Source: a virus | Taxonomy: Duplodnaviria > Caudoviricetes | Strand: one strand, 5' to 3' | DNA: 64,000 nt | Virus record (IMG/VR): IMGVR_UViG_3300020045_004441 | Span: 1-64,000 of that record | Shown: positions 1 to 64,000 of the stretch, piece after piece | How the letters are laid out: the number at the start of each line of letters is the position of its first letter | How positions within the stretch are numbered: the first letter of the stretch is position 1 | Made by a program: the position numbers and the translations under genes | Notes under the pieces: model-generated | What the model saw: the letters and a program-made list of their open reading frames with translations, nothing else | Told to the model about the DNA's origin: nothing | Databases searched by the model: none

Positions 1-3000
1 TAGGATTAGAATTTGAGCCTTATGGTGGTATTAAATCTGCTGATGAAGGTATGACTTCTTATGATCTTAATGATATACCAGAAGCTAGAGCAACTCAACA
101 GTCAGGATTAGAATTAACTGGTAAGGCTTTAGGTCAAGCTGTTAATGAATTAACTCTTGGAACCTTCGAGGCTGCTGGCTATTTACTGGATGCTCCAGGA
201 ATTTATAATGCTGTTGCTGGCAATGAAGGTGAATTTGACAACTTCTTTTCTAAAATATTCAGAGATGTAAAAGAGAATATCAATGAGAAGTATTTGCCAA
301 TATATCAAACTCACGCAGCTGAGAATGGCTCAATATTTGACGCCACATCTTTAGCAGCTAACTCAACTAGTTTGGCCGCATCATTAACTTTAATGATACC
401 AGCTCTTGGTGTTGCTAGAGGTCTTAATATTGCCGGTAAACTTGTTGGTATGGGAGCAAAAACCATTGCTTTAACTGAAGCAGTTGGAGCAGGTCTTGCA
501 TCTAGGCACACAGAGAATACCATGGAGGGTCAGCAGTATCTTAAACAATATACTGAAAAGAACAAGCAAGATTTAGCTCCTAAATATCAAGAGATGGCTG
601 AGGCCGAGATGGCTAACTTGCCATTAGTAATGCCACCAAATGAATATGGATTTTCACCATATTCTCAGGAAGATAGAGTTAAAGCTGAATCAGCTATTTT
701 AAATAAATATAAAACTCAGTTAGAATCCGAAGCTTCTCAAATGGCAGCTAAAGGAGCAAATAGAGTATATGCTGCTGATGGAGCATTAGCTGTTGTTGAT
801 GTACTGCAATACATGCCTCTCTTTAAAGGGTTTGGAAATGTACTTAAAGGTGTTAAGTTTTCTAAACCGGCAGAAACTGCATTTCAAATGGTTTCTGAGG
901 CTGGAGAGGAAGGATTCCAGCAGGGTAATCAAATGGAAGCATACGAGTCTACAAAGGCTGGTATAGATATGTTTGGGTCTGGTTATTCAGAGCGTCTTGG
1001 AGAATATCTTAAAGATAAAGATATGAAGATGAATGCTTTCTGGGGAGCTATGGGTGGTGGTGTATTCGCTGCTGCTGGGCCAATCGCCAAGAAAGCTGTT
1101 GATTCATACACAGATATAGATCTTACTAGAAAACGTGCTGCATTACGTAATGATGTAGATGCGTTCAATAAGATTGATGACGATATTAAAACCGATTTGA
1201 TATTTAAACATGCCAAGCGCGGTAGATTAGATAAACTATCTGCCGATATGGATGCTCTAGATCAATCTTTAGACGATCAGAATTGGAATGAAATTGGTAT
1301 TACCAAAGAAGAAGCCCAAGCTAAAATTAAATTATTCAAAGAAGATATTGCCTTTGCTAATGAACAGAAGGCTATTATAGATTCAAATCCAAACTTTAAG
1401 GATCATAAAGATGCTGCACTAGATTTTCTAAATGTAAAATTGAAAGCCAGGAATAATGGCAAGCAAATTAAAGATTTAAATACATCTCTAACATATCTAT
1501 ATAGAGAGATTCTAGATAATGGTGAGTTAGATTCTGGATTACTTGAGATTAAAAAACTACAAGACAATTTAAATGCGTTTAAAGAGATTAAATCTAATTT
1601 AACTAATATTCCTTCATTTAAGAAAGATAAGTCTCTCAAAGAGGCTACAAATGGCAAATTAGAGATCAATATTGGTCTATTGCAATCAAAACTTAATGAT
1701 GCAATAACTTCATACAAAGAAAGTAATCCAACTGTAGATATTAATACTGCAATCAAGACTGTTAACGATCCTAAGATTGCACAAAAATATAATAGATTAA
1801 AAGAATTACAGATTGTCAACGATGATGTTGTCAAGCCTACATTGGCTGCATATGAAAAAGCTTCTGTTATTAAGGAGAAGGATGCTAAATTAAAAGAAGA
1901 TCAAGCTAATGTAAATAGAGCTACCGTTGTTGAGGATGTAGTAAATGCTACAACCGAAGAAGATGTTGATGCTGTATTAGAATCTACACCAGAGGAAAAT
2001 ACAGATGATGCTATCAATGCTATAAATAAAAAAGCTGAGGAAGAATCTATTGATGCACCAGACACTCCAGATCTTAGATATGTAGGCAGACCAAATCTAT
2101 TCACTAAAGAGATGGGTGATTTAAATACTCATGTTATTGGCGAATATAACAATCAACTCACAGATACTACTGAGTCAGAATTAGCCGCAATAATAATGTC
2201 AACAAATGCAGAAGAGTTCAATAAAGCTTACATGGATTTATATAATCAATCTAAGCAGAATCTTGATGCAGCAAAGTTATTTGATGTTATGCAGAGGTTT
2301 TATGAAAATATTGGCAAGTCTAAAACAGATTTAGCTGATTCAAAGAATGTCAAAACTGATGGCGAGCATCAAATAGATGAATTTGAAGATACTGTAATTT
2401 CAGATTTTCATCCTACCGATAAGAAATCATCTGATATTGGTTATTTGCCAGTAGATGAATTTATCGCACCAACTCAAGGTATCTCTCCAAATAGAACAGC
2501 AATTCGTCAGTTTACTATAACTAAAGCTGGCAATAAAACCGTAATTAAAAGAGTTGATGGTGTTGCTGAATTAGACTTTGTGGCTAAGCAGATGCCTATT
2601 GATTGGGATTACGTTAACGACTCTAAGTCAGTAGCTGCTGGATCAGAAGTGTATTTTACTGTTAATCTTAATGATACTATTAGCACTAAAAAGACTGACT
2701 ATCATAAGAAATTGCAAGGTGAAGATTTCATCCACGCATCACAAATATTAATTGCTCAGAAAGATGCTGCTGGCGTAGAACACATTATATCTGCATTACC
2801 AATATATCAAGGGAGTAATGTTACGGAGAATGGCTTTAAACTTAAAGCGCTTAGGGAGCAAATTTGGCAAGGAGTTAAATCTTCTGGTCAAAAATTAGGC
2901 ACTTATAATTCTGGTATAACAACCAAGGTTACTAAGAAGTACTCTGGAATGCTGTTAATATCTAATACTAAGAATAATCCTCATGAAGTATTAAAACCTG

Positions 3001-6000
3001 GTGAGAAATTAGTTCTAGGTATTGCTAAGAATATTAATGGCAAAACAACTATTGATGCTGGTAAAAACGTTGATGCTGAATATAGTGGCATTGAAGTAGA
3101 TAATTCTAATGATGGTGGTATCTTTATTTTACTTAGAGGCACTAATGGTAGAATTATACCAGCCAGATGCTTCACTGCACAATTACAGAGATTTCCAGAG
3201 CTAATGGCTCAGGCTAAGAAGTTACTTGCTGAAACTAACAAAGATAATTGGGCTGTCAATAGAGAACAACTCCGTAAAATAGTGTATATAGATTATAATT
3301 ATATACCAAAAACCGATTCATTTGAATTGCGTGATAAGTCTGGTAATGTAACTACATTTAATAAAGATGGTTTGGATGCTATTCTTAGAACTAAAATAGT
3401 TCAGGTTGCGTCTAGTGAAATTAATCGTGGTAATTATAATGAAACTATCTCTAAACAAGGTAGACTCAAGACTGATATAACTCCTGGCAATCCTATTGTT
3501 AATTCAAACTTTGAATTCTCATTAGATTATCAAATGCCAGAGCAAAAGACTGAGACTACTAAAATCTCAATTAATGAAGCATTATCCTCTGATGAAGCTA
3601 GAGCTATTATTGGTGATGAATTTAGTGGTATTCCAACCATTTCTCCACAGCCTAAATTAATTGAAAACAATAATCTTCCAACTGAAGAACCTGAAATTCC
3701 AGATAGTTTTGAGGATTTCGATAATCCACTTGGAGATAATAATATTACACCAACTAGACTTAAAGTTGCATCTAATAAAGAGTTTTACCAAAAATGGGAT
3801 GAACTTAAAGAAACTAAGTGGTTTAAAGATAGATTTGATGAATCATTAATAGATACAGATAAATTCAGAGATGGATTAATTAACGTTTCTAAGAATGGTG
3901 GTATTCAAGCTTATGGTATGTTTAAAAATGCCGTGGCTTATATTAGTGGTGCAGCACAGACTGGCACTACATATCATGAGGCATTCCACGTAGTATTCAG
4001 TTTATATTTAAATGAGGCCCAAAGATCTCAGTTGCTTAAGGAGAATGCTAATTTAGGCAAGACTAATGTAGAGATTGAAGAATCCATTGCTGACAAGTTC
4101 ATGGATTACGTTAGATCTGAAGAGTTAGACAAAGGTGGTCTAGGTAAACAAATAGTAGATTTCTTTAAACAACTCTACTATATGATTAAGTCCAAGATTA
4201 CCAATGATTTAACTTTAGATCAAGTATTCTTTCAGGCTCAGCACAAGATGTATAAGAAGTCTCCATTTGCTAGAAATGTAGATAACTTTAAGGTTGTTAG
4301 ATATAGCATTGCAAATATGACTCCATATGAAGCCCAGCGCAGAGCTGTTGCTTTATCTGACGAGATGCGTAAGGCTTTAGATTCATATATTGAGCAAAAT
4401 CCAGATTTAAATAATACTCCTAGAAAGGATGCTATTGCTGGAATGCAACACACTAATGATAAGGGCGTTAAATTCTCTGGATTAGATATGCTTGCACTAA
4501 AGTCTAGGGCAGAACTCATTAAAATATATAACAGTGGCACTTTAGATGCAACGCAGAAAACTTCTATGGCTAAGATGATTAAAGAATTCATCTCTATGGA
4601 TGCTAGTGGTCAAGTTGTATTTGGAGAACTTGCTAGAAAATCATTGTTGCAATTTGCTAAGAATGAAGGGCTTCGTATTAGATTATCATCTAAGGAGATA
4701 TTCAGCTCTATAGATTCAACTGAAACTGATCCAGTAAATGATTTATTTGAGGAAGATACTCAAGCTGAAGGATGGCAAATATCTACCGAGAATGTGTCTC
4801 ATAAGGAATCTCTATCTAATGAAGTCCGCAAAGAGCTTAGTTATATTCCGCAAACCGTAGAGGATGGATCTCCAGAATTAGATGATCTCGGCTTTATTAT
4901 ATATCAAGATTTTAACACTGTTTTTAGCGATTTACAGCGTGATCTAGCTAATAGCGTAGATTCTGTTGAGATGATGGAGAAACTGGCTGAAACGGTCAAT
5001 AATAAGCCTTATTTGACAGATATATACAATAAAATAAACACTGATTTAAATCTAAGGACTAAATTCTTTGTTAACTTCCAATTGTCACATGTAGATTACG
5101 TTACGGTTCGCCAGAGAAAACAATATATACCACCAACAATTAAAGGAGCTAAAGGTACTTACAGTTATCAATATCATATATTCTCATCAAATAGAAATGG
5201 CGTTAAGAATATCTTGGTTGATGAATGGAAGGATAATTCTGTTGATCCAGCATTTAATAAAACTGTTAATAAAGATGGTTCTATTAATATGTCTGAAGTT
5301 GCTAAAGTTAAAACTCAGTGGGATAAATTAACTGCAATTCTTAGGAATAAAGATAATTATGGCCCAAGTGAAACTAAGCTGATGGCTAATATCCTAAATC
5401 ATATTGGAATAACTATTACAGTTAAAGACCTTAATGATTTAAATAAAAACTTTACTTCAGCTAATGGAAAAATAACTTACGGTAAGACTAAAATTAATAC
5501 ACTTAAATTTGAGTTAGACAAGATTGTTAATAGACTTTCTTTGGGTGAAAATCCATTTAGTTCAACATCATATGAATCAGAAGCTATTGATAATGTAGCT
5601 AAAACCATATCTAAATTTAGACATGAGCTCATGGAATCATCATTTAGAAATGGCGAGAATAAAACTATGTATGCTCACCAGACACCAACATTCCTATCAA
5701 GATCAATTCAGCAATTTAAAGGCAAAAATTGGGAAGATAGAATTGCTTGGTATCAACAAGATGTATTTTATAGAGACTCTGCTTGGTTAAATGAACTTAA
5801 AGAGATGGAGTCTCGTAATGAATTTGGTTTTATCGAAATAGATTCTATTAATTACGATAATAATAGTGATGGTATTAGATACACTAAAATGGCTCCTAAA
5901 GACTTTGAAAATACAGCTGTTAATATGTATTTCAATAATGGAGATAAAAACTATGTGTATTATAAATTCCCAGTAGTATCTGACGCACCAAAGATGCCAT

Positions 6001-9000
6001 TCATCAAATTCAGAAGGTTATCAACTGATCAAGTTGTGGACAAGCTATATGATGTATATCGTCAGGAATGGGCTAGGATTAATAGTATTAAAGAACGCGA
6101 ATCTTTACGTGCTGAATATATTAAAAATGGTCAACCGATTCCAGATGAGCTTAAGGTAATTAAGAATTACGATCACGAAAAGTCAAAACGATTCTTATTG
6201 CTGCCATTTTTAAATAATGGTAATCCACGAAAAGCTGTAGGCTCACAAGATGCAACTGCAATTAAGAGTGCAATAAAGGTTTGGATGGAATCTGAATCTC
6301 AAAAGGATTATGATCGTTTGGTTAAACTTGAAGTTCTTGGTAAAGATGCTGACGGTTCTGTTAGATATGATTCTAGAATAGATGCTTCTTGGGGTAATGA
6401 TAAAGCATTCCATAAAGATTATTTTTATAACTCGGTTTTAGCCAATAGTCAAATGATGTCAATCTTCTCTGGAGATCCAGCTTTCTACAAGGCAGATAAA
6501 GGAGATAAATTTCCATCTATATACAGCCGTACTGTTGACTACCAAAAGCGTAACAAACAGAATGTATCACCAAAGACTGTTATTGATGTTAATGCTATTG
6601 TTAACTTAACTGAATCGCAAGCTAAAACTGAAGGTAAAACACAATTAAGTGTTAGCCCATTCTATAATACAATATATGTTAAAGATAGGGAGATTGTTTC
6701 ATATAATAGAGATTCAATAAAAGATGGTCTACTAGATAGCGGGACAGACGAATTTAATGCGTTTAAGATAGCTGCTGAATATGGGTTTGCTAATTACTTT
6801 ACGGTCATTATCGACGGCAATACCAGCGAGTTTAAATCAGAACGTGATGCTCAAATTTTCGCAACCGCCAATAAATCTAAGGTCAATAGGTTTGCTGAAA
6901 CTTCAGATGGGCAATACTTTTCGTCAAAGGAAATCAACGTCACTGATGCCCAAGCATACATAACGCTTCCTAGATATAGGGAGATTATGGTTGGATTAGG
7001 TAGATGGACTACTAAATTACAAGATTTATATCCAAGATTATTAGATGGAACCGCATCTGGCAAGGAATTGCTTATGGTTATGCAACCTATTAAACCATTC
7101 TATTTTGGTCATAGCAAGGTTGGTAATCTAGTTGTTCCTACACAAAATAAGAATTCTGAGTATTTATTATTGCCACAATTGATCAAACAATCACCTGAGT
7201 TACAAAAACTCTATGATCACATGATTAATAATAATATCAGTTCAGCTAACTTTAACTCTGCTGTTAAAGCCGGAGAATTTGGTGCTCAGCCACTAGAAAA
7301 TATAGAGAATGCTTCTGTACATGTGTTAAACAATGCTGATTATGGATTACAGCAAGAAACACCTGAGCATCATATTGACTCACGTAGTCTTATTGGTAGT
7401 CAGATTAGAAAACTTTCTATTGCAGACATCAGTAAAGATGCTAAGTTTGATCTATATGGAAAACCATTCACTAAACAACAATTATTAGATCTATATCATG
7501 ACATTACATCAACTGATCTTGAGGAAGATTACAATAAGATTGCAGACAGATTTAGTAGTGTTGAGAATATACAGGACTTATTGTTTGCTGAGATCATTGA
7601 TCGCGACATGGGCGAAGAGCGTGAGAAAGCTGTTGAACTAGTAGACAGAGAAAATAAAGTTACTGGATTAATGGAGAAAGTATTTAACTTGCCATTATTT
7701 CATCCATATCACGCTAAGAGTAATGAGAGTTTAATGAACTCTGTATTCAAGAATAATATTACTAAGCAAAAAATTAAAGGTGGTGCATTCGTACAGGTAA
7801 GTGCATTTGGATTCGATAAGAGTCTTAAACTTAATATCAAGGATGGTAGATTGGTTTCTGCTGAATGTAAATTGCCTTGGTGGTCTAAGAAGTATTTTGA
7901 GCCAATGCTTGACGAGAATGGTCAGCTTGATATAAATAAAGTCCCAGAGAATCTACGTGAGATGATTGGCTATAGGATTCCTACTGAGGATAAATATTCC
8001 ATGCTTCCACTTATTGTAACTGGATTTTTACCTGCAAGTGCTGGTGGAGCTGTTATGCTACCAATGGAAATCACCACAATATCAGGTAGTGACTTTGATA
8101 TTGACAAGATGTATATTATGATGCCAGAGTGGGAGACCTCTGAGGATGGTAAAGATATACGCAAGGTTCAATATGATTTAAATGCAGAAGAATTACAATC
8201 CAAAGAAGCTCGCAATAATGCCAAAATAGACATCATTAGAGCTGTTTTAACGCACTCTGATACATTTGCTAAGATATTTAAGCCTGGTGGATTCCCAACG
8301 CTCTCAGAGCTTGCAGATAGGGTTCTTAAGCTCGAAGGCAAGGCTGATGAGATGCTACCAATGACACTACCATCAACACAGGCTGAGTTATTTAATCGGA
8401 ATATGACTGGCAAGGCTCTGATTGGGATATTTGCTAACCATAACACAAGTCATGCAATATTGCAGAATACCAAGATTGAATTTGCTAATCCAATATCATT
8501 TGATGGTGTTAACTTAAATTCATTACATGAGATTACAAATGCTAATGGTGACTTCATATCTAGAAACGTAGCCGAATGGTTGGCTGCTGTTGTAGATAAT
8601 GCTAAGAATCCATTGAGTGCATTTATAAACGTAAATACATATACTGCTGACGTTGCTGCAACTTTAACTAGGCTTGGTTATCCTCTAGAAACTGTTGTTG
8701 GATTCTTATCACAACCAATATTAAAAGAATTCTCAAATAGATATTTCAATAATGGTGCAAATCGTCAGGCTGAAATCAAAATTACAAAAGAATTAACAAC
8801 GCTATTTGCTGCTGCTAATTTTCAAGCAGAAGAAATAAAAGAAATAACTACTGATCAATTATTTAAAAATATTGAATCTGGAGAGTTGTTTAACAAGAGC
8901 CAATGGGATGTATTTAATACATTTATTCGAGTTAAAGAACAATCTACTGCACTTGCTGATTTAGTTAGAGCAACTAGAGCTGACACTAAAGGTGCTGGCC

Positions 9001-10442
9001 CAACTTTATCTGAGAATGATAAATTACTTAGACTTAGAACTCAGGTGTTGACTAATCAAGCATTAACTGGTGTGCAGGAATTGTTTGATGGCAAGGTTTA
9101 TCCAATGGAAAAAGCTTTTACAGAATTTGGCGTAGAAAAACCTACAGAGATATTATCCAAATACTTCCCATGGTTTAAGCCAGCCTGGAAAGGTGTTAAA
9201 GATAGAATCGAAGGTAATCTTAATGGTAAACAATTATCTGTTAAGCAAATAGAGCAGATTAATTATGAATTATTGGGATATGCTGCTAGCGGATTTGAAT
9301 TCTTTGACGGTAGTGATCGTGCTGATATTATTAACAATATGGCAAAGAAATTATATGCTATTAAAGAGAAATATCCTAAAGAATTTGCAGAGAACTATTT
9401 CTTAAATAAATTGATTGTTAAGTCTGATGAGAAATATCCCAATAGACCCAAAACTATCAACTTTAAGAATACAGGTAGTTTAACTGAGCAAGATAAACAG
9501 CAAGTTAAAGAGAATTGGTTACATTTGCTTCGTGATGATAAATTCAGTACTTTTGCAAAAGAGTTGATTAAATATTCATTCTACTCTGCTGGATTTCAGA
9601 TTACGCCAAATTCATTTAATCATTTAATACCAGTAGATTTCTATAGTAATTTAGAAATGACTGTAGCTGGAGAGAATGGAAAACCAGTGGTTGTTACATT
9701 TAATGAATATCTAGATAAAACTATGGCAGAAGCTGAATCTAAATCAATATTGAATCCATTCATAGAGCAATTTTATAAGAATAATTCAGATGATTCAAGT
9801 TTTGTGCCAATGGTTGATACTGATAAATTTAGCAACATAACTGGTGGTATTAATTATCTTAAAGGAAAACCTGCTTATTTTGAAGTTAACGCAGCAGATA
9901 AATCAACAACTAATGATTTCGTAATTAAGATTGAAGAGAAGGTGGCTACATTTAGTCCATTTGTTTCAATGAAAGAAAAAGGCGTTGTTTATCTGTATAA
10001 AGCAAATCAAGTAAGTAATATGAAAGCTGTTTATACTTTAACAAATAAACTTGGAGTTCCAAATCAAGTGCTAGAGTATATTAAGAATGGCATTGATAAG
10101 AGTGCAATTACTGAGAATAATCCATTTATAGGATTCACTGAAGCGGATGTAACTAATGCAATTCCAGAGACTAAGGCTAAAATTGAAGAGCAAGCTCAAC
10201 CGGAAGTTAATACTAATACAAAGCCCATAGACGAGTACTCTGAAATAACAGAATCGGTTGACCAGAGAGATATTGATACATTTAATGAATTGAAAGCTAA
10301 AATAATTGAATCTGAACTAACAAAAAAACAGATTGATATACTTAATCAATATAATAAATCAATAGGTGATTTGGTATTGATTGAAAATGACGTTAAATTA
10401 TCAAGAGAAAATATTGGAATACTAAAACAATTAGATTGTTAA
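1..10442 (+). CDS. Virion-packaged multisubunit-type RNA polymerase polyprotein (crAss-like, phi14:2 gp66-like); probably 5'-truncated by the window
   Basis: 3463-aa ORF from 51; the frame is also open from base 3 to 50 (GLEFEPYGGIKSADEG). Catalytic motif GSDFDIDK at 8085-8108, plus GYRIPTEDKYS and a zincin HEAFH motif at 3975-3989. Confidence 0.93.
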   Translation, partial: GLEFEPYGGIKSADEGMTSYDLNDIPEARATQQSGLELTGKALGQAVNELTLGTFEAAGYLLDAPGIYNAVAGNEGEFDNFFSKIFRDVKENINEKYLPIYQTHAAENGSIFDATSLAANSTSLAASLTLMIPALGVARGLNIAGKLVGMGAKTIALTEAVGAGLASRHTENTMEGQQYLKQYTEKNKQDLAPKYQEMAEAEMANLPLVMPPNEYGFSPYSQEDRVKAESAILNKYKTQLESEASQMAAKGANRVYAADGALAVVDVLQYMPLFKGFGNVLKGVKFSKPAETAFQMVSEAGEEGFQQGNQMEAYESTKAGIDMFGSGYSERLGEYLKDKDMKMNAFWGAMGGGVFAAAGPIAKKAVDSYTDIDLTRKRAALRNDVDAFNKIDDDIKTDLIFKHAKRGRLDKLSADMDALDQSLDDQNWNEIGITKEEAQAKIKLFKEDIAFANEQKAIIDSNPNFKDHKDAALDFLNVKLKARNNGKQIKDLNTSLTYLYREILDNGELDSGLLEIKKLQDNLNAFKEIKSNLTNIPSFKKDKSLKEATNGKLEINIGLLQSKLNDAITSYKESNPTVDINTAIKTVNDPKIAQKYNRLKELQIVNDDVVKPTLAAYEKASVIKEKDAKLKEDQANVNRATVVEDVVNATTEEDVDAVLESTPEENTDDAINAINKKAEEESIDAPDTPDLRYVGRPNLFTKEMGDLNTHVIGEYNNQLTDTTESELAAIIMSTNAEEFNKAYMDLYNQSKQNLDAAKLFDVMQRFYENIGKSKTDLADSKNVKTDGEHQIDEFEDTVISDFHPTDKKSSDIGYLPVDEFIAPTQGISPNRTAIRQFTITKAGNKTVIKRVDGVAELDFVAKQMPIDWDYVNDSKSVAAGSEVYFTVNLNDTISTKKTDYHKKLQGEDFIHASQILIAQKDAAGVEHIISALPIYQGSNVTENGFKLKALREQIWQGVKSSGQKLGTYNSGITTKVTKKYSGMLLISNTKNNPHEVLKPGEKLVLGIAKNINGKTTIDAGKNVDAEYSGIEVDNSNDGGIFILLRGTNGRIIPARCFTAQLQRFPELMAQAKKLLAETNKDNWAVNREQLRKIVYIDYNYIPKTDSFELRDKSGNVTTFNKDGLDAILRTKIVQVASSEINRGNYNETISKQGRLKTDITPGNPIVNSNFEFSLDYQMPEQKTETTKISINEALSSDEARAIIGDEFSGIPTISPQPKLIENNNLPTEEPEIPDSFEDFDNPLGDNNITPTRLKVASNKEFYQKWDELKETKWFKDRFDESLIDTDKFRDGLINVSKNGGIQAYGMFKNAVAYISGAAQTGTTYHEAFHVVFSLYLNEAQRSQLLKENANLGKTNVEIEESIADKFMDYVRSEELDKGGLGKQIVDFFKQLYYMIKSKITNDLTLDQVFFQAQHKMYKKSPFARNVDNFKVVRYSIANMTPYEAQRRAVALSDEMRKALDSYIEQNPDLNNTPRKDAIAGMQHTNDKGVKFSGLDMLALKSRAELIKIYNSGTLDATQKTSMAKMIKEFISMDASGQVVFGELARKSLLQFAKNEGLRIRLSSKEIFSSIDSTETDPVNDLFEEDTQAEGWQISTENVSHKESLSNEVRKELSYIPQTVEDGSPELDDLGFIIYQDFNTVFSDLQRDLANSVDSVEMMEKLAETVNNKPYLTDIYNKINTDLNLRTKFFVNFQLSHVDYVTVRQRKQYIPPTIKGAKGTYSYQYHIFSSNRNGVKNILVDEWKDNSVDPAFNKTVNKDGSINMSEVAKVKTQWDKLTAILRNKDNYGPSETKLMANILNHIGITITVKDLNDLNKNFTSANGKITYGKTKINTLKFELDKIVNRLSLGENPFSSTSYESEAIDNVAKTISKFRHELMESSFRNGENKTMYAHQTPTFLSRSIQQFKGKNWEDRIAWYQQDVFYRDSAWLNELKEMESRNEFGFIEIDSINYDNNSDGIRYTKMAPKDFENTAVNMYFNNGDKNYVYYKFPVVSDAPKMPFIKFRRLSTDQVVDKLYDVYRQEWARINSIKERESLRAEYIKNGQPIPDELKVIKNYDHEKSKRFLLLPFLNNGNPRKAVGSQDATAIKSAIKVWMESESQKDYDRLVKLEVLGKDADGSVRYDSRIDASWGNDKAFHKDYFYNSVLANSQMMSIFSGDPAFYKADKGDKFPSIYSRTVDYQKRNKQNVSPKTVIDVNAIVNLTESQAKTEGKTQLSVSPFYNTIYVKDREIVSYNRDSIKDGLLDSGTDEFNAFKIAAEYGFANYFTVIIDGNTSEFKSERDAQIFATANKSKVNRFAETSDGQYFSSKEINVTDAQAYITLPRYREIMVGLGRWTTKLQDLYPRLLDGTASGKELLMVMQPIKPFYFGHSKVGNLVVPTQNKNSEYLLLPQLIKQSPELQKLYDHMINNNISSANFNSAVKAGEFGAQPLENIENASVHVLNNADYGLQQETPEHHIDSRSLIGSQIRKLSIADISKDAKFDLYGKPFTKQQLLDLYHDITSTDLEEDYNKIADRFSSVENIQDLLFAEIIDRDMGEEREKAVELVDRENKVTGLMEKVFNLPLFHPYHAKSNESLMNSVFKNNITKQKIKGGAFVQVSAFGFDKSLKLNIKDGRLVSAECKLPWWSKKYFEPMLDENGQLDINKVPENLREMIGYRIPTEDKYSMLPLIVTGFLPASAGGAVMLPMEITTISGSDFDIDKMYIMMPEWETSEDGKDIRKVQYDLNAEELQSKEARNNAKIDIIRAVLTHSDTFAKIFKPGGFPTLSELADRVLKLEGKADEMLPMTLPSTQAELFNRNMTGKALIGIFANHNTSHAILQNTKIEFANPISFDGVNLNSLHEITNANGDFISRNVAEWLAAVVDNAKNPLSAFINVNTYTADVAATLTRLGYPLETVVGFLSQPILKEFSNRYFNNGANRQAEIKITKELTTLFAAANFQAEEIKEITTDQLFKNIESGELFNKSQWDVFNTFIRVKEQSTALADLVRATRADTKGAGPTLSENDKLLRLRTQVLTNQALTGVQELFDGKVYPMEKAFTEFGVEKPTEILSKYFPWFKPAWKGVKDRIEGNLNGKQLSVKQIEQINYELLGYAASGFEFFDGSDRADIINNMAKKLYAIKEKYPKEFAENYFLNKLIVKSDEKYPNRPKTINFKNTGSLTEQDKQQVKENWLHLLRDDKFSTFAKELIKYSFYSAGFQITPNSFNHLIPVDFYSNLEMTVAGENGKPVVVTFNEYLDKTMAEAESKSILNPFIEQFYKNNSDDSSFVPMVDTDKFSNITGGINYLKGKPAYFEVNAADKSTTNDFVIKIEEKVATFSPFVSMKEKGVVYLYKANQVSNMKAVYTLTNKLGVPNQVLEYIKNGIDKSAITENNPFIGFTEADVTNAIPETKAKIEEQAQPEVNTNTKPIDEYSEITESVDQRDIDTFNELKAKIIESELTKKQIDILNQYNKSIGDLVLIENDVKLSRENIGILKQLDC

Positions 10443-10446
10443 TATT

Positions 10447-10929
10447 ATGAAAAAAGAAGCTATTGAATTATTGCAGTACAGGATTAATCAGGAATTACAG
10501 TCGAGTTATATATATAGGCAAATGTCATTGTGGCTCGAAAATAAAGGATATTCTAATTCGGCAAAACTTTGGAATAAATATTCTTCAGAAGAAAGCAAAC
10601 ATGCAGAATGGAGTATGGAACACCTCTTGTCATTTGGAATAACTCCAGATCTAAGAAAACTCGAAGCACCATCATGTGACTTTAAAGATTTGAGCTGTGT
10701 GATAAAAGCCACATTTGATCATGAAGAATTAATAACAAGTCAGTGCAATGAACTGGCAATTAAGTCGCTATCAATGAATGATCACGGACTATATTCCCTA
10801 GCATTAAAGTATTGTTCTGAGCAAGTTGAGGAGATGAATCGCAGTCAAAATTTGGTTGACCAATTAGAATCTTTCGGTACAGATAAGATAGCATTAAGAT
10901 TATTAGATAACTATATTGGGGAACTATAA
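10447..10929 (+). CDS. Non-heme ferritin (FtnA-like)
   Basis: 160 aa with ferroxidase-centre pattern NQELQSSYIY, EESKH, HEELIT, EQVEE. Confidence 0.88.
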   Translation: MKKEAIELLQYRINQELQSSYIYRQMSLWLENKGYSNSAKLWNKYSSEESKHAEWSMEHLLSFGITPDLRKLEAPSCDFKDLSCVIKATFDHEELITSQCNELAIKSLSMNDHGLYSLALKYCSEQVEEMNRSQNLVDQLESFGTDKIALRLLDNYIGEL

Positions 10930-10932
10930 ATA

Positions 10933-11772
10933 ATGGTAGTGAAAAAATATAATAATTATAAATATTGTATTATATATAAGACTATAAATAAAATTAATGG
11001 TAAAATATACATTGGCCAACATAAAACAAATAACCTAAATGATGGATATATTGGCAATGGAATATACAATCAAAATGATGCTAGAATAAATGCATATTTT
11101 CATAGTGCAGTAAATAAATATGGATATGAAAATTTTAGCAGAGAAATTCTAGAATTTTGCTTGCCATGTAAACATTATATAAATGAAGCAGAAAAGTTTT
11201 ATATTAAGAAGTATAATTCAACAAACAAAAATATCGGATATAACATTTCGCATGGAGGCGGTGGATGTTTTGGCGTTATTCCTAGTGATGAAACAAGATT
11301 AAAATTATCATTAGTTCACTTGGGTAAAAAGAAGGGAGAAGTTCACTCTAAAAACATTTCAATCGGACAAAGAAATATTGCTCCAAATGTTTTTGCTTAT
11401 ACTGTTAATGGTGAATTTATTGGAGAGTTTAATTCTATCCAGGATACATCTGAAATTTTAAATCTAAATAGAAATGCAGTTGCAAACGCATTTAATAGAA
11501 GTATTAGATACAAAACATTTGTTTTTTATAGGGAAAAAACATTTTTTACTAAATATGTGGCAAATCAAACATCCATAAGAAGAAAAATCTATGTGTTTAA
11601 CGACAAACTTGAGATTATCCACATATCTAATAGTATGATCGAATTATCTGTTGAATACAACATAAATTACAATGCATTGAGCAGCGCTTGTAATAGATTC
11701 ACATTTAAAAATGGATTGTATTTTGTTAAAGAAACAAAATTAGATAAATTCAGAAAACTTAAAAATATATAA
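10933..11772 (+). CDS. GIY-YIG homing endonuclease with NUMOD-type DNA-binding repeats
   Basis: IIYKTINKINGKIYIGQH motif, NUMOD3-like SDETRLKLS, NUMOD1-like FIGEFNSI. Confidence 0.88.
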   Translation: MVVKKYNNYKYCIIYKTINKINGKIYIGQHKTNNLNDGYIGNGIYNQNDARINAYFHSAVNKYGYENFSREILEFCLPCKHYINEAEKFYIKKYNSTNKNIGYNISHGGGGCFGVIPSDETRLKLSLVHLGKKKGEVHSKNISIGQRNIAPNVFAYTVNGEFIGEFNSIQDTSEILNLNRNAVANAFNRSIRYKTFVFYREKTFFTKYVANQTSIRRKIYVFNDKLEIIHISNSMIELSVEYNINYNALSSACNRFTFKNGLYFVKETKLDKFRKLKNI

Positions 11773-11773
11773 T

Positions 11774-14700
11774 ATGACATGCCCAAATAAATCTCTTAAA
11801 ATTTGGAAGGATTTAGTCTCAATTCACGGAATTCCAATGTCTTATTATTTGTGGGATAAATTCGATGGAATGGTTCCAGATAAATACTATAAAGCAACTG
11901 GTTCGCAACAGCAAATTACGGCCCCATATCCAAAAGCATTTGGCGAAATTGCTCCAATTAAATTCAAGGATAATCCAGAGCTATATAAACAGTATGATTT
12001 AGTTAATAGCAAGGGCGAGAGAAAGTCTGTGCCATTAAATGCAAAAACTAAGGCTTGGATTGATAAGCTAAATCTAAGCACTAGATATAATTTTGTATTA
12101 ATTAAAGATACTACTGAGAGATATAAAATATCAATTATACCAAGCCAGACCAATCAGCTTGGATTATTTCAGTTGCAATCAAGTAAACCAACTACCGAGA
12201 AAATTGATGCGCTGGATATAAAATTAAAACAACTACTATCTAATCTAGGTGTCACAGTTGAGCAATATGATCAATTTAAGAAAGATCATGGTGTTGATGC
12301 TATTGCTATGTTTGAAATAGTTAATGGTGTAGCTAAGATTAAAGTTGATTTTTCTAACGCAAATGAATTAACGCTACCAGAGGAAACTGCTCACTTTATT
12401 ATCGAAACAATGGGTGATAGTATTCTTGGTAAGAGAATGCTTGATTTAATGCGTGCTAATGATTATTATAAGTCGGTTTTAGGTGAGAATTATGACGCTT
12501 ATTTTGAGGCTTATGATGGCAATGAAACTAAGTTGATTAAAGAAGCTGCTGGGCAAGTATTATCGCAAGCAATCGTATCTAAGTTCAAGCAAGATAATCT
12601 CAATATACCAGATGGATTATTTGGCATAATGACTAGATTCTGGAATTACGTTAAAGAGTTGTATAAACGCATATCTCAAACTGAATTTAACGAAGCCATT
12701 AATGATGTCTACGGCAACGTAGCTAGCGAGTTTATGCAGGGCAATTCTAGATTCATGGACGCAATAACTCTATCAAGTGATATAAGATTATTTCAGATAT
12801 CAGATAGTGCCTTTAATGGGCTTAAAGCATCAATTGAGAAAGCTAGAGATGCATCGGCTAAACGGCTAAATGTTTACAAGAAGAAAGATATTAAGCGTAC
12901 TGCTGCAATTGAAGAGGCGTCATTAAAACAACTTGAAGAGCATTTAGAAAAGCAGGATTATATGTTAGCTGCTTTAAGTGTATCTGAACATGCTAGGCGT
13001 ATGTTCACTCACGTTACTAAGCGTATTGGTGAACTCAAAAAGTCAATTGAGAATTTAGATGTAGTTGGTCAAGACGCCCTGTTATCATTAGCATCAACAT
13101 TGCGTGACATGAAGAGCTTTAGCGACTCATATTTACCAATGGCTAAGGAAATTCAAGCTGAAGTTAATGATATTTTAGATGAAGAGCCAGATAATGCTGA
13201 GTATAAAAAGATAGATGAAATTATATCTGAGGTAGTTAAGAAAGCTGAGAAACTCGATAGAACTTACTTAGATATGGCTAGACCATTGTGGGCTAAGTAC
13301 TTAACTCCATTTTTATATGACGGGCCAATCACTGAAGAGAATTTATTAGAGTCACTTAAAGAAGGTGGCAAAGATATTACTTTCGTACAGAGATTTGTCG
13401 ATAGCATGGCGGCTTCAGGAATGCCAATATTACAAATATTAGACGTTGCTGTTAAGGATGCAAAATCTGAGGCAAAAGATGAATCATACAATTCTATTAA
13501 GGATCTTATTCTGGCTAGAATGGATCTTGAGAAGTCTGGCATTAAAGATACCAAGTGGATGTATGAATTAAAGAAAGACAAGTCTTTATCTGGAAATAAT
13601 GTTTACGAATATAACTATGGTGATTGGCAGGATGCTAAAGAAGCTGAAGGCAAAAAAATATTAGCTACAATTAGATCGGCCAATAAAGGTATAGAACTTG
13701 CTGTTGATGATAGAGACCTGCTAGATCAGATTGCTGGAAATGAAATACTATCTACTCAATATAAGCGTATGTGGGCATATTGGTTTAGAAAAAACAGCCA
13801 AGAAGATCCATATGCAGAAGATATTATTAGAGATAAAAGAATACACTTAGGTCAGGAAGAGTTTGATGATTGGTTTGAAGAAAACACTCACACCACTCCA
13901 GAAGGCGTTATATATTATATAAGAGAGCTATCTGTCCCTGCAAATAAATATAAAAACCCACAATACGCAGAGATTCAGGCTAACTCAGCCAAAAGGAAAT
14001 ATTATGATCTTTGGTCAATATTAAAAGATGAGCATGATCAGAAGCTTCCAGCAAATCAAAGGTTAGGTAGATTGGCCCCACAGACTCGTACTGATTTTGT
14101 GGAGAAAATTAAGCGGTCACAATCTTTAGGTGAAGCTGGCAGAAATGTTAAACAATCATTTCAGGAAACATTCCAGAATGTTGAGGATGACACTGATATT
14201 GGTAGTAAATTTAAGGTTACTGATGAGAATGGCAAGATGGTATATTTCCTTCCGATACACTTTACTGGGAAATTGAAGGATATGCGTGATTTATCTACCG
14301 ACTCAGCTGAATCATTGGCTGCGTTCATATCAACTACAAACGATTATTCTAAGATGTCTAAGATTATAGATATTCTAGAGTTGGGTAGGGATGTCATTTC
14401 TAATGTGCAATTGCAGGAGTTTGATTCTAATGGCAATGTAATTAAAGAGAGTATTAACATTCTTGGTAAGAAAGTAGCTAAGAACCTAAAGATTGATCCT
14501 AAAACTTCAAATATGAAGGCTAGGTTAGATGACTATTTTAAGATGAACATATATGGTCATACTAGAGTTGAAGGAACTGATTTTAACATTTTAGGATTCA
14601 AAATGAATTCCGAGAAAATGTGGGATGCTCTTGGTAAATATACATCGTTAAATAATCTAGCTTTAAATATATATGCAGGGATTCAAAATCCGCTTATAGG

Positions 14701-15859
14701 TAACGCTAACATACGCATTGAAGCTATTTCTAAGCAGTTTTTTGGACAGAAGGCACTTGCCATTGCTGATGCTAAATTCTGGTCTGAATTGCCTAAAAAC
14801 ATGGCAAATCTAGGTGCTAGGAATGCTACTGACTTCATTAGCTTGTGGGGCGAAAAACTTGAGGTTATGCAGGACTTTTCTCGTGATATGAGAGAGTTAA
14901 ATATGGACAGAACTAATTTAGTTCAGAAATTATCGTCAAGCAGTTCTTTATATGTAACGTCGAGCGCTGGAGAGAAACAAATGCAATTTAGATCATCATT
15001 TGCTCTAGCTTATGAGACTAAGCTTAAGGATTCTAAAGGCAAGGAAATAACATTATTAGAAGCGTTTGACGTTTTAAATAATAAACTAGTATTAAAAAGT
15101 GGATTAACCGATGCTAACGGGAAGCCATTCACAGAGGTTAGTCTGAGGGCATGGAAGCGTAAGCAAAATGCTATTAATAATAGTTTACATGGTATTTATA
15201 ATGACCAGGATTTACTTGCAATTCAACAATACGGAGCCCTTAGACAAGTGCTTATGTTTAGGAAGTTTATGAGACCAGGATTTAATCGTAGATTTAGATC
15301 AAAAATGTATGACTACGAGAAACAATCATGGATTGAAGGTTATTATAGAACGTTTGGTAGATTCTCTGGACAAATGCTCAAAGACTTAAAACGTGGTCAG
15401 TTTTTATTAGCTGCTCATTGGAATGAATTATCGCCAATGGAACGCCAAAATATGATGAGAGCAATTGCAGATTTGGGATATATGGCTGCAACAATGGCGT
15501 TAATAAGCGCTTTAACGATGATGGGCGCTGGGGATGATGAGGATGATTGGAGAATGAATATGGCGCTTTATCAAAGTAATCGCCTCCTCGTCGAGCTTTC
15601 ATTTTATATAGATCCTCGCCAAACTCTGACCATATTAAAATCGCCCGCTGCCGGAATTGACCAGCTTAATAGGGTAATCAACTTAATAACTACAATTGCA
15701 AATCCCTGGTACGCTACTGAAATTATAGAGCGTGGAAAATGGGCCGGGTACAGCAGATTTCACAAAGCAGCAGTTGGGACTATACCTCTCTACAAGACGA
15801 CTACAGATTGGATGACACCGAACGATAAGCTCACATTCTTTAAGTTGCAGAATAAGTGA
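11774..15859 (+). CDS. Large virion (ejected/cargo) protein of the crAss-like RNAP gene block
   Basis: 1361 aa, next to the vRNAP gene; degenerate zincin motif PEETAHF; C-terminal hydrophobic segment (GYMAATMALISALTMMG). Confidence 0.65.
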   Translation: MTCPNKSLKIWKDLVSIHGIPMSYYLWDKFDGMVPDKYYKATGSQQQITAPYPKAFGEIAPIKFKDNPELYKQYDLVNSKGERKSVPLNAKTKAWIDKLNLSTRYNFVLIKDTTERYKISIIPSQTNQLGLFQLQSSKPTTEKIDALDIKLKQLLSNLGVTVEQYDQFKKDHGVDAIAMFEIVNGVAKIKVDFSNANELTLPEETAHFIIETMGDSILGKRMLDLMRANDYYKSVLGENYDAYFEAYDGNETKLIKEAAGQVLSQAIVSKFKQDNLNIPDGLFGIMTRFWNYVKELYKRISQTEFNEAINDVYGNVASEFMQGNSRFMDAITLSSDIRLFQISDSAFNGLKASIEKARDASAKRLNVYKKKDIKRTAAIEEASLKQLEEHLEKQDYMLAALSVSEHARRMFTHVTKRIGELKKSIENLDVVGQDALLSLASTLRDMKSFSDSYLPMAKEIQAEVNDILDEEPDNAEYKKIDEIISEVVKKAEKLDRTYLDMARPLWAKYLTPFLYDGPITEENLLESLKEGGKDITFVQRFVDSMAASGMPILQILDVAVKDAKSEAKDESYNSIKDLILARMDLEKSGIKDTKWMYELKKDKSLSGNNVYEYNYGDWQDAKEAEGKKILATIRSANKGIELAVDDRDLLDQIAGNEILSTQYKRMWAYWFRKNSQEDPYAEDIIRDKRIHLGQEEFDDWFEENTHTTPEGVIYYIRELSVPANKYKNPQYAEIQANSAKRKYYDLWSILKDEHDQKLPANQRLGRLAPQTRTDFVEKIKRSQSLGEAGRNVKQSFQETFQNVEDDTDIGSKFKVTDENGKMVYFLPIHFTGKLKDMRDLSTDSAESLAAFISTTNDYSKMSKIIDILELGRDVISNVQLQEFDSNGNVIKESINILGKKVAKNLKIDPKTSNMKARLDDYFKMNIYGHTRVEGTDFNILGFKMNSEKMWDALGKYTSLNNLALNIYAGIQNPLIGNANIRIEAISKQFFGQKALAIADAKFWSELPKNMANLGARNATDFISLWGEKLEVMQDFSRDMRELNMDRTNLVQKLSSSSSLYVTSSAGEKQMQFRSSFALAYETKLKDSKGKEITLLEAFDVLNNKLVLKSGLTDANGKPFTEVSLRAWKRKQNAINNSLHGIYNDQDLLAIQQYGALRQVLMFRKFMRPGFNRRFRSKMYDYEKQSWIEGYYRTFGRFSGQMLKDLKRGQFLLAAHWNELSPMERQNMMRAIADLGYMAATMALISALTMMGAGDDEDDWRMNMALYQSNRLLVELSFYIDPRQTLTILKSPAAGIDQLNRVINLITTIANPWYATEIIERGKWAGYSRFHKAAVGTIPLYKTTTDWMTPNDKLTFFKLQNK

Positions 15860-15903
15860 TAGTTACGCAATAGAATAAAAAAAACGAATAGCAATTATTT
15901 AAA

Positions 15904-15941
15904 AAGAGAGCTCCTACTATTAGGTCAGCTCTCTTTCTTTT
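15904..15941. terminator. Likely bidirectional intrinsic terminator between converging blocks
   Basis: AAGAGAGCT...AGCTCTCTT inverted repeat with an A-tract on the left and a T-tract on the right, at the +/- convergence point. Confidence 0.75.
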
Positions 15942-15965
15942 AAACAAAAACAAAAACAAAATGAA

Positions 15966-16418
15966 TTATTTCTTTAATTTTTTAATATAGTCATCAAAAT
16001 ATCTATCTACATCTTCATAATGAAATCCACAATATCTCGTAAATGATAGTATATCTTTCTTTGAATATTGAGGTTTATTTTCATGAATATAATTTGATGC
16101 CTTTTGCTGTGTTGAGAATATTTTATGCGATACTAAGTAATCTTTATTATATGGATTATCTACAAAGTACGTCCACAATGAAAAATCATATCCAACTCCA
16201 TAACATTTATCTCCTTTAATTAAATTTACTCCATCTACCGTCGTAAATAAAATAGTATCATCCACTTTTTCCCAAAACTCAGGATATAACTTTGGATTAA
16301 ACCAATTATGATTATAATAATGACAATTCTCATCTGTTTTTGGCTGAACTTTATGTGGTTTTGATATATATCCAACGTCTGGGCCACCGGGATAATTGTG
16401 GGTGCATTTGTAATTCAT
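15966..16418 (-). CDS. Hypothetical protein
   Basis: 150-aa ORF in the tightly packed minus-strand block. Confidence 0.7.
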   Translation of the reverse strand: MNYKCTHNYPGGPDVGYISKPHKVQPKTDENCHYYNHNWFNPKLYPEFWEKVDDTILFTTVDGVNLIKGDKCYGVGYDFSLWTYFVDNPYNKDYLVSHKIFSTQQKASNYIHENKPQYSKKDILSFTRYCGFHYEDVDRYFDDYIKKLKK

Positions 16419-16419
16419 A

Positions 16420-16545
16420 TTATTTCTTTTTGTTAGGTACTACTCTATTTCCATCAACATAACTATCACAATCTGGACAATATGCTGGTGCGTTTTCATG
16501 AAAATAATGCGCATTCTTATGTTTGCATTTAAGTCTATCCTTCAT
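16420..16545 (-). CDS. Small CxxC protein (41 aa, not in ORF track)
   Basis: Hand translation MKDRLKCKHKNAHYFHENAPAYCPDCDSYVDGNRVVPNKKK fills the gap between neighbours. Confidence 0.5.
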   Translation of the reverse strand: MKDRLKCKHKNAHYFHENAPAYCPDCDSYVDGNRVVPNKKK

Positions 16546-16969
16546 TTAATTTCTTTTTAATTAATCTTTCGCATTTATGTCTCCAATTTGACCCATTAGC
16601 GCACGATATCGCCACTGTTTTGGTATTCTGGTTGATTTCCCTACACTCAACGTAATCGTCGTCTAGATGCCATAAAAAGCCCTCGTTTCGCTGAAAGAAA
16701 TGGTATTTATTAACCATGTCCATAAAGTGAATATTTTCAGGTTTAATACCACATTTTTTAGCAACTGTAAACAGATGTTTGTGATCGTGGATTAAGTTAG
16801 TTATTCCATATTGATCGCAAAACTCTTTGGTATAATTATTGATATCAGAATATCTTCTTGTTACAATCCAGACTTCGTAGCCCTTTTGGACTAATTCTAA
16901 TGCATATCTTTGTAATGACTCTCGTTCGATTGAGCCGTCAAAATCAAAGCTTAATTTTAATCCTTGCAT
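16535..16969 (-). CDS. HAD-superfamily phosphatase-like protein
   Basis: N-terminal SFDFDGS (HAD motif I), IVTRR, HLDDD (motif IV). Confidence 0.75.
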   Translation of the reverse strand: MQGLKLSFDFDGSIERESLQRYALELVQKGYEVWIVTRRYSDINNYTKEFCDQYGITNLIHDHKHLFTVAKKCGIKPENIHFMDMVNKYHFFQRNEGFLWHLDDDYVECREINQNTKTVAISCANGSNWRHKCERLIKKKLNEG

Positions 16970-17139
16970 GTAATTTGTTTTGATTTAGGCCAATGTTCTA
17001 TTTGAAATTTAACTTCACTCCAAAATGCATATCCACGATCAGCGCCCATATCGCTCAAGACTTCATTACAACACTCTATTGCCAATAATCTGCCAAACTT
17101 TAGAATTAATTTTCTAGCTTTTTCTTTTGGTGTTATCAT
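16957..17139 (-). CDS. Hypothetical protein
   Basis: 60-aa ORF with short overlaps to both neighbours. Confidence 0.55.
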   Translation of the reverse strand: MITPKEKARKLILKFGRLLAIECCNEVLSDMGADRGYAFWSEVKFQIEHWPKSKQITCKD

Positions 17140-17350
17140 TTAATTTAATGTTTATTTCTTTAATGCACTCTGGAATTAGCTTCTTATAATATTCAATCTT
17201 CTCTTCGCCAAGAGTATCGCTATATTTATCCAATAGACTAAATGACGTTAAAATCAATCCAATCCTACCGTGAATATAGTGTATATTTGATCCACTAGTC
17301 TTAGATAAAATCTCTAATCTATGTGGTTCAAATTCTTCTCTAGTTATCAT
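17114..17350 (-). CDS. Hypothetical protein
   Basis: 78-aa ORF, coupled overlaps. Confidence 0.6.
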   Translation of the reverse strand: MITREEFEPHRLEILSKTSGSNIHYIHGRIGLILTSFSLLDKYSDTLGEEKIEYYKKLIPECIKEINIKLNDNTKRKS

Positions 17351-17565
17351 TCCGGCATCTGTATTACATCCTTAACTGGCTCTGGAATTTCAAATTCTGG
17401 TTCATATGCTTTCTTGCAAGCGTAATATCCGGATGCATAAGCATTTACAAAAGCATTCTTCACTGCTAACTTATATGATCCTTCCCATGGTTTAAAGAAT
17501 TGCATCCTACTCTCAGCATATTCTTCTCCAAGTGCTATAATTTTCTCTTCATCTAGTTCTTCCAT
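17347..17565 (-). CDS. Hypothetical protein
   Basis: 72-aa ORF, 4-bp and 1-bp overlaps. Confidence 0.6.
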   Translation of the reverse strand: MEELDEEKIIALGEEYAESRMQFFKPWEGSYKLAVKNAFVNAYASGYYACKKAYEPEFEIPEPVKDVIQMPE

Positions 17566-17777
17566 TATATTTTCTGTATTAAATCTAATATAGAATGTTT
17601 ATTTACAGCTGCTCTTTTGCCTTCATTTATGCTATTCTGAATAACATATGCTTTAGCTTCATTTGCAGATTCAGTAATTGCTTCTTTCATTGCAATCTTA
17701 ATCGCCTCAACAATCACATCCTCAGATAATGGTTCTCCGGATAGTTCTTCGTTAAAGATATTTTGTGCTGTTCTCAT
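17565..17777 (-). CDS. Hypothetical protein (resembles 20712-20939)
   Basis: Shares MR(T/S)A start and V(N/D)KxSIL end with the 20712-20939 product. Confidence 0.6.
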   Translation of the reverse strand: MRTAQNIFNEELSGEPLSEDVIVEAIKIAMKEAITESANEAKAYVIQNSINEGKRAAVNKHSILDLIQKI

Positions 17778-18142
17778 GATTTACCACTTAATAGATACTG
17801 AATAGTTTCTAACTGATTAAGAATGTCTTTATATGTTGGGTCTATTTTATTATAGCTGTAGCTCAAGATAATTCCTCTAAAGGTATCAATTTCTCTACGG
17901 TTTAATTTAGGACACAACCATTTGATTCTAGATGAATCTTTTATCTTAGAATTAAATTCATCTGTAATCATCGCTAGATCTTTTCTGAGTTGGTCTAATT
18001 TAAAAGATTGATTAGATAATTTAGAATAAAAATCTCTCGTCAAGTCAACAAAAACACCTTTATTGTATTCGGATTCTTTTTGTTTAGCTTTATTTTGTAA
18101 TTCTATAAAGTCACTTTCTCTTATTGTTATATATTTCTCCAT
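17774..18142 (-). CDS. Hypothetical protein
   Basis: 122-aa ORF. Confidence 0.6.
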   Translation of the reverse strand: MEKYITIRESDFIELQNKAKQKESEYNKGVFVDLTRDFYSKLSNQSFKLDQLRKDLAMITDEFNSKIKDSSRIKWLCPKLNRREIDTFRGIILSYSYNKIDPTYKDILNQLETIQYLLSGKS

Positions 18143-18361
18143 AATTTTAAATTTTAAAGGCCAGTGTCCGTGATCAGCGGTCTTTGCCTTAGTGTCTTAT
18201 CTTGCCCACATAAGGCTTGATTACCGATAAGAACCACTCTGAGCGCCCTTCAATTTTATGTGTCGAGAGGGGGAGTGATTACTTTCATTTTTAAAAATCT
18301 CTCCGCAGGGTTGCTCCTTAATTGCGCTACTACCAACCCTTATTCGCTTTATATAGCAATC

Positions 18362-18838
18362 CTATGAGCATATACTTGTGGGTATTGGAGAGATTATTGT
18401 TTGTTTACTTAATATCTTAATATACACTCCAGGATTCGTTTTGTCAACAGAGAAATGTTTACCATCAATCCATAGTACTTGTGGGTAGCAAATGTTCATA
18501 TTGTCATCCTCAATTATATCGAAGGCTGTAAATAAGTCCATTATAAGTGAATTTGCATTATTAAAGTCAAATGATCTATTTGAGTCTCTAACAAAATGCA
18601 TTCCAATAACAATTGGATAACTTGCTCTATCAAATAATTTTCTAAGCTCATCTACTGGGAAGGTCATTGGTATTGTTTTATATGTAGTAATTGTTTTTTT
18701 ACTACAAGAATAATGTTGAATACCATGCTTTCTTAGATATTTCTGAACAGTTTTTGATGAAAATACTCCTCTCGATGTTGCAATCTTTCCGTTCTTTAAA
18801 GACGGCGTATTAAAATTTATAAATACCACATCCTCCAT
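18362..18838 (-). CDS. rusA: RusA-like Holliday junction resolvase
   Basis: PSLKN near the N-terminus, DFNN...IMDLF...IEDDN acidic pattern. Start moved to MEDVV (18838), just downstream of a TATCTTTG box at 18861-18868. Confidence 0.65.
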   Translation of the reverse strand: MEDVVFINFNTPSLKNGKIATSRGVFSSKTVQKYLRKHGIQHYSCSKKTITTYKTIPMTFPVDELRKLFDRASYPIVIGMHFVRDSNRSFDFNNANSLIMDLFTAFDIIEDDNMNICYPQVLWIDGKHFSVDKTNPGVYIKILSKQTIISPIPTSICS

Positions 18839-18883
18839 AATAATAGTTTTAATTATTATACAAAGATATGGATTTATAACCAA

Positions 18884-19189
18884 TTATTCCTCAGAAATAG
18901 AAATATTATTACCAGAATGATCACAATCAACGCAATATTCATTATCAAATATTTCATCAACTACATAATCTTGTTTTTCTGAGTCCCAAATTACCCATGC
19001 GTCAACCTTAACGTTTTCTGATCCGCAATATTTACATTTATATTTAACATTCATCATCCCAATTTTCTTTAAGTAAAGTTTGTGCTTGACGACATAATTC
19101 TCTTCCTGAATATTGATTTGTATTGCGCTGTATAGATAGATTAAATGGGATTTTCCAAAAGTATCTATTATTATACATTGCATATACAA
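18884..19189 (-). CDS. Zinc-ribbon protein (start possibly 19057)
   Basis: CKYCGSENV...CVDC. Confidence 0.6.
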   Translation of the reverse strand: MYMQCIIIDTFGKSHLIYLYSAIQINIQEENYVVKHKLYLKKIGMMNVKYKCKYCGSENVKVDAWVIWDSEKQDYVVDEIFDNEYCVDCDHSGNNISISEE

Positions 19190-19224
19190 CTCGCCAAGAA
19201 CATCCTAATTTAACTCTACAATAT

Positions 19225-19410
19225 TTAACGTAAATCGCTTGGAATCTCGTCATCGTAAATAAAATCAACATGTTCTTCACAATCTCTGCACCAATTATTA
19301 CCAACACTCTGATCCTCCTCAAATGCAATATCTAGCACTGTATCGTCATTTGGATCAATCCAAGCTAATTGCTCTATATTAAATCCATTACATTTAGCGC
19401 ATCTAATCAT
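19225..19410 (-). CDS. Zinc-ribbon protein
   Basis: CAKCNGFNI...WCRDC. Confidence 0.65.
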   Translation of the reverse strand: MIRCAKCNGFNIEQLAWIDPNDDTVLDIAFEEDQSVGNNWCRDCEEHVDFIYDDEIPSDLR

Positions 19411-19684
19411 CTGATTTAACTTTAGGTGAACATCCTAGACATATGCATGCACTATATTGTCCTGCCATATATTTATTAATTTTATATCTTTTGATAAATG
19501 ATTGGATAATTGAGTCCATTGATTCCTTAGAAATAATGTAATCGTCAAATGGGATAACTTTCTCTCCACGATCATTTATAGTAGCATTTGCAACTAGCTC
19601 GTCAAAATCAGCTTTAGGTTCTGCATTATTGTATAATTCAACATAAGTATCATGAATTATTTTCTGCCAATTAAGTTTTCTCAT
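19403..19684 (-). CDS. Hypothetical protein
   Basis: 93-aa ORF with coupled overlaps. Confidence 0.65.
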   Translation of the reverse strand: MRKLNWQKIIHDTYVELYNNAEPKADFDELVANATINDRGEKVIPFDDYIISKESMDSIIQSFIKRYKINKYMAGQYSACICLGCSPKVKSDD

Positions 19685-20250
19685 AACAAATAATTCTTAT
19701 CCCAAGTTGATTCTTTGGTTTTACAATCTACCCAGCCCCAAGTATTCTCGGCAATTATAATATCTTTCTTACTCTTATATAGATAATGTAATATCATTTC
19801 ATAATACTTATCATTATTACCGTCTGGAGCAGTCCACCAAATACAAAATTGCCAATTTAAGAAAAATATATAAAATGCTGGTGGCCATTCAAATCTCACA
19901 GAATCATATTTATATTTCCAACCAAGTTCATTCCAACAAATATATATCGGCCATCCAATTTGCACCCACCACCAGATGCCAAATAATTCAAATGTCCATT
20001 CGGTAGCTCTGTGAACCATCGGCATATTAGAAAACATATAATTATTATTACGAGTCCCAGCATATGGATACTGCTCTTTATATTTAGCAATTTGCTCTGG
20101 CGTTTTGAGCTTTAATTTTCTAAATGCAATAATTGTTGACACAAAGTTTATCGGCCAAAAATAAGGAGTGCCGTGCTTTAACTTTCCAATATAATACCTC
20201 TTTTTAGGTTGCACAAATACTCCTTTAATTTCCTTAAATAATTTAAACAT
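19681..20250 (-). CDS. Hypothetical Trp-rich protein
   Basis: 189-aa ORF. Confidence 0.65.
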   Translation of the reverse strand: MFKLFKEIKGVFVQPKKRYYIGKLKHGTPYFWPINFVSTIIAFRKLKLKTPEQIAKYKEQYPYAGTRNNNYMFSNMPMVHRATEWTFELFGIWWWVQIGWPIYICWNELGWKYKYDSVRFEWPPAFYIFFLNWQFCIWWTAPDGNNDKYYEMILHYLYKSKKDIIIAENTWGWVDCKTKESTWDKNYLL

Positions 20251-20712
20251 TTAGCCTCCTTTTCTTCGATTTAACTCATTATTAAATGCTTTTAGATAGT
20301 TAGGATGTTTAGTCCAATTACCGCCTAAAATCGCCTGTATATGGTCTGTTTCGAGGTCACATATAAATCTATAATCCGTTTCTGGAAGACGATTCATATC
20401 TTTATCGAAATTAACTCCCCATAGCATTATCATAGCAGAATCAACACCTTGTTGTTCTAGAATATCATCCTCTTCATCAAAATACCAAAATCCTGGATAA
20501 TTTGGTATAATACCCATATTAACCAAGACTTGAGAATATCTTAAATCTGGATTATTGTGCCAAAATTCAGCAATCTCTTTATCTTTAACTGCAATTAACG
20601 ATAATACAGCCCTAAGATTTCCATTATCTAATGGTAGCTTCCAGATATTAGCCAATAAATTTTCATTATTGACTAATTCTAGAAATCTATCAATACGCTT
20701 TATATTACGCAT
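20251..20712 (-). CDS. Hypothetical protein
   Basis: 153 aa; MRNIKRID...NPDLRYSQ resembles a common phage family. Confidence 0.65.
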   Translation of the reverse strand: MRNIKRIDRFLELVNNENLLANIWKLPLDNGNLRAVLSLIAVKDKEIAEFWHNNPDLRYSQVLVNMGIIPNYPGFWYFDEEDDILEQQGVDSAMIMLWGVNFDKDMNRLPETDYRFICDLETDHIQAILGGNWTKHPNYLKAFNNELNRRKGG

Positions 20713-20939
20713 TATTTCTTTTTAAGTTTTAAAATTGATTCTTTATCAACTCCTGTTGTTGGCTTATAATCGTATTTTGTACCAATACAATATCCAGCAC
20801 TGATACATTTAACATTTTTAACAGCATCATCAATTGCCTGATTATACGCTTCTATTTGAATGGATTTTATTAGTTCTGATACACTTATATTTGTATGATT
20901 ACCATAATACCAATCTTTTATTTCTTCTGCTGATCTCAT
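20712..20939 (-). CDS. Hypothetical protein (resembles 17565-17777)
   Basis: 75-aa ORF. Confidence 0.6.
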   Translation of the reverse strand: MRSAEEIKDWYYGNHTNISVSELIKSIQIEAYNQAIDDAVKNVKCISAGYCIGTKYDYKPTTGVDKESILKLKKK

Positions 20940-21721
20940 TTATATGTAATTTCAAATGATGTTTCTAATAGTTCATCTAAATCTTTAACGTTAGGTAGAA
21001 CCATTCTTAATTTAGCTTTAATAATATCTTTATAATCTTGACACAAATATGTCTTTCCAAGATATTCTACATTAACAGAATTAATATAGTTTATATTTGA
21101 GAATATGTCTATCTTAACATCATTAAAAGCTACTGGAGTTCTCTCTACGCCGCTTGGATCTGGTGGATATTTACATCCATAAGGATTGTCATAAATATCA
21201 TCATCGAGCATATATTCCCCCACACAAACTATATCTAAATCTTTAAACATAGTTCTAGTGATTTTGCCTTGAAGATATAGGGCTACTGATCCAGTTAAAT
21301 AAATATCACCAATCTCCTTCTTGCATAGATTATCAAATGCATCCAAGCATTCTTGAAGCGTATATTCTTCCTTAAGATTGTATCGAACTTCAGCCTTCTG
21401 CATCTTCTGCTCCATAGATAATCCACGTCTAGGCTTAATAGATTTCGGAATTTTTGATTCACCAGGTTTATATGCCTTAAAAGCATCTCTCATTGATTTT
21501 ACGTGTTCAGAATAAAAATCATCAACTTCATATGGAGACTTCTTTCTTGAATCATATTTATCTGAAGCAGTATTTATTTTTGGTGGATCAATATAGTCTA
21601 CTACAGATGTGTATCTACCTGGATCTATTGAGGTTCCCGGAGAATTGTATCTACTTCCAGGAACTATTACATTCCAAGAGAAATCTACATCTCCAATTTT
21701 AGGTTCTTCGCTTTTACTCAT
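20936..21721 (-). CDS. Nucleotidyltransferase (Pol beta superfamily) domain protein
   Basis: YLTGSVALYLQG...KDLDIV (GS plus DxD) with a later KIDIF third aspartate. Confidence 0.65.
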   Translation of the reverse strand: MSKSEEPKIGDVDFSWNVIVPGSRYNSPGTSIDPGRYTSVVDYIDPPKINTASDKYDSRKKSPYEVDDFYSEHVKSMRDAFKAYKPGESKIPKSIKPRRGLSMEQKMQKAEVRYNLKEEYTLQECLDAFDNLCKKEIGDIYLTGSVALYLQGKITRTMFKDLDIVCVGEYMLDDDIYDNPYGCKYPPDPSGVERTPVAFNDVKIDIFSNINYINSVNVEYLGKTYLCQDYKDIIKAKLRMVLPNVKDLDELLETSFEITYK

Positions 21722-21723
21722 AG

Positions 21724-22008
21724 TTAATCTTTAAATTCTTCAAATGATAACCAATCTTTAGATGCACAATATAATAAAATATATCCAGCCAAATCTATGA
21801 GATCATTTTTACGTAACTCACTGGAATTCATTATTCTGGCGGTCTTGTCGTCCATTCTCAAGGCAATGCTATTATCTGCATCTAATTTACTAAATATCTT
21901 TATTGGGCTTAAAGCTGAATCGCCATATTTTTCATTCTTATATTTAAGTAATGAATTCAACGATCCAGTTATTTGATCAATTTTCCATGCTGTATTTTTA
22001 TCTGTCAT
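21724..22008 (-). CDS. Nucleotide-modification-associated domain 1 (Nmad1/DUF1599-like)
   Basis: KNEKYGDS...RMDDKTARI...DLIDLAGY pattern. Confidence 0.7.
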   Translation of the reverse strand: MTDKNTAWKIDQITGSLNSLLKYKNEKYGDSALSPIKIFSKLDADNSIALRMDDKTARIMNSSELRKNDLIDLAGYILLYCASKDWLSFEEFKD

Positions 22009-22769
22009 TTACTTACAGTTAAATTATTAATTAATTCTTTTATGTCACAATAATTTTCTTCGGTAAAATTAATCTTATAAGGAGCGTTAAATTCACTCCC
22101 TTTGTATTGTAGAATAAGATTATATTGTGATCCAATCATCCTACTAAATACATATCCTCTAAGCAAAACCATAGATTCTGGATCTTTAATATCTAAGATT
22201 ATTGTACTAACGCTATCAGTGATTTCTATGTCCTCAATGGCCTTAAAATTGACGATTAAGAGACTTTCTTTATCTTTATTGTACGAACACTCACATAAAT
22301 AATATCGCCCCTTAAAAGCCTTAGAAATGAGCTTTTGATATTGCTCTCCAAATAAGAACATTCTACATTCGCTATCTGAATCCTTCCACAGAATTCTGGC
22401 ATAATTATTGCCAGCTAAAGATGTACAATATTCTATCGTATCAATTCTAGCAATAAATACAATTTTACCTTGGCTTTCCGACAATTCATTAATTGATCTA
22501 AGAGTGTTATTGCAAAATCTCTTTGAATGTAAAATATATCTATCCTGAATATTATACGTAAGAGCTACTCCCATTAAATCAACCTCGCGTTGTAATAATT
22601 CTTCATAGTTAACATTTTGAGGTGTTTTAAGATCTATGGTTTCATTCTTAGTCTCTGCAAATAACGATAGTTGATCTTTATTATTACGAGAACAACTTTT
22701 AATCAAGGATTCTGAGTTCTCGACTATAGTTGCTCTCCATAATAATTCATCTCTAATTTTCTGATTCAT
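22005..22769 (-). CDS. Stand-alone DnaE (Pol III alpha) C-terminal-like protein: clamp motif plus OB fold, no catalytic core
   Basis: QLSLF at 22659-22673, ELLQREVDLMG, GNNYARILWKD...CRMFLFGEQY resemble the DnaE C-terminus. Confidence 0.65.
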   Translation of the reverse strand: MNQKIRDELLWRATIVENSESLIKSCSRNNKDQLSLFAETKNETIDLKTPQNVNYEELLQREVDLMGVALTYNIQDRYILHSKRFCNNTLRSINELSESQGKIVFIARIDTIEYCTSLAGNNYARILWKDSDSECRMFLFGEQYQKLISKAFKGRYYLCECSYNKDKESLLIVNFKAIEDIEITDSVSTIILDIKDPESMVLLRGYVFSRMIGSQYNLILQYKGSEFNAPYKINFTEENYCDIKELINNLTVSK

Positions 22770-23647
22770 TAGAAGTGTTCAGCATTATATTCAGCTTGTT
22801 TAGCTTCTTCATTTGGATCAACACCAAAGTCTACGTGATATGGATTTGCAAATTTAATTTGTTCCATAATTCCACGGCCATGAGCAATTACTCTTCCGCC
22901 TCTAGTTGCTTCTGATATTCGTGTAGAATCTGCCACTGGCTGAGTGTCGCCATCTAATATGGCTTGTGCTTCAACTATTGCACGCATTTCACTGACGGCA
23001 TATCTTATTTCAAGAGCATCGTCCTCCTCTTCATCCTCATCATGCTCGCCATTAGGTTCTTCATCTTCAGTCTCATCATCACTAAATTCCATACTTTGCC
23101 AACCTGACTCGGTTGATTTTTCCAATAGATCAATTTCAAATCCAATTAATGTATTGCCAGAACGTTTATTTCTAAATGGATCTAAAATTGTTATTCCATT
23201 GATTAATTGAAATAATCTATCTCCAGTAGAACCGGTATTGGTATAGAATAATACTTTTGAATATCTATCATTCTTTTTAATGTCAGCTAGAAATTGATCC
23301 ATAGCATTAAGAAAATCTGCTTTTGACATATCGCCATTAGCAGAGAAATTCTTAATGATTGCGATTCCACAGCATTCTGGGAACGGTATTTGATCAAATC
23401 TCATAGCTGTCTCACCGTTGATTTTGTAACGATAAACCCTACTGTCACCATAAGATCTATTTCTATCAGTAATATCAATATCTAATTCATTTCCTTTCAT
23501 TATTTCAGTTGATTTTGTTTTTATTTCATCAAAATATGATTCTTTAATCCAACTTCTTGGGATTGTTGTATTGCCGCCAATAAAAATATCTCTCATTATG
23601 GAATCTAGTCTTTCTATAGTGAGATTTTGATATGTAAATTCATTCAT
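22769..23647 (-). CDS. Hypothetical protein with CCG...NxxSGN domain and acidic tract
   Basis: ECCGIAII...FRNKRSGN; EDEEPNGEHDEDEEEDD. Confidence 0.7.
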   Translation of the reverse strand: MNEFTYQNLTIERLDSIMRDIFIGGNTTIPRSWIKESYFDEIKTKSTEIMKGNELDIDITDRNRSYGDSRVYRYKINGETAMRFDQIPFPECCGIAIIKNFSANGDMSKADFLNAMDQFLADIKKNDRYSKVLFYTNTGSTGDRLFQLINGITILDPFRNKRSGNTLIGFEIDLLEKSTESGWQSMEFSDDETEDEEPNGEHDEDEEEDDALEIRYAVSEMRAIVEAQAILDGDTQPVADSTRISEATRGGRVIAHGRGIMEQIKFANPYHVDFGVDPNEEAKQAEYNAEHF

Positions 23648-23653
23648 ATTAAG

Positions 23654-24238
23654 TTACTTCACATCCATTTCCACCAGACATGACTCGTGCTTGTTATTTT
23701 CTGAAATCATCGTGCATATTTTTATAAAATAATCATTGTTAAATACATTCTTCATTCTGTTGATATCTTTATGAACCCATTGTACATTTCCATCTACATA
23801 CCCCAATGAAGAGTCTATTCTATCTAGAGAGGCTGTTCCTGATCTATCTTTTGACCTGGTTGGAAAATGTAATTCTATTCCAGACAATGCACACTTTTTA
23901 TTCTGTTTCAAGAATAAATCCCAAATATATTCTTTAGATATAGATAATTCAACTGGAGCCCGGCTCCCTTTATCTCCATTGGCACTTCTTTCTATGCTGT
24001 GTCTCCAAAAGTTTCCAGAAATGTCTCCAATTCCAGTCCATTTGGGATGTGATTTCCCAACCGGCCTATCACATCCACAAGACTTAGTATTGCCCTGAAT
24101 TAAATGGGTTCCAAGAACGTCGGTTTTATTTCCACACTCACATAGACATCTATATCGTATGTGTCCATTTCTGGTCTTTGAGTTTATCTCTTCTACTATA
24201 AGCTTACCAAATTTTAATCCTCTTAAATCTTTTCTCAT
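23654..24238 (-). CDS. HNH-type homing endonuclease
   Basis: DLRGLKFGKL, CLCECG, SCGC, KCALSG, SLDRIDSSLGYVDGNVQWVH. Start moved to MRKDL (24238). Confidence 0.85.
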   Translation of the reverse strand: MRKDLRGLKFGKLIVEEINSKTRNGHIRYRCLCECGNKTDVLGTHLIQGNTKSCGCDRPVGKSHPKWTGIGDISGNFWRHSIERSANGDKGSRAPVELSISKEYIWDLFLKQNKKCALSGIELHFPTRSKDRSGTASLDRIDSSLGYVDGNVQWVHKDINRMKNVFNNDYFIKICTMISENNKHESCLVEMDVK

Positions 24239-24258
24239 ATACTCACATTTTATTAATG

Positions 24259-24289
24259 CAAATATAGTAAAAATATGCGAGAATGCAAA
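24259..24289 (-). promoter_or_regulatory. Bacteroidetes-type primary-sigma promoter for the HNH gene
   Basis: TTTG-N19-TATATTTG on the minus strand. Confidence 0.65.
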
Positions 24290-24290
24290 A

Positions 24291-26168
24291 TCAGATAACC
24301 TCACACGAACCGCTTCCTCCACAAGCAACCTCTCCCATTAAAGATGTTTCATCATACCCTTCGATAACTTTAGTTAAATCTACATTTTTAAGATTAACTA
24401 TTGCTGCATCATACTCTTCTTTAGTGCAAGATTCAAATGGAGCCTGAATATATGAATGATTATCATGTGGCAATACAGCAATTCCACTGTATGTTTTACG
24501 ATTATTCCACATCCATCCAGCAACCTCATCCCATTCATTGTCTCTGATAGATACAGTACAACTCACATTATGCTGATTATATCCACTTCTAAATCCAGGA
24601 TTAACCCATTGTTCTGTAACAGCTTTAACTCTAGTAAGTAAATCTATCGCAGATTCATTTCTAATAATAGAACCTTCTGGAGCTTTTTGTGGGATCTTAA
24701 TAATTGCAGTTGTTGATGCATTAAAGAAATCATCTTCAAGTAATTCTGGATTATTATTAAGTAAATATCCATAAATACTTTCATTTTTATTCACTCGCAT
24801 TCTTCTCCAATAGTAATTATCGTGCCAAGCATGAATTCCGCTAGAAGTTCCCAATACTAAGCTAGTTGTACCGGCCGGCTTAACGGTCGTTATTCTTGCA
24901 GCTCGCCTAATGCCAATTCTATCAGCATATTCAGCGTTTGTATCGACGGCAATAGAGGCCGCTTCTTCAAGATTATAATTAAACACTTTCATCGAAGCAA
25001 TTCCAGTCATTGAAACGCCCAGTAAAGCATCTTTCTCGCAATTAGTCTTCCAAGAATCTCGCAAATAATGAAAATCTGTATATGAAGCCTGTAATGTTCC
25101 AATTATAGATGCGGCCCTAACTCGATCATTCAAATCTTGTTGAGATTCAATATTTGAAACATTAACTTCAGTCAAATTGCAACATGCTGTGTCTCTGAGA
25201 CTTATCTCGTGGCACGGGTTGAATCCCATCTCTGGATTATTAGTCCAAGATATTCCTGGCTCCCCTGCGCCTGAAGCTTTAATATAATTCCATAACTTCA
25301 AGAAGTCTTCTTTTTTAACTCTAGATCTAACAACTACTGCACTGTTATTTGCTAATCTAAAGTGAGGATTTGTGTCCCACCAATTGCCAGATTTACATGA
25401 AAGCATGTCTGTATCATCAATTGTAAACAATGCTATTAGCGATGCTCTTCTTATTCCACCCGACAATACTGCATCTGCGATGTGACACATAATTGAATGT
25501 GCCTCCAGTGTTGATAATTGATCTCCATCATTTTTAGACTCAAGAATTCCTTGAATTTTGACCAAGCACTCTCTTAGCGGCCTAGCTCCAGGAGCTTTTC
25601 CACCTGATGTAATTAATAATGAGCCCTTAGCTCTAATTTCTCTAAAATCAAAATCTATAGATGAATTTGATAATCCAAAATACGATTTTATCAAAACCTT
25701 AACTGCATCTGCCCACCCCTGAATACTATCAGATATAACATATCTACGGCGTCTGTTGATATTAGGCTTTCTAATTAATGGAAGCTTGGCTACGTGATGC
25801 TTCTGTACAGAATATCCCAGCCCACAGCCGCTTAGCAATAAAAACATTGCTTCCTGAAATATTCTTATATCGTTAACTGCGGCATAAGAGCAGTTATACA
25901 ATCTTGCTGGGTTGATTTTGGCTGCCTTACCAGCAAACTGAAGACTCCTCATCGACGGAAGAACCTTCTTGTCATACACGTATTGATACGCATCTCGAAT
26001 GTCTTTTTGTAATGATGGAAACTTCTCAATATGCATTTCCATATTACGAGTAACTATTTCACTCCAAGACTCTCGCCTATTCTTTTCGGGTAAAAACCTA
26101 GCATATTTATTAAAAATAGTGATTTCACTCAATATCTCTCTGCTCACATCTCTCTCACTATCGCTCAT
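24291..26168 (-). CDS. nrdJ: Class II (B12-dependent) ribonucleotide reductase, monomeric type
   Basis: PSMRSLQ, NPCHEISL (NxCxE), TVKPAGTTS, C-terminal CGGSGSCEV. Confidence 0.92.
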   Translation of the reverse strand: MSDSERDVSREILSEITIFNKYARFLPEKNRRESWSEIVTRNMEMHIEKFPSLQKDIRDAYQYVYDKKVLPSMRSLQFAGKAAKINPARLYNCSYAAVNDIRIFQEAMFLLLSGCGLGYSVQKHHVAKLPLIRKPNINRRRRYVISDSIQGWADAVKVLIKSYFGLSNSSIDFDFREIRAKGSLLITSGGKAPGARPLRECLVKIQGILESKNDGDQLSTLEAHSIMCHIADAVLSGGIRRASLIALFTIDDTDMLSCKSGNWWDTNPHFRLANNSAVVVRSRVKKEDFLKLWNYIKASGAGEPGISWTNNPEMGFNPCHEISLRDTACCNLTEVNVSNIESQQDLNDRVRAASIIGTLQASYTDFHYLRDSWKTNCEKDALLGVSMTGIASMKVFNYNLEEAASIAVDTNAEYADRIGIRRAARITTVKPAGTTSLVLGTSSGIHAWHDNYYWRRMRVNKNESIYGYLLNNNPELLEDDFFNASTTAIIKIPQKAPEGSIIRNESAIDLLTRVKAVTEQWVNPGFRSGYNQHNVSCTVSIRDNEWDEVAGWMWNNRKTYSGIAVLPHDNHSYIQAPFESCTKEEYDAAIVNLKNVDLTKVIEGYDETSLMGEVACGGSGSCEVI

Positions 26169-26178
26169 ATCAATCTCC

Positions 26179-26826
26179 TTAATTAGTTATGTGATCCATT
26201 AAATCTAAAATTATCTCCTCTGGAGTCTTATTATCCTGATTAAGCACTTCCAGTAATTCATTTTTAGAAAACTTAGGTTTATCATCTGGCAGCAATTCTG
26301 GCTCTGGAATATACCTTTCAAATTGACTAAAATGAAATCCAAGCGCCTTATCATCTCCATGATCATTTCTACTAGTCACAACATCGTAACCTCTGTAATT
26401 AGGATCTGTAACTCTAAGCCTTTTATCGCGATATGTACTATTCTTATCTGTTACGAGAATTATATCTCCAACAGCATATTTTTCATTAGCTTTCACTGGA
26501 ATTGGTCTCATTGGCTTCTGTTGTTTAATTTTAACTGGCTCTTGTGCAGAATAAGCATCCTCGTTGCCAGAATTGTAAAAATCTTGAATTGTAGCCACTT
26601 CAACGCCATCTAATCCAATTAGGAATGCCTCATATGACGAGTCTAATATCGTGAGAATTGTAGTCCCAGAAAAATTAGGATGACTTTGTTCTTTGACAAC
26701 TCTATAAAATTTATCTCTAATTGGTAATACATTGTTTGTTATATTAGCTCCCCAAAATCCCGCGTCAAGCGTTGCCCCTAAAGTTGGATATGTACATCCA
26801 GGATCTATTACTTTAACGTAATCCAT
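26179..26826 (-). CDS. Hypothetical protein
   Basis: 215-aa ORF. Confidence 0.65.
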   Translation of the reverse strand: MDYVKVIDPGCTYPTLGATLDAGFWGANITNNVLPIRDKFYRVVKEQSHPNFSGTTILTILDSSYEAFLIGLDGVEVATIQDFYNSGNEDAYSAQEPVKIKQQKPMRPIPVKANEKYAVGDIILVTDKNSTYRDKRLRVTDPNYRGYDVVTSRNDHGDDKALGFHFSQFERYIPEPELLPDDKPKFSKNELLEVLNQDNKTPEEIILDLMDHITN

Positions 26827-26828
26827 AT

Positions 26829-27335
26829 TTAAATGTAAAATGTTTCTAATATTTTATCTGGTATAGAGCTTAACTCCATATCCTTATCAATAGTTAATGC
26901 TAATCGTTTCTCCAGGTCTTTTCTAAGGAGTTCATCCTTATCTAAGACTCGCTTAACTCTATCAGCATCTTTATATTTATGAATATCCAATATGTATTTA
27001 ACTATTAAATCCTTAGCTTCTTGTCTAAACTCAGAGAATTTGCCTCGTTGATAACAATTATATTCATGTAAATATTCATCTGGGAATTTAAATACAATAG
27101 AAGCCGTATCATCTTCCTCTATGTAATCCTGACAATATTCATTTGCCTTAAGCTCTTGAATATATGCCAAGAATCCTTCATTATCATTAGATAGGTATGA
27201 AATTATAATGATATTGCCAACGTCGCCACCGAAATGATGAGTATAAACATTATCAAGCATTACATAATAATCTCCATCTATCTTGCAATATTCATTTAGT
27301 AGTGGTATTAAATAACTATAACTTTTATTCAGCAT
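26829..27335 (-). CDS. Hypothetical protein
   Basis: 168-aa ORF. Confidence 0.7.
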   Translation of the reverse strand: MLNKSYSYLIPLLNEYCKIDGDYYVMLDNVYTHHFGGDVGNIIIISYLSNDNEGFLAYIQELKANEYCQDYIEEDDTASIVFKFPDEYLHEYNCYQRGKFSEFRQEAKDLIVKYILDIHKYKDADRVKRVLDKDELLRKDLEKRLALTIDKDMELSSIPDKILETFYI

Positions 27336-27377
27336 ATCTTTCTCTCCAATCTTTACGTCGCTTAATATAGTTATAAA

Positions 27378-27575
27378 TCATATATGGATACTATCAATTG
27401 TAAATTGAGGCGTTATGTCGTCTTTATTTAATCTCATTGGAACCGACAGCTCATCGTTATCATACCTCAACTTTAACATGTCGATTATGTCATCTTCAAA
27501 TAATTTTAAATGTTGTATTGATACAATCTTGCCTTCTTTGTCTTTGAGCCAATAATCTATATCTATTTGTAGCAT
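27378..27575 (-). CDS. Hypothetical protein
   Basis: 65-aa ORF. Confidence 0.55.
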   Translation of the reverse strand: MLQIDIDYWLKDKEGKIVSIQHLKLFEDDIIDMLKLRYDNDELSVPMRLNKDDITPQFTIDSIHI

Positions 27576-27576
27576 A

Positions 27577-28575
27577 TTATAATTCTAATATTTTATTTTC
27601 AATAAATTTTCTATCAACCTCAACCTCTGGATTCTGAGAATAAAACATATAATCATCTAATAATTCATATACACCTTTTTCTTTCTCGCCAAAGACATTT
27701 TCAAAGCCATATAGCCCCTTTTTATGCCATTCTGAGCCCATATTCCAAATGAATGGGAATTTGTCTGACCTAGAATAAACAATGAATTTAAAGTCCTCTA
27801 ATGCATATCCAAGCTGAAGTTCATCTCGCATCCAATTTGATAGAGCCTCTTTGTAAAGGCTACCCTGTAGGTAATATCCCATTTTAACAAAATGATGTTT
27901 AAACGCTGGCATATGCATCTCAGTAGCCTTAAGATCGTATGGAGTTACTGTTTTGTTTAAATTATCAATAATTACTAAATCGAGCATAGTCTTCACTTGA
28001 ACGCCATTAATTTCAGCTATAATCATCACTTGAGTCAAAACTTCAATATCTTTACTAGGATTAAATATCCACGAAGTATTTGGATGTGATTTAATGATCA
28101 TTTCAGCATCACAACATTCAGCTAGTGTATCTGGAGTGAATATGGTTTTTCCAGCAGAGTCAACTCTTGCTTGAATATAATTCCAGAATAAATCTGTATC
28201 AAACTTAGCTATACGCTTGTCGTAATCTTTAACTCCACCGAATAGTCCTAATGCTTGAGATACAGCCTCAACGCTCACATTATTTTTAATATAATTATTG
28301 AGTTCTTCAGGTTCGTTTTTAATTAGGTAATCTGCCAGCTCTAATAACTGTGCTGTTGGCTTCTCTGCTGCATCAAAATAGAACTTATTATCGAACTCAT
28401 GTGCTGTAATTAATTTACAATCTAGTAAGCTACCAAAATCTATTGCTTCAGAGTCATACTTTTTAGAGTACTTTAAGGCTCTTGGGCCACTCTCATCTAT
28501 CCTTTTGAGCAATGAATAAGAGGGCATTGGTAGCCCCCTATATTCACTCTCAGATATATTAAGTCTTTCTGTCAT
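27577..28575 (-). CDS. PD-(D/E)XK nuclease (RecE/ExoVIII-like)
   Basis: SYSLLK, FGSLLD, KTMLDLV...YDLKAT, YYLQGSLY. Confidence 0.8.
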   Translation of the reverse strand: MTERLNISESEYRGLPMPSYSLLKRIDESGPRALKYSKKYDSEAIDFGSLLDCKLITAHEFDNKFYFDAAEKPTAQLLELADYLIKNEPEELNNYIKNNVSVEAVSQALGLFGGVKDYDKRIAKFDTDLFWNYIQARVDSAGKTIFTPDTLAECCDAEMIIKSHPNTSWIFNPSKDIEVLTQVMIIAEINGVQVKTMLDLVIIDNLNKTVTPYDLKATEMHMPAFKHHFVKMGYYLQGSLYKEALSNWMRDELQLGYALEDFKFIVYSRSDKFPFIWNMGSEWHKKGLYGFENVFGEKEKGVYELLDDYMFYSQNPEVEVDRKFIENKILEL

Positions 28576-28945
28576 TAATTTCTATGCATTTATCTAAATT
28601 AATTTTTACCAAACATAAAACCATATTACTTCCATTCGTACTGATATACTCAATCTTTTGAATATCCTTACATAATGGTTTTAATTTTGGTAATATTTTT
28701 TCTGCCATTATATACTGTAGGTCAATAACCATCTGGGTTTTATCTGTAACCCTACATGCCGTTTCGAGAAATAAACTTAACTCAGGATCACTTAAATGTC
28801 GCAATTGTTTGGCCTGCATTAGGCTGAATGTTTGACAATTACCAAATGGGCTGTGCACTATTTGAATAGTATCACATAATCCATCATAGTCAACAGCCCA
28901 TATTTTAGGATGTACCCTGCTTATTAGTTCTACTTTAAATTCCAT
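28559..28945 (-). CDS. Hypothetical protein
   Basis: 128 aa; GNCQTFS...YISTNGSNM. Confidence 0.65.
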   Translation of the reverse strand: MEFKVELISRVHPKIWAVDYDGLCDTIQIVHSPFGNCQTFSLMQAKQLRHLSDPELSLFLETACRVTDKTQMVIDLQYIMAEKILPKLKPLCKDIQKIEYISTNGSNMVLCLVKINLDKCIEINDRKT

Positions 28946-28947
28946 AA

Positions 28948-29181
28948 CTATGAATTAAGTTCATAATACTCCATTGTTTTATTATACAGATTATCAGCAA
29001 TTTCTTCAGCCTTTGAATTATCCATCTCAGCAAAGTAATCAACGAGTTCATCGCTGATTATCCTTGCCGTATCAAGATTATTAGAATTGATGTTCTTCTT
29101 ATATATATTAATGACATCTTTATTGTTTTTAGACATTAAGACCATTAACATATCTGCAATTCTAAATAGTTCGTCTTTCAT
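28948..29181 (-). CDS. Hypothetical protein
   Basis: 77-aa ORF. Confidence 0.6.
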   Translation of the reverse strand: MKDELFRIADMLMVLMSKNNKDVINIYKKNINSNNLDTARIISDELVDYFAEMDNSKAEEIADNLYNKTMEYYELNS

Positions 29182-30617
29182 CCTAAAACACTATAAGGTG
29201 GCACAATTAAATCCTCAAGAAGTTCTTTATCTCCCTGAGCATCCATATTAACCATATAATCCTTCCGCCATTGCACATATCCACTTAAAATTGTTGCCAA
29301 TTCTGGTAAATATACGTCGCTGAATATAGAATTTAAGTTAACAGTTCTCAAATCACTAAAATTAGCAATCTCATCTTTATGTTTTTCAACATAAGCCATT
29401 ACAGCATTACAGATAAATAGCCAATTAAGCATTTTGTGAGGGTTCTGAGTGATTGTATGAAGTCTGAATTCATGCGTGCCCGATCCACCCCAAATCATTG
29501 GTATACAGTTAGTTATGAAATATCTCTGAGAAATATTCCATTTCTGTCTGTTCTCTCTATCTAGAGGATGATTCTTTACACCAAATCCTTCAAAATGACC
29601 ATTACCTCCAGAATAAAAATTATATAATGCTTCAAAATTCTGATCAACAGTATTATTTTTCAATAATCTAATGTTCTTAATTGGAGCACAATAATCTTTC
29701 TCTTTGAATTTATTTTCAGATGTGAACTGATAATTACTTGGAAACATACTATAAAGCTCATCCTGAATTCTCAGCATAACTCTATGCATTGCTACAACAA
29801 ACGCTTTAGATGGAGCATATCCGCCAATATGTAAATGAAGAGAACATTTCTTACCTATAGTGGTATATTTCTGAATTAAATCAGCAATATCAACCATAGT
29901 ATGAACACCTTTCTCTCCACTTAATGGGATTGTTGTGAATTCAAATGGCTCAATACCATCGTGTCTTAAACTGCCATCTCTAAGTGGAATTAATCCATTC
30001 TTAAAGCATTTCTGTTCAGGTATATAACCATCAGCAGTCTCCACTTCAAAGCCAAACGTCTTGTCATTCAGCTCTTTAGCGAATTTGGCTAGTTTTGGAA
30101 GATACTTACTTGGCGTATAAGCCTTATCATAAGCTTCTTTGAATTGCTTAATCTTAGGCCCAGCACTGTAAGATAAATCAAATGAATATCTAGCGCCAAT
30201 GCCTTTCTTATTAAGTCGCTCGTTAGATAGCTTGCCTTTAGGATAGAATGTTCCGGTGGAAATCTCTTCAACGAATCCAAGTTTATTTGGAATCTCATCA
30301 GAAATACATATTACATCATTCATCCTAACGTTCTTTAGTGGATTTGGAGAGAAATAACCATTAATGGCAACTCCCTTATCGTCAACTCCAACAATGCCCT
30401 CATATAGCTCAGTGTTTTCTAATAGAACCCACCTCTGAGCCTCATGGTCAAATGCGATTAATCCATTGTTAATTCTGTGCCATTTATTATCTGGCATCAA
30501 AAAACAATCTACATTAATCTCATAATATTCATTTTTAATATAACGACATTTATTTCTTGGAACTAATTTACCATTAACAGTTGTTACTGTAAAATCTTTT
30601 GTATTAGAAATTGTCAT
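29178..30617 (-). CDS. Putative amidoligase (Amidoligase_2, glutamine-synthetase-like fold)
   Basis: TFGFEVET, DGSL, EPFEFTT, CSLHLHIG, THEFRLH. Confidence 0.8.
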   Translation of the reverse strand: MTISNTKDFTVTTVNGKLVPRNKCRYIKNEYYEINVDCFLMPDNKWHRINNGLIAFDHEAQRWVLLENTELYEGIVGVDDKGVAINGYFSPNPLKNVRMNDVICISDEIPNKLGFVEEISTGTFYPKGKLSNERLNKKGIGARYSFDLSYSAGPKIKQFKEAYDKAYTPSKYLPKLAKFAKELNDKTFGFEVETADGYIPEQKCFKNGLIPLRDGSLRHDGIEPFEFTTIPLSGEKGVHTMVDIADLIQKYTTIGKKCSLHLHIGGYAPSKAFVVAMHRVMLRIQDELYSMFPSNYQFTSENKFKEKDYCAPIKNIRLLKNNTVDQNFEALYNFYSGGNGHFEGFGVKNHPLDRENRQKWNISQRYFITNCIPMIWGGSGTHEFRLHTITQNPHKMLNWLFICNAVMAYVEKHKDEIANFSDLRTVNLNSIFSDVYLPELATILSGYVQWRKDYMVNMDAQGDKELLEDLIVPPYSVLG

Positions 30618-32520
30618 ATCCTGTAACTAGGGTGAATTTTTTAAATTTATTTTCTTCGAGTAAAATATCTTCCAACTTGGATAGATTATTAATAGACATA
30701 GCTGCATCTTGTGTTGAAATACCAGACACTTCAATGTCATTACGACAAGCATCAATTGCCATCAGAATAGCACTTAACCCATCATTTAAAGCTGTTTTAA
30801 GCAAGGAAGCATCGGAACTTATTGCGTCATCAATATAACCCAATCCTCTGCATAGCGAGCAAACGTTCATATTTGCATCATCGCCAGTACCATTGCAGTC
30901 TGGACATAATATACAATTTTCAGGCAAATCATCATCGCTTGGCCCAGCCTCAGATGCAACTTCAATTTCTTCCTTGAGTTTATTATGCTTATCTAAGATG
31001 GCATCCATCTCATCTTCACATTGTTTACATGTGCATGTTGTTGGATGTTGAATTAAATCACCAGCTTTTTCTGTATAAACTACTGGTAATGTAATAATCT
31101 TAGTCTCAGTCTTTTCGTGAACTGGCTTATTTATGACAGCAAGAAACTCAACACTTATTAAACTACCACCAGCAAATCTATACTTCTTTGTACTAAATAA
31201 TGGTGTTACATTTCCAGTAAATAATGGAGCCTTGCATTGCATTGCTGCTGGATTTTTAAGCCATACTCTAGCGTTATCATATGTTGGTAGCTCATGATCT
31301 AATGTACATACTGGATATTCAGCATATTCACATATTTTCATTACGTTCATTTCAGTGTCATTGAAATGCCTAGCTTTACCAAGATTACGTCTACACTTAT
31401 CAAATGCATCTTTATCTTTAAGCATTATTCCACGATAGAAATAATATGGCTTTTCATCAGAAGCACATGCATATTCGCCTTTAACGCCACTCTCATCAAG
31501 ATTAATAATACCATTAGCATAAGTTGGAGTTACGCCATCAAACATAAAGTAATACCTCAATCTTGCGCAAATAATCTTTTTAGGATTAAAGTTTTTACAG
31601 ATCATGTCTTTCTTGATGCTTAATTTAAATGTCTCTTTAACTTGTGGATACGCTGATTCGTAATAAGCTGCAATTGCCTCTGCATTACCATAGCCATCAT
31701 CCCAATCGTCAGTTCTACCATAACCATAATGCTTAGTACTAGAATTATTGGCAGTATTTACATATGTTGTTGTTGGCCATATTTTATTCTGAGAACAATC
31801 TTTTCTATCGAACACTTGCTCGCTAATTATCTGACCACCAAAAATTGTATATAATTTATTTGGCTCAAAATCCACCACGTTATCAGCATCACCACCAATA
31901 AAATATAATCCATCACACTTTGATGAAATATACATTGAGGTTTCTGACTCTTGATAATAACACAATGGACGCTCTTCTTCAACTTTGACTCCATATGTTT
32001 TAGATAAACCTTTAAATACCTTTAAAGTATCAGGCTCTCTATCGTCCTTAATAATTATTGCAGCTGCACCATTGTATTCAAGCAATACTCCAAAACCATA
32101 ATTCATAATAATTTCAGCAAATACCATTGAGTCAGATTTTCCTTTCTTATCAATATTGTATTTCTTAGCAAGCTCTTCCCAATTATGGAGAGTGCCATTA
32201 TGAATCATTATGAATCTACCTGAACCATCTGGTAAATCAAGTACTACCGGCTGAGCTGTAGCTTCTGATATCTCACCAACACTAGCTTTTCTAGTGTGAC
32301 CCAAGGCGATGTGCGATGGGTCACTATTCTTCGTGTTGATAACATAATCTTGATATGTTGTTTTAGCTTTCTTTGATACAAATTTATCAATCGTCTCTCC
32401 AACAATTCTACCAATGGAATCACCTCCACGCTCATCGTTGTCTAATCCAAGATGATTAAATTTATCCCAATTGAAGTTGTGATTATTTCTTAAACTGTTG
32501 TAGGCCCAAAGTCCACACAT
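30604..32520 (-). CDS. Class II (Ntn) glutamine amidotransferase with long C-terminal extension
   Basis: N-terminal MCGL, RGGDSIG, LGHTRKAS, HNGTL, DS; C-terminal CxxCxGxG pair. Confidence 0.85.
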   Translation of the reverse strand: MCGLWAYNSLRNNHNFNWDKFNHLGLDNDERGGDSIGRIVGETIDKFVSKKAKTTYQDYVINTKNSDPSHIALGHTRKASVGEISEATAQPVVLDLPDGSGRFIMIHNGTLHNWEELAKKYNIDKKGKSDSMVFAEIIMNYGFGVLLEYNGAAAIIIKDDREPDTLKVFKGLSKTYGVKVEEERPLCYYQESETSMYISSKCDGLYFIGGDADNVVDFEPNKLYTIFGGQIISEQVFDRKDCSQNKIWPTTTYVNTANNSSTKHYGYGRTDDWDDGYGNAEAIAAYYESAYPQVKETFKLSIKKDMICKNFNPKKIICARLRYYFMFDGVTPTYANGIINLDESGVKGEYACASDEKPYYFYRGIMLKDKDAFDKCRRNLGKARHFNDTEMNVMKICEYAEYPVCTLDHELPTYDNARVWLKNPAAMQCKAPLFTGNVTPLFSTKKYRFAGGSLISVEFLAVINKPVHEKTETKIITLPVVYTEKAGDLIQHPTTCTCKQCEDEMDAILDKHNKLKEEIEVASEAGPSDDDLPENCILCPDCNGTGDDANMNVCSLCRGLGYIDDAISSDASLLKTALNDGLSAILMAIDACRNDIEVSGISTQDAAMSINNLSKLEDILLEENKFKKFTLVTGYDNF

Positions 32521-32548
32521 AAGTTGTTGATTATTAGTTAATTACTAT

Positions 32549-32911
32549 TTATTTTATTAATTTAAGTGCAGCTAACAGTCCAGCTTCTAATGCAAGCTCG
32601 TAAGATTCAAATTTACCCCAATTAGTTGACTCTTCGTGATATGGCAGTGAATAATGATATATTTTGGTTTGACCATTAAACATTCCAGATCTTATTGTTA
32701 TATTAATTTTATGAACTTCTCGGAGCCAACGTTGTAATAGACTTTGAGTTGGAGCTGAAATAAAATCTATACAATTTTGAGAGTTCCAATCATACATTAA
32801 TGAAGTTCTATCGGTCAGTATTTCTTGACGATACATTTGATAGACCTTCCAGTCAAAATCTTTATCCTTGGCTAGTCTCGCAGTTTGCAGTGACACTAAT
32901 TGCTCTTGCAT
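32549..32911 (-). CDS. Hypothetical protein
   Basis: 120 aa; VSLQTARLAKDK...APTQSLLQRWLRE resembles a common Bacteroidetes-phage family. Confidence 0.65.
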   Translation of the reverse strand: MQEQLVSLQTARLAKDKDFDWKVYQMYRQEILTDRTSLMYDWNSQNCIDFISAPTQSLLQRWLREVHKINITIRSGMFNGQTKIYHYSLPYHEESTNWGKFESYELALEAGLLAALKLIK

Positions 32912-33728
32912 CTTCTTTAATTAATTGTTCATTTAAATCAATACCAAGCACCATATATTGGTTCATAGTAAATTCAGCATTTTCAGTTACTGGAGCTTTA
33001 ACATAATCCAATAGTCTAAGATTTTCATAATTAGCACAATATTGCACAGCTTTGATAGTTTGTTCGTAAGTCCAAGCCAAATGTTCTTCAGCGGTAAAAT
33101 GTCCACCTAAAGCGCGACACTCAATTCCATAGGCTGGACAATCACGATATACGCCATAATTACCATAATATTTAGCCCTAAATTCATCATTGTGATGTTG
33201 TCTAGCTGGATACACTACGAAGTAATCAAATGCCTTAGCAATATAACGATTCATCTGACGCTTATCCAAAACCCCTGCAACCATATGATAACCAACATGA
33301 TGGTGATGACCAGCTACTCGAACTGGCATAAAACTCATATTCTCAGCAGAAAAACTACCTAACTCCCAAGCGTTTTTATACGCTGAGCAGCCAAACACAT
33401 TTGCCTCTGGATGCTCTAAAAATCTAGGTTTGAATCGCATTGAATCAGCTGAATGAAGTTGTAATCCTGCAATAGCAAGAACACTATTCATCATTGATTT
33501 AAGGGTCTTCATAGACGCTACAAACTCATCAACATTCTTGGCTGGTGGAATGTTCCCCTCAACTAAAACATTGTCTTTAAGGAGCGCAAAACCACCTCCT
33601 TGGTCTTCTGGAGACTCTTTGGTTCCGTTAAATATTCCAATTGATGGAAATGCATCACCTTTTTTATCTACAATGAAAAATTCTGGATCTGATCCAATTG
33701 TTATATTATCTAAATCAATTAAATTCAT
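32862..33728 (-). CDS. phiEco32-like COOH-NH2 ligase type 2
   Basis: IGSDPEFF, GTKESP, DNVLVEGNIPP, RVAGHHHHVG, YGIECRALG. Confidence 0.85.
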   Translation of the reverse strand: MNLIDLDNITIGSDPEFFIVDKKGDAFPSIGIFNGTKESPEDQGGGFALLKDNVLVEGNIPPAKNVDEFVASMKTLKSMMNSVLAIAGLQLHSADSMRFKPRFLEHPEANVFGCSAYKNAWELGSFSAENMSFMPVRVAGHHHHVGYHMVAGVLDKRQMNRYIAKAFDYFVVYPARQHHNDEFRAKYYGNYGVYRDCPAYGIECRALGGHFTAEEHLAWTYEQTIKAVQYCANYENLRLLDYVKAPVTENAEFTMNQYMVLGIDLNEQLIKEDARAISVTANCETSQG

Positions 33729-34015
33729 TATTGTTGTTTTTGTTTGTTGTAATATTTTATGAATTCAACTACTGTTCTCCAAAGAGAATTAATATTAACC
33801 TCAATCAATGCATCATTAAGTTTAAATTGATGATTAGATAAATTATTTTCAATTAAATCATATTTTTCAAAACATCTCTCAACTACTGGCATTAACCAAT
33901 CCCAAGATTTATTATATTTTAATGATTGTAAACACAATAAATCTTTATTACCTTTTGATACTTTCATGAAGTTATCAATCAATTTATTTCCTTTAATTAT
34001 CTCCGTTGAATTCAT
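33728..34015 (-). CDS. Hypothetical protein
   Basis: 95 aa; YNKSWDWLMPVVE. Confidence 0.65.
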   Translation of the reverse strand: MNSTEIIKGNKLIDNFMKVSKGNKDLLCLQSLKYNKSWDWLMPVVERCFEKYDLIENNLSNHQFKLNDALIEVNINSLWRTVVEFIKYYNKQKQQ

Positions 34016-34023
34016 GATTTAAT

Positions 34024-35109
34024 TTATACTACTTTAAAATGTGTTTTTAATAAATGTCTTTTACAATAATCATCATTCTTAACTATATAAAGATTATCAT
34101 ACATCGAGAATTCAGCTTGATATTTATTACCTTTAGTTAGCGTTTTAAGCCTATCTGTAATACATTCTACTTCAAATGGCTTTCCAGACACCTCTTTAAA
34201 TACATCAATTGCTGCCTTAAAATTTGAGACATTCATTAAAGTGAAATTACTTTTCTTTGCATTTGAGAATGATAGATTAATACTCTCGCCTTTTGGTAAT
34301 CTAGTTTTAACATCTTCCATACTAACATATCCTGTTTGGTATAATAATCCATAATATCCAGAATAATTGGTTTTAGATAAAGCATAGTATAATGCATCCC
34401 AGGGGTCAATTGTAGTGTCTGATTTAATAATTCTCAACGTATCTGCAACTAATCCATCAAAATGACAGCTCCATAAAAATCTGTAGAATGTTAAGATTGC
34501 TAATTTATGATTAGTACTCAATGCTTTAGAGCAATCAATGGTTACTATATATGCATTAAATTCAGGAATTGGCATAACCATTTTGGCATCTTCTTGCTCT
34601 TTGAGAATTCTTTCAACATAAAGATCTAAGCATTCTCCAGTTTCATAAACCTGATGATCAGAGGCATATCCATTCCAATTTGAGAACATTTTATTCCCAT
34701 TAAATTTATCAGTTCTATATACAGAGCAATGTGTTTGCAATCTACTAAAATTGCCATCTATTGAATTTATTACTCCAAATACATTTTTATTTGCATCATT
34801 CTGTCTGTACCTATAATTCTTTTTACAGGTAATTCTCAATCCTTTGAATTGTTCTAATCTTGGATCGTATGACGAATTATTGCTACTTAAATCAATATTT
34901 ACTTTCTCTAATGCAGCTGGAAATAATGTTTCATTACCAATTTTATTCCACAATGTAACATCATCATCTGAAATCCCTGTATTCAACCATGTGAATGGAA
35001 TGTAAATATCAATTGGAATAGTTTTATTACGAATATCCATCATACATTGTGTTTGCTGAATGCCGTAACCTTGATGATAATCGTATTTAGTGTTATTATG
35101 ATCTGCCAT
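34024..35109 (-). CDS. Hypothetical protein inside the ligase cluster
   Basis: 361-aa ORF between the COOH-NH2 ligase and ATP-grasp genes. Confidence 0.7.
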   Translation of the reverse strand: MADHNNTKYDYHQGYGIQQTQCMMDIRNKTIPIDIYIPFTWLNTGISDDDVTLWNKIGNETLFPAALEKVNIDLSSNNSSYDPRLEQFKGLRITCKKNYRYRQNDANKNVFGVINSIDGNFSRLQTHCSVYRTDKFNGNKMFSNWNGYASDHQVYETGECLDLYVERILKEQEDAKMVMPIPEFNAYIVTIDCSKALSTNHKLAILTFYRFLWSCHFDGLVADTLRIIKSDTTIDPWDALYYALSKTNYSGYYGLLYQTGYVSMEDVKTRLPKGESINLSFSNAKKSNFTLMNVSNFKAAIDVFKEVSGKPFEVECITDRLKTLTKGNKYQAEFSMYDNLYIVKNDDYCKRHLLKTHFKVV

Positions 35110-35923
35110 AATTTGCTATTTTGTCATTAATAATCTTGGGTAATTCCTCTCTATATTTAACTTCAGTTACACTTCCGAGCGATGCGGCGCTGTTAATTTC
35201 AAGAATTATAAATTCTGGTACAAAATCTTCACGGCGTCCTTTCTCGGACTGCACCTTAACGTCACAAGCACCCAAGTCTAACCCAACTGCATTTAATGCC
35301 TTTACGCACTCAGATACAATATCATCCCAATTCTTAGGCTTTTCAAATAGAGGATTTTCTTCCATCATCCAAACTGAATTAGAATCATGACGATGCCAAC
35401 GATCTTCAGCATCTTGTTTTAACATTTTACGACAAGTATAGAAACAACCATCTTTAGTTACATGCAAGCGATACTCTTTAGTCATGCTTGAAGCGAAAAC
35501 TTCCACGATATAATTAGAATGATCTCTATGTTCGGATATAAAATTATCCAAATCAGACTGAGATAATATTAGATAAATTCCTTCACCTTTGCATGAGTTT
35601 TTATGCTTAATGATTGCTGGGAATGTTGTCCAATCAGCACCATCAACATCAGTTATATCTTCAAGTTTGCTCCATTGTGCTGTTTTAACTCCAATCTCAT
35701 CAAACTTTTGCTTCATAATAATTTTATTACCACTGTTATGACAAGCTTCAACTGTATTTACTTCAATAACTGGTCGTCCCTGTGGCATCCTAGGAAATGC
35801 CTCTGTAACAGTAGTTCTACTACCTAGACGTATAATACAACGCATAGCAAACTCCCCTAGAGAATTTCTAAGAGGAGCTGCTGTATGATTCTTGGTTCTA
35901 ATTTGTGGCTTCCAGGTCTTCAT
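35096..35923 (-). CDS. ATP-grasp peptide ligase (RimK-like / phiEco32-type)
   Basis: PAIIKHKNSCKGEGI, EYRLHV, GLDLGACDV, ILEINSA. Confidence 0.85.
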   Translation of the reverse strand: MKTWKPQIRTKNHTAAPLRNSLGEFAMRCIIRLGSRTTVTEAFPRMPQGRPVIEVNTVEACHNSGNKIIMKQKFDEIGVKTAQWSKLEDITDVDGADWTTFPAIIKHKNSCKGEGIYLILSQSDLDNFISEHRDHSNYIVEVFASSMTKEYRLHVTKDGCFYTCRKMLKQDAEDRWHRHDSNSVWMMEENPLFEKPKNWDDIVSECVKALNAVGLDLGACDVKVQSEKGRREDFVPEFIILEINSAASLGSVTEVKYREELPKIINDKIANYGRS

Positions 35924-36152
35924 CTCTAAATATTAAATTAGCACAATAAATTACAAAAATTACAAATAGTATGACTGCAAATTCAATCAAATAAACAATC
36001 CCCATATTTACCATAAACGAGTGGTGATTATCCGTTAAGAATCCCACTATACCAGTAAAAACTGGCAATATAGACAAAAGAAGAGCAGACCCTACTATTT
36101 GTCTAGTCTTGATATGCATATCTTCTTTTGTAAAATTCATTCCAATCACCAC
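35898..36152 (-). CDS. Small two-TM membrane protein
   Basis: Two hydrophobic stretches. Confidence 0.55.
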   Translation of the reverse strand: MVIGMNFTKEDMHIKTRQIVGSALLLSILPVFTGIVGFLTDNHHSFMVNMGIVYLIEFAVILFVIFVIYCANLIFRDEDLEATN

Positions 36153-36492
36153 TCTCTACCGAATCGTACCCAGATTGATATCTAGGACTTTCTAAAACAT
36201 AAACTTCAACTTCTCCGAGAGATGTTGGCACTAATGCTTTTTGGTAAAAACTTGGCCAGCCCTCCAGGCACTCAACGCTACGATATGTATAATCATTAAC
36301 TTCCCATATTTCTACGGTAATGTCATGATTTTCTGGTGATGGTATTAATCCGGGGAAGCCGCCCAGCGACACCATGCGATATGGAATATTAATTACCTCT
36401 GTTGATTTAAGCTCGCTATCTCGTAGTAACCTATTGTTGCCGTGACCTTTACGCAAAGACCCGTATGTTACGATTAATCTTTTATTGCTCAT
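36103..36492 (-). CDS. Gamma-glutamylcyclotransferase (AIG2-like)
   Basis: VTYGSLRKGHGN, GGFPGL, VEIWEV, LEGWP. Confidence 0.88.
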   Translation of the reverse strand: MSNKRLIVTYGSLRKGHGNNRLLRDSELKSTEVINIPYRMVSLGGFPGLIPSPENHDITVEIWEVNDYTYRSVECLEGWPSFYQKALVPTSLGEVEVYVLESPRYQSGYDSVESGDWNEFYKRRYAYQD

Positions 36493-36931
36493 TTGTTTTG
36501 TTTTTATAAATTTCTAACAATGAATTCCATGAATATCCATCAATAAGACTTGTCTTTCCGGTATCATTCCATCTATTATTTTGGCTATTTTCAATGGTAT
36601 ATTCCCAATATGTTGGATGTACTTCACTACTGTAAAATACAAGCTTATGTTTATTTTGACAAAATAAACATCTAACTACATGATCGTTGTCAAGAAGCTT
36701 AATTAAATCTATCAACATTACAATTAAGTCGTCTTCTTTTGTTTCAGTCTTAAATGCACCATCTAGTAACATTTTAAGGTCGCCAATGGATCTAGATTTT
36801 CTGGGTCTACATTGCATGTCTGTGCATTCAGGATCGTTGAATGTTGCTGGAGTACATTTAACAAAATAATCTAATAGAAAATTCTTTTTAGATTGTCTAT
36901 TTAATTGTTGGGCACAATATATTTTATTCAT
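36482..36931 (-). CDS. Hypothetical protein (paralog of 44701-45129)
   Basis: ATF...QC...RSIGDL...C. Confidence 0.65.
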   Translation of the reverse strand: MNKIYCAQQLNRQSKKNFLLDYFVKCTPATFNDPECTDMQCRPRKSRSIGDLKMLLDGAFKTETKEDDLIVMLIDLIKLLDNDHVVRCLFCQNKHKLVFYSSEVHPTYWEYTIENSQNNRWNDTGKTSLIDGYSWNSLLEIYKNKTNEQ

Positions 36932-37643
36932 CTTGTAATACTGATTTTTTAGTTCGCATAATTCTATTAACCATATTTTCCATCAAAACAATTGTGTCAT
37001 AATCAACGCAATCTTCAATGTGACTTTGTATTCCTATGATTGGCAGTGTGTTGTGAGCAATTAACTCAATTGTATTATCTTTCTCATGTGTTGCTAGTAC
37101 CGATAACCCCTCACCTAAAAATCTAGGATCAATTGCTTGATGATGCCTACTGTTAACACCATAAACTCTCTGAGGCTGCCTATTTTGCATTACTGGTGCA
37201 AATTCTGAGAAATTCCAGAAGTCAATAGCATTAATTTTAATGTTGTGCATTGTCTTATATGGATCTTCAGGTTTATTGGTCTCATGAGACATATGCTGAA
37301 TTAACTTACTTCCAAAGTGAACTGCTATTGATTGTAATCCGCGGCAGATACATAGGATTGGAGTTTCAGTCTCTACATATGCTGGCAATATATTTAAGTC
37401 AAAATATTCTTTATGAATATCTGGCTTGCCTGTAAAATATGATGGAACTTCGTTATAGCGGTCTACTGAGACGTCGGCGCCTCCAGTTAATAATAGCAAA
37501 TCTAAATCTGGTTTAAACGAGCTATCTGGAAGCAATAATATTGGTTCTCCAAATTGTGATGCATATTCTAAGTAACTTAGAGTTAATCCAACTGAATTTT
37601 CTCCAAGCTTACTGATTGGAATTCCTATTTTTTTTCGTGTCAT
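36924..37643 (-). CDS. Peptidase C26 / gamma-glutamyl-gamma-aminobutyrate hydrolase-like class I GATase
   Basis: LLTGGADV, ICRGLQ, VNSRHHQAI, IQSHIE (Cys-His-Glu triad). Confidence 0.88.
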   Translation of the reverse strand: MTRKKIGIPISKLGENSVGLTLSYLEYASQFGEPILLLPDSSFKPDLDLLLLTGGADVSVDRYNEVPSYFTGKPDIHKEYFDLNILPAYVETETPILCICRGLQSIAVHFGSKLIQHMSHETNKPEDPYKTMHNIKINAIDFWNFSEFAPVMQNRQPQRVYGVNSRHHQAIDPRFLGEGLSVLATHEKDNTIELIAHNTLPIIGIQSHIEDCVDYDTIVLMENMVNRIMRTKKSVLQDE

Positions 37644-37906
37644 ATTTTGTTTGTTTTCGATATTTTAGCTTCCAAGCACTTTCTGTATGCACTACAGCCC
37701 TCCATGTCTTGTGGATGGAATCCGCTTATTTTTATTTTGTATTTATTTCTGCTTGTGGAATACAATAAAGTACATCGACACGTTTTAGGCTGCGATTCAC
37801 TTTTAAATTCTCTACCGCTTTGAATATATACCTGATGCGTGTCATAGGTAGATGTTTCAGACTTAATTACAACCCAATCGTTTGGTTTAAATAAATTAAA
37901 TATCAT
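37640..37906 (-). CDS. Hypothetical protein
   Basis: 88-aa ORF. Confidence 0.55.
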   Translation of the reverse strand: MIFNLFKPNDWVVIKSETSTYDTHQVYIQSGREFKSESQPKTCRCTLLYSTSRNKYKIKISGFHPQDMEGCSAYRKCLEAKISKTNKI

Positions 37907-38109
37907 TTTGTCGTTGTTTTAAATGTCATTTTCATTATTGTTTCATTAAGAAACTTTCTAAATTCTCTAAGCTCCTCTAAATTTAAATACTCATAGTTAT
38001 TATCCCAAATACCAACCTGTACAAAATCCTTAATTGGACTACCTGGTGGCTCTATAAGTCTAGTCATAAAGAAGCTCCTGATCTTTATTGAATGTGGATT
38101 TTTAGTCAT
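37903..38109 (-). CDS. Hypothetical protein
   Basis: 68-aa ORF. Confidence 0.55.
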   Translation of the reverse strand: MTKNPHSIKIRSFFMTRLIEPPGSPIKDFVQVGIWDNNYEYLNLEELREFRKFLNETIMKMTFKTTTK

Positions 38110-38403
38110 AGTTTATTAGTTCTCCAATCATAATTCTTTGGATAATTCTCGTATCCTTTAGTAGATTGCAATATTTTACATGAAGATAATAGAATTACCA
38201 CAAGCAATGCTGCTGCATATAATATTTTAGGTTTCATCTCTTGACCAATTTATAATAATAACCATTCTTGCCTGAATAATTACAAACATCGTAATCTGTT
38301 GCAGTAGCAAACATTAAAAATCCAACATCCATATTGCGTTTGTGGCAAATAATATCACCTTCTTGAAACTTTCTACAAAGCTTTAATTCGTATTGTTGTA
38401 TTT

Positions 38404-38742
38404 TCATTGTATTAGTTTTTGTAATTCAAAAATAAAGTTATTATTTCCAGAATACTGAATAGCCAATACCCTAATTGGCACTTCAATCTCAATGTAACTT
38501 CCGCCCATTTGTTTATCTATTGCATTCCATGGATATACAGGAGATCCTTCAATCCAAGGATACCATTTTTTTTCATAGACGCAAGGTTTTTCTCTTAATA
38601 ATGCAGAATAAACCTTCGAACCTCTATTAACCTCAATAAAAAACGAAGCATCATTAGATCGCTTGATATTTAAATCAATATCTTCAGGAGTAATTGTAAC
38701 TTCTTTTTTATTAGAGATGGCAATATTTGTAGTGTTAAACAT
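38404..38742 (-). CDS. Hypothetical protein
   Basis: 112-aa ORF. Confidence 0.6.
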   Translation of the reverse strand: MFNTTNIAISNKKEVTITPEDIDLNIKRSNDASFFIEVNRGSKVYSALLREKPCVYEKKWYPWIEGSPVYPWNAIDKQMGGSYIEIEVPIRVLAIQYSGNNNFIFELQKLIQ

Positions 38743-38808
38743 TTATTAGTTTTTGTAGTTGATAATTAAACTCTCTTAATCCATGTGCCTTGACGCAATA
38801 TACTATAA

Positions 38809-39408
38809 TTAGTTGGAATACCTCCATACGAATCCTCCAGATGTTTTATATCTTTTTGAGCAGCAATTAGAGATGTTTCCATTGCGAATTCCGGTAACCC
38901 TTTCGGCATCTTTTAAAGAATAAAATTCTCTAATGAGATTTCCATCCAAATCATATTGTTTTATTGATTTACTCATTTTATTGTTTATTCCATTCTTTGC
39001 ATCAGAATGAGCTTTATGGATGTTTTCTATAGTTGATAATATTTGAATATTATCCAAAGAGTATGTTTTATAATCATTAAGTCTATCAACAGACGGAGTG
39101 AATTTGAATCCATAATTAGACTCTTCCCATATTTTAAATTGAACGTGATATTTATCTTGAGATAAACACCAGCTCCGCAATTCATCTAGCGAATATTCTG
39201 GATATTCATAATTTCTTTTTCTACAATTATCTCTCTGATGTGAATAGATTCTAGTTACGAGTCCTTCTTTAGTTCTATTATATTGAGTTGTTTTTTCATT
39301 TGCGCACTTTCTGCATATATAAGACACATACCCACGACTATCTATATAAAAATCAATCAACTCTTTATCTTCCTTGCAACAATTACATTTCTTTGTTTTA
39401 ATTTCCAT
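38809..39408 (-). CDS. HNH-like homing endonuclease with C-terminal NUMOD1
   Basis: KKCNCC...CRKC, PSVDRLNDYKTYSLDNIQ, QYDLDGNLIREFYSLKDAER. Confidence 0.8.
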   Translation of the reverse strand: MEIKTKKCNCCKEDKELIDFYIDSRGYVSYICRKCANEKTTQYNRTKEGLVTRIYSHQRDNCRKRNYEYPEYSLDELRSWCLSQDKYHVQFKIWEESNYGFKFTPSVDRLNDYKTYSLDNIQILSTIENIHKAHSDAKNGINNKMSKSIKQYDLDGNLIREFYSLKDAERVTGIRNGNISNCCSKRYKTSGGFVWRYSN

Positions 39409-40450
39409 TTTCTAGTTTATATTTTAACAATCCATTAAATTCTCTCAATCCATATTTAGCCACTAATTCCGCAGGATCTTTAGCCCTATAAATATATGGA
39501 TTGTAAAGATACTCAATGTTATACATACTAGAAAATTTTTTAGCATTTATTATTCCACTATTGTAATCTTTTTCATAATCATTGTCAAACCAAATTACAA
39601 TTCGATTCCATCTTGGCCTTAATTTTTTATAGAAAATTTCTGGCAAAATGAACGATCCCTCATTGTTCGGGGCGATCGCATTGCAATAATGTCCATTAAG
39701 TCTCCAGAAAATTCCCGCATCTTTCTTACTACTTGTAATATATAGCGTATCTCCACCGCCTTTGGGTAATAAATCCCAATTCTGAATAACAGTATTATCT
39801 ACATTAGAAATCCATTTGTGCTTACCATCGCGTTCTGGGAAATATAGTTTTCTCCTATAAATACCATTATGCCTATAATAATCATAACTATAAGCCAATT
39901 CATGTGGCACTGCATATGGCATCTTAATCATACCCTTGTGCTCCATTGTTAGCCAGAAGTAGTCTATTGGCCTAATAGAAGCCATCTGAAGCATTTCTTC
40001 AGTCCAGCCATATTGTTGCCAGTATTCTAAGTCGTAATCCTTATATGGAGCGTATGACACATTTATGACAGTTGTAGATTTCTCCTTAAAATGCGGTGTT
40101 GGATTAATCTTAGATATAATAGTTCTTACATATCTGAAATCTCTATCAGAATTATCTATTAATTGTAATCCAAAATCTAGATTAATCTTTCTAATAGCAT
40201 CCCTAAAATCTAAATTAAACTTACGCATCACATATTCAATAGCCCTGTAAGATCCCTCTCCAAAATCTGTGTACAAAAGGTCTCCGCCAATATGTTCTAT
40301 CATACACGATGGAGACTTTTCATCTCTAAACTCTGATTTAAAAGGCTGTGATATTTTCTTAAAATTCCTACAGTAAGCTTGAAATATTTGATATGTTGAA
40401 ATCACATCTAATAAATTGCTCTTAGTAAGAATATTTCTAGTTGTGATCAT
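39398..40450 (-). CDS. DNA primase (crAss-type DnaG/TOPRIM)
   Basis: FRDEKSPS, YTDFG, ITSSKKD, WFDND, KDPAE. Confidence 0.88.
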   Translation of the reverse strand: MITTRNILTKSNLLDVISTYQIFQAYCRNFKKISQPFKSEFRDEKSPSCMIEHIGGDLLYTDFGEGSYRAIEYVMRKFNLDFRDAIRKINLDFGLQLIDNSDRDFRYVRTIISKINPTPHFKEKSTTVINVSYAPYKDYDLEYWQQYGWTEEMLQMASIRPIDYFWLTMEHKGMIKMPYAVPHELAYSYDYYRHNGIYRRKLYFPERDGKHKWISNVDNTVIQNWDLLPKGGGDTLYITSSKKDAGIFWRLNGHYCNAIAPNNEGSFILPEIFYKKLRPRWNRIVIWFDNDYEKDYNSGIINAKKFSSMYNIEYLYNPYIYRAKDPAELVAKYGLREFNGLLKYKLENGN

Positions 40451-40616
40451 TTTGTTTATTTAATTTCTGTCTAACACTTCCAATTGATAAATTTCCTTAA
40501 TGTGTTTATACATTAATTCTGGTACATTATATTCAGATAATAAATCCATTCTCTTTTCGTCTGATAATGAATTCCACCAGTCTTCAACTATTTGTCTTGC
40601 ATTCATAACTTAATTT

Positions 40617-40648
40617 TTAAAAGAAAGGGCCATCATTTCTGACAGCCC
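40617..40648 (-). terminator. Intrinsic terminator after ssb
   Basis: GGGCTGTCA-GAAA-TGATGGCCC followed by TTTCTTTT. Confidence 0.8.
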
Positions 40649-40683
40649 AATCATACAACTATTTATAAAACAACAATTTTATC

Positions 40684-41322
40684 TTACCAAGGCATTTCAT
40701 CCTCTGGAGCCTGTGTTTTAAAGTCAGGATCTGCTGATGGTAGCGCCACTGGTTTGTAATCATATTTATTACCTTTATCAAAAGGCTTAATATGATCTGG
40801 ATTAGCTTTCATCTCTTCATTAGAAGCGATAAATCCGTAACGACGTTTACCTAAAGAATAGCCGATTTTGTCCTGGCCATCTTTCACATAAACATATTCT
40901 TCAGCTGTTAAAGCCCATGTAGCAAATTTGCCACGAATAATAGGCATCAACTTATTGAGATAATCCTCTACGTTATCAGCCTCGATAGCATCAACTTTTT
41001 CAGAAACATCAAGCTTCTTAGCAATTAATGCAATATCTGAGATAAACTGATCCATCTGAGTTTTATCTTCCTTGCCAAAATAAATACTGAAATTTACACG
41101 ACCTACACGACCGCCAAATTTAGCTTTTTCATCTGGCTCAAAACCAGCATCCACAACTTTTGGACTCTCAATCAACAAAACTACTAATTGTTTATCACTC
41201 TTGGATGACTTTTTAAGTTCAAATCCAACAATTGCAGCCTCCTGCACACCATATGACAGATATTTAGATCCACCATTACCACCTGTCGCAATTACGACTC
41301 CTTTCGTACTAAATCCACTCAT
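40684..41322 (-). CDS. Putative single-stranded DNA-binding protein
   Basis: Lies between the ATPase and primase genes; acidic-aromatic C-terminal tail EDEMPW. Confidence 0.6.
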   Translation of the reverse strand: MSGFSTKGVVIATGGNGGSKYLSYGVQEAAIVGFELKKSSKSDKQLVVLLIESPKVVDAGFEPDEKAKFGGRVGRVNFSIYFGKEDKTQMDQFISDIALIAKKLDVSEKVDAIEADNVEDYLNKLMPIIRGKFATWALTAEEYVYVKDGQDKIGYSLGKRRYGFIASNEEMKANPDHIKPFDKGNKYDYKPVALPSADPDFKTQAPEDEMPW

Positions 41323-41332
41323 ATATTTAATT

Positions 41333-41590
41333 TTAATTGTTACTACTTAATTCCAATTCGTCTTCTTGTTGATATTTGCGAGCCAATATGTGCCAGTCTA
41401 CATGAAACATCTCCCAATAATAATGACGCTGGGGTGAATTCTCCCAATCAAAAGCTGATGTTACCCATCTATCATTAGATTGCCATGTTCTATTGCAATA
41501 AACATCAAAGTCTTCATTACCTCTAATGTTTTTCTTAAATTGCTCTAGACAATTATTCTTAGTTAGAAATTCTATAAATCTTTCTTTCAT
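41333..41590 (-). CDS. Hypothetical protein
   Basis: 85-aa ORF. Confidence 0.6.
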   Translation of the reverse strand: MKERFIEFLTKNNCLEQFKKNIRGNEDFDVYCNRTWQSNDRWVTSAFDWENSPQRHYYWEMFHVDWHILARKYQQEDELELSSNN

Positions 41591-41623
41591 TTTAAATAAA
41601 TTCTATCCCAAAAGGTTGTAATG

Positions 41624-42337
41624 TTAATTATAGTATTCATGCACACATTTAGAAACATACCCTAAATCATTTGGTATTCTAATTGACGGGAATGTACCCT
41701 GTGGCGATTTGGCTGGATAATCATTGGTTCTGTTTGTTACGAAGAAATAATTACCCTTTTGAGTTTTATCGTCCCATTCTGAAACTGCATATAACACAAT
41801 ATTAAACAATCCCTCAAGAGTTATCTTAGAGTCCAACATATTGCCAAGTGTTTTCATTTTGCGGACAACCTCAAAATCTTTATGGATCTCTTCGCTGTGA
41901 CAAATGAAATACACCTGTAAATCATCTCTTAGATTGCGAGCCATATCAATGATCTCAAAATAATCCTTACCAAGCTCATTGAATTTTTCATAACCCTTCT
42001 CCATTGCCTTACGCATGAACGCGAACGCTAAACTATAATGGGCGTCGTCGATCACAATATATTTGATGTGAGGCATAGTTGTATTGATCCGGCTAAGTGC
42101 ATTTTTTATATTTGCAGCTTTATCGCTAGAAAACCAATTCCCATCAGGACTTTCTGTTGGGTGAAATGGTTTATAGTGCTGTTTCCATCCTTTTGTTGGT
42201 AATCCCTTGCCAGCTACTGAGATTATAAATGTTTCCTTTGGTGGCAATCCAATAATTCCAAGTTCTGGATTTCCCAATATTGCAGTTGATTTACCAACTC
42301 CACTCTCTCCCGTTATTCCTATTAATTCTCCTGCCAT
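41624..42337 (-). CDS. P-loop ATPase (AAA_24/Sak4-like)
   Basis: GESGVGKST, IVIDD, CHSE, YPAKSP. Confidence 0.8.
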   Translation of the reverse strand: MAGELIGITGESGVGKSTAILGNPELGIIGLPPKETFIISVAGKGLPTKGWKQHYKPFHPTESPDGNWFSSDKAANIKNALSRINTTMPHIKYIVIDDAHYSLAFAFMRKAMEKGYEKFNELGKDYFEIIDMARNLRDDLQVYFICHSEEIHKDFEVVRKMKTLGNMLDSKITLEGLFNIVLYAVSEWDDKTQKGNYFFVTNRTNDYPAKSPQGTFPSIRIPNDLGYVSKCVHEYYN

Positions 42338-42346
42338 ATATTATTA

Positions 42347-43177
42347 TTATTTTATTATTTCTTTGTGTTTCCAATAAAATCCGTATTTTAATATTTCTTT
42401 ATCCATCCAGCTACGAATTCCTTCTTTTATTATGCCATTTTCTCTCTCAGCTTCACCTCTAGATCTATATGTATTTATTAGGTTGTAATCCTTATCATAC
42501 TGATACACTTTTTTACCTAGTCGTTTAATATTAAATTCAGATATTTTTCTTTTGTGCTCTAAGGTTAATGGAGTTCCGTTAGCCCACCATTTGTCATATA
42601 TATAGGATTTATTTGCGTCATAATCCTTTTGATAACAAAATGTAAAATCTTGAAGAAAATTTTTCTTGTGACCCAAGCAGCATTGTGACACATTTGTACT
42701 AGAAGACTTTATAAATCTAGCGGCATCTGATACTGAATCAAATTCATATTGTAATTCTCCCGTAAACCTATTGAAGACAAAAACTGGCTTAGAAGTTCGT
42801 TTCTTATTGTCCTCAATAGACTTTCTGCTTTTGTTCCAAGCTGTAATGTGTGTGGAATTATTAAGCATTTGATTGTATCCATTATTAATTACATCTAGTG
42901 AAATTATGTATTTTTCTTCTAGTTTTAGTAATTCATTTCTGTCTATTGAATCAAATTGTTCTAATATTTCTACCTCAAAAGCAGTTGTCCCATATTTATC
43001 GAATGATTTTTGCAAATGAACATTACAATGAACATTATTTATTAGCTCATAATAATGCCTCTGAAGTCTTAACTTTAAATTTACTGCTGATCCAATGTAG
43101 GATAAGTTTGTTTGATTGTTTGTAATTTTGTAGATCCCAAATGTTTTTGGGAATTCTTTAAAATCTAATGTATTCAT
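42347..43177 (-). CDS. GIY-YIG homing endonuclease with NUMOD repeats
   Basis: GIYKITNNQTNLSYIGSA...RLQRH. Start moved to MNTLDF (43177). Confidence 0.88.
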   Translation of the reverse strand: MNTLDFKEFPKTFGIYKITNNQTNLSYIGSAVNLKLRLQRHYYELINNVHCNVHLQKSFDKYGTTAFEVEILEQFDSIDRNELLKLEEKYIISLDVINNGYNQMLNNSTHITAWNKSRKSIEDNKKRTSKPVFVFNRFTGELQYEFDSVSDAARFIKSSSTNVSQCCLGHKKNFLQDFTFCYQKDYDANKSYIYDKWWANGTPLTLEHKRKISEFNIKRLGKKVYQYDKDYNLINTYRSRGEAERENGIIKEGIRSWMDKEILKYGFYWKHKEIIK

Positions 43178-43201
43178 AACGGCTATCTGTTTATTAGATA
43201 G

Positions 43202-43232
43202 CAAAGATATACATTATTATTTAATTTACAAA
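43202..43232 (-). promoter_or_regulatory. Bacteroidetes-type promoter for the GIY-YIG gene
   Basis: TTTG-N19-TATCTTTG on the minus strand. Confidence 0.65.
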
Positions 43233-43282
43233 ATCACAACTTTTCTTCACTCACTTATCTTTCTCCTATATTTAAATTATTA

Positions 43283-43555
43283 CTACTTCTCGTATTTAGA
43301 TATAAAATTTGAATCTTTGCTAAGTTTCTTAAATGTAGATTTATTATATTTCATAATACTATTGGTATTTGCAAAATACACACCATTATTAAAAAACCTA
43401 GCTAATTTATTTGCATCTAAATCTATATACATAATTTTCATTGGCCTGACACCCCATTTATTATTTGCATATAGACACTCAGCACAAACAATATCTCCAA
43501 CCTTAAATACCTTGTTGTCAGAATCCCTTCTTACTGCGCATATTTTAACCTTCAT
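43283..43555 (-). CDS. Hypothetical protein
   Basis: 90-aa ORF. Confidence 0.55.
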   Translation of the reverse strand: MKVKICAVRRDSDNKVFKVGDIVCAECLYANNKWGVRPMKIMYIDLDANKLARFFNNGVYFANTNSIMKYNKSTFKKLSKDSNFISKYEK

Positions 43556-43564
43556 ATCAATTAA

Positions 43565-44701
43565 TTATATGGTATTTTTGTTGTAATTCGCTATCTGCTC
43601 ATAAACTCTTTCTGATGGTTCCCTAGGTAATTCTGCAAAGTAATTACATGCACCTAGGAACATAAGATCTATGGATGCGCTAGATATTCCATTACGATTA
43701 AGGTTAATTAGCAATTCTCTATGATTCATACCAATTCTAGCTAAATCCCAGCCATTATATGATGGAATCTTATAATTATAGGGCCAAAACAGACTAATCA
43801 TTAAATTTGCATCATTCTTGGTTGATTTATTATCAGCTAATCCTTCTGGGTTGGGTTTCAATCGTTCAATCATTACATCTCCACGATTAGTATATTGCGC
43901 ATCCGTGGAATTCGCAGTTTGTTGCTGGATGAGTACTGGTGAATATCCCCATCTATCTCTAAGTTTAAGAAATATTTTGGATGATAATTCCCCAATTGCT
44001 TCATATAGAGAGCTTTGATCCTTCTGTGGAGAAATCAAACCACAGTGATCAACAAGAACGACTACATATTCATCGGGTTTATTTGGAATATATCTATCAA
44101 CAACCTTTTTAACAGTTGAGCTGCCATCATCTTCCTGCCAAGCAACATCCTTATATTCATAATGACCATTAGCTTCAGCATAGGATTTCATTGTAAGTAA
44201 TATGCCAGTAGTATTTCTAATATCATCATGAATTGTCACAATTGATTGAAATTCCATTAACCATTGTTGAAATTCTCTAGAATCAATAATCTTCAACAAT
44301 CTATCATCAAGAGTATACCCAGCAAATACAGATTGTAAATTATCTGGACTAATTATAATCCCATACGATTTAAATAACTTATAACTAATTGCAGATATGA
44401 TCAACAAGTCTGCACTAATTTCAAGACTAAAGTAGAATATCTTAAGAGTTATGTTTGTTGAATCTCTATTTGTAAGATACCAGTCAATTGGTTCAAACAT
44501 ATATAAGTAATTGGCTAACTGAGACTTACCTCCTTTACTTTGGGCCGAAATTATTGTAAATTGCTTTTGTCTAACTCCTGGAAGTATTGATGAAAGTCTT
44601 GGTAGACTCCATGGTATCGCTATTAGGTCTCCATTTAATTTACGCTCTCTGTTTTGTTTAAGCTGATCAACAACTCTTTTAATCCTATCTTTCTCTTCCA
44701 T
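43565..44701 (-). CDS. DnaB-like (SF4) replicative helicase
   Basis: AQSKGGKSQ Walker A, FSLE, VLVDH, IQQQ, LADNK, NLNRNG. Confidence 0.85.
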   Translation of the reverse strand: MEEKDRIKRVVDQLKQNRERKLNGDLIAIPWSLPRLSSILPGVRQKQFTIISAQSKGGKSQLANYLYMFEPIDWYLTNRDSTNITLKIFYFSLEISADLLIISAISYKLFKSYGIIISPDNLQSVFAGYTLDDRLLKIIDSREFQQWLMEFQSIVTIHDDIRNTTGILLTMKSYAEANGHYEYKDVAWQEDDGSSTVKKVVDRYIPNKPDEYVVVLVDHCGLISPQKDQSSLYEAIGELSSKIFLKLRDRWGYSPVLIQQQTANSTDAQYTNRGDVMIERLKPNPEGLADNKSTKNDANLMISLFWPYNYKIPSYNGWDLARIGMNHRELLINLNRNGISSASIDLMFLGACNYFAELPREPSERVYEQIANYNKNTI

Positions 44702-45129
44702 TAATCATCTATCATTTCCGCTAATTCCTTAAACGACCACTGAGACTCTCCACCACCATTATTAATATAATCTTTATATACGATGCCTTTAATGGTGTCA
44801 TAGTCACCTATATTTAGTAATCCACAATAAAGCCTTATCTTTCCAATCGTTGGACAGTAACAAAACAATAGTGTCTTCCTGGAACTTTCATTGTAATCAT
44901 CTGATATAGATCTATATGCATTCATCATTTCCTTAATGGTCGTGCCTGGAAAATAATGATTAGCTAATAATAATAAATCATCTGGAGATCTGTGTTTATA
45001 TTTGCCACATTGTTCTTCATTGGTATCACTCCAATATGTAGCTCTACTGCCTTTGTCAAAATAATCCTTAAGCAATACTTTTAATGACTCTGGATTTTCT
45101 GGTGCTTCTTTATAATATATAGTTCTCAT
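44701..45129 (-). CDS. Hypothetical protein (paralog of 36482-36931)
   Basis: ATY...QC...RSPDDL...C. Confidence 0.65.
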   Translation of the reverse strand: MRTIYYKEAPENPESLKVLLKDYFDKGSRATYWSDTNEEQCGKYKHRSPDDLLLLANHYFPGTTIKEMMNAYRSISDDYNESSRKTLLFCYCPTIGKIRLYCGLLNIGDYDTIKGIVYKDYINNGGGESQWSFKELAEMIDD

Positions 45130-45335
45130 TGTTTAACTTCTTTATTTAATCCCCATAAGCAAAAGGCTGTATATACTAAAAACATAAATGATAGCTGATA
45201 TTGCCCAATTAAATAGTTAGACACACACCAAAATGTATTAGATGCTAACCATAACCAATATGATAATTCTTTCTTACCTTTAATATTAGCTATATATCCA
45301 GCAATTGCTATTAATGCAAATAGAAGTTTAATCAT
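45126..45335 (-). CDS. Half-size PnuC-like membrane protein
   Basis: Three hydrophobic segments; YWLWLASN, GQY, WG pattern. Confidence 0.5.
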   Translation of the reverse strand: MIKLLFALIAIAGYIANIKGKKELSYWLWLASNTFWCVSNYLIGQYQLSFMFLVYTAFCLWGLNKEVKQ

Positions 45336-45538
45336 CTAACTATAATTTTAACATTGCGAAGAACTTTCTTTTTAACCTCATCTCTAAATTTTGCTGGACA
45401 ATCTCCACAATAACATTTATAATTACCGTGATCTGGATTTTTAGTCCAATACTCACATTTTTTACATTCTGGCTTCATTATATTAATCCAATTAAGTGCA
45501 TCATTGTTACTCCACACATTATATGATAGAATAACCAA
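45332..45538 (-). CDS. Small Cys-rich protein
   Basis: CKKC...CYCGDC. Confidence 0.5.
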   Translation of the reverse strand: MVILSYNVWSNNDALNWINIMKPECKKCEYWTKNPDHGNYKCYCGDCPAKFRDEVKKKVLRNVKIIVR

Positions 45539-45638
45539 ATTGCGGTTTTTATTTCCTGAAGAGAAGGTTTAATTTGTTTTGGAGGTCTTACTAGTGGAAT
45601 GAAAACTCCAATAATTGGAATCCAATATATTAATTCAA

Positions 45639-46190
45639 TCATAACCTAATCTCCATTGATTTAGTTGTTGTTATTGCTTCATCTTCTTTCTCTAACCATG
45701 CCATAAGAGTGCTATTGCCATCTTTTTCTATAAAATATGGTGCAATTTGCATCCCTCTATCCATGGTCATATGATTAAATTGATTAACATATTCTCTACA
45801 AACATCAATGATTTGATCATTAGTATAATCGCCCATTCCATGCCCTTTATCGAGCTTTCTGAGCTTATCTACAATGATCTTGATAGTTCCTCTCCATGGA
45901 TATTTGCCGTCTTTAGAACCTCTAGGAAAGCACTCTCTGATGTCTGTGGATAATTGTGTATAATCTCTACCAATTCCTTCAATTAAATATAGAGATCTTG
46001 GAAGCAAGCTAACCATCGCCCCATCTAAAGACAAATAGCCCTTAGATTGAAGCGATAGATAGTCTGACTTTCTTTCTGTATAATCAATTGATTTGTTATT
46101 CTGTTGAGAATAAATAGATAATAACAATAAATATTCATTGATGTTTATTCCTCTCCTACTCAATCTCTCGGTATCAATGATTATCTGCAT
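45639..46190 (-). CDS. Hypothetical protein (possible replication-associated HTH)
   Basis: 183-aa ORF upstream of the helicase block. Confidence 0.6.
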   Translation of the reverse strand: MQIIIDTERLSRRGININEYLLLLSIYSQQNNKSIDYTERKSDYLSLQSKGYLSLDGAMVSLLPRSLYLIEGIGRDYTQLSTDIRECFPRGSKDGKYPWRGTIKIIVDKLRKLDKGHGMGDYTNDQIIDVCREYVNQFNHMTMDRGMQIAPYFIEKDGNSTLMAWLEKEDEAITTTKSMEIRL

Positions 46191-46194
46191 ATTA

Positions 46195-47421
46195 TTATAA
46201 ATTAATTACAAACACCTTAATGTTATTGCTAGAAGATGTGCTCCTACGATATTCTGTTTGGACTCCACCGCGTTCTGTCAATATTTCCTGCATTAATGTA
46301 TCAATGGCATCGTGGCCAGATACTAATGTAAAAATCCTGAATGCTCCTCTATTCTCTTCTATAGCATTATTTACAAGAGTTTTAAATACAAGATCTTTTA
46401 ATCTCTGTTGATTTACATTGTCTTCAAGTAAATCAAATCTACAACTTACTTCGATAGATCTATGTAGGCTCTGTATGCCGTCTATTTCATCTAATCCGCA
46501 GCATCGCATATCCTCATTAATACTAAGCCCATCCTCATTGTCGTAGATAATATGTTCCTCATCATTAAAATAAAGAACAACTTCTTTATTGTCATTAACT
46601 TGTATGCCCAGTTCTATTTGCTCCCATGTTGGGAATTGTGGTCTTGGTGGTGGTGGCGGTGTAGGCGTAGTAAATAAAGCCAATTTATACTTAGCTTCAA
46701 TACCATTATTATTCACACACCTGAAATGTGTTGCTTCTCTTAATGTGTCAACCTGAGTGTCATCTGAATCAATCAGAATTCCAGTATAATCACGATCTAC
46801 TGTGATATTTTTAGCCTTCTGCGGGGCTGTAATACATTTTAATGTAATTTCTCCTGACATAATTTCTTCGGTTGTTGTGTTATTGATTGTTGATTGTAAT
46901 TGCATTATTTGTGCAACTGTTAGTTCTTTTTCTGGTAATTGATTGAAATACTGTTCAGTTCCAACCATTGTTGTTCTACCATCACGAATAAGAACATAAC
47001 TTGGCCGATCATTATCTCTTAATGATTCATAATGTAGGCTTCTGATTGGGCTTAATATTGGTGAATATGGGTTTCTTAGTTGATATCCTTTAACACCAAG
47101 CGATAATAGCTTCTCATTCAGCAATGCCAAATCATCAACCCATGATAACCTAATCTTACAATTATTTACATCAATTTCTCCTATTCTTAGAAAATCTTGA
47201 TATGAGATTTCAATCGTACCTAATCTATAATCTTCAAAGAATCTTCCACCCATACCCAATTCTGTAGACCATCCAATTCTATTCCAAAGAATATATAACG
47301 CTACAACATCGGTTACATTATTATATAAATATTCATTCTTTGAATAACCAAGCTCAATTGCCTTATCTTGTACTTGCCTTGCTATGTCTTGATTAGGTAT
47401 TCTTATTTTATAATCTTGCAT
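46195..47421 (-). CDS. Mosaic multidomain hypothetical protein
   Basis: Two N-terminal repeats, a poly-Pro linker and a C-terminal CCG domain. Confidence 0.7.
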   Translation of the reverse strand: MQDYKIRIPNQDIARQVQDKAIELGYSKNEYLYNNVTDVVALYILWNRIGWSTELGMGGRFFEDYRLGTIEISYQDFLRIGEIDVNNCKIRLSWVDDLALLNEKLLSLGVKGYQLRNPYSPILSPIRSLHYESLRDNDRPSYVLIRDGRTTMVGTEQYFNQLPEKELTVAQIMQLQSTINNTTTEEIMSGEITLKCITAPQKAKNITVDRDYTGILIDSDDTQVDTLREATHFRCVNNNGIEAKYKLALFTTPTPPPPPRPQFPTWEQIELGIQVNDNKEVVLYFNDEEHIIYDNEDGLSINEDMRCCGLDEIDGIQSLHRSIEVSCRFDLLEDNVNQQRLKDLVFKTLVNNAIEENRGAFRIFTLVSGHDAIDTLMQEILTERGGVQTEYRRSTSSSNNIKVFVINL

Positions 47422-47629
47422 ATTGTTTAATGCTTAGTTGTTCATAATCTTCAGGTTTATTAGTCCTGTAAGCTAATAATGATGATTTTGCATCATCTAT
47501 ATTAACCTCAAAATATTTAGCCATTAACTCAGCTAAAGTATCATCATCTTTTGCTCCATATTGAAATTCTAGAGCAGAGATCATAACCTCTAGCTGAGCT
47601 GTGGTCTTTTGAATCTTAGTGAAATACAT
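47408..47629 (-). CDS. Hypothetical protein
   Basis: 73-aa ORF. Confidence 0.55.
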   Translation of the reverse strand: MYFTKIQKTTAQLEVMISALEFQYGAKDDDTLAELMAKYFEVNIDDAKSSLLAYRTNKPEDYEQLSIKQYARL

Positions 47630-47870
47630 ACCAATACCATGGTTTTAAGTGAATTTCTCTTGCCATATCAAGAATAGCTTTACGTCTGCGATTTACAGCA
47701 TTGCCGTAATTCTCATAGATAGGCTTTTTCTTAGATGTTAATACTGGCTTATAATTAAACTTACCAAACTTAACAACTTGAACTTTCTTATCATGCCTTT
47801 GAGCTGGAAATCCATATGAATTGAGGATCATTATATCCTCTCTACATTTATGTAATAGAATTGCTTTCAT
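47616..47870 (-). CDS. Hypothetical basic protein
   Basis: 84-aa ORF. Confidence 0.55.
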   Translation of the reverse strand: MKAILLHKCREDIMILNSYGFPAQRHDKKVQVVKFGKFNYKPVLTSKKKPIYENYGNAVNRRRKAILDMAREIHLKPWYWYVFH

Positions 47871-48018
47871 TTTTTATGTTTTGTAATTCTAATATATGGA
47901 AGAATTAATTCTGGATGCTGCTTGCCAAAGAATACTCCATTAAAATCTTGATATCTAACCTCTATGGATTTTATATCTGGATTACTTAAAGACTTTTCTA
48001 TTAATTCTACTAATTCTT

Positions 48019-48210
48019 TCATACAGTCAATCTTGCTCTAGTGTGATAAACAACTTCCTCTTCTTTGCGTACAACAACTCTACCAATAGGTGTGATTGTT
48101 TTAGTTAATTCAAGACAGAATATATGTAATGGTTTATTAATGAAGGTAATTACCTTTTCTCCATGCACTATCTGTCCTTGAACTTTAATTGGTTCTATTC
48201 GTGGTCTCAT
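48019..48210 (-). CDS. Hypothetical protein
   Basis: 63-aa ORF. Confidence 0.5.
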   Translation of the reverse strand: MRPRIEPIKVQGQIVHGEKVITFINKPLHIFCLELTKTITPIGRVVVRKEEEVVYHTRARLTV

Positions 48211-48404
48211 AAGAAAAATATTTTAAATGTCCAGTAAAATGCTTCAAAAATTAAATACATTATCAAAGCTGTTAATGCATATGGAATATACCATTTAGAT
48301 ATTTCAAGTTTTACTAATTTAATTCCAAGCATCATCCACAGGTAAATTACCAATGCCACTAATTCAAGCGCAATTAATACTCCAATGTGATTTAATAGTG
48401 TCAT
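48207..48404 (-). CDS. Small two-TM membrane protein
   Basis: Highly hydrophobic 65-aa ORF. Confidence 0.55.
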   Translation of the reverse strand: MTLLNHIGVLIALELVALVIYLWMMLGIKLVKLEISKWYIPYALTALIMYLIFEAFYWTFKIFFL

Positions 48405-48406
48405 AA

Positions 48407-49060
48407 TTATTTATAAATTAATAAACATGTTAGCATTGGGCCTCCACCAGCATTATATTCATAACAAATATAATCTTTGATGCGACCTTTAGTTTTATAT
48501 ATTGTAACATTGTGTAAAAATTGGGCCCTTCCACTACATTTAGGGGCATTTTCTTTGTCAATTATTGCGTTGGATACAAATGACCCTAATACTCCAAATA
48601 TTGGTTTTAAATAGCATTCTAGTGGCCTTGGAACTGATGATCTCAACCCAAACGAGAATATAAATGCTTTATTTGAAGCTGATGTGCTCTGTATGTCAAT
48701 TTGCTTTAATAAACTACTTTTAATTACTTCTAGGTTAGAAGTGCATGTTAGGTCGCAATCAATAAACATAGATCCAAATAGATCAATTGATTTATTTACA
48801 ACCTTGACACTTTTAAGATTCCTACATCCCCTGAATATATCAGTAAATATTGTAGGTTCTATCTCACAAATCTTCAAAGCGCTTGAATCACAAATGTATT
48901 TTCTGTAGTTATCAATATGCCTCTGATAATCTGGGCCTGTTACAATAGTTGCAGATTTAACTTTTTGAGTCAGCGCCTCACCAGCTTTTTGATAAAACTC
49001 AGCTTCTATAATGTGTTTTATAGAAGCCGAGCTAAAATCATGTGTGTATTTAGGATTCAT
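48407..49060 (-). CDS. Hypothetical protein, possible Rossmann/methyltransferase-like fold
   Basis: IVTGPD, ICEIEP, FIDCDLTCT, FSFGLRS. Weak motif resemblance only. Confidence 0.4.
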   Translation of the reverse strand: MNPKYTHDFSSASIKHIIEAEFYQKAGEALTQKVKSATIVTGPDYQRHIDNYRKYICDSSALKICEIEPTIFTDIFRGCRNLKSVKVVNKSIDLFGSMFIDCDLTCTSNLEVIKSSLLKQIDIQSTSASNKAFIFSFGLRSSVPRPLECYLKPIFGVLGSFVSNAIIDKENAPKCSGRAQFLHNVTIYKTKGRIKDYICYEYNAGGGPMLTCLLIYK

Positions 49061-49458
49061 TATTCTCCCAAGATTTGAAATGAAAATTCAGCATCTCTGC
49101 CATAAAGATCCCAAACATACTGCTGAACAGCCATTTTAAGCTTGTTTTTAGGGCTTAATTTGTTCCACCATGGCACGCTAACAGTTTTCTTTGGTCTTGC
49201 ATCATCAGACACTGCCCAGGCGCAAAATGCTCCATTAAGCGTTGTGTGTTGCTCGCAATTGTGAAATCGCGGTAATTGTACGGTTTTAAGTTGAAATACT
49301 GGCAATTTCTCACGAGTTTCGTCATATGGATTTTTCCATAATTCAAAACATTTATGTCCATTGTCATCAACTTTTTGTGTTGCTTCAAATTTACCCAATA
49401 GGGCTTGGCTTCCTCCGATGTTCACGGTCAGATGCACTTCTGTGTTTTTATAGTCCAT
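49060..49458 (-). CDS. Hypothetical protein
   Basis: Start moved to MDYKN (49458), since the longer start overlaps the tmRNA terminator. Confidence 0.6.
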   Translation of the reverse strand: MDYKNTEVHLTVNIGGSQALLGKFEATQKVDDNGHKCFELWKNPYDETREKLPVFQLKTVQLPRFHNCEQHTTLNGAFCAWAVSDDARPKKTVSVPWWNKLSPKNKLKMAVQQYVWDLYGRDAEFSFQILGE

Positions 49459-49477
49459 AATAATATAGATTCTAACT

Positions 49478-49500
49478 AAAAGGGTGTTGACGTACACCCT
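49478..49500 (-). terminator. Intrinsic terminator ending the tmRNA coding piece
   Basis: AGGGTGT-ACGTCA-ACACCCT followed by TTT. Confidence 0.7.
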
Positions 49501-49790
49501 AGGAAACGTTCCTAATTAAGCTGCAATAGCAACCTCACGGAATAAATTGATAGTTTTGCCTGTTATGGCAATTAAATTCTACTCTAATCTACTAACATCG
49601 CTGTCAAAACCAGTCAGCCCCGTAAAACAATGAGTTATTGGTTCAATTAAATAAGTTATACTCATCCGTTCCATCTTTAACTCACTGTAAAACCGTACTA
49701 ACGCGACGGGTTAGCGCAACTCAATTGGCTTGAGCGAGTGGAGCTGAGGGGAATCGAACCCCTGTCCAAACAACTGTATAATTAGCATCA
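49478..49790 (-). ncRNA. ssrA: Circularly permuted two-piece tmRNA gene
   Basis: Acceptor piece (GGAC, T-arm AGGGG-TTCGATT-CCCCT, CAGCTCC-A, 49767-49739) lies upstream of the coding piece (GGGGCTGACTGGTTTTGACAGC from 49621). The acceptor stem has G3.U70. Tag ORF 49560-49516 is GKTINLFREVAIAA* after ATAACA. Confidence 0.9.
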
Positions 49791-49805
49791 AACGAATTTA
49801 ATTTG

Positions 49806-49885
49806 TACGCAGAGATGGATTTGAACCACCGATCTTTCCGTAGCCGTAGCCCGCCGGAGTGCTTTAACCGCTAAGCTATCTGCGA
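49806..49885 (-). tRNA. tRNA-like element with a 14-nt insert in place of the anticodon loop (no callable anticodon)
   Basis: Acceptor CGCAGA/TCTGCG, D-arm GCTT-AGCGGTTA-AAGC, T-arm GGTGG-TTCAAAT-CCATC; anticodon stem TCCG/CGGA enclosing GCGGGCTACGGCTA. Confidence 0.7.
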
Positions 49886-49892
49886 ATATTAA

Positions 49893-50138
49893 TTACACTT
49901 TAACCCCTCTAGTCCAAATTACTGACCAAATCTCAGTGCGTGTGGCTTTATCTAGTCCAGATTTAGCCAATACTCTTGATAATGTCAGTTTACGACCAGC
50001 CTTGCGACTGAATTGATCACCATGGCCACATTTAGCAATAGCAATATTTTCAGTGCCATTAACTGTTAATACACATGATGTAGTTTTATTTGGCACATCA
50101 TGATGCCAATCAATTTTAATGCTGTCAGTGATTTTCAT
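49893..50138 (-). CDS. Hypothetical protein
   Basis: 81 aa; AKCGHGDQFSRKAGRKL resembles a common phage family. Confidence 0.7.
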   Translation of the reverse strand: MKITDSIKIDWHHDVPNKTTSCVLTVNGTENIAIAKCGHGDQFSRKAGRKLTLSRVLAKSGLDKATRTEIWSVIWTRGVKV

Positions 50139-50158
50139 TTTGTTGTTTTATTAAAGTA

Positions 50159-50527
50159 TTAACTATAATTTTTCTCTAGAGTTCTTCTTCGTTCATAAAA
50201 ATCAGTTGAATTTTGTAGAATATCAGAATCTGTTTTGCTCATATAAAAATATGAATGAAATCTACCAAACCCATTTGGCCTTGAATTTACCATCCTATCA
50301 CCAAAATCACAAGTGCCAAGATCATAGTACATTTTTAAAGTGGCCCATCCATGGCTTCCACCTCCATGCTTATGATCCTGAAGCAATTTGCCACAACTAC
50401 ATTTATGTTCAAATAATTCTTTTAATGATGGTTGTTGTTTTAATCCAACACATGAAACTATTTTAACTTTCTTAATAATCTTTTTTATATTAAACAAAGA
50501 TATAATTTTACATAGCAATTTCTTCAT
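50159..50527 (-). CDS. Hypothetical protein
   Basis: 122-aa ORF. Confidence 0.5.
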   Translation of the reverse strand: MKKLLCKIISLFNIKKIIKKVKIVSCVGLKQQPSLKELFEHKCSCGKLLQDHKHGGGSHGWATLKMYYDLGTCDFGDRMVNSRPNGFGRFHSYFYMSKTDSDILQNSTDFYERRRTLEKNYS

Positions 50528-51092
50528 ATTTATTAATTTTAAAGCTAGCCCAATTTCTCAGACTAGCTTATTTGTAATAGCCTTGATTCGATACTATCAA
50601 GTCTTCAGTCATTCCTACTCTCTGACACTCTATTGCATTATTTTTCTGATGTTACTACAGATCCACACATTGGACATTTGATACCATTATAGTGAGATCC
50701 ACATGATGCACATTTATATTTCATATTAATATTGTTTTAAGTTAAATAATTACCTGTCCATTTCTAAGTGGAATATTAATAATTAAAAGAGGTCTTTTGC
50801 CATTCATGTGAATCCAAGAGAAACCAATATACTATTAAACATTCTAAAAATCAATATCTTACAACAAACAACGTCATCTTAGCATGACTATAATATCTAT
50901 GATTTCCTTACATTTCTGCGGAGTAAAGCTTTGAGAACTCCAATCATTTTTGATATTAATATTTATCTTCAGCAGGTAACTATTATATTTTTAAAAACTA
51001 CCAGAAGTCTTAACCTCTAAAACTCTGAACAATCTAATCAATTAACCACTAAAACTCTAAATCTATGAAAAATTGACTTCTGGTAGTATAAG

Positions 51093-51193
51093 TAGCAATG
51101 GTTGGAATCGAACCAACATTACCCAATCTTACTATTAACGCATATCTATTCACTCGAAAGTACAAGAGGCTATTAATAATTTACATCACCGCC
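51093..51193 (-). ncRNA. Non-canonical tRNA-shaped element
   Basis: T-arm GTTGG-TTCGATT-CCAAC, acceptor GGCGGTG/CATTGCT (3 G.U pairs), 9-bp central helix; no D-arm or anticodon loop. Confidence 0.4.
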
Positions 51194-51203
51194 ATTTTAT
51201 TGT

Positions 51204-51246
51204 AAAAAAGGATTGCAGCATATCATTATTGAAGTCTGCAATCCTT
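51204..51246 (-). terminator. Intrinsic terminator
   Basis: AAGGATTGCAG...CTGCAATCCTT followed by a T-tract. Confidence 0.65.
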
Positions 51247-51386
51247 AAATATTTATTATATTCTATGTTATATCTAATTGAATCTTATTATAATGCTAGT
51301 AGGGCATACCATACTTACGCTGAATAGTGTTACACAATGGTTGTCTTTTCAATAGACCTAACTTATGCTACGAGCTTCCTCTGAGT

Positions 51387-51465
51387 TGCCCGCAGTAGGA
51401 TTGAATACCTATATCGGATGGGTTGTGAGCCCTCTGCACTATTAGTCTATTATTCGACAGTTATA
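51387..51465 (-). pseudogene. Degenerate tRNA relic with initiator-like anticodon arm, anticodon CAC
   Basis: GGG-CTCACAA-CCC arm and a distorted T-arm; the acceptor stem does not pair. Confidence 0.3.
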
Positions 51466-51557
51466 GAATACCTATAATATTTATTTATTAAATCTATTTG
51501 TTTGTAATCTAAGATAATTTAAGCCTTTTTATATCAATGCTTAGGATATTTTCATTA

Positions 51558-51986
51558 TTATGCTGGCACTTCAGATCCAACCGAGGTAGCAATAGCTTCA
51601 GCTTCAGTTGCTTCGCTTACAATTTCGCGAGTTGATGTAAGATTGCTCAAATGATCAACACCGCCAATTGCATCACGAGCCATCAGCTTGGCTTTCTCTT
51701 GAAGGATGTATGTATCCAACTGAGCTTCCTGGCTTAACACTTTATTTAAATCATCTGCAACAACACGACCAGTGGTTGTAATTGTCAGCGGAATTAACTC
51801 ATTGCGATTTGTGCTCAATGGACGAATACTGAAAAACAATGGCTCACCAGCCTCGTTGTTACGAAGATTTGCACCTTGAGCTGCTGCATATTTAGCCAAC
51901 TCTTCAACTGTACCTAACACTAGGTACACAAATACCATCAAACCACCAGCTTTGCGGTAGTAATTACTTAATTTTGCTTTTAACAT
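51558..51986 (-). CDS. Hypothetical early protein
   Basis: 142-aa ORF with strong phage-like codon usage. Confidence 0.75.
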   Translation of the reverse strand: MLKAKLSNYYRKAGGLMVFVYLVLGTVEELAKYAAAQGANLRNNEAGEPLFFSIRPLSTNRNELIPLTITTTGRVVADDLNKVLSQEAQLDTYILQEKAKLMARDAIGGVDHLSNLTSTREIVSEATEAEAIATSVGSEVPA

Positions 51987-52025
51987 TTTGTTTATTTATT
52001 AATTGTTTTTGTTTAAAACTTTAAC

Positions 52026-52202
52026 TCAATTCCAAGGTTTAATAATGAATATTACAACCAAGGCCATAAATGTGTATAATGGCCCACTAATGATTGCAAA
52101 TAATGTCTCTAATATATCAGCACCTTGCGAAGACTGATATATTTTATAGAGATTAAAGGCTCCAAATAAAAGCCATATTAATGCTATTATGTATATTGTC
52201 AT
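52026..52202 (-). CDS. Small two-TM membrane protein (58 aa, not in track)
   Basis: MTIYIIALIWLLFG...; ATGA overlap with the upstream micro-ORF. Confidence 0.6.
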   Translation of the reverse strand: MTIYIIALIWLLFGAFNLYKIYQSSQGADILETLFAIISGPLYTFMALVVIFIIKPWN

Positions 52203-52351
52203 GATTTAGTGTTATGTATAAAGTTTAAGAAAACTCCAAGCAATATCAATTCTGCCAATGCAGACACATAAGCTTGGTGATAAATCAGAATAGCCATACA
52301 TATAGACATAAATACGCCAATAATCAAAGCTAATCTGATTTTAGTTTTCAT
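52199..52351 (-). CDS. Small two-TM membrane protein (50 aa, not in track)
   Basis: MKTKIRLALIIGVFM...; ATGA overlaps on both sides. Confidence 0.6.
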   Translation of the reverse strand: MKTKIRLALIIGVFMSICMAILIYHQAYVSALAELILLGVFLNFIHNTKS

Positions 52352-52500
52352 ACTCGCTGTGATTTAATTGCTTGAACTTTACGATAGCCAAAGAAGGCTA
52401 AAATTGACTTATTTGCCTGAGATTTTGAAGTGGCAAATGTATCATACTCTATTGCAGTCTTATCTGATAAGCATACAATTGTGTGAAATTTAACTGACAT
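52348..52500 (-). CDS. Micro-protein (50 aa, not in track)
   Basis: MSVKFHTIVCLSDK...; ATGA overlap. Confidence 0.55.
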   Translation of the reverse strand: MSVKFHTIVCLSDKTAIEYDTFATSKSQANKSILAFFGYRKVQAIKSQRV

Positions 52501-52511
52501 TTAATTTGTGT

Positions 52512-52613
52512 TTAATAATCGTAATCACTACCACCATTAACCCCGTGATTGTCATCTGTGATGATATCGAAATCATCATCTAATGTGCTCTGAATTACTG
52601 TAAGTTTTTTCAT
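52512..52613 (-). CDS. Acidic micro-protein (33 aa, not in track)
   Basis: MKKLTVIQSTLDDDFDIITDDNHGVNGGSDYDY. Confidence 0.4.
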   Translation of the reverse strand: MKKLTVIQSTLDDDFDIITDDNHGVNGGSDYDY

Positions 52614-52659
52614 ATTGTTATTTAATTAAGTTTAATTGATAAGACTGGCTTGGTTGCCA

Positions 52660-52860
52660 CTATCCACATATTAAATGTGCTACAGTACCAGTCCTTGAGG
52701 CTCTTGTATTACTAGTAATATTGTTAACAACTAATAGTCTGACTATACAGGAACACTGAGTTACCAGACAGTACTTTAAGTTAATCCTATAGCTTAGGTA
52801 GTAACAGATGTGGATAGTATTAGTTGTTATATTATAACTCCAATGAGATTTCGTACTCAT
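52660..52860 (-). CDS. Hypothetical protein
   Basis: 66-aa ORF. Confidence 0.35.
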   Translation of the reverse strand: MSTKSHWSYNITTNTIHICYYLSYRINLKYCLVTQCSCIVRLLVVNNITSNTRASRTGTVAHLICG

Positions 52861-53261
52861 ATCTTCTAGCGGTTAGCAATCTGTCCTGTGAATATTAGAC
52901 GATGGAGCAATATTTTAATAAATACAACCAGCTTGAGATCCATAACTTTCATTAAAGATAGCTGGCTGCATTATTTGTGTGTTATCGTGGCATTAGATTG
53001 CCTGTCCTAAAACTTTAAGGTAAAGGCATAAACCAATCAGCGAAGATTACTCCAAACGTGATGATAATAGCACCGATAACAATTGCACATGTGTATCTTA
53101 GAAAGCGTTTCATATAAAGCTTTTAAGTTGATGTAATACTATTAATTGCGTAATCCAATCATATCTAGCTCTAATGCGGTTATATTTAGCATGAGAATAG
53201 TGTTGAAGGGAAATTATAGCAAGATGACAGGTTGAGATGGTTAGGGAAAGGTTAATTAAGT

Positions 53262-53453
53262 TCATTTTGGTTGATTATTAACAATCTCCTTAATATAAAC
53301 CATCTCAATATCATACTCATCTAAGTCCATGAGACATGTTTGTCCAGAACTAAAATGTTTGCGAAATATGGGCAGTCTATCTCTAAGTGATATTTCTCGC
53401 CACCATTGCAAAGCTAAGCTTCGTTGATCTAATGTTAATGTTGAATTAGCCAT
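53262..53453 (-). CDS. Hypothetical early protein
   Basis: 63 aa; ALQWWREIS. Confidence 0.65.
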   Translation of the reverse strand: MANSTLTLDQRSLALQWWREISLRDRLPIFRKHFSSGQTCLMDLDEYDIEMVYIKEIVNNQPK

Positions 53454-53544
53454 AATTCTAGGTTGTATAAATTGTTAATACTTGAGATAGGTGGAATATG
53501 AGGGTGTTAGGATAGTCTTATTCAATCACTCAATCATTCAATCA

Positions 53545-53763
53545 CTAATCATTACTAAGCGTCACTGAACCTTCGAAGTCTTTGAATGAATCTTCAATCC
53601 AGTCCTCTCTGTGATCGCCAATATAATATGATGCATTCTTAAGCCTAGCAACAACAACTCCGTCGCGTTTTGACTTAAACAAAACTACATGTGATGACGA
53701 TGCCATTAGTTTTGGAAATGACTTTGATTGAACATCTGATGTATTATTTACTATTGATTTCAT
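53545..53763 (-). CDS. Hypothetical early protein
   Basis: 72 aa; FPKLM...VVLF resembles a common phage family. Confidence 0.65.
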   Translation of the reverse strand: MKSIVNNTSDVQSKSFPKLMASSSHVVLFKSKRDGVVVARLKNASYYIGDHREDWIEDSFKDFEGSVTLSND

Positions 53764-54209
53764 AATTAGTTATTTATAAGTTTGGCATGATTATTGTTAC
53801 GCGCGCGTACATTATCATATAGATATATTTAGTGCAATGCTCCGTGAATACTAAGAGCATTGCTAATGTCTAATAAGCCACATAGTCTCCTAGAGTCAAT
53901 GTGGTAATAATGTAACTCATCGCATGGCGCAAGATTTAATTGTTAATATATTGGTGCTAAATAGCGTCAAACATATCCTTAGACGAACTTGATGTATGCG
54001 AATTTATGAAGCATACAACTAGGGAGTCTTATAAGAGTATTATTAATTGTTATTGCAATACAGGACTATATCCCCTAAATATATGGATATAGATATTAAT
54101 TATAATAGAAGCGAATATCTAGCTTAAACTCGTCGGCCCGCAGATCATCTGCACTTAGTTTAATTTAATGCCACTAGTATATATATCGACAACTAGTATT
54201 CACTTAATA

Positions 54210-54350
54210 TTAATTCAAGGCTCGATTCTTCCGATGCCCTGGCAATCCAGCTTTAGCATATGGTGTAACCTTAGCTACCTTAGTGCTACTGAATAACTCT
54301 GACTGTACTCCAGCCATAATACGCTTGATTCTACGTGATTGTGATTGCAT
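54210..54350 (-). CDS. Basic micro-protein (46 aa, not in track)
   Basis: MQSQSRRIKRIMAGVQSELFSSTKVAKVTPYAKAGLPGHRKNRALN. Confidence 0.45.
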   Translation of the reverse strand: MQSQSRRIKRIMAGVQSELFSSTKVAKVTPYAKAGLPGHRKNRALN

Positions 54351-54536
54351 GATATAAATCTTTAGGTATTAATAAATAATGTCTATAATGGCTTGGTATT
54401 GTAATAATACAGGCTGCTGCAATGGCTTAATGGCGCTATTATAGTGGTTAGCTAGCCGATAGCATTTAAGTGCGGTAATCACACCTGTAATATTATATCT
54501 ATATACAGCACCTTGGTATATATAGATTATTATGTC

Positions 54537-54602
54537 CAACATTGGCACATCAACGACTGTTGATATTTAATTATACGATAGCAACCGTATTAACCAATGT
54601 TG
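54537..54602 (-). repeat. Structured repeat, copy 1 (three-way junction)
   Basis: Imperfect direct repeat of 54971-55036 with nested inverted repeats. Confidence 0.85.
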
Positions 54603-54670
54603 ATCCAGAAATATTATAGAGCCCTCAAGGTGATCAGCATTACGCGTTATTCAAGGGCTCTATTTAATTC

Positions 54671-54934
54671 TTAGCAAGGAATTGCCCTTACATATTTAAC
54701 GTCAATGTTTTGGCCGTCTTTGTTGAATGAATACTCAACATCTTCAAAGCGAAGGTTGCGATCCATTTCAGTGCCAACGATGGCTGCATCAGGTGTTGTT
54801 TCAGACTGTATAACGAACTCTCTGCCTTGGCATATGCCAAACAAAGCGTCCATTACAATCTCTTGACAACGGATGTTAGAACCGCCTGTGCGAGTCTTAG
54901 AAGCTGCTACTTGTAATACTTTAAACTTAGTCAT
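54671..54934 (-). CDS. Hypothetical early protein between the two structured repeats
   Basis: 87-aa ORF. Confidence 0.7.
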   Translation of the reverse strand: MTKFKVLQVAASKTRTGGSNIRCQEIVMDALFGICQGREFVIQSETTPDAAIVGTEMDRNLRFEDVEYSFNKDGQNIDVKYVRAIPC

Positions 54935-54970
54935 GATTGTATGTTTTAGATTGTTAGAGTTCAGTTATGT

Positions 54971-55036
54971 CAACATAGGCACATCAACTACTGTTGATAT
55001 TTAATTATGCAATAGCAATTGCATTAACCTATGCTG
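54971..55036 (-). repeat. Structured repeat, copy 2 (three-way junction)
   Basis: 434 bp from copy 1; differences in the stems are compensatory. Confidence 0.85.
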
Positions 55037-55445
55037 ATCTAGTTAGATAGATACTAGTGGGTGCTAGACTTATGAGTTATCTTACTGCTAGCACACTGTA
55101 TCATTAGCTGTGTTGTGTTGATATATTATTGGCGCTAATCCCAACAAACAACATCCGTGACTATACGTGGTCGCACGACAAACCCCATGGACTTACAACA
55201 TCAGTAAACTGATGAATGCCAAGAGTTAGTGAAGGTGAAAGATCCCCTTGCTGGCAGCTGATGAGAGCGATAATCTCAAAGACCCAGGGGTGATGCCCAA
55301 AGCGATAACGATGAGGGGGATCAGTGTGGTATTATCCCATCCTCTCATTAATATCCAAATTTTCAGAATTTTTATTATAAAATTTTTCAACTAAATTTTT
55401 AGTCATCTGACTATGTTTATAGTCAATTAGCCATGCTAAGATAGA

Positions 55446-55477
55446 TTTGGTAGTGTCAAAATAATGTTGTATATTTG
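55446..55477 (+). promoter_or_regulatory. Bacteroidetes-type promoter opening the plus-strand block
   Basis: TTTG-N20-TATATTTG. Confidence 0.75.
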
Positions 55478-55862
55478 TTGATTAATAGCGTGCTCTGCTG
55501 GGTATATTGCGTGCAAGACTTTCTCAGTAATTCACTCCGAGTGTTAAATCGTGTAGGAGTTAGACGTCGGGTTTCTATTAAGGCAAGTTGAGATTAACAG
55601 ATTGTCCCCGATAGAGCGAAAATGACCTTAAGGTGTTTAATAAAATTGATCGGGTGTTTGGGGCCATGAGTGATTGGTAAGGATTGACTCAAACCTAGTC
55701 TGATTCGTCAGATAGCAGGGATTAAATGATCGTTCTCGATTAGAATTTAGTAAATATTGTAAGGTTAAATCGGACTTTGGCAACACAGTCTCAAGGCGGT
55801 ACTTAGGTGGCGTATATGAGATGGGTTTGTCTGGATTGAATCATTAATTTAAATTATATAAT

Positions 55863-56426
55863 ATGGGTTATCAAAATTACAGTAGAGGTAGAGAAAAGAA
55901 AGCTAGAGTATCAAAGTCCATCACTAGGGATTCGATGTTATTATTTAGACAAGAAGGCATCAAAAAATTACTGGGTATGGTTACGTCAGCAGCAGTAAAG
56001 GATTTTATATTGCAGAACGTAAGTAGCAAGAAGGATGACATTATTAATCGTTTTAGGGTTAATGCTCCAGGACTAGTGCAAAGTGCGGAGGCAAATCGTA
56101 ATGGAAATATTATTAATGCAACTCCACAGGAAATGAAGATGAAGATTATCATGAAAGAGCTTGGGGTTGTATATGAATTTCAGAAGGTTTATTATACTGG
56201 GATGACATATTATATTGTAGACTTCTTTTTGCCACATTATAACGTCGTAGTTGAATTAGATGGATCACAGCATTACGATGGATTTGCTAGGGAATACGAT
56301 GCACTAAGAACCGAAAATCTATTATATCTACACAAAATTAATAGGGTTATTAGATTTGATAATAAGGAGTTGATTGTAGATACTGATATTAAATCTAAAC
56401 TAACTAAAGAACTTAATATTAAATAA
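55863..56426 (+). CDS. DUF559/Vsr-like endonuclease
   Basis: ATPQE, YIVDFF, VELDGSQH, YDALR, VIRFDN. Confidence 0.8.
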   Translation: MGYQNYSRGREKKARVSKSITRDSMLLFRQEGIKKLLGMVTSAAVKDFILQNVSSKKDDIINRFRVNAPGLVQSAEANRNGNIINATPQEMKMKIIMKELGVVYEFQKVYYTGMTYYIVDFFLPHYNVVVELDGSQHYDGFAREYDALRTENLLYLHKINRVIRFDNKELIVDTDIKSKLTKELNIK

Positions 56427-56427
56427 C

Positions 56428-56640
56428 ATGAACACTCCCGAACACTTTATGCTACCTGGGTTTGTTGCTTTAAATCAAGCTCGACAGAATTTTGAACAAG
56501 CTTTACCTTTATATATAGCCCGTAATGATGACAGCAAGGCCGACTCCTATAATGCCGACAATGTTAAACGTGCAATAAAACTATTATCTCAGGCTTACGA
56601 CGAAATTTCTGCAATCTGGGAAAATGACATTAATATATGA
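56428..56640 (+). CDS. Hypothetical protein
   Basis: 70-aa ORF. Confidence 0.55.
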   Translation: MNTPEHFMLPGFVALNQARQNFEQALPLYIARNDDSKADSYNADNVKRAIKLLSQAYDEISAIWENDINI

Positions 56641-56783
56641 CAATAGACAACTATTACGACAATCTCGATATAGATTCTACTATTATCTGGGAATGTAAAG
56701 ATTGGCAAATAAATTATTGATTTTACTTTTATATTCAGATTATTGTTTGTACCTTTGCAACAGAAACTAATAAAGAATATTAT

Positions 56784-56966
56784 ATGGAGACTAATGCAAA
56801 GGTTAAGTTTGAGAATGATCAGGATTTTACAGATGGTGTTATTTCAATGGGTAATATGCTAGAGACATGGCAGAAAACCTCAGATGAAGGTTATAAACGA
56901 GAGTTTACGCTAACACCAAATAGAGAGAGTTTATCTCTAGAGATTTTATTGAAAGTTACTAAATAG
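56784..56966 (+). CDS. Hypothetical protein
   Basis: 60 aa, downstream of a TACCTTTG box at 56750-56757. Confidence 0.6.
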   Translation: METNAKVKFENDQDFTDGVISMGNMLETWQKTSDEGYKREFTLTPNRESLSLEILLKVTK

Positions 56967-57025
56967 ACCTCCCACCTATCTAGATAGTATACTGTGATTC
57001 GGCAACTTACGATAGCAGTTTGATC

Positions 57026-57056
57026 CCTGGCAGATATTCTGTTGGGGATTTTTTAT
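57026..57056 (+). terminator. Intrinsic terminator
   Basis: ATCCCTGGCAGA-TAT-TCTGTTGGGGAT followed by TTTTT. Confidence 0.7.
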
Positions 57057-57132
57057 TAAAGATAATTAACAAATTTGTATTTTAATATAAATATAGTATG
57101 TATCTTTGTATTAAATATTTAATAATAAAAGT

Positions 57133-57813
57133 ATGAGATTTTTAATTCAAACAATTGACGGTAAGGTTAAGCACGATTTTAGTTTTACGTTATTACAAGC
57201 TATTGATTTTCATAAATGGACTGGCAATGATATTAAATTTAGATTATCAGATGGATATATGCCATCTAATTACATCCCGGTTGGTAGTGTAGAATTCGTA
57301 TCTGAGTATATTAATAAATTTTATGGAGTTATTCCTAAGCCTATTAATATTCCAGCAGAATTAATTTGTCAAGAATTTTGCGGTAGAAATATTATCAATG
57401 GTACTAATCTTGATATAGATGGATTAAGGTTTGTTAAGTCCAATAATAAAATAAAGTCATTCACAGAAATATGCGATTCGGCCCCAATCGGTAATTATCA
57501 AATATCAGACTTAATCAATATACAAAGCGAATATAGATGTTTTATATATAAGCAAAAATTAGTTGGCATTAATAACTACTCTGGAGATTTTACAATATTC
57601 CCAAATATAGATAAGATTAATAAAATGATAGAATCGTTTAAATCTGCTCCAGTTGCATACACATTAGATGTTGCCATTTACGATGGAGACACTGTTGTAA
57701 TAGAGGTGCATGATTTCTTTAGTTGTGGATTGTATGGATTCTCAGATTTAAAGATATTGCCGTATATGTTTTCGCAATGGTATTATGAATATATTAGAAA
57801 AATAAATAGATAA
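57133..57813 (+). CDS. ATP-grasp protein, DUF4343/R2K-like clade
   Basis: PVGSVEFV, SEYRCFI, YTLDVA, VIEVHDFFSCGLYG; TATCTTTG box at 57101-57108. Confidence 0.75.
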   Translation: MRFLIQTIDGKVKHDFSFTLLQAIDFHKWTGNDIKFRLSDGYMPSNYIPVGSVEFVSEYINKFYGVIPKPINIPAELICQEFCGRNIINGTNLDIDGLRFVKSNNKIKSFTEICDSAPIGNYQISDLINIQSEYRCFIYKQKLVGINNYSGDFTIFPNIDKINKMIESFKSAPVAYTLDVAIYDGDTVVIEVHDFFSCGLYGFSDLKILPYMFSQWYYEYIRKINR

Positions 57814-57816
57814 ATC

Positions 57817-57848
57817 CTTGTCAGATTGAATTATAAGTTTTATCTTTG
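57817..57848 (+). promoter_or_regulatory. Bacteroidetes-type promoter
   Basis: CTTG-N20-TATCTTTG. Confidence 0.6.
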
Positions 57849-57863
57849 TAGTGTAATTAAAAT

Positions 57864-58184
57864 ATGAGAGGTATGATTGCATACAAATTATTTAGAGAGT
57901 TAAAGGATGGTTCAATTTCGCCGCTGTTTATTAATAAGAAGTTGAGATTAAAGTTAAACGAATGGTTAAATGCAGAATCTCATCCAACAAGAGGATTTGC
58001 ATTCAGACCGGGGTGGCATTGCACAGAAGAGCCAATAGCTCCACATTTAAGTACTAATGGAAGAGCTTGGTATAAGATTGAAGTTGAAGATTATAAGAAA
58101 TATAATAGGCCCGAATCTCAAGGTGGGACTTGGGTATTAGCAAATAAAATGAAAATATTAAATAGATTATATGAGAGTAATTGA
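57864..58184 (+). CDS. Conserved phage hypothetical protein
   Basis: FAFRPGWHC...GGTWVLA. Confidence 0.7.
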   Translation: MRGMIAYKLFRELKDGSISPLFINKKLRLKLNEWLNAESHPTRGFAFRPGWHCTEEPIAPHLSTNGRAWYKIEVEDYKKYNRPESQGGTWVLANKMKILNRLYESN

Positions 58185-58524
58185 ATTAAATGAAGGAGAG
58201 ATTCCATTTAGGAATGCAGCTGGATATCCAAATATAGGATTGAAGATTGCAAGATTAAAGCACAGTGAGACAAATATTGAAATTATAATAGGGTCTGATT
58301 TTTTCGTAAAAATTAATAGAAATGGATTTGATTATTTAATTAGAATAGTTGTAAAAAATTCTACGTTTAGTGAATCTAAATTAACCGATGCTATAAATTC
58401 AGTTGTTGCTGAGTCAAATGTTATTGCAGAAAAAACAATGATGTATTATATTATAGATGAAAATATTTCTGGCGATTTAGGTAATGGATTAGATATAGTA
58501 ATTTATAAATATAAAAAAAAGTAA
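58171..58524 (+). CDS. Hypothetical protein
   Basis: 117-aa ORF. Confidence 0.55.
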   Translation: MRVIELNEGEIPFRNAAGYPNIGLKIARLKHSETNIEIIIGSDFFVKINRNGFDYLIRIVVKNSTFSESKLTDAINSVVAESNVIAEKTMMYYIIDENISGDLGNGLDIVIYKYKKK

Positions 58525-58526
58525 TT

Positions 58527-58739
58527 ATGCCGAAGTATAGATGCACAAATCAAACTTGCTCACAGTATAATGAGATTGAAAATATTAGTGGTACTAGAAT
58601 TACCATAGTCAACGGAACGGCTTTAGATAGAAACGCCTATTGCAAAATTTGTGGTGATAAGAGGGAGGTTGTTCGCGAGGAAGGAATGACCATTAATATT
58701 GCTGGAACTAATGATCAACGTTTAAGGATGGAGAGATAA
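58527..58739 (+). CDS. Zinc-ribbon protein (FmdB-like)
   Basis: MPKYRCTNQTC...CKICG. Confidence 0.6.
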   Translation: MPKYRCTNQTCSQYNEIENISGTRITIVNGTALDRNAYCKICGDKREVVREEGMTINIAGTNDQRLRMER

Positions 58740-58741
58740 TA

Positions 58742-58942
58742 ATGAATATAACTACTAAATTTGACTTTGGTGACACTGTTTATTTAAAGACTGATCCAGA
58801 TCAACTAGAAAGGATTGTAACTGGATTTAGTGTTAAACCAAATAGTTTATGCTACAGTTTATGTCACTCAACAACCGAGAGTTGGCACTGGGATTTTGAG
58901 ATAACAAAAGATAGAGATATATTAAAAACAACAACAAATTAA
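58742..58942 (+). CDS. Hypothetical protein
   Basis: TKFDFGDTVYLKTDPDQ. Confidence 0.65.
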   Translation: MNITTKFDFGDTVYLKTDPDQLERIVTGFSVKPNSLCYSLCHSTTESWHWDFEITKDRDILKTTTN

Positions 58943-59103
58943 TATGACAGAACTTGAAATTACACAAGATAAATACATTAAGTTACTAGAGAAAGCGTGT
59001 AATGATATGGTTGTTCTTGCTAATATAATTGGGTATTTAGGCCCAGATGAAGATGTTAGACTTGGAATAGATCTTAGAAATAAAATTAAAGAATTAAAAC
59101 AAT

Positions 59104-59319
59104 ATGGCAACTAAAGAAGAATATAATTCAGTACCGGTTGAGTTTTGTAGCAAGGCAACATGCTGTTCTCTAAACATCAAAGAGGATGAAGATGGCAGTG
59201 TTTATTGCGATGACTGTGGTGGAATGAAAGTTAGTAAAGCTCCAATTGTTGAATGGGAAGAATACTGGATGATGGCACATGGTGAGAAATTACTTAATAT
59301 TAAGCGCAATGTTGAATAA
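59104..59319 (+). CDS. Zinc-ribbon protein
   Basis: FCSKATCCSL...YCDDCG. Confidence 0.65.
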   Translation: MATKEEYNSVPVEFCSKATCCSLNIKEDEDGSVYCDDCGGMKVSKAPIVEWEEYWMMAHGEKLLNIKRNVE

Positions 59320-59513
59320 TTGGGAGTTGCAATCAGACGAAGAGCTTACTGTTATTTTCAATAAAATATTAGAGGATAAGAAGCTTGGCGATTTCATAAC
59401 ATATATTGGGAATGGAATATATAAAGTTGATTATGGTAATGGCAATATATTATACACTGGAATAAATGGAGTCAATGATATTGAAGCTTCATTAAATAAA
59501 GAATTTTTAACTG

Positions 59514-59918
59514 ATGACACAACCACAGAAACCAATTAACACAAATAGAGCGGTCATTTCTTGCACAAAGGAAACTCTGTGTGAGCAATGGCTAAGATTT
59601 ACCAGGGAATTACATGGCCTTTCAGATGGTGAGATTGTATTGGCTGGCAAGTTCCTAGATAAGCGTATTGAGTTAAAAGAGAAGATTACAGACGATGAAT
59701 TGCTTGATGAATACTTACAGTCCACTAAGGTCAGACAAGGCGTTAAAGAGGCTGCAAACGTTAAGAATTCGGCTGTATTTCAGAACATGTTAAGTAGTTT
59801 GCGTAAGAAGAAATTCTTTCTAGCTGGGGATAGGATTAACAAAGCATTTATACCAAACTTAGATGATCCTAGTAAAAAGTATTTTAAGGTTGAAATAATA
59901 TTTAAGATAGATGGATAA
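59514..59918 (+). CDS. Hypothetical protein (possible DNA-binding)
   Basis: 134-aa basic ORF. Confidence 0.65.
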   Translation: MTQPQKPINTNRAVISCTKETLCEQWLRFTRELHGLSDGEIVLAGKFLDKRIELKEKITDDELLDEYLQSTKVRQGVKEAANVKNSAVFQNMLSSLRKKKFFLAGDRINKAFIPNLDDPSKKYFKVEIIFKIDG

Positions 59919-60132
59919 AGTTGACACGATAAAAGATCTAGCAATAGAGTTTGCAAAACATTTAATGCAGACGAAAGTTTCCAAGGCTAGATATGGTAGT
60001 ATTGAAAAAACAGAGGTTGACAGTTATGTGCCAAATGAGTATAAACTTATGCACGGAAATTTAATAAAACATGGAGTTGAAATGTTTGATGAGTTTTACG
60101 AGAAGCATTGTAACGACTATTATGCAGAATAA
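59911..60132 (+). CDS. Hypothetical protein
   Basis: 73-aa ORF. Confidence 0.55.
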   Translation: MDKVDTIKDLAIEFAKHLMQTKVSKARYGSIEKTEVDSYVPNEYKLMHGNLIKHGVEMFDEFYEKHCNDYYAE

Positions 60133-60134
60133 CT

Positions 60135-60401
60135 ATGGATAAAGTTTTAACTGGAATAGTTGCGGATGTAGCACTGAAATATAATACCAATATTCAGGAG
60201 GTAGAGAAAGTGTTAAATATGCCGTATAAGATGATGAGAGAAAATATTCAGGCGTTAGAGTTAAGAGGACATTTATACGAAGAGATTAAAGATCAGAAAC
60301 TTAACTTCAACATGCCGATACTGTTTAAGTTACATTTAAATAAATATAAACTAGATAAATTTAATTCAAAGAAAGATGACACAGAAAGTACAGAAGATTG
60401 A
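60135..60401 (+). CDS. HU/IHF-like DNA-binding protein
   Basis: Helix-helix-strand pattern IVADVALKY...EVEKVL...NFNMPILFKL. Confidence 0.45.
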   Translation: MDKVLTGIVADVALKYNTNIQEVEKVLNMPYKMMRENIQALELRGHLYEEIKDQKLNFNMPILFKLHLNKYKLDKFNSKKDDTESTED

Positions 60402-60744
60402 GGCTTGTTTGCCATTTAACTACATGTTTTTAACTTGCAATAAAAAGAGTAATGTTAGCAAGAGTGGAATTATAACCAATGCAAAAGATGTTATTGATGT
60501 TAGGCAGGATGTAATTAAGGTTGGAGATTCTGTTAGAACATTTAAACCTGGATATACTGTTGAGATAGACCCACGACCATACTTTGTTAAAGACTGGGTA
60601 GACCAACAGAGCCCAACAATTAATGAGGAATTGCACAAAAAAACAGTTCGCATTGCATGGCCAATTGAGGAGGTTGATGGATTTGAGGTAATGGTAGTAC
60701 CAGATAATCATATTAGATTTTATTGGAAAAATGGATTAGAATAA
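60376..60744 (+). CDS. GroES-like protein
   Basis: PFNYMFL...SKSGII...VIKVGDSV..FKPGYTV. Confidence 0.5.
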   Translation: MTQKVQKIEACLPFNYMFLTCNKKSNVSKSGIITNAKDVIDVRQDVIKVGDSVRTFKPGYTVEIDPRPYFVKDWVDQQSPTINEELHKKTVRIAWPIEEVDGFEVMVVPDNHIRFYWKNGLE

Positions 60745-60762
60745 TAATTTAAAATAATAATT

Positions 60763-60960
60763 ATGAGTACATTTTTAGAGAGATTGAATGAAGAGGCCAA
60801 TGATTTGGCTAGTAAAATGTTGAAACTTGGAGATTTCATCGGTAGTGAGAATTTTGGAAATATAGATGAAGTCCAGCAGATTTTGTTGCAAGTTCAAATT
60901 AAGGCAATGGACACATACCTACAGTGCTTAAGAGAACGGCTCTATCAACTAAGCGAATAA
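60763..60960 (+). CDS. crAss001_48-like protein
   Basis: FLERLNEEANDL...KL.DFI...LL..Q..AM.TY...L.ER. Confidence 0.75.
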   Translation: MSTFLERLNEEANDLASKMLKLGDFIGSENFGNIDEVQQILLQVQIKAMDTYLQCLRERLYQLSE

Positions 60961-61027
60961 CCACTCTTTATATAGTATATTTAGACCAACGCTTATGCGT
61001 TTCAACTCAGGCTCCTTAATTGGGGCC

Positions 61028-61058
61028 TTTGTTGTTTTGATAATTATGCCTATCTTTG
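61028..61058 (+). promoter_or_regulatory. Bacteroidetes-type promoter
   Basis: TTTG-N19-TATCTTTG, overlapping the terminator-like hairpin AGGCTCC/GGGGCCT. Confidence 0.65.
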
Positions 61059-61082
61059 TCTACACAATTTAAGAATAATGAG

Positions 61083-61376
61083 ATGATCTCAAGTAATGAA
61101 ATAGAATCGTTAGGATTCACTAAGGTAGACGACTGGTCTACAGATGTAACTGACTCTTATGTATATAGAGTTAATAGATACGATAAGCCTAGAAATACTA
61201 TCAATCAATATAGATTAGATAGATTAATTGATACAGATTATATGGAGTTGAAGTCAACACTTCAAAGAGAGACTGATTTTAATATGGCATTGATGTCCTT
61301 TAATGGAGAGATGACTACAATTGAAGATTTATTCGATCTATTTGAAATGTTTAGAGAAAACGCCAGGAAAATTTAA
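61083..61376 (+). CDS. Hypothetical protein
   Basis: Start moved to ATG at 61083, since the track's TTG start lies inside the promoter. Confidence 0.6.
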   Translation: MISSNEIESLGFTKVDDWSTDVTDSYVYRVNRYDKPRNTINQYRLDRLIDTDYMELKSTLQRETDFNMALMSFNGEMTTIEDLFDLFEMFRENARKI

Positions 61377-61399
61377 TATTATATATAGGGAATAAAGAT

Positions 61400-61963
61400 A
61401 TGCAATTACTGCAATTTAAAAAGGATTCATATGATGTAATATTTACTGAGGAGTGTACGATGCTTGCTCCATTTAAAAAGATATTAGATCGAGATAAATC
61501 TAAAGATAAAGACATTGCAACAAAAGAAATAACCTTCATATGGTTTTACTCTGACATAACAAGTCCTTATCAAAGTATATTAGTAGACGCTGATAGGTGT
61601 GAAGAAATTAGACGTGATATTGAACTTCCAGCTAAATGGAAGATTGATTCAGTTATACAAGACGCTGTTAAGTTTTATATTGAGAGATCTAAAACTGCTG
61701 TATATTATATGTATGAGGCTGCTATGGCTAGTGCGTCTGCGTGTAATGAGATACTTAAGGATACTAAATCTCTAATAGCTTTGTATGATGATAAAATAGG
61801 AGCCTTACAAAAGGTTCTTGGAGCGCTAGAGAAAGTACCAAAAGTTATGGAATCATTAAGAAATGTTGAGAAAGAGCTTATCCGTCAGATTGAAGATAAG
61901 GAAGGCAAGAAGATTGGAAGCAAATCATTTGCCGTATATGAAGAGGGATTAACAATTGACTAA
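61400..61963 (+). CDS. Conserved protein upstream of terL (small terminase candidate)
   Basis: 187 aa, helical, coupled to terL by TAATG. Confidence 0.55.
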   Translation: MQLLQFKKDSYDVIFTEECTMLAPFKKILDRDKSKDKDIATKEITFIWFYSDITSPYQSILVDADRCEEIRRDIELPAKWKIDSVIQDAVKFYIERSKTAVYYMYEAAMASASACNEILKDTKSLIALYDDKIGALQKVLGALEKVPKVMESLRNVEKELIRQIEDKEGKKIGSKSFAVYEEGLTID

Positions 61964-64000
61964 TGAGTGAAGAGAAAATAACTAACTATATAAAAGTAAA
62001 CAAATATCAAACTCCAATTAATGAGGAATTAAAGAATTCTTTATCTAAGGAAGTATTCTCGGATTTGCTAGAGTTCTGTGAATCAGTGGGTTTCATTAAA
62101 TGGCTAATCTCGCCGGAAGAGGTTCGCGGTTTTGCTAAAGATAGAGAGCGAGACGAATCTGGTAAGATTAAGGTTGATATAACTAAACCTCATATTCTTG
62201 AGGATATGGATTTTTTTAGAGAAAGAGCTTTATATCATGAGAAGCATGGTAGATATACTCATTTACGGCCCAACCCTAATCCTAAATCAGAATATACAGC
62301 CTTTTGGAAGGAAGAGTTGCGTAGATGGAGAGATGGATTAGTTAGACCTAGTGATGGAGAGTGGATTCCAGGTGGATATTATTTTTATTTAAACTACAGT
62401 CCAATCTGGATAAATGTTGAAGCATCAACTACTGGAGGCAAGAAGAGTCGCGGTAAGCGTAGTAAACACTTTCCAAATGTGTGGCAAGGTGATTATCTAT
62501 TCTTTCATTATATAGAGCAAGCTAGAAATAACGGAGCTCACTGTAAATTATTAAAATGTCGTGGTGTAGGGTTCAGCTATAAATTAGCATCTCTATCTCC
62601 ACGTAATATGTATATAGAGCCGGGATTACCAAACTTTCACTTAGCATCTGATAAGACATTCTTAGATGGAGAGAAGGGAGTGTTCGGTAAGGTTCTTGAC
62701 GTCTTAGACTGGATAGCAGATAGTACTCCACTGCCTAAAATGAGGCTTGTTAACGGTATTAGATCGAGAGAAATACAGTTAGGTTACCAAGATGAGTACG
62801 GAGTTAAAAAGGGGCTTAAATCGTCTGTATATGGCATTAGTTTGAAGGACAATCCAGATAAAGCTCGTGGGGTGCGTGGCCCATTAATTCACTATGAAGA
62901 AGATGGATTATTCCCAAATCTGGAGAAAGCTTGGGGTGTTAATAGAAAGGCTGTAGAGGATGGAGATATTGTTTATGGACTCATGCTTGCCGGTGGTACT
63001 GGTGGTACTGAAAACGCTGATTTTGAGGGTTCAGAGAAATTATTTAGAACTCCATTAGCTTATAATATATATGGCATTCCAAATGTATTTGATAAAAACT
63101 CCAACGGAGAGACTGTTTGTGGATTCTTCTGGGGAGCATATATGAATCGAGCAAAGTGTTATGATCCAATCAATGGAGAGTCAGATGTAGTTAAAGCTTT
63201 AGTTCAGGTTTTAGAAGATAGATTTATCGTAAAATATAATTCATCTGATCCAGGAGTCATAACACAAAAGCTTGCAGAGGAGTGTATTACTCCATCTGAG
63301 GCTGTCATGAGAACGTCTGGAACAATATTTCCAGTAAGTGATTTAAAAGATTATAGGGATTCTGTTAAGATTCAAGGGGCTAGATTCTTTGATACACATT
63401 ATGTAGGTAACCTAATATTAAATCAACACAATATAGAATGGAAACCAGATGCAGATTTGTATCCAATAAGAAAGTTTCCACTTGGAACAGATAGGCCAGA
63501 GGGTGCTTTAGAAATATATGAAATGCCTAAATATGGTGTTGATGGAAAGATAGATCCACATCGATATATATCTGGAATTGACCCTGTTGATGACGATGAA
63601 GCTAAAACAACATCACTCACATCAATATTTATATTTGATTTATATACAGATCGTATAGTAGCCGAATACACAGGTAGAACAAAGTTCGCCAATGATTTCT
63701 ATGAAATGTGCCGAAGGTTACTTATATTCTATAATGCTAAGGCTAATTACGAAAACAACAAGAAAGGTATATTTAATTACTTTGATCAGAAGCGTTGCTT
63801 AAATTTATTGTGCGAAACTCCACAGATTCTTAGAGATATGGAATACGTTAAGGGTTCTGGCTTTGGAAATAAAAGCCTCGGTACTAACGCTACCTTACCA
63901 ATTAATACGTGGGGTAGAAGACTTCAAAGAGATTACTTGATGAGTAAAGCTTTTATGCAGGATGTTGACACTGATGGAAATCAAATTGGCGAAAAACTTA
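61963..64000 (+). CDS. terL: Terminase large subunit, 3'-truncated (absent from ORF track)
   Basis: Hand translation from ATG 61963: MSEEKITNY...LLKCRGVGFSYK (Walker A variant)...HYEEDG (Walker B)...SGIDPVDDD (nuclease); runs off the window. Confidence 0.9.
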   Translation, partial: MSEEKITNYIKVNKYQTPINEELKNSLSKEVFSDLLEFCESVGFIKWLISPEEVRGFAKDRERDESGKIKVDITKPHILEDMDFFRERALYHEKHGRYTHLRPNPNPKSEYTAFWKEELRRWRDGLVRPSDGEWIPGGYYFYLNYSPIWINVEASTTGGKKSRGKRSKHFPNVWQGDYLFFHYIEQARNNGAHCKLLKCRGVGFSYKLASLSPRNMYIEPGLPNFHLASDKTFLDGEKGVFGKVLDVLDWIADSTPLPKMRLVNGIRSREIQLGYQDEYGVKKGLKSSVYGISLKDNPDKARGVRGPLIHYEEDGLFPNLEKAWGVNRKAVEDGDIVYGLMLAGGTGGTENADFEGSEKLFRTPLAYNIYGIPNVFDKNSNGETVCGFFWGAYMNRAKCYDPINGESDVVKALVQVLEDRFIVKYNSSDPGVITQKLAEECITPSEAVMRTSGTIFPVSDLKDYRDSVKIQGARFFDTHYVGNLILNQHNIEWKPDADLYPIRKFPLGTDRPEGALEIYEMPKYGVDGKIDPHRYISGIDPVDDDEAKTTSLTSIFIFDLYTDRIVAEYTGRTKFANDFYEMCRRLLIFYNAKANYENNKKGIFNYFDQKRCLNLLCETPQILRDMEYVKGSGFGNKSLGTNATLPINTWGRRLQRDYLMSKAFMQDVDTDGNQIGEKL

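Follow-up and report, generated by a model that had tools for sequence, protein, structure and literature searches.

A stand-alone homologue of the DnaE C-terminal region in the replication block of a crAss-like phage with no recognisable DNA polymerase gene

The 254-amino-acid (aa) protein encoded at 22005-22769 on the minus strand is a stand-alone homologue of the C-terminal region of DnaE, the alpha subunit of DNA polymerase III (Pol III). It is the non-catalytic tail of alpha, with a clamp motif, an OB fold and a counterpart of the tau-binding domain, and it is encoded in the replication block of a phage in which our searches recovered no DNA polymerase. We tentatively propose that this DnaE tail could be a host-derived docking module that connects the phage helicase-primase with the clamp and clamp loader of the host.

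The window analysed here is the first 64 kb (64,000 nucleotides) of an IMG/VR record of 77,055 bp with an estimated completeness of 76%. Judged by sequence comparison, the record is a crAss-like phage (Crassvirales). Its TerL and portal proteins share 43% and 51% identity, respectively, with those of crAss001, the giant transcription-block proteins of crAss001 (putative RNA polymerase, RNAP) have homologues in the record, and the genes of the replication block follow the same order as in crAss001 (helicase, Sak4, primase, exonuclease and ribonucleotide reductase, RNR). On the minus strand of the window are a DnaB-like replicative helicase (43565-44701; phrog_19; 31% identity to the crAss001 helicase), a DnaG-type primase (39398-40450; phrog_12622; 32% identity to the crAss001 primase) and the RNR (24291-26168; phrog_367, E 2.4e-123), the last of which is a conserved landmark just upstream of the gene pair that includes the DnaE tail. 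A portal-based search identified a complete relative, IMGVR_UViG_3300001041_000002 (101,419 bp, with direct terminal repeats and rated 100% complete), which is syntenic with the record and carries the same DnaE-tail gene (E 1.4e-80). By comparison with this genome, the missing quarter of the record holds the capsid and tail (structural) genes.

A preliminary description, made from the sequence alone, had noted a 254-aa ORF with a QLSLF pentapeptide at 22659-22673, followed by a DnaE-like ELLQREVDLMG stretch and an OB-like region. The ORF is present in the ORF list on the minus strand, QLSLF is encoded at those positions, and alignments together with an AlphaFold2 (AF2) model and structure alignment recover both of the elements that follow it. 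Pfam and PHROGs gave no match to the 254-aa protein, and nothing was found among PDB sequences searched with the single sequence and with a profile of the close family; only the broader family profile reached the alpha subunits of E. coli and Taq. This profile matches E. coli alpha (5fku_A) at residues 894-1089 (E 4.7e-8), where QLSLF lands at the internal clamp-binding position, and Taq alpha at residues 945-1096. When a 44-member family alignment was compared with ten DnaE C-termini by hhalign, the probability was 99.8% (E 3.9e-29) over 244 columns, with QLSLF in register with the QMSLF of Bacteroidales-type DnaE and the E..LG helix of the family in register with EKEv.G of DnaE. The homology spans the whole 254 aa, and the elements have the same order as in the DnaE C-terminus.

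The predicted structure is consistent with these alignments. The AF2 model has an overall pLDDT of 77, with values above 85 in the OB and C-terminal domains, and Foldseek ranked Taq Pol III alpha first among its matches, which also included E. coli alpha and PolC. A helix with the E..LG signature (residues 55-70; 22560-22607, minus strand) follows the clamp motif, as it does in DnaE. Next comes the OB fold (residues ~100-178; 22236-22472, minus strand; pLDDT 85-92), for which VIA-align gave M. tuberculosis DnaE1 (7pu7_A; Z 12.0, rmsd 3.0, 105 aligned residues, model 71-176 against 992-1099). The alpha/beta domain at the C-terminus (residues 185-254; 22008-22217, minus strand; pLDDT >90) is covered by the hhalign alignment, and VIA-align placed residues 72-254 of the model on residues 1012-1200 of Taq alpha (4iqj_B; Z 9.4, 167 residues, rmsd 7.3). 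This domain is likely homologous to the post-OB domain of DnaE, which binds tau in E. coli and Taq, and it is thus a putative tau-binding domain in the phage protein. No PHP, palm (PF07733), fingers (PF17657) or HhH domain was found in the 254-aa ORF; the protein lacks a catalytic core and cannot polymerise DNA. A reading of the protein as a single-stranded DNA-binding protein (SSB) was not borne out by the AF2 model, which ends in a folded domain and has no acidic C-terminal tail.

The pentapeptide QLSLF, at residues 33-37, is the consensus beta-clamp-binding motif, and peptides of this consensus are strong clamp binders. Across all ORFs of at least 60 aa in the record (28,439 aa), the pattern Q[LM][SDNT][LM]F occurs once, as the QLSLF of the DnaE tail, and in the complete relative it is likewise confined to the DnaE-tail orthologue. 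QLSLF is invariant in 21 of the 21 close homologues, and Q[LM]x[LM]F is kept at position 33-41 in nearly all of the ~60 family members. Among 44 divergent members (to ~20% identity), Q33 is invariant, as are E62 and G67 of the helix that follows, and L36 and F37 are present in at least 90%. The motif sits in a low-pLDDT (disordered) loop of the AF2 model (residues 24-51). Near-invariance at 20-30% family identity, together with a disordered setting, fits a short linear binding motif. Since no clamp is encoded by the phage, QLSLF, if it binds as its sequence predicts, can only address the clamp of the host.

The close homologues are 48-96% identical and all 253-261 aa in length. A profile search of 1.8 billion representatives gave 205 matches, about 50 of which are stand-alone clusters of 220-290 aa. 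The others are full-size proteins, aligned at residues ~750-1100, that are genuine Pol III alpha by Pfam (PHP, DNA_pol3_alpha, finger, HHH_6 and OB); in these, the matched region starts right after HHH_6 and overlaps PF01336. One subfamily of ~227 aa is without the C-terminal (tau-binding-like) domain, and tau binding therefore cannot be a universal core function of the family. The family is known from metagenomes only. It was not found by tblastn in 50,697 GenBank phage records (INPHARED) with the target and two distant members as queries, and IMG/VR scans with the close-family pattern, two other family members and the orthologue of the relative recovered only this record and one relative. 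Genome contigs scanned with the close-family pattern contained none, and the family is absent from both PolA-bearing crAss001 and the epsilon-group phage phi17:2. The genomic context of the family was read for the close clade, which is separate from the ~50 other clusters.

From the perspective of origin, the family profile finds chromosomal dnaE in 288 of 401 Bacteroidota genomes. The matches listed from these 401 genomes are long frames (mostly 1150-1540 aa, 53-90 bits), and no stand-alone copy of the tail was seen among them. Outside the Bacteroidota, the profile scores 36 bits against E. coli alpha, 25 against Taq and 12 against M. tuberculosis, and most of the metagenomic DnaE matches resemble Bacteroidota DnaE. 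Judged by scores rather than by a tree, this points to capture of the tail from the host phylum Bacteroidota, with the surfaces for host partners probably retained.

The replication block had been described as holding primase, helicase, SSB and RNR genes and nothing that resembles PolA, PolB or a DnaE core, and HMM searches of the complete genome had been suggested as a check. Six-frame HMM searches found no PolA, PolB, DnaE core, PHP, finger or clamp in the 77-kb record, and no PolA, PolB or DnaE core (PF07733) in the complete 101-kb relative. The same search recovered the PolA of crAss001 (2.2e-49) as a positive control. The absence of an intact polymerase, and of a DnaE N-terminal half, thus holds for the record as well as for the complete relative. 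The primase, helicase and RNR were confirmed; the SSB was not, as neither PF00436 (six-frame) nor PHROGs gave a match in the 77-kb record. The minus-strand block is tightly packed, such that a large hidden gene would not fit, and its unannotated ORFs gave no polymerase-like signal with Pfam or PHROGs. A few environmental crAss-like phages without a DNA polymerase (DNAP) have been described, and the repeated swapping of polymerase genes among crAss-like phages is an open puzzle (Yutin et al. 2021, PMC7886860).

The position of the gene is informative in this regard. In crAss001, PolA lies five genes after the RNR, and here the DnaE tail lies 2-3 genes after it, that is, in the same part of the block. 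This placement suits a role in replication better than one in early host shutoff. An HNH homing-type endonuclease (23654-24328, minus strand; phrog_3322 and phrog_374) lies between the RNR and the gene pair. It is absent at this site in contigs L005 and L006 and in IMGVR_UViG_3300001041_000002, and we therefore regard it as a mobile insertion. In total, the minus-strand replication block has three homing-type endonucleases; the other two, of the Endo VII/HNH and GIY-YIG types, occupy 38809-39408 and 42347-43204.

The first gene of the pair, directly upstream of the DnaE tail, encodes a 292-aa protein (22769-23647, minus strand) that had been described as not DnaE-like. Its structure agrees with that description, as Atlas and Foldseek on the PDB indicate a GNAT-fold core (~residues 48-176), after which an acidic linker leads into a variable tail. 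The same fold led us to reject this ORF as a missing part of a polymerase. Its TAA stop overlaps the ATG of the DnaE tail (TAATG), and the two genes are paired in four related contigs or genomes (L004, L005, L006 and IMGVR_UViG_3300001041_000002). The 33 homologues of the GNAT-fold protein differ little in length, and no Pfam domain is recorded for any of them. The protein carries invariant CCG and RSGN motifs, and its long, D/E-rich linker and its tail, which often has an aromatic end residue, are reminiscent of the acidic tails of SSB and T7 gp2.5. A complex prediction for the GNAT-fold protein and the DnaE tail scored 0.00, a result that counts neither for nor against a contact. On the other side of the gene, within 20936-22008 on the minus strand, a 94-aa ORF (phrog_1485) overlaps the DnaE-tail stop by 4 nt and is followed by a 261-aa ORF. 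The latter was recognised by neither Pfam nor PHROGs; a Pol-beta-type GS...DxD motif read from its translation suggests a putative nucleotidyltransferase.

We suspect that the DnaE tail may act as follows. The module would correspond to the part of Bacteroidota Pol III alpha that holds the clamp (QLSLF), contacts the ssDNA template through the OB fold and, for the long form of the protein, binds tau. It would have been kept as a free protein in a crAss-like clade that lost its own DNA polymerase, and its expression would go together with that of the helicase, primase and nucleotide-metabolism genes of the phage. Through binding to the beta clamp of the host, probably to tau as well, and through contacts with phage proteins, it could hold Pol III holoenzyme components of the host at the forks that the phage helicase-primase opens. 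The host replicase would thereby copy phage DNA, and the effect on the host machinery would be recruitment rather than inhibition.

We consider docking the most economical reading because the phage encodes a helicase and a primase without a polymerase or clamp, because its sole protein with a clamp motif copies the part of alpha that holds beta and tau, and because the gene for this protein belongs to the replication operon and occupies the stretch of the block in which relatives have a polymerase. With more hesitation, we suggest that the clade may have given up its polymerase and kept the captured tail of the host replicase as a 'plug' that hands the Pol III holoenzyme to the phage fork. Besides the short subfamily, two considerations count against docking. 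The DNAP-less Cellulophaga phage phi17:2 does not have the gene, which indicates that phages can manage without a polymerase and without the module, and a free protein that binds clamp and tau would compete with host alpha and thus behave like an inhibitor.

Such competition could itself be the function, in which case a free alpha tail would outcompete host Pol III alpha for the clamp cleft and for tau and dismantle host replisomes during takeover. The preliminary description had offered an adaptor or a decoy as one option; both of these putative roles fit the data, and computation does not separate them. A decoy would be expected to carry the binding determinants of alpha without the catalytic core, as this protein does, and its QLSLF is a consensus match. 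Blocking of the host clamp by phage proteins has precedents. However, neither the phage nor its complete relative has a polymerase, so that keeping Pol III from the clamps would harm phage replication too, and the gene is found at the position of the polymerase in the replication operon, not among small early genes. We therefore think it unlikely that inhibition of the host is the main role.

The DnaE tail could alternatively serve some other DNA transaction, as a clamp-tethered factor that recruits another protein to ssDNA gaps or to clamps that remain on DNA. The partner might be the GNAT-fold protein, one of the candidate enzymes of base or peptide modification, a Sak4/exonuclease recombination protein or the late-transcription machinery. 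Such a role would be in keeping with the TAATG overlap with the GNAT-fold ORF, with the conservation of this gene pair and with the flanking amidoligase/glutamine amidotransferase (GATase) cluster and putative nucleotidyltransferase, and the short subfamily, which retains only the motif and the OB fold, would fit a generic tether between clamp and ssDNA. Yet the GNAT pairing is not universal, given that a family member with 29% identity has a Zn-finger ORF upstream in place of the GNAT-fold ORF, and nothing connects the DnaE tail to modification chemistry. This role, too, seems improbable to us.

The cluster in question (29178-37643, minus strand) encodes an amidoligase, a COOH-NH2 ligase, a class-II glutamine amidotransferase (two copies), an ATP-grasp-like 'S6 glutaminyl transferase' and a gamma-glutamyl cyclotransferase, and looks like a peptide- or base-modification system inside the replication block. 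In the complete relative, the homologue of the amidoligase at 29178-30617 is in two ORFs with a 277-aa ORF between them (62726-65235), which may reflect insertion of an intron or mobile element.

It is considerably less probable that the protein is an accessory (processivity or docking) subunit of an unrecognised phage polymerase, or half of a split enzyme. Annotation is lacking for several ORFs in the block (including those of 408, 361, 217, 215 and 212 aa), and split DnaE genes do occur in phages (BFVD matches, e.g., a 449-aa 'DnaE_OBF' protein). Against this stand the six-frame searches of the record, the tight packing of the minus-strand block and the structural content of the missing quarter. 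The earlier suggestion of a split polymerase encoded elsewhere is disfavoured in particular by the complete relative, which has the same gene and no DnaE N-terminal half; with none of the three polymerase families in this genome, we consider a split DnaE very unlikely. In addition, the long relatives that were found are all ordinary full DnaE and include no PolA or PolB fusions, although this is weak evidence. Although the protein is a fragment of a larger gene family, a decaying, functionless remnant of a captured dnaE is highly implausible, because the ORFs of the ~50 clusters (20-96% identity) are intact and uniform in length, their motif is invariant and the fold is confidently predicted, and frameshifted copies, which would be expected, were not seen.

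It is useful to compare the docking proposal with known systems. The C-terminus of DnaE1 (E. coli ~890-1160; Taq ~945-1220) has the same order of elements and a clamp motif in register, and Bacteroidota DnaE scores highest. Unlike DnaE1, the phage protein is free-standing and phage-encoded, and it is without PHP, palm, thumb, fingers and HhH. In split or fractured dnaE genes (the cyanobacterial split-intein DnaE and two-piece phage DnaE) the C-terminal ORF is likewise separate, and homing endonucleases are nearby in the present case. In contrast to those genes, neither the record nor the complete relative encodes an N-terminal partner, there are no intein remnants, and the break falls after HhH, so that the non-catalytic tail alone is kept.

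Some phages enlist host Pol III by means of a helicase or helicase loader of their own, among them lambda, by way of P and DnaB, and SPP1, whose G40P contacts host tau. Like them, the phage described here supplies a helicase and a primase and no polymerase, and would need host Pol III. Unlike in lambda and SPP1, the link that we propose is made by a fragment captured from the host polymerase rather than by a helicase surface or a loader. The DNAP-less crAss-like phages reported earlier belong to the same group and are also without PolA and PolB; that report (PMC7886860) names no replacement, whereas here the part of the block that belongs to the polymerase holds the DnaE-tail gene.

Each of the elements is known already: the DnaE tail, clamp motifs and phage replication by host Pol III. 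In the literature that we searched, we found no description of a stand-alone alpha tail in polymerase-less crAss-like phages. Members of this group are among the most abundant phages known, and the DnaE tail is a concrete candidate for how the polymerase-less ones replicate. With a protein of ~255 aa and one sharply defined motif that can be mutated, the question of their replication becomes testable. If the protein does bind the host clamp and tau, it would be a minimal ligand of natural origin for the two hubs of the bacterial replisome, and could serve as a probe or as a scaffold for inhibitors of Bacteroidota replication. It would also be a case of a virus that has exapted a non-catalytic fragment of the host replicase. 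The 'plug', if that reading is right, would be a new way of hijacking the replisome and a further outcome of the turnover of polymerase genes in crAss-like phages.

Other features of the window are of interest in their own right. The 3,463-aa ORF at 3-10442 (plus strand) has 32% identity over 691 aa to crAss001 Gp50, a putative RNA polymerase, and is ~1,000 aa longer than Gp50. The ~6 kb at 49500-55800, where both the coding strand and the GC skew switch, have only short ORFs (<145 aa) and several gaps of 0.4-1 kb, and may be an early/regulatory region or an origin. At 49516-49885 on the minus strand, Rfam identifies a permuted tmRNA (RF04321; 70 bits, with a gathering score of 47) immediately next to a tRNA (RF00005); ARAGORN likewise calls a tmRNA at this locus, with the tag peptide GKTINLFREVAIAA.

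Follow-up and report, generated by a model that had tools for sequence, protein, structure and literature searches.

On the minus strand of the window, the 64,000-nt stretch of DNA analyzed here and to which all coordinates refer, three segments follow one another: an acceptor piece of ~67-70 nt (49739..49805), an intervening spacer of 117 nt (49622..49738) and a coding piece of ~145 nt (49477..49621). The acceptor piece is thus encoded 5′ to the coding one, and a degenerate tRNA-like element (49806..49885) adjoins it directly upstream. The IMG/VR virus record from which the window is taken has 77 kb, is 76% complete and represents an environmental phage of the Crassvirales. Between its TerL and those of crAss001, IAS virus and related Crassvirales the identity amounts to 43-47%, in agreement with an earlier note on this DNA, made from the letters alone, which had pointed to Crassvirales. 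The genome also encodes a primase, a helicase and a ribonucleotide reductase, and the window contains a protein of 3,463 amino acids with a DFDID motif like that of the crAss virion RNA polymerase. The cultured hosts known across Crassvirales are all Bacteroidota.

ARAGORN called a permuted tmRNA in the window, with the tag GKTINLFREVAIAA, and the Rfam model RF04321 (tmRNA_permuted) matched the same locus with 70.3 bits (E=1.7e-11 for the whole window), being covered fully from model position 1 to 213. Since the gathering score of RF04321 is 47 bits, the locus stands far above chance. A phage-encoded permuted tmRNA had been proposed at 49478-49790 in the earlier note, which named ARAGORN and Infernal-type searches with a permuted model as the way to check it; both detectors are positive and the proposal is borne out. 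All the elements placed at that time (T-arm, acceptor strand, spacer, G1 and tag frame) agree with the minus-strand reading; the end at 49790 was set too short, as the acceptor piece reaches ~49805. Together with the covariation found in three helices (see below), these data confirm the locus, in identity as well as in architecture, as a true tmRNA gene of the circularly permuted (two-piece) kind.

The limits of both pieces were established by the minus-strand reading, ARAGORN, Rfam and co-folding, with the 5′ end of the acceptor piece deduced from the end of the tRNA-like element. In the direction of transcription the acceptor piece comprises one strand of an outer helix (49803-49794), the helix 2b strand CTAAT (49785-49781), the helix 2a strand GTTGTT (49774-49769) followed by GGAC, the T-arm AGGGG-TTCGATT-CCCCT (49763-49747), the 3′ acceptor strand CAGCTCC (49746-49740) and the discriminator A (49739). 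The discriminator is followed by CTC, hence CCA is not encoded, as had been noticed before. The spacer is predicted to be removed; its length varies among the homologues while the pieces on both sides are conserved. Only its first ~21 nt (CTCGCTCAAGCCAATTGAGTT, with a 5-bp hairpin) are common to the window and a related genome, G004, the remainder being unconserved. The coding piece starts with the 5′ acceptor strand GGGGCTG (49621-49615, G1 at 49621), then the D-loop analogue ACTGGTTTTGA, which is identical in Bacteroidota tmRNAs, the helix 2a strand GACAGC (49605-49600), the helix 2b strand ATTAG (49588-49584) and the second strand of the outer helix, GAATTTAATT (49579-49570). The helix 2a and outer-helix strands come from the co-fold, those of helix 2b from the Rfam alignment and the covariation with G004, and the T-arm and both acceptor strands were read directly on the minus strand. 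In the co-fold a 9-nt linker, GCCATAACA, separates the outer helix from the resume codon GGC, which opens the tag frame GGC...GCT TAA (49516..49560, given by both ARAGORN and Rfam) encoding GKTINLFREVAIAA. 3′ of the tag stop codon there are just one small hairpin and a terminator-like hairpin, AGGGTGT-ACGTCA-ACACCCT, with the T-run TTTT (49477..49500). The coding piece is predicted to end with the latter, the hairpin of which is kept in G004.

The acceptor stem consists of 7 bp (GGGGCTG/CAGCTCC) with the alanine identity pair G3.U70 and A73, and the tRNA-like domain possesses both a TTCGAnn-type T-loop and a GG-bearing D-loop analogue. Unconstrained co-folding of the two predicted pieces gave the acceptor stem, the T-arm, helix 2a, a second helix-2 segment and an outer helix of 10 bp, in which 49803-49794 pairs with 49579-49570 and which ends 9 nt before the resume codon. 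The pre-tag part alone folds with z=-4.6 relative to shuffles. Of two pairings put forward earlier for helix 2, GACAGC/GTTGTT is present in the co-fold, whereas TTAGTA/TGCTAA has to give way to ATTAG/CTAAT, indicated by the Rfam alignment and a compensatory change in G004. Pseudoknot 1 was sought upstream of the resume codon in the window gene and is absent, and all other pseudoknots are lost as well. In the window gene 61 nt separate G1 from the resume codon, compared with ~85 nt in one-piece crAss genes and ~95 nt in host genes, which leaves no room for pseudoknot 1. This pseudoknot is normally present in tmRNA, yet it is not a universal defining feature, and in E. coli a hairpin can replace it. 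The mature window RNA is predicted to have ~215 nt in total. Its tag frame has no start codon and ends with a hydrophobic residue followed by AA and the stop codon; with the charged Ala the tag would read AGKTINLFREVAIAA. The Gly resume codon, regarded in the earlier note as typical of Bacteroidota, agrees with the Bacteroidota tmRNA tags examined.

The tRNA-like element upstream of the acceptor piece (49806-49885, minus strand) scored 46.8 bits with the Rfam tRNA model, the gathering score of which is 29. The acceptor arm, the D arm and the T arm are normal; in the anticodon arm a 6-nt tandem duplication (GGCTAC GGCTAC) disrupts the structure and produces a 14-nt loop. ARAGORN did not call the element at default settings; with lowered thresholds it appeared as Pro(GGG) with a 5-nt "intron" or with an odd 4-base anticodon. 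A role as a suppressor or quadruplet decoder was considered and set aside, and the element is treated here as a degenerate tRNA. The same slot is occupied by a normal tRNA-Asn(GTT) in G004 and by a different sequence of 81 nt in some contigs of relatives. We suggest that the element acts as a putative handle for RNase P and 3′-processing which sets the 5′ end of the acceptor piece. The ORF upstream ends at 49893, leaving 8 nt to the tRNA-like element, so that the RNA genes are probably excised from a longer transcript running leftward. Pfam searches with the flanking ORFs and the giant ORFs of the window gave no match. In another phage, cr114_1, a tRNA-His sits inside the tmRNA spacer.

Relatives of the window phage were looked for among 80 IMG/VR contigs with a related terminase, and the whole records behind 50 of them were searched. 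RF04321 identified two further permuted genes above the cut-off (G027 and G044), and two more, missed by the detectors, were found by inspection (G004 and G025). When applied to four gut phages from RefSeq/GenBank, the same model scored 60.3 bits for cr50_1, 50.9 for cr114_1, 41.3 for cr52_1 and 40.0 for cr272_1. In G004, whose TerL is 78% identical to that of the window, the tmRNA homologue is located between homologues of both flanking ORFs. Despite 13 base differences (2 synonymous and 6 non-synonymous codon changes) its tag frame, encoding GKTVNFSQELLIAA, has the same length as in the window and keeps the stop codon and the C-terminal IAA. The T-loop of G004 is shortened to 6 nt and the GG is lost from its D-loop analogue, so at least some members of the family may be decaying or working differently.

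The three helices in which covariation was detected are helix 2a, with two double compensatory changes between G025 and G027, helix 2b (ATTAG/CTAAT in the window, G000; AATAG/CTATT in G004) and the acceptor stem, which occurs among the homologues as GGGGCTG/CAGCTCC, GGGGGTG/CACCTCC (G004), GGGGTTG/CAACTCC and GGGGCAT/ATGCTCC with G3.U70 and A73 invariant throughout. The gene of G025 is of the G027 type, with a spacer of 340 nt as compared with 65 nt in G027, and these two values bound the range seen in nine homologous Crassvirales genes, the two pieces of which are conserved. In all nine the resume codon lies 59-65 nt from G1 and pseudoknot 1 is missing. The resume context ATAAC-N-G(G/C)CAA occurs in most of them and is relaxed in G004, G044 and cr50_1. 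The tag frame is open in 9/9, mostly with an AA ending, and CCA is encoded in none of the eight permuted genes with a readable 3′ end. Beyond the universal tRNA-like domain, the sequence in common is confined to short motifs such as GCCATAAC and TAGAATAG.

A blastn search of 50,697 phage records with the window locus returned a sole match, the 40-nt T-arm/acceptor end of cyanophage S-CAM1 (95% identity), and the genes of G044 and G027 gave either nothing or T-arm matches to Achromobacter phages only. With the gut crAss genes blastn detects nothing in common apart from the universal T-arm, so the homology of the family rests on architecture and short motifs. When two stretches common to the window and G004 were used as exact patterns to scan IMG/VR, only G004 was recovered, plus chance matches within protein genes. 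Four public runs (wastewater, groundwater, seawater) contained relatives only, with small shares (5-8% of words), in the form of contigs; no RNA run was among those listed as containing such sequences. These contigs bridge both pieces in the same gene order, and some of them are devoid of 68-70 nt of the spacer, beginning exactly at the 49621/49622 boundary; as far as sequence can tell, they fit a dispensable spacer and an exchangeable tRNA handle.

The following course of events is proposed for the window gene. It would be transcribed leftward within a longer transcript, and tRNA-processing enzymes would cut at the tRNA-like element, after the discriminator A (49739) and at G1 (49621), so that the 117-nt spacer would be discarded and the acceptor end completed by the host CCA-adding enzyme. 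The resulting acceptor piece of ~70 nt and coding piece of ~145 nt would be held together by the acceptor stem, helix 2a/2b and the 10-bp outer helix, the latter presumably occupying the place of pseudoknot 1 in ordinary tmRNAs. Host AlaRS would charge the RNA via G3.U70, host SmpB and EF-Tu would deliver it to stalled ribosomes, and translation would resume at GGC with the addition of the tag AGKTINLFREVAIAA. A gene for SmpB (PF01668) was not found in the record, which is 76% complete. Processing, CCA addition, alanylation, SmpB dependence and tagging are all predictions from the features described above. The phage may benefit either because ribosome rescue is kept running during infection or because rescued proteins are marked with its own tag.

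The same features can be read in a different way, namely that the RNA is a decoy or inhibitor whose tRNA-like domain sequesters host SmpB, AlaRS or EF-Tu and blocks trans-translation, the tag frame being vestigial. The loss of all pseudoknots in the window gene and the degenerate tRNA-like domain of G004 speak for this possibility. There is also a precedent, as a tag-less tmRNA fragment of mycobacteriophage DS6A is reported to inhibit the host tmRNA (cited in the tmRNA database paper, PMC11915505). However, even in G004 the tag frame keeps its length, stop codon and C-terminal IAA, with synonymous changes among the substitutions; the frame is open in every one of the nine family members, most of which end with AA; and conservation extends to the A-rich context that precedes the resume codon. 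We consider an inhibitory RNA unlikely and favour a tmRNA that functions in tagging.

The origin of the gene was approached with the lineage-specific Rfam models of permuted tmRNAs. The alphaproteobacterial model (RF01849) gave no match to the window gene, and the betaproteobacterial (RF01850) and cyanobacterial (RF01851) ones gave 38 bits and 37.8 bits, below their cut-offs of 84 and 70, respectively; the gene of cyanophage S-CAM1, used as a positive control, obtained 128 bits with the cyanobacterial model. The first 22 nt of the coding piece were then used as a motif (GGGGNTGACTGGTTTTGACAGC, position 5 free) in a scan of one genome per bacterial species. The motif occurs in at least 119 species genomes, and 117/119 of the matches listed belong to Bacteroidota. 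Among these listed matches, 110 represent a standard one-piece tmRNA with a GENNYALAA-type tag and Gly as the resume residue, and in only 4 of the 110 is CCA encoded after the discriminator. The tRNA-like domain, the Gly resume codon and the missing CCA thus point to a source in Bacteroidota, and therefore to a gene that arose outside the three permuted lineages known so far.

Horizontal capture of the gene from an alphaproteobacterial, betaproteobacterial or cyanobacterial permuted lineage or from their phages, which would make an independent permutation unnecessary, has in its favour that marine phages do carry host-type two-piece tmRNAs (PMC9004378) and that the sole blastn match in the phage collection is the T-arm/acceptor end of S-CAM1, 95% identical over 40 nt. 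This match is confined to the near-universal T-arm and was rejected as a sign of kinship; the T-arm is uninformative on lineage because it is identical in S-CAM1. Moreover, all the lineage-specific models remain far below their cut-offs, the 5′ domain exactly matches Bacteroidota tmRNAs, and S-CAM1 resumes with Ala-Asn instead of Gly and has a spacer of only 5 nt. Capture from these lineages is thus very improbable, and the sequences compared give good support to the view that the permuted Crassvirales family arose apart from the alpha, beta and cyano lineages. Of the independent permutation postulated in the earlier note, the separation from these lineages holds, on account of the lineage models and the 22-nt match. 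Its attribution to the window phage itself does not: the architecture is common across Crassvirales, and the permutation appears as a property of the phage family. A spurious detection, or a misjoined assembly (tandem or circular) in which the permutation is only apparent, can be practically dismissed: ARAGORN permuted calls do include false positives (three spurious ones beside standard genes in bacterial loci), but here two independent detectors concur, and the assembly artefact that the earlier note had envisaged is contradicted by the same gene order in G004, G025, G027, G044, four GenBank/RefSeq phage genomes and bridging contigs of four public runs.

One-piece tmRNA genes are also present among the relatives. 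The standard tmRNA model detected them above the cut-off in 8/50 records, along with three weaker full-length matches, and several were confirmed by ARAGORN. Crass-like phages with a one-piece tmRNA are G007, G021, G031, G040, G005, G033, G009, G023 and Cellulophaga phage phi14:2 (KC821624). By coordinate arithmetic, their genes, like that of the window, are situated on the strand opposite to TerL and 8.6-15 kb upstream of it. Their tags start with Gly-Lys or Gly-Asn, and their resume context TTTAAAC is the same as in Flavobacteriaceae hosts. The pseudoknot-1 block of these genes, CAGCCAGAGAGATAACTGTAAACTAAGGTGA, also occurs in other phages of Flavobacteriia and is absent, at up to 6 errors, from 110 sampled host tmRNAs.

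In a FastTree tree of TerL the permuted genes fall at three places: the clade of the window and G004, the pair G025/G027, and the long branch of G044. G025/G027 are sister to the clade of G007, which has the one-piece gene (support 90). When strict synteny was examined between G025 (permuted) and G007 (one-piece), the flanking small genes were found unconserved, with one homologue ~5 kb away. Conversion in situ between the G007 and G025 types was considered and could not be sustained, since the flanking small genes differ and only the neighbourhood is common. What is shared is therefore a genome neighbourhood, not an orthologous site, and in-situ permutation and replacement are not distinguished by it.

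Taking these results together, we put at about 80% the probability that the window carries a genuine two-piece tmRNA of a Crassvirales-wide family which descended from a Bacteroidota one-piece tmRNA rather than from a permuted gene of the alpha, beta or cyano lineage. Among rearranged RNA genes the permuted tmRNAs are a textbook example, attributed until now to three lineages of bacteria and to jakobid mitochondria. With somewhat less assurance, we lean towards regarding the Crassvirales tmRNAs as a fourth independent origin of permutation: phage-borne, derived from a one-piece Bacteroidota gene, stripped of all four pseudoknots, provided with tRNA(-like) elements, beside or within the gene, that serve as processing handles, and with repeated exchange or interconversion of one-piece and two-piece forms between related phages. 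If this is true, a phage-borne, Bacteroidota-derived and pseudoknot-free lineage is added to the known origins of permuted tmRNA. A natural minimal tmRNA of ~215 nt would allow testing which parts are needed in trans-translation, and the question is raised why abundant phages of Bacteroidota carry their own rescue RNA with its own tag. The non-gut clade, with one-piece and two-piece genes in related genomes, offers material for reconstructing how the permutation arose.

The earlier note had raised the question whether phage examples are already catalogued, and they are. Two-piece tmRNAs of phages have been discussed by Buchholz et al. 2022 (PMC9004378), who reported 53 of them among 133 unique phage tmRNAs. 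In Table S1 of that paper the entry for Cellulophaga phage phi14:2 reads "linear", and those for 13 "CrAssphage_cr*_1" genomes, cr50_1, cr114_1, cr52_1 and cr272_1 among them, read "Permuted". In GenBank/RefSeq the genes of cr50_1 (MT774375.1, 39374-39869) and cr114_1 (NC_055897.1, 19180-19622) bear the label "transfer-messenger RNA, SsrA". The tmRNA database paper (PMC11915505) gives 24,380 standard and 48 permuted entries for Bacteroidota. In our literature search no paper discussing tmRNA in crAss-like phages was found, the word being confined to methods sections and reference lists. As the gene is already labelled in public records of sister phages, the window gene is a sound find and not a new kind. 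The family is public through the GenBank labels and one supplementary table, and the window gene is one more member of it. What is new is the non-gut clade and the occurrence of one-piece and two-piece forms in the same genome neighbourhood of related genomes.

The genes of the gut crAss-like phages (Suoliviridae: cr50_1, cr114_1, cr52_1 and cr272_1) have the same order of acceptor piece, spacer and coding piece as the window gene, a 7-bp acceptor stem with G3.U70 and A73 (6/7 pairs in cr272_1) and no CCA. They also share the distance of 59-65 nt from G1 to the resume codon, the lack of pseudoknot 1 and an ATAAC-type A-rich context before GGC AAx. Their tags are short and start with Gly-Asn, the window tag also starting with Gly. 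The gene lies on the strand opposite to TerL, 12-16 kb upstream of it in cr50_1, cr114_1 and cr52_1 and ~28 kb in cr272_1. The gut phages belong, however, to a different family (TerL ~35% identical, the window being nearest to Steigviridae-like phages) and to a different source, gut as opposed to environment. The tags are unrelated (window GKTINLFREVAIAA, gut GN..VTDYT..), blastn finds no similarity between the genes, and the 5′ end of the window gene is abutted by the tRNA-like element, where cr114_1 instead has its tRNA-His within the spacer.

With the two-piece tmRNAs of the alpha, beta and cyano lineages (RF01849, RF01850, RF01851; S-CAM1 and OM43 phage Melnitz) the window gene has in common the upstream position of the acceptor piece, the joining of the pieces by the acceptor stem and helix 2, and the match to RF04321. 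It differs in scoring below the lineage models and in the Gly resume codon, as the examples examined resume with Ala (Ala-Asn in S-CAM1), and its spacer has 117 nt against 5 nt in S-CAM1. As far as is known, the two-piece tmRNAs of these three lineages retain pseudoknot 1.

The one-piece tmRNAs of crAss-like phages resemble the window gene in genome neighbourhood, Gly-start tag, absence of CCA and the Bacteroidota-type tRNA-like domain. They are unpermuted, with much longer tags, the conserved pseudoknot-1 block and different flanking genes. With the one-piece tmRNA of Bacteroidota (RF00023) the window gene shares the first 22 nt, comprising the acceptor 5′ strand, the D-loop analogue and the start of helix 2a, as well as the Gly resume codon, a tag ending with AA and the lack of CCA. 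Its T-arm and acceptor end are closest, among the Bacteroidota matches listed, to those of Prolixibacteraceae (28/29 identical). Whereas the Bacteroidota host gene is continuous, of ~360-400 nt, with pseudoknots 1-4, the window gene is permuted, with a predicted mature length of ~215 nt, free of pseudoknots and endowed with a longer and different tag.

The closest homologue of the tmRNA of the window has been located on the minus strand of G004 (IMGVR_UViG_3300025600_000032), the closest relative of the phage, at positions 4100-4700 of the excised locus L125, a region in which neither ARAGORN nor Rfam called a tmRNA. Its acceptor stem, helix 2 and outer helix are retained and its tag frame is equal in length to that of the window; the T-loop comprises 6 nt (TTCGTC) and the D-loop analogue lacks GG. 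The G004 tmRNA is either decaying or possesses a rewired tRNA corner.

Next to the tmRNA of the window, on the minus strand (49806-49885), lies a tRNA-like element whose first pair is U.U and whose anticodon loop is extended to 14 nt by a tandem duplication of GGCTAC; its acceptor, D and T arms are normal. In relatives this slot is occupied by a normal tRNA-Asn (G004) or by another 81-nt sequence. The element may be kept solely as a processing handle. In the gut crAss-like phage cr114_1 (NC_055897.1) the spacer that parts the acceptor and coding pieces of the permuted tmRNA gene contains a tRNA-His(GTG) gene (minus strand, L137 1679-1751), whose processing would release both tmRNA ends.

The one-piece tmRNAs of six related records (G007 L093, G021 L091, G031 L092, G040 L095, G005 L096 and G017 L100) were compared and found to share a near-invariant pseudoknot-1 block of approximately 31 nt, CAGCCAGAGAGATAACTGTAAACTAAGGTGA, which is present too in the non-crAss Cellulophaga phages Calle_1 and phi38:1 and in Flavobacterium phages FpV and FPSV, and was not found among 110 sampled host tmRNAs. 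In all six the tag frame opens with GGN directly after TAAAC/T, giving tags of about 27-45 residues, and the tag starts assigned by ARAGORN look too far downstream. In Cellulophaga phage phi14:2, a cultured member of Crassvirales (KC821624.1, about 4031-4500; L129 1469-1938, plus strand) ARAGORN identified a one-piece tmRNA with the tag GSSVQKLAMVA; the Rfam standard tmRNA model stayed below cut-off in this region, which is annotated in GenBank as small "hypothetical protein" CDSs (gp012-gp014).

Elsewhere in the window, the plus strand encodes a 3,463-aa ORF (51-10442) without a match in the Pfam search; its DFDID motif at residue 2681 fits DFDxD, the catalytic motif of the crAss-like phage virion RNA polymerase. 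Two adjacent genes, one amidoligase-like (E=4.9e-36) and one glutamine amidotransferase-like (E=1.8e-9 to 6.7e-8), recognized by PHROG family matches on the minus strand (29178-32520), neighbour a ribonucleotide reductase gene (24291-26168).

The main text of PMC9004378 attributes all but three of its 53 two-piece phage tmRNAs (50) to phages of marine or aquatic origin, whereas the portion of its Table S1 considered here contains 13 crAssphage genomes listed as "Permuted", every one marked human, together with several human- or soil-derived phages of Stenotrophomonas, Streptomyces, Xanthomonas and Mesorhizobium. Text and table thus seem to disagree; for cr272_1, marked "human" there, the GenBank record gives pig feces.

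Follow-up and report, generated by a model that had tools for sequence, protein, structure and literature searches.

An uncultured crAss-like phage has, at the head of its early region, a duplicated element that folds on itself, and this element raises the question of whether it is a promoter for the RNA polymerase that such a phage injects, or whether it works as a folded RNA in some other role. We study it in a stretch of 64,000 nucleotides (the window), positions 1 to 64,000 of IMG/VR record IMGVR_UViG_3300020045_004441, which is a 77-kb virus contig roughly 76% complete. One set of genes points left, between about 55.4 kb and 16 kb, and another points right, beginning at 55.86 kb. This gene orientation places the element at the head of the replication/early-type arm and on its coding strand, the minus strand, in an intergenic or leader position. 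The large terminase (TerL) is 43-47% identical to those of Crassvirales. A giant candidate virion-type RNA polymerase of 3463 aa (51..10442, plus strand) carries GSDFDIDKMY at residue 2681; DFDxD is given as a signature of crAss-type virion RNA polymerases in 10.1101/2020.03.07.982082. The start codons are not preceded by Shine-Dalgarno sequences and the leaders are A-rich, which fits a Bacteroidota host.

A repeat search identifies the element as two direct repeats of a unit of about 80 nts on the minus strand, at 54537-54608 (copy 1) and 54971-55042 (copy 2), that are 86% identical and 434 nts apart. RNA folding of the minus strand takes both copies into the identical three-way junction, with energies for the sense RNA of -25.9 kcal/mol (copy 1, z -4.5) and -28.0 kcal/mol (copy 2, z -5.0), and 0/200 shuffles fold as well as the real copies. 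The junction core of copy 1 (54536..54603, minus) includes hairpin B at 54573-54590 and hairpin A at 54547-54566; in the core of copy 2 (54970..55037, minus), hairpin B is found at 55007-55024 and hairpin A at 54981-55000. The closing stem has 9 Watson-Crick basepairs in both copies, 11 when the wobble pairs at its ends are included. Hairpin B has 7 basepairs and a UGCU loop in either copy. Hairpin A has 8 basepairs, and its loop is AGUC in one copy and AGUA in the other; as DNA, it is a palindrome with 8-bp arms and a 4-bp spacer, and the two copies of it are identical except for that one spacer base. The junction strands have lengths of 2, 6 and 0 nts, and together with the loop of hairpin B they are invariant between copies. 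A TCAAC...GTTGA motif appears twice per orientation in each copy. With no U tract 3' of it, the element does not qualify as a classical terminator. The preliminary description had drawn each of the two copies as a 9-bp closing stem with two hairpins, an arrangement that repeat search and folding bear out, and the stems and base swaps that it listed for the closing stem and for hairpins A and B are all correct on refolding. It had also placed copy 2 about 37 nts before the first early ORF. The spacing is 36 nts, measured from the end of copy 2 to the ATG at 54934; the label "first" is uncertain, because a weakly conserved frame of 54 codons (55226-55390, minus) lies upstream of that ORF.

The differences between the two copies respect the pairing. 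The copies differ at 10 positions over the 68-nt core, and 26/26 basepairs are formed in both. These 10 differences amount to three double changes (one U-A/A-U and two A-U/G-C), three one-sided A-U/G-U or U-A/U-G switches, and one loop change. In simulations, 10 random substitutions leave all 26 pairs intact in 0.02-0.3% of the trials, depending on the transition bias. A covariation shuffle control gives 70/500, and is a weak control when there are just two sequences. With only two sequences known, the case for covariation rests on the three double changes, which are few events.

The imperfections in the helices also distinguish the two strands. On the minus strand, five pair positions have a G.U in at least one copy and none has an A.C; read on the plus strand, those same positions are A.C. 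If imperfections were assigned to the strands at random, all of them would fall this way with a chance of 1 in 32 for the five positions, or 1 in 8 when only the three within helices are counted. The plus strand folds more poorly as RNA (-18.6 and -20.3 kcal/mol), which is 7-8 kcal/mol worse than sense. Under DNA energy parameters the strands are nearly equal, with -13.9/-14.9 versus -13.2/-13.1. The wobble pattern and the RNA energies thus favor the minus strand, but the DNA energies hardly tell the strands apart. Our best reading of these data is that a fold of one strand, modestly biased to sense, has been preserved by selection at intergenic/leader positions of the early arm.

To look for further copies, we built a covariance model (R1) from the two window copies, for which it reports 100.4 bits (copy 1) and 101.5 bits (copy 2). 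The 77-kb record includes exactly those two copies. R1 finds no copy outside the window in 1.26 Mb of 80 terminase-related crAss-like loci, only the window copies in 86 sources plus the full records of five relatives, and no copy at the head of the phage phi14:2, where the best match has 12.8 bits. For Rfam 15 at gathering thresholds, the whole window shows no match at either copy; with E-values up to 5, the 3-kb locus and four relatives show no Rfam match at the element or at the inserts that the relatives carry. This covariance-model and Rfam check, already suggested in the preliminary description, thus returns no related crAss-like copy and no known Rfam family. Exact patterns for hairpin A with the 3' arm, and for the loop of hairpin B with the junction, find nothing in viral contigs. 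In metagenome contigs, the first pattern has 0 matches and the second has six, all by chance (17 bits or less with R1). One 22-nt match to hairpin A in the prokaryote genome collection (L095:602-624) falls in a coding region of a Woesearchaeota MAG, has neither hairpin B nor a good closing stem, scores 25 bits with R1, and was judged to be chance. A nucleotide search of a phage collection with the 3-kb region gives no match. The best explanation is that the element is private to this strain.

Elsewhere in the window, Rfam calls a permuted tmRNA at 49516-49798 and an odd tRNA at 49806-49885. At 51093-51190 (minus) we also observe a tRNA-like element with 22.8 bits against a cutoff of 29, which has a good acceptor stem and T arm, and an aberrant middle of about 50 nts.

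The closest relatives place the element in a very particular context. Between the two copies there is an ORF of 87 aa (54671..54934, minus) with no family match. This gene is found in four IMG/VR contigs (L003, L004, L005 and L006) at 83-99% amino acid identity, 99% being that of the L003 copy, and the element is absent from 4/4 of them. Copy 1 fills an 84-nt variable slot, slot 1 (54528..54611, minus), which by alignment and contig joints has a different sequence in each of the four relatives: four mutually unrelated inserts of 86-187 nts. Copy 2 fills an 85-nt variable slot, slot 2 (54962..55046, minus), where alignment and a contig joint show the element in no relative. At slot 2, L003 has just about 8 unrelated nts that replace the 85-nt insert, L006 has an unrelated 10-bp hairpin, and L004 and L005 have unrelated sequence upstream of the leader. 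More slots occur downstream, at 54413-54483 and 54083-54208. Metagenome contigs show the joints as well. The joint from 54527 to 54612/54617, with 103 other letters between, appears in 4/4 independent metagenome runs, the joint from 54961 to 55047 in one run (X4), and one contig bridges slot 1 at a junction of 6 shared letters. The sequencing runs all consist of contigs, and each has at most 18% of the sampled words; the joints alone are taken as evidence, and bins without cover and summed depths are left aside.

The sequences that flank the slots behave in the opposite way. Just downstream of slot 1, a non-coding linker of 44 nts (54484..54527, minus) is identical at 44/44 positions in three relatives and at 41/41 in L006. 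In L004, L005 and L006, 32/32 letters of the leader and start codon of the 87-aa gene (54930..54961, minus) are unchanged; L003 matches over a shorter part, at 29/29 letters. The gene between these two blocks varies by up to 17% in protein while both blocks stay identical across the five genomes. Scans with the linker and leader patterns retrieve the same four relatives only. Judged from these alignments, linker and leader are better candidates for the real early promoter/leader signals than the variable inserts are. Since the slots are empty or otherwise filled beside identical flanks in the relatives, the copies are dispensable and replaceable. As far as sequence comparison can tell, each copy is what happens to fill, in this genome, a hypervariable and dispensable slot flanked by ultra-conserved non-coding linkers. 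We also observe that the linker and the leader both open with a similar AATCTA...ATAC string.

Many of the sequences that occupy the slots in the relatives are also foldbacks, and the relatives' inserts have long, near-perfect terminal inverted repeats of 13-19 bp. Sense-strand foldbacks are found in inserts of L003 (z -3.8), L004 (z -4.4), site 2 of L006 (z -3.0) and slot 4 of L005 (z -3.4). The slot 1 insert of L005 folds far better antisense (z -4.95 vs -1.45), the slot 1 insert of L006 does not outdo its shuffles (z -1.1), and no structure is seen in several inserts. The antisense insert and the unstructured ones mean that there is no uniform rule for the contents of the slots. The slot 1 insert of L003 (L003:3318-3438, plus; z -3.8) also forms a three-way junction: a long stem closes it, and of its two hairpins one abuts that stem. 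In sequence, this insert is unrelated to the element of the window.

Two further hairpins lie next to the slots. The first, of 13 bp, comes just after the 87-aa ORF (54616..54663, minus; z -3.2), is present in all five genomes, and is followed by AUAAUAUUUC with a weak U tail; it may be terminator-like or a 3' stabilizer. In L006, one C-to-T change in this hairpin introduces a G.U on the sense strand. The second is a bulged hairpin of about 15 bp upstream of slot 2 (55050..55102, minus), common to the window, L003 and L006 (z -1.5 to -2.5). Its apical loop varies, and the loop of L006 includes an extra nested hairpin. In that place, L004 has a different strong hairpin (z -3.9), and L005 has none that is significant.

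Around slot 1 and downstream of it, a stretch of about 850 nts (53764-54611, minus) has no convincing gene and appears as a mosaic of conserved blocks and swappable inserts; it is reminiscent of the intergenic regions that phi14:2 transcribes abundantly and early as non-coding RNA. A 46-codon frame within it (54210-54350) becomes two frames in L005 and is missing in L006. We rejected a 59-codon GTG frame (54369-54548) as a gene, as it spans slots that vary in the relatives by lengths not divisible by three. On the other side of the early-region head, the stretch 55442-55477 (plus) has TTTG and then TATATTTG, with a spacing like that of the Bacteroidota -33/-7 promoter, and it faces the rightward arm, which starts with an endonuclease-like gene. 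That gene (55863-56426, plus) encodes a protein of 187 aa with weak PHROG matches to Holliday-junction resolvase, HNH and homing endonucleases. The protein adjoins the hypervariable foldback region, whose turnover could owe something to a structure-specific nuclease.

Is the element then a promoter? The N4 virion RNA polymerase, a T7-like enzyme, uses single-stranded DNA hairpin promoters that act on the template strand. Its promoters P1-P3 have a stem of 5-7 bp and a loop of 3 nts, and they are conserved among relatives. The element has in common with them that the DNA is structured, that it lies at the head of the early region, and that the phage injects its own RNA polymerase. But its stems are of 7, 8 and 9-11 bp and meet in a junction, both of its loops have 4 nts, its wobble bias favors the non-template strand (although the DNA energies of the two strands are nearly equal), the relatives do without it, and the polymerase here is of the crAss two-barrel type (DFDID motif), not T7-like. 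That the copies are structured promoters of the virion RNA polymerase, as the preliminary description had proposed, is disfavored, as four relatives that keep leader and linker letter for letter do not have the element. A specific promoter of that enzyme would be expected in strains with a letter-perfect downstream leader, and the element is not kept there; L003 has no element at site 2 despite a 99%-identical 87-aa gene. Host-type signals are absent as well: on the minus strand at the copies, a sigma-70 scan does no better than shuffles and there is no TAnnTTTG box of the Bacteroidota type, host-type promoters and terminators show nothing above background, and no repeated linear promoter box is found among the early upstream regions. 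The related two-barrel virion polymerase of P23-45 has promoters that consist of a conserved linear AT-rich motif (10.1101/2022.12.01.518664), and a motif of that kind would fit the letter-perfect linkers far better than the variable inserts. The element is probably an optional folded-RNA module rather than an early promoter.

A looser form of the promoter proposal would ask for structure only. The crAss-type virion RNA polymerase would enter or initiate at the element, and any extruded foldback just upstream of a conserved initial transcribed sequence would do; this, if true, would explain the missing sequence consensus. What is reported for phi14:2 agrees with it, as gp66 transcribes denatured or single-stranded DNA in vitro and the early transcripts share no upstream motif (10.1101/2020.03.07.982082). 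In the genomes analyzed here, both copies end about 10 nts before letter-perfect conserved blocks, slot 1 holds a stable foldback in 4/5 genomes (the one in L005 is antisense, and L006 is the exception), a hairpin sits upstream of the leader of the first gene in the window, L003, L004 and L006, and the minus strand has no host-type promoter. Such a site is difficult to reconcile with close relatives that do not carry the element, with L003 having no slot 2 insert, with an upstream region in L005 that is not significantly structured, with a wobble bias to the non-template strand, and with a P23-45 polymerase whose linear motif is the better match to the linkers (10.1101/2022.12.01.518664). The contigs of the relatives do not include the polymerase gene. 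We regard the proposal as doubtful. We find it quite improbable in its most general form, where the slots would hold interchangeable foldbacks that share hairpin extrusion only and would be structure-only entry sites for the polymerase before letter-perfect initial transcribed sequences; if true, that form would explain the lack of an early-promoter consensus in phi14:2.

The reading that we tentatively prefer is that the element is an accessory foldback of about 80 nts that works as a sense-strand RNA module in early transcripts, with a role in processing, stability or insulation. Several results point to it: the z-scores of the fold, the differences that keep the pairs, the G.U pairs on the sense strand, the better folding of the sense RNA, the intergenic/leader position on the coding strand, and the copies having no host-type promoter. 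The relatives add to it, in that their replacement inserts are often sense-favored foldbacks and that the hairpin at 54616-54663 acquires its G.U in L006 on the sense strand. In phi14:2, which is also crAss-like, the intergenic regions at the genome head are abundant early non-coding transcripts (10.1101/2020.03.07.982082), and these too lend support to an RNA module. Of the two alternatives raised in the preliminary description, the second, a new cis-regulatory or non-coding RNA motif, is the one that survives in substance, with a fold that is real, differences that keep pairing, a favored sense strand and no Rfam family; from these we infer that the element is transcribed, that the folded RNA is its active form, and that it acts in processing or stability. 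Because the relatives do without the element, any role that it has is non-essential.

The module would fold within the early sense transcripts. With copy 2 upstream of the 87-aa ORF and copy 1 just past the conserved 3' hairpin of that ORF, it would bracket the ORF. Hairpin A abuts the closing stem with 0 junction nts between them, and the dot-bracket structure suggests that stacking of the two could give a nearly continuous helix of about 19 bp. A helix of this length would be a suitable substrate for RNase III-type enzymes, or long enough to stop exonucleases. The module could in this way punctuate, stabilize or insulate the early messages, as the early RNase III sites of T7 or the PeSL stem-loops of T4-type phages do.

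The comparison with those systems has limits. The T7 early RNase III sites (R0.3-R1.3) are single bulged hairpins conserved among relatives; their sequence is free to vary so long as an irregular helix of about 20 bp forms, and the cut leaves protective hairpins. The element shares with R0.3-R1.3 that it would be folded RNA punctuation in the leader and between the early genes of a polycistronic transcript. It differs in being a branched junction that is absent in relatives, so that the likeness is one of geometry (an 11-bp stem plus an 8-bp hairpin). The PeSL cassettes of T4-type phages are conserved units in many copies, each with a strong sigma-70-like promoter and a terminator hairpin (Arbiol et al. 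2010, PMC2839356). Like PeSLs, the element is a small non-coding structured unit in a hyperplastic early region, next to small accessory ORFs that it flanks; both mark points of insertion, deletion or replacement among related phages, with direct copies that bracket an ORF. Unlike PeSLs, which are the conserved part of their regions, the element is the variable part, has two copies, forms a three-way junction and comes without a recognizable promoter or U tract, and the conserved linkers beside it are not evident copies of each other. The early long non-coding transcripts of phi14:2 at the g004-g006 junctions (10.1101/2020.03.07.982082) come from a phage of the same kind and from ORF-poor stretches among the first early genes, but with no similarity to the element in sequence or by model, the parallel is in location only.

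The strain-level turnover of the slots also invites explanations in which the fold matters as DNA. The element could be a DNA-level foldback insert, a selfish palindromic element or a product of illegitimate recombination or template switching, copied from slot to slot; the inverted repeats would be kept as DNA, by a hairpin or cruciform or by templated correction of quasi-palindromes, with no RNA role. We see this as a possibility to be taken seriously, although an unlikely one. It would account for presence/absence and replacement polymorphism with sharp borders at both sites, for one unit at two different sites in one genome, for closing stems that resemble terminal inverted repeats such as those of the relatives' inserts, for the short direct repeats that flank the copies (ATAATA at slot 1, TAACT at slot 2), for the six shared letters at the contig joint across slot 1, for DNA folding that is similar on both strands, and for an insert in L005 that favors the opposite strand. 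Yet ATAATA and TAACT do not line up with where the homologous unit ends and give no consistent target-site duplication, which speaks against a MITE-like element, even though the closing stem can pass for its terminal inverted repeats. No transposase is found near the slots or among the proteins scanned, which cover part of the record. A mobile family would be expected to leave other copies, and the collections searched have none. Templated correction should have removed the G.T mismatches, and five persist, all on one strand. Integron attC sites were another DNA-level candidate: they are imperfect inverted repeats at the junctions of cassettes, specific to one strand, with a conserved structure and a variable sequence. 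In copy 1, the terminal GTTGGAC fits the GTTRRRY box and GATCAAC has one mismatch to RYYYAAC, but GATCAGC and GTTGACA of copy 2 fail; moreover, the cassettes here are mostly non-coding, and no integrase-family match is found among the proteins scanned (part of the record's ORFs). We rejected attC.

The element could also act as RNA away from its own transcript, as a small trans-acting non-coding RNA, for instance a decoy or mimic against host defense, of which a fast-turnover early accessory region would hold two diverged copies. Phages often place counter-defense functions at the head of the early region, which speaks for this explanation, as do a turnover of the slots by strain beside letter-perfect flanks, typical of accessory arms-race loci, and a sense-strand structure that is compact and stable and whose loops and junction do not vary. 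So does the abundant early non-coding RNA that phi14:2 makes at its genome head (10.1101/2020.03.07.982082). An independent RNA of this type sits less well with an element that has no recognizable promoter or terminator of its own and that resembles no known RNA in Rfam; its core pattern has no accepted exact match in the prokaryote genome collection, and no candidate target was identified. We hold this to be unlikely. Still further from what is observed is the reading of the element as duplex operators, an array that a dimeric DNA-binding regulator would bind at TCAAC/GTTGA half-sites in hairpin A and at the ends of the element. The two occurrences of TCAAC...GTTGA per orientation in each copy, and a hairpin A palindrome that is the same in both copies save for one spacer base, are what such an array would show, but the three symmetric changes in hairpin B would alter recognition by a protein and leave the fold as it is, the imperfections are all G.T on one strand, the relatives do not have the element, and no regulator gene is linked to it. 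An operator is thus highly improbable.

Taken together, these results describe an orphan structured motif that most likely serves as an accessory RNA module, not as an early promoter. As a two-copy feature of a single strain, its general importance is limited. If it does work as an RNA module, the non-coding head of crAss-like phage genomes, a poorly understood region, would gain an orphan three-way-junction motif. The architecture that surrounds the element, with letter-perfect linkers between slots that differ in every strain, may matter more than the element itself. Going by the pattern of linkers and slots, the real early control signals of these phages are probably in the linkers, and the linker/slot map shows how the early regions of these abundant, mostly uncultured phages get reshuffled.
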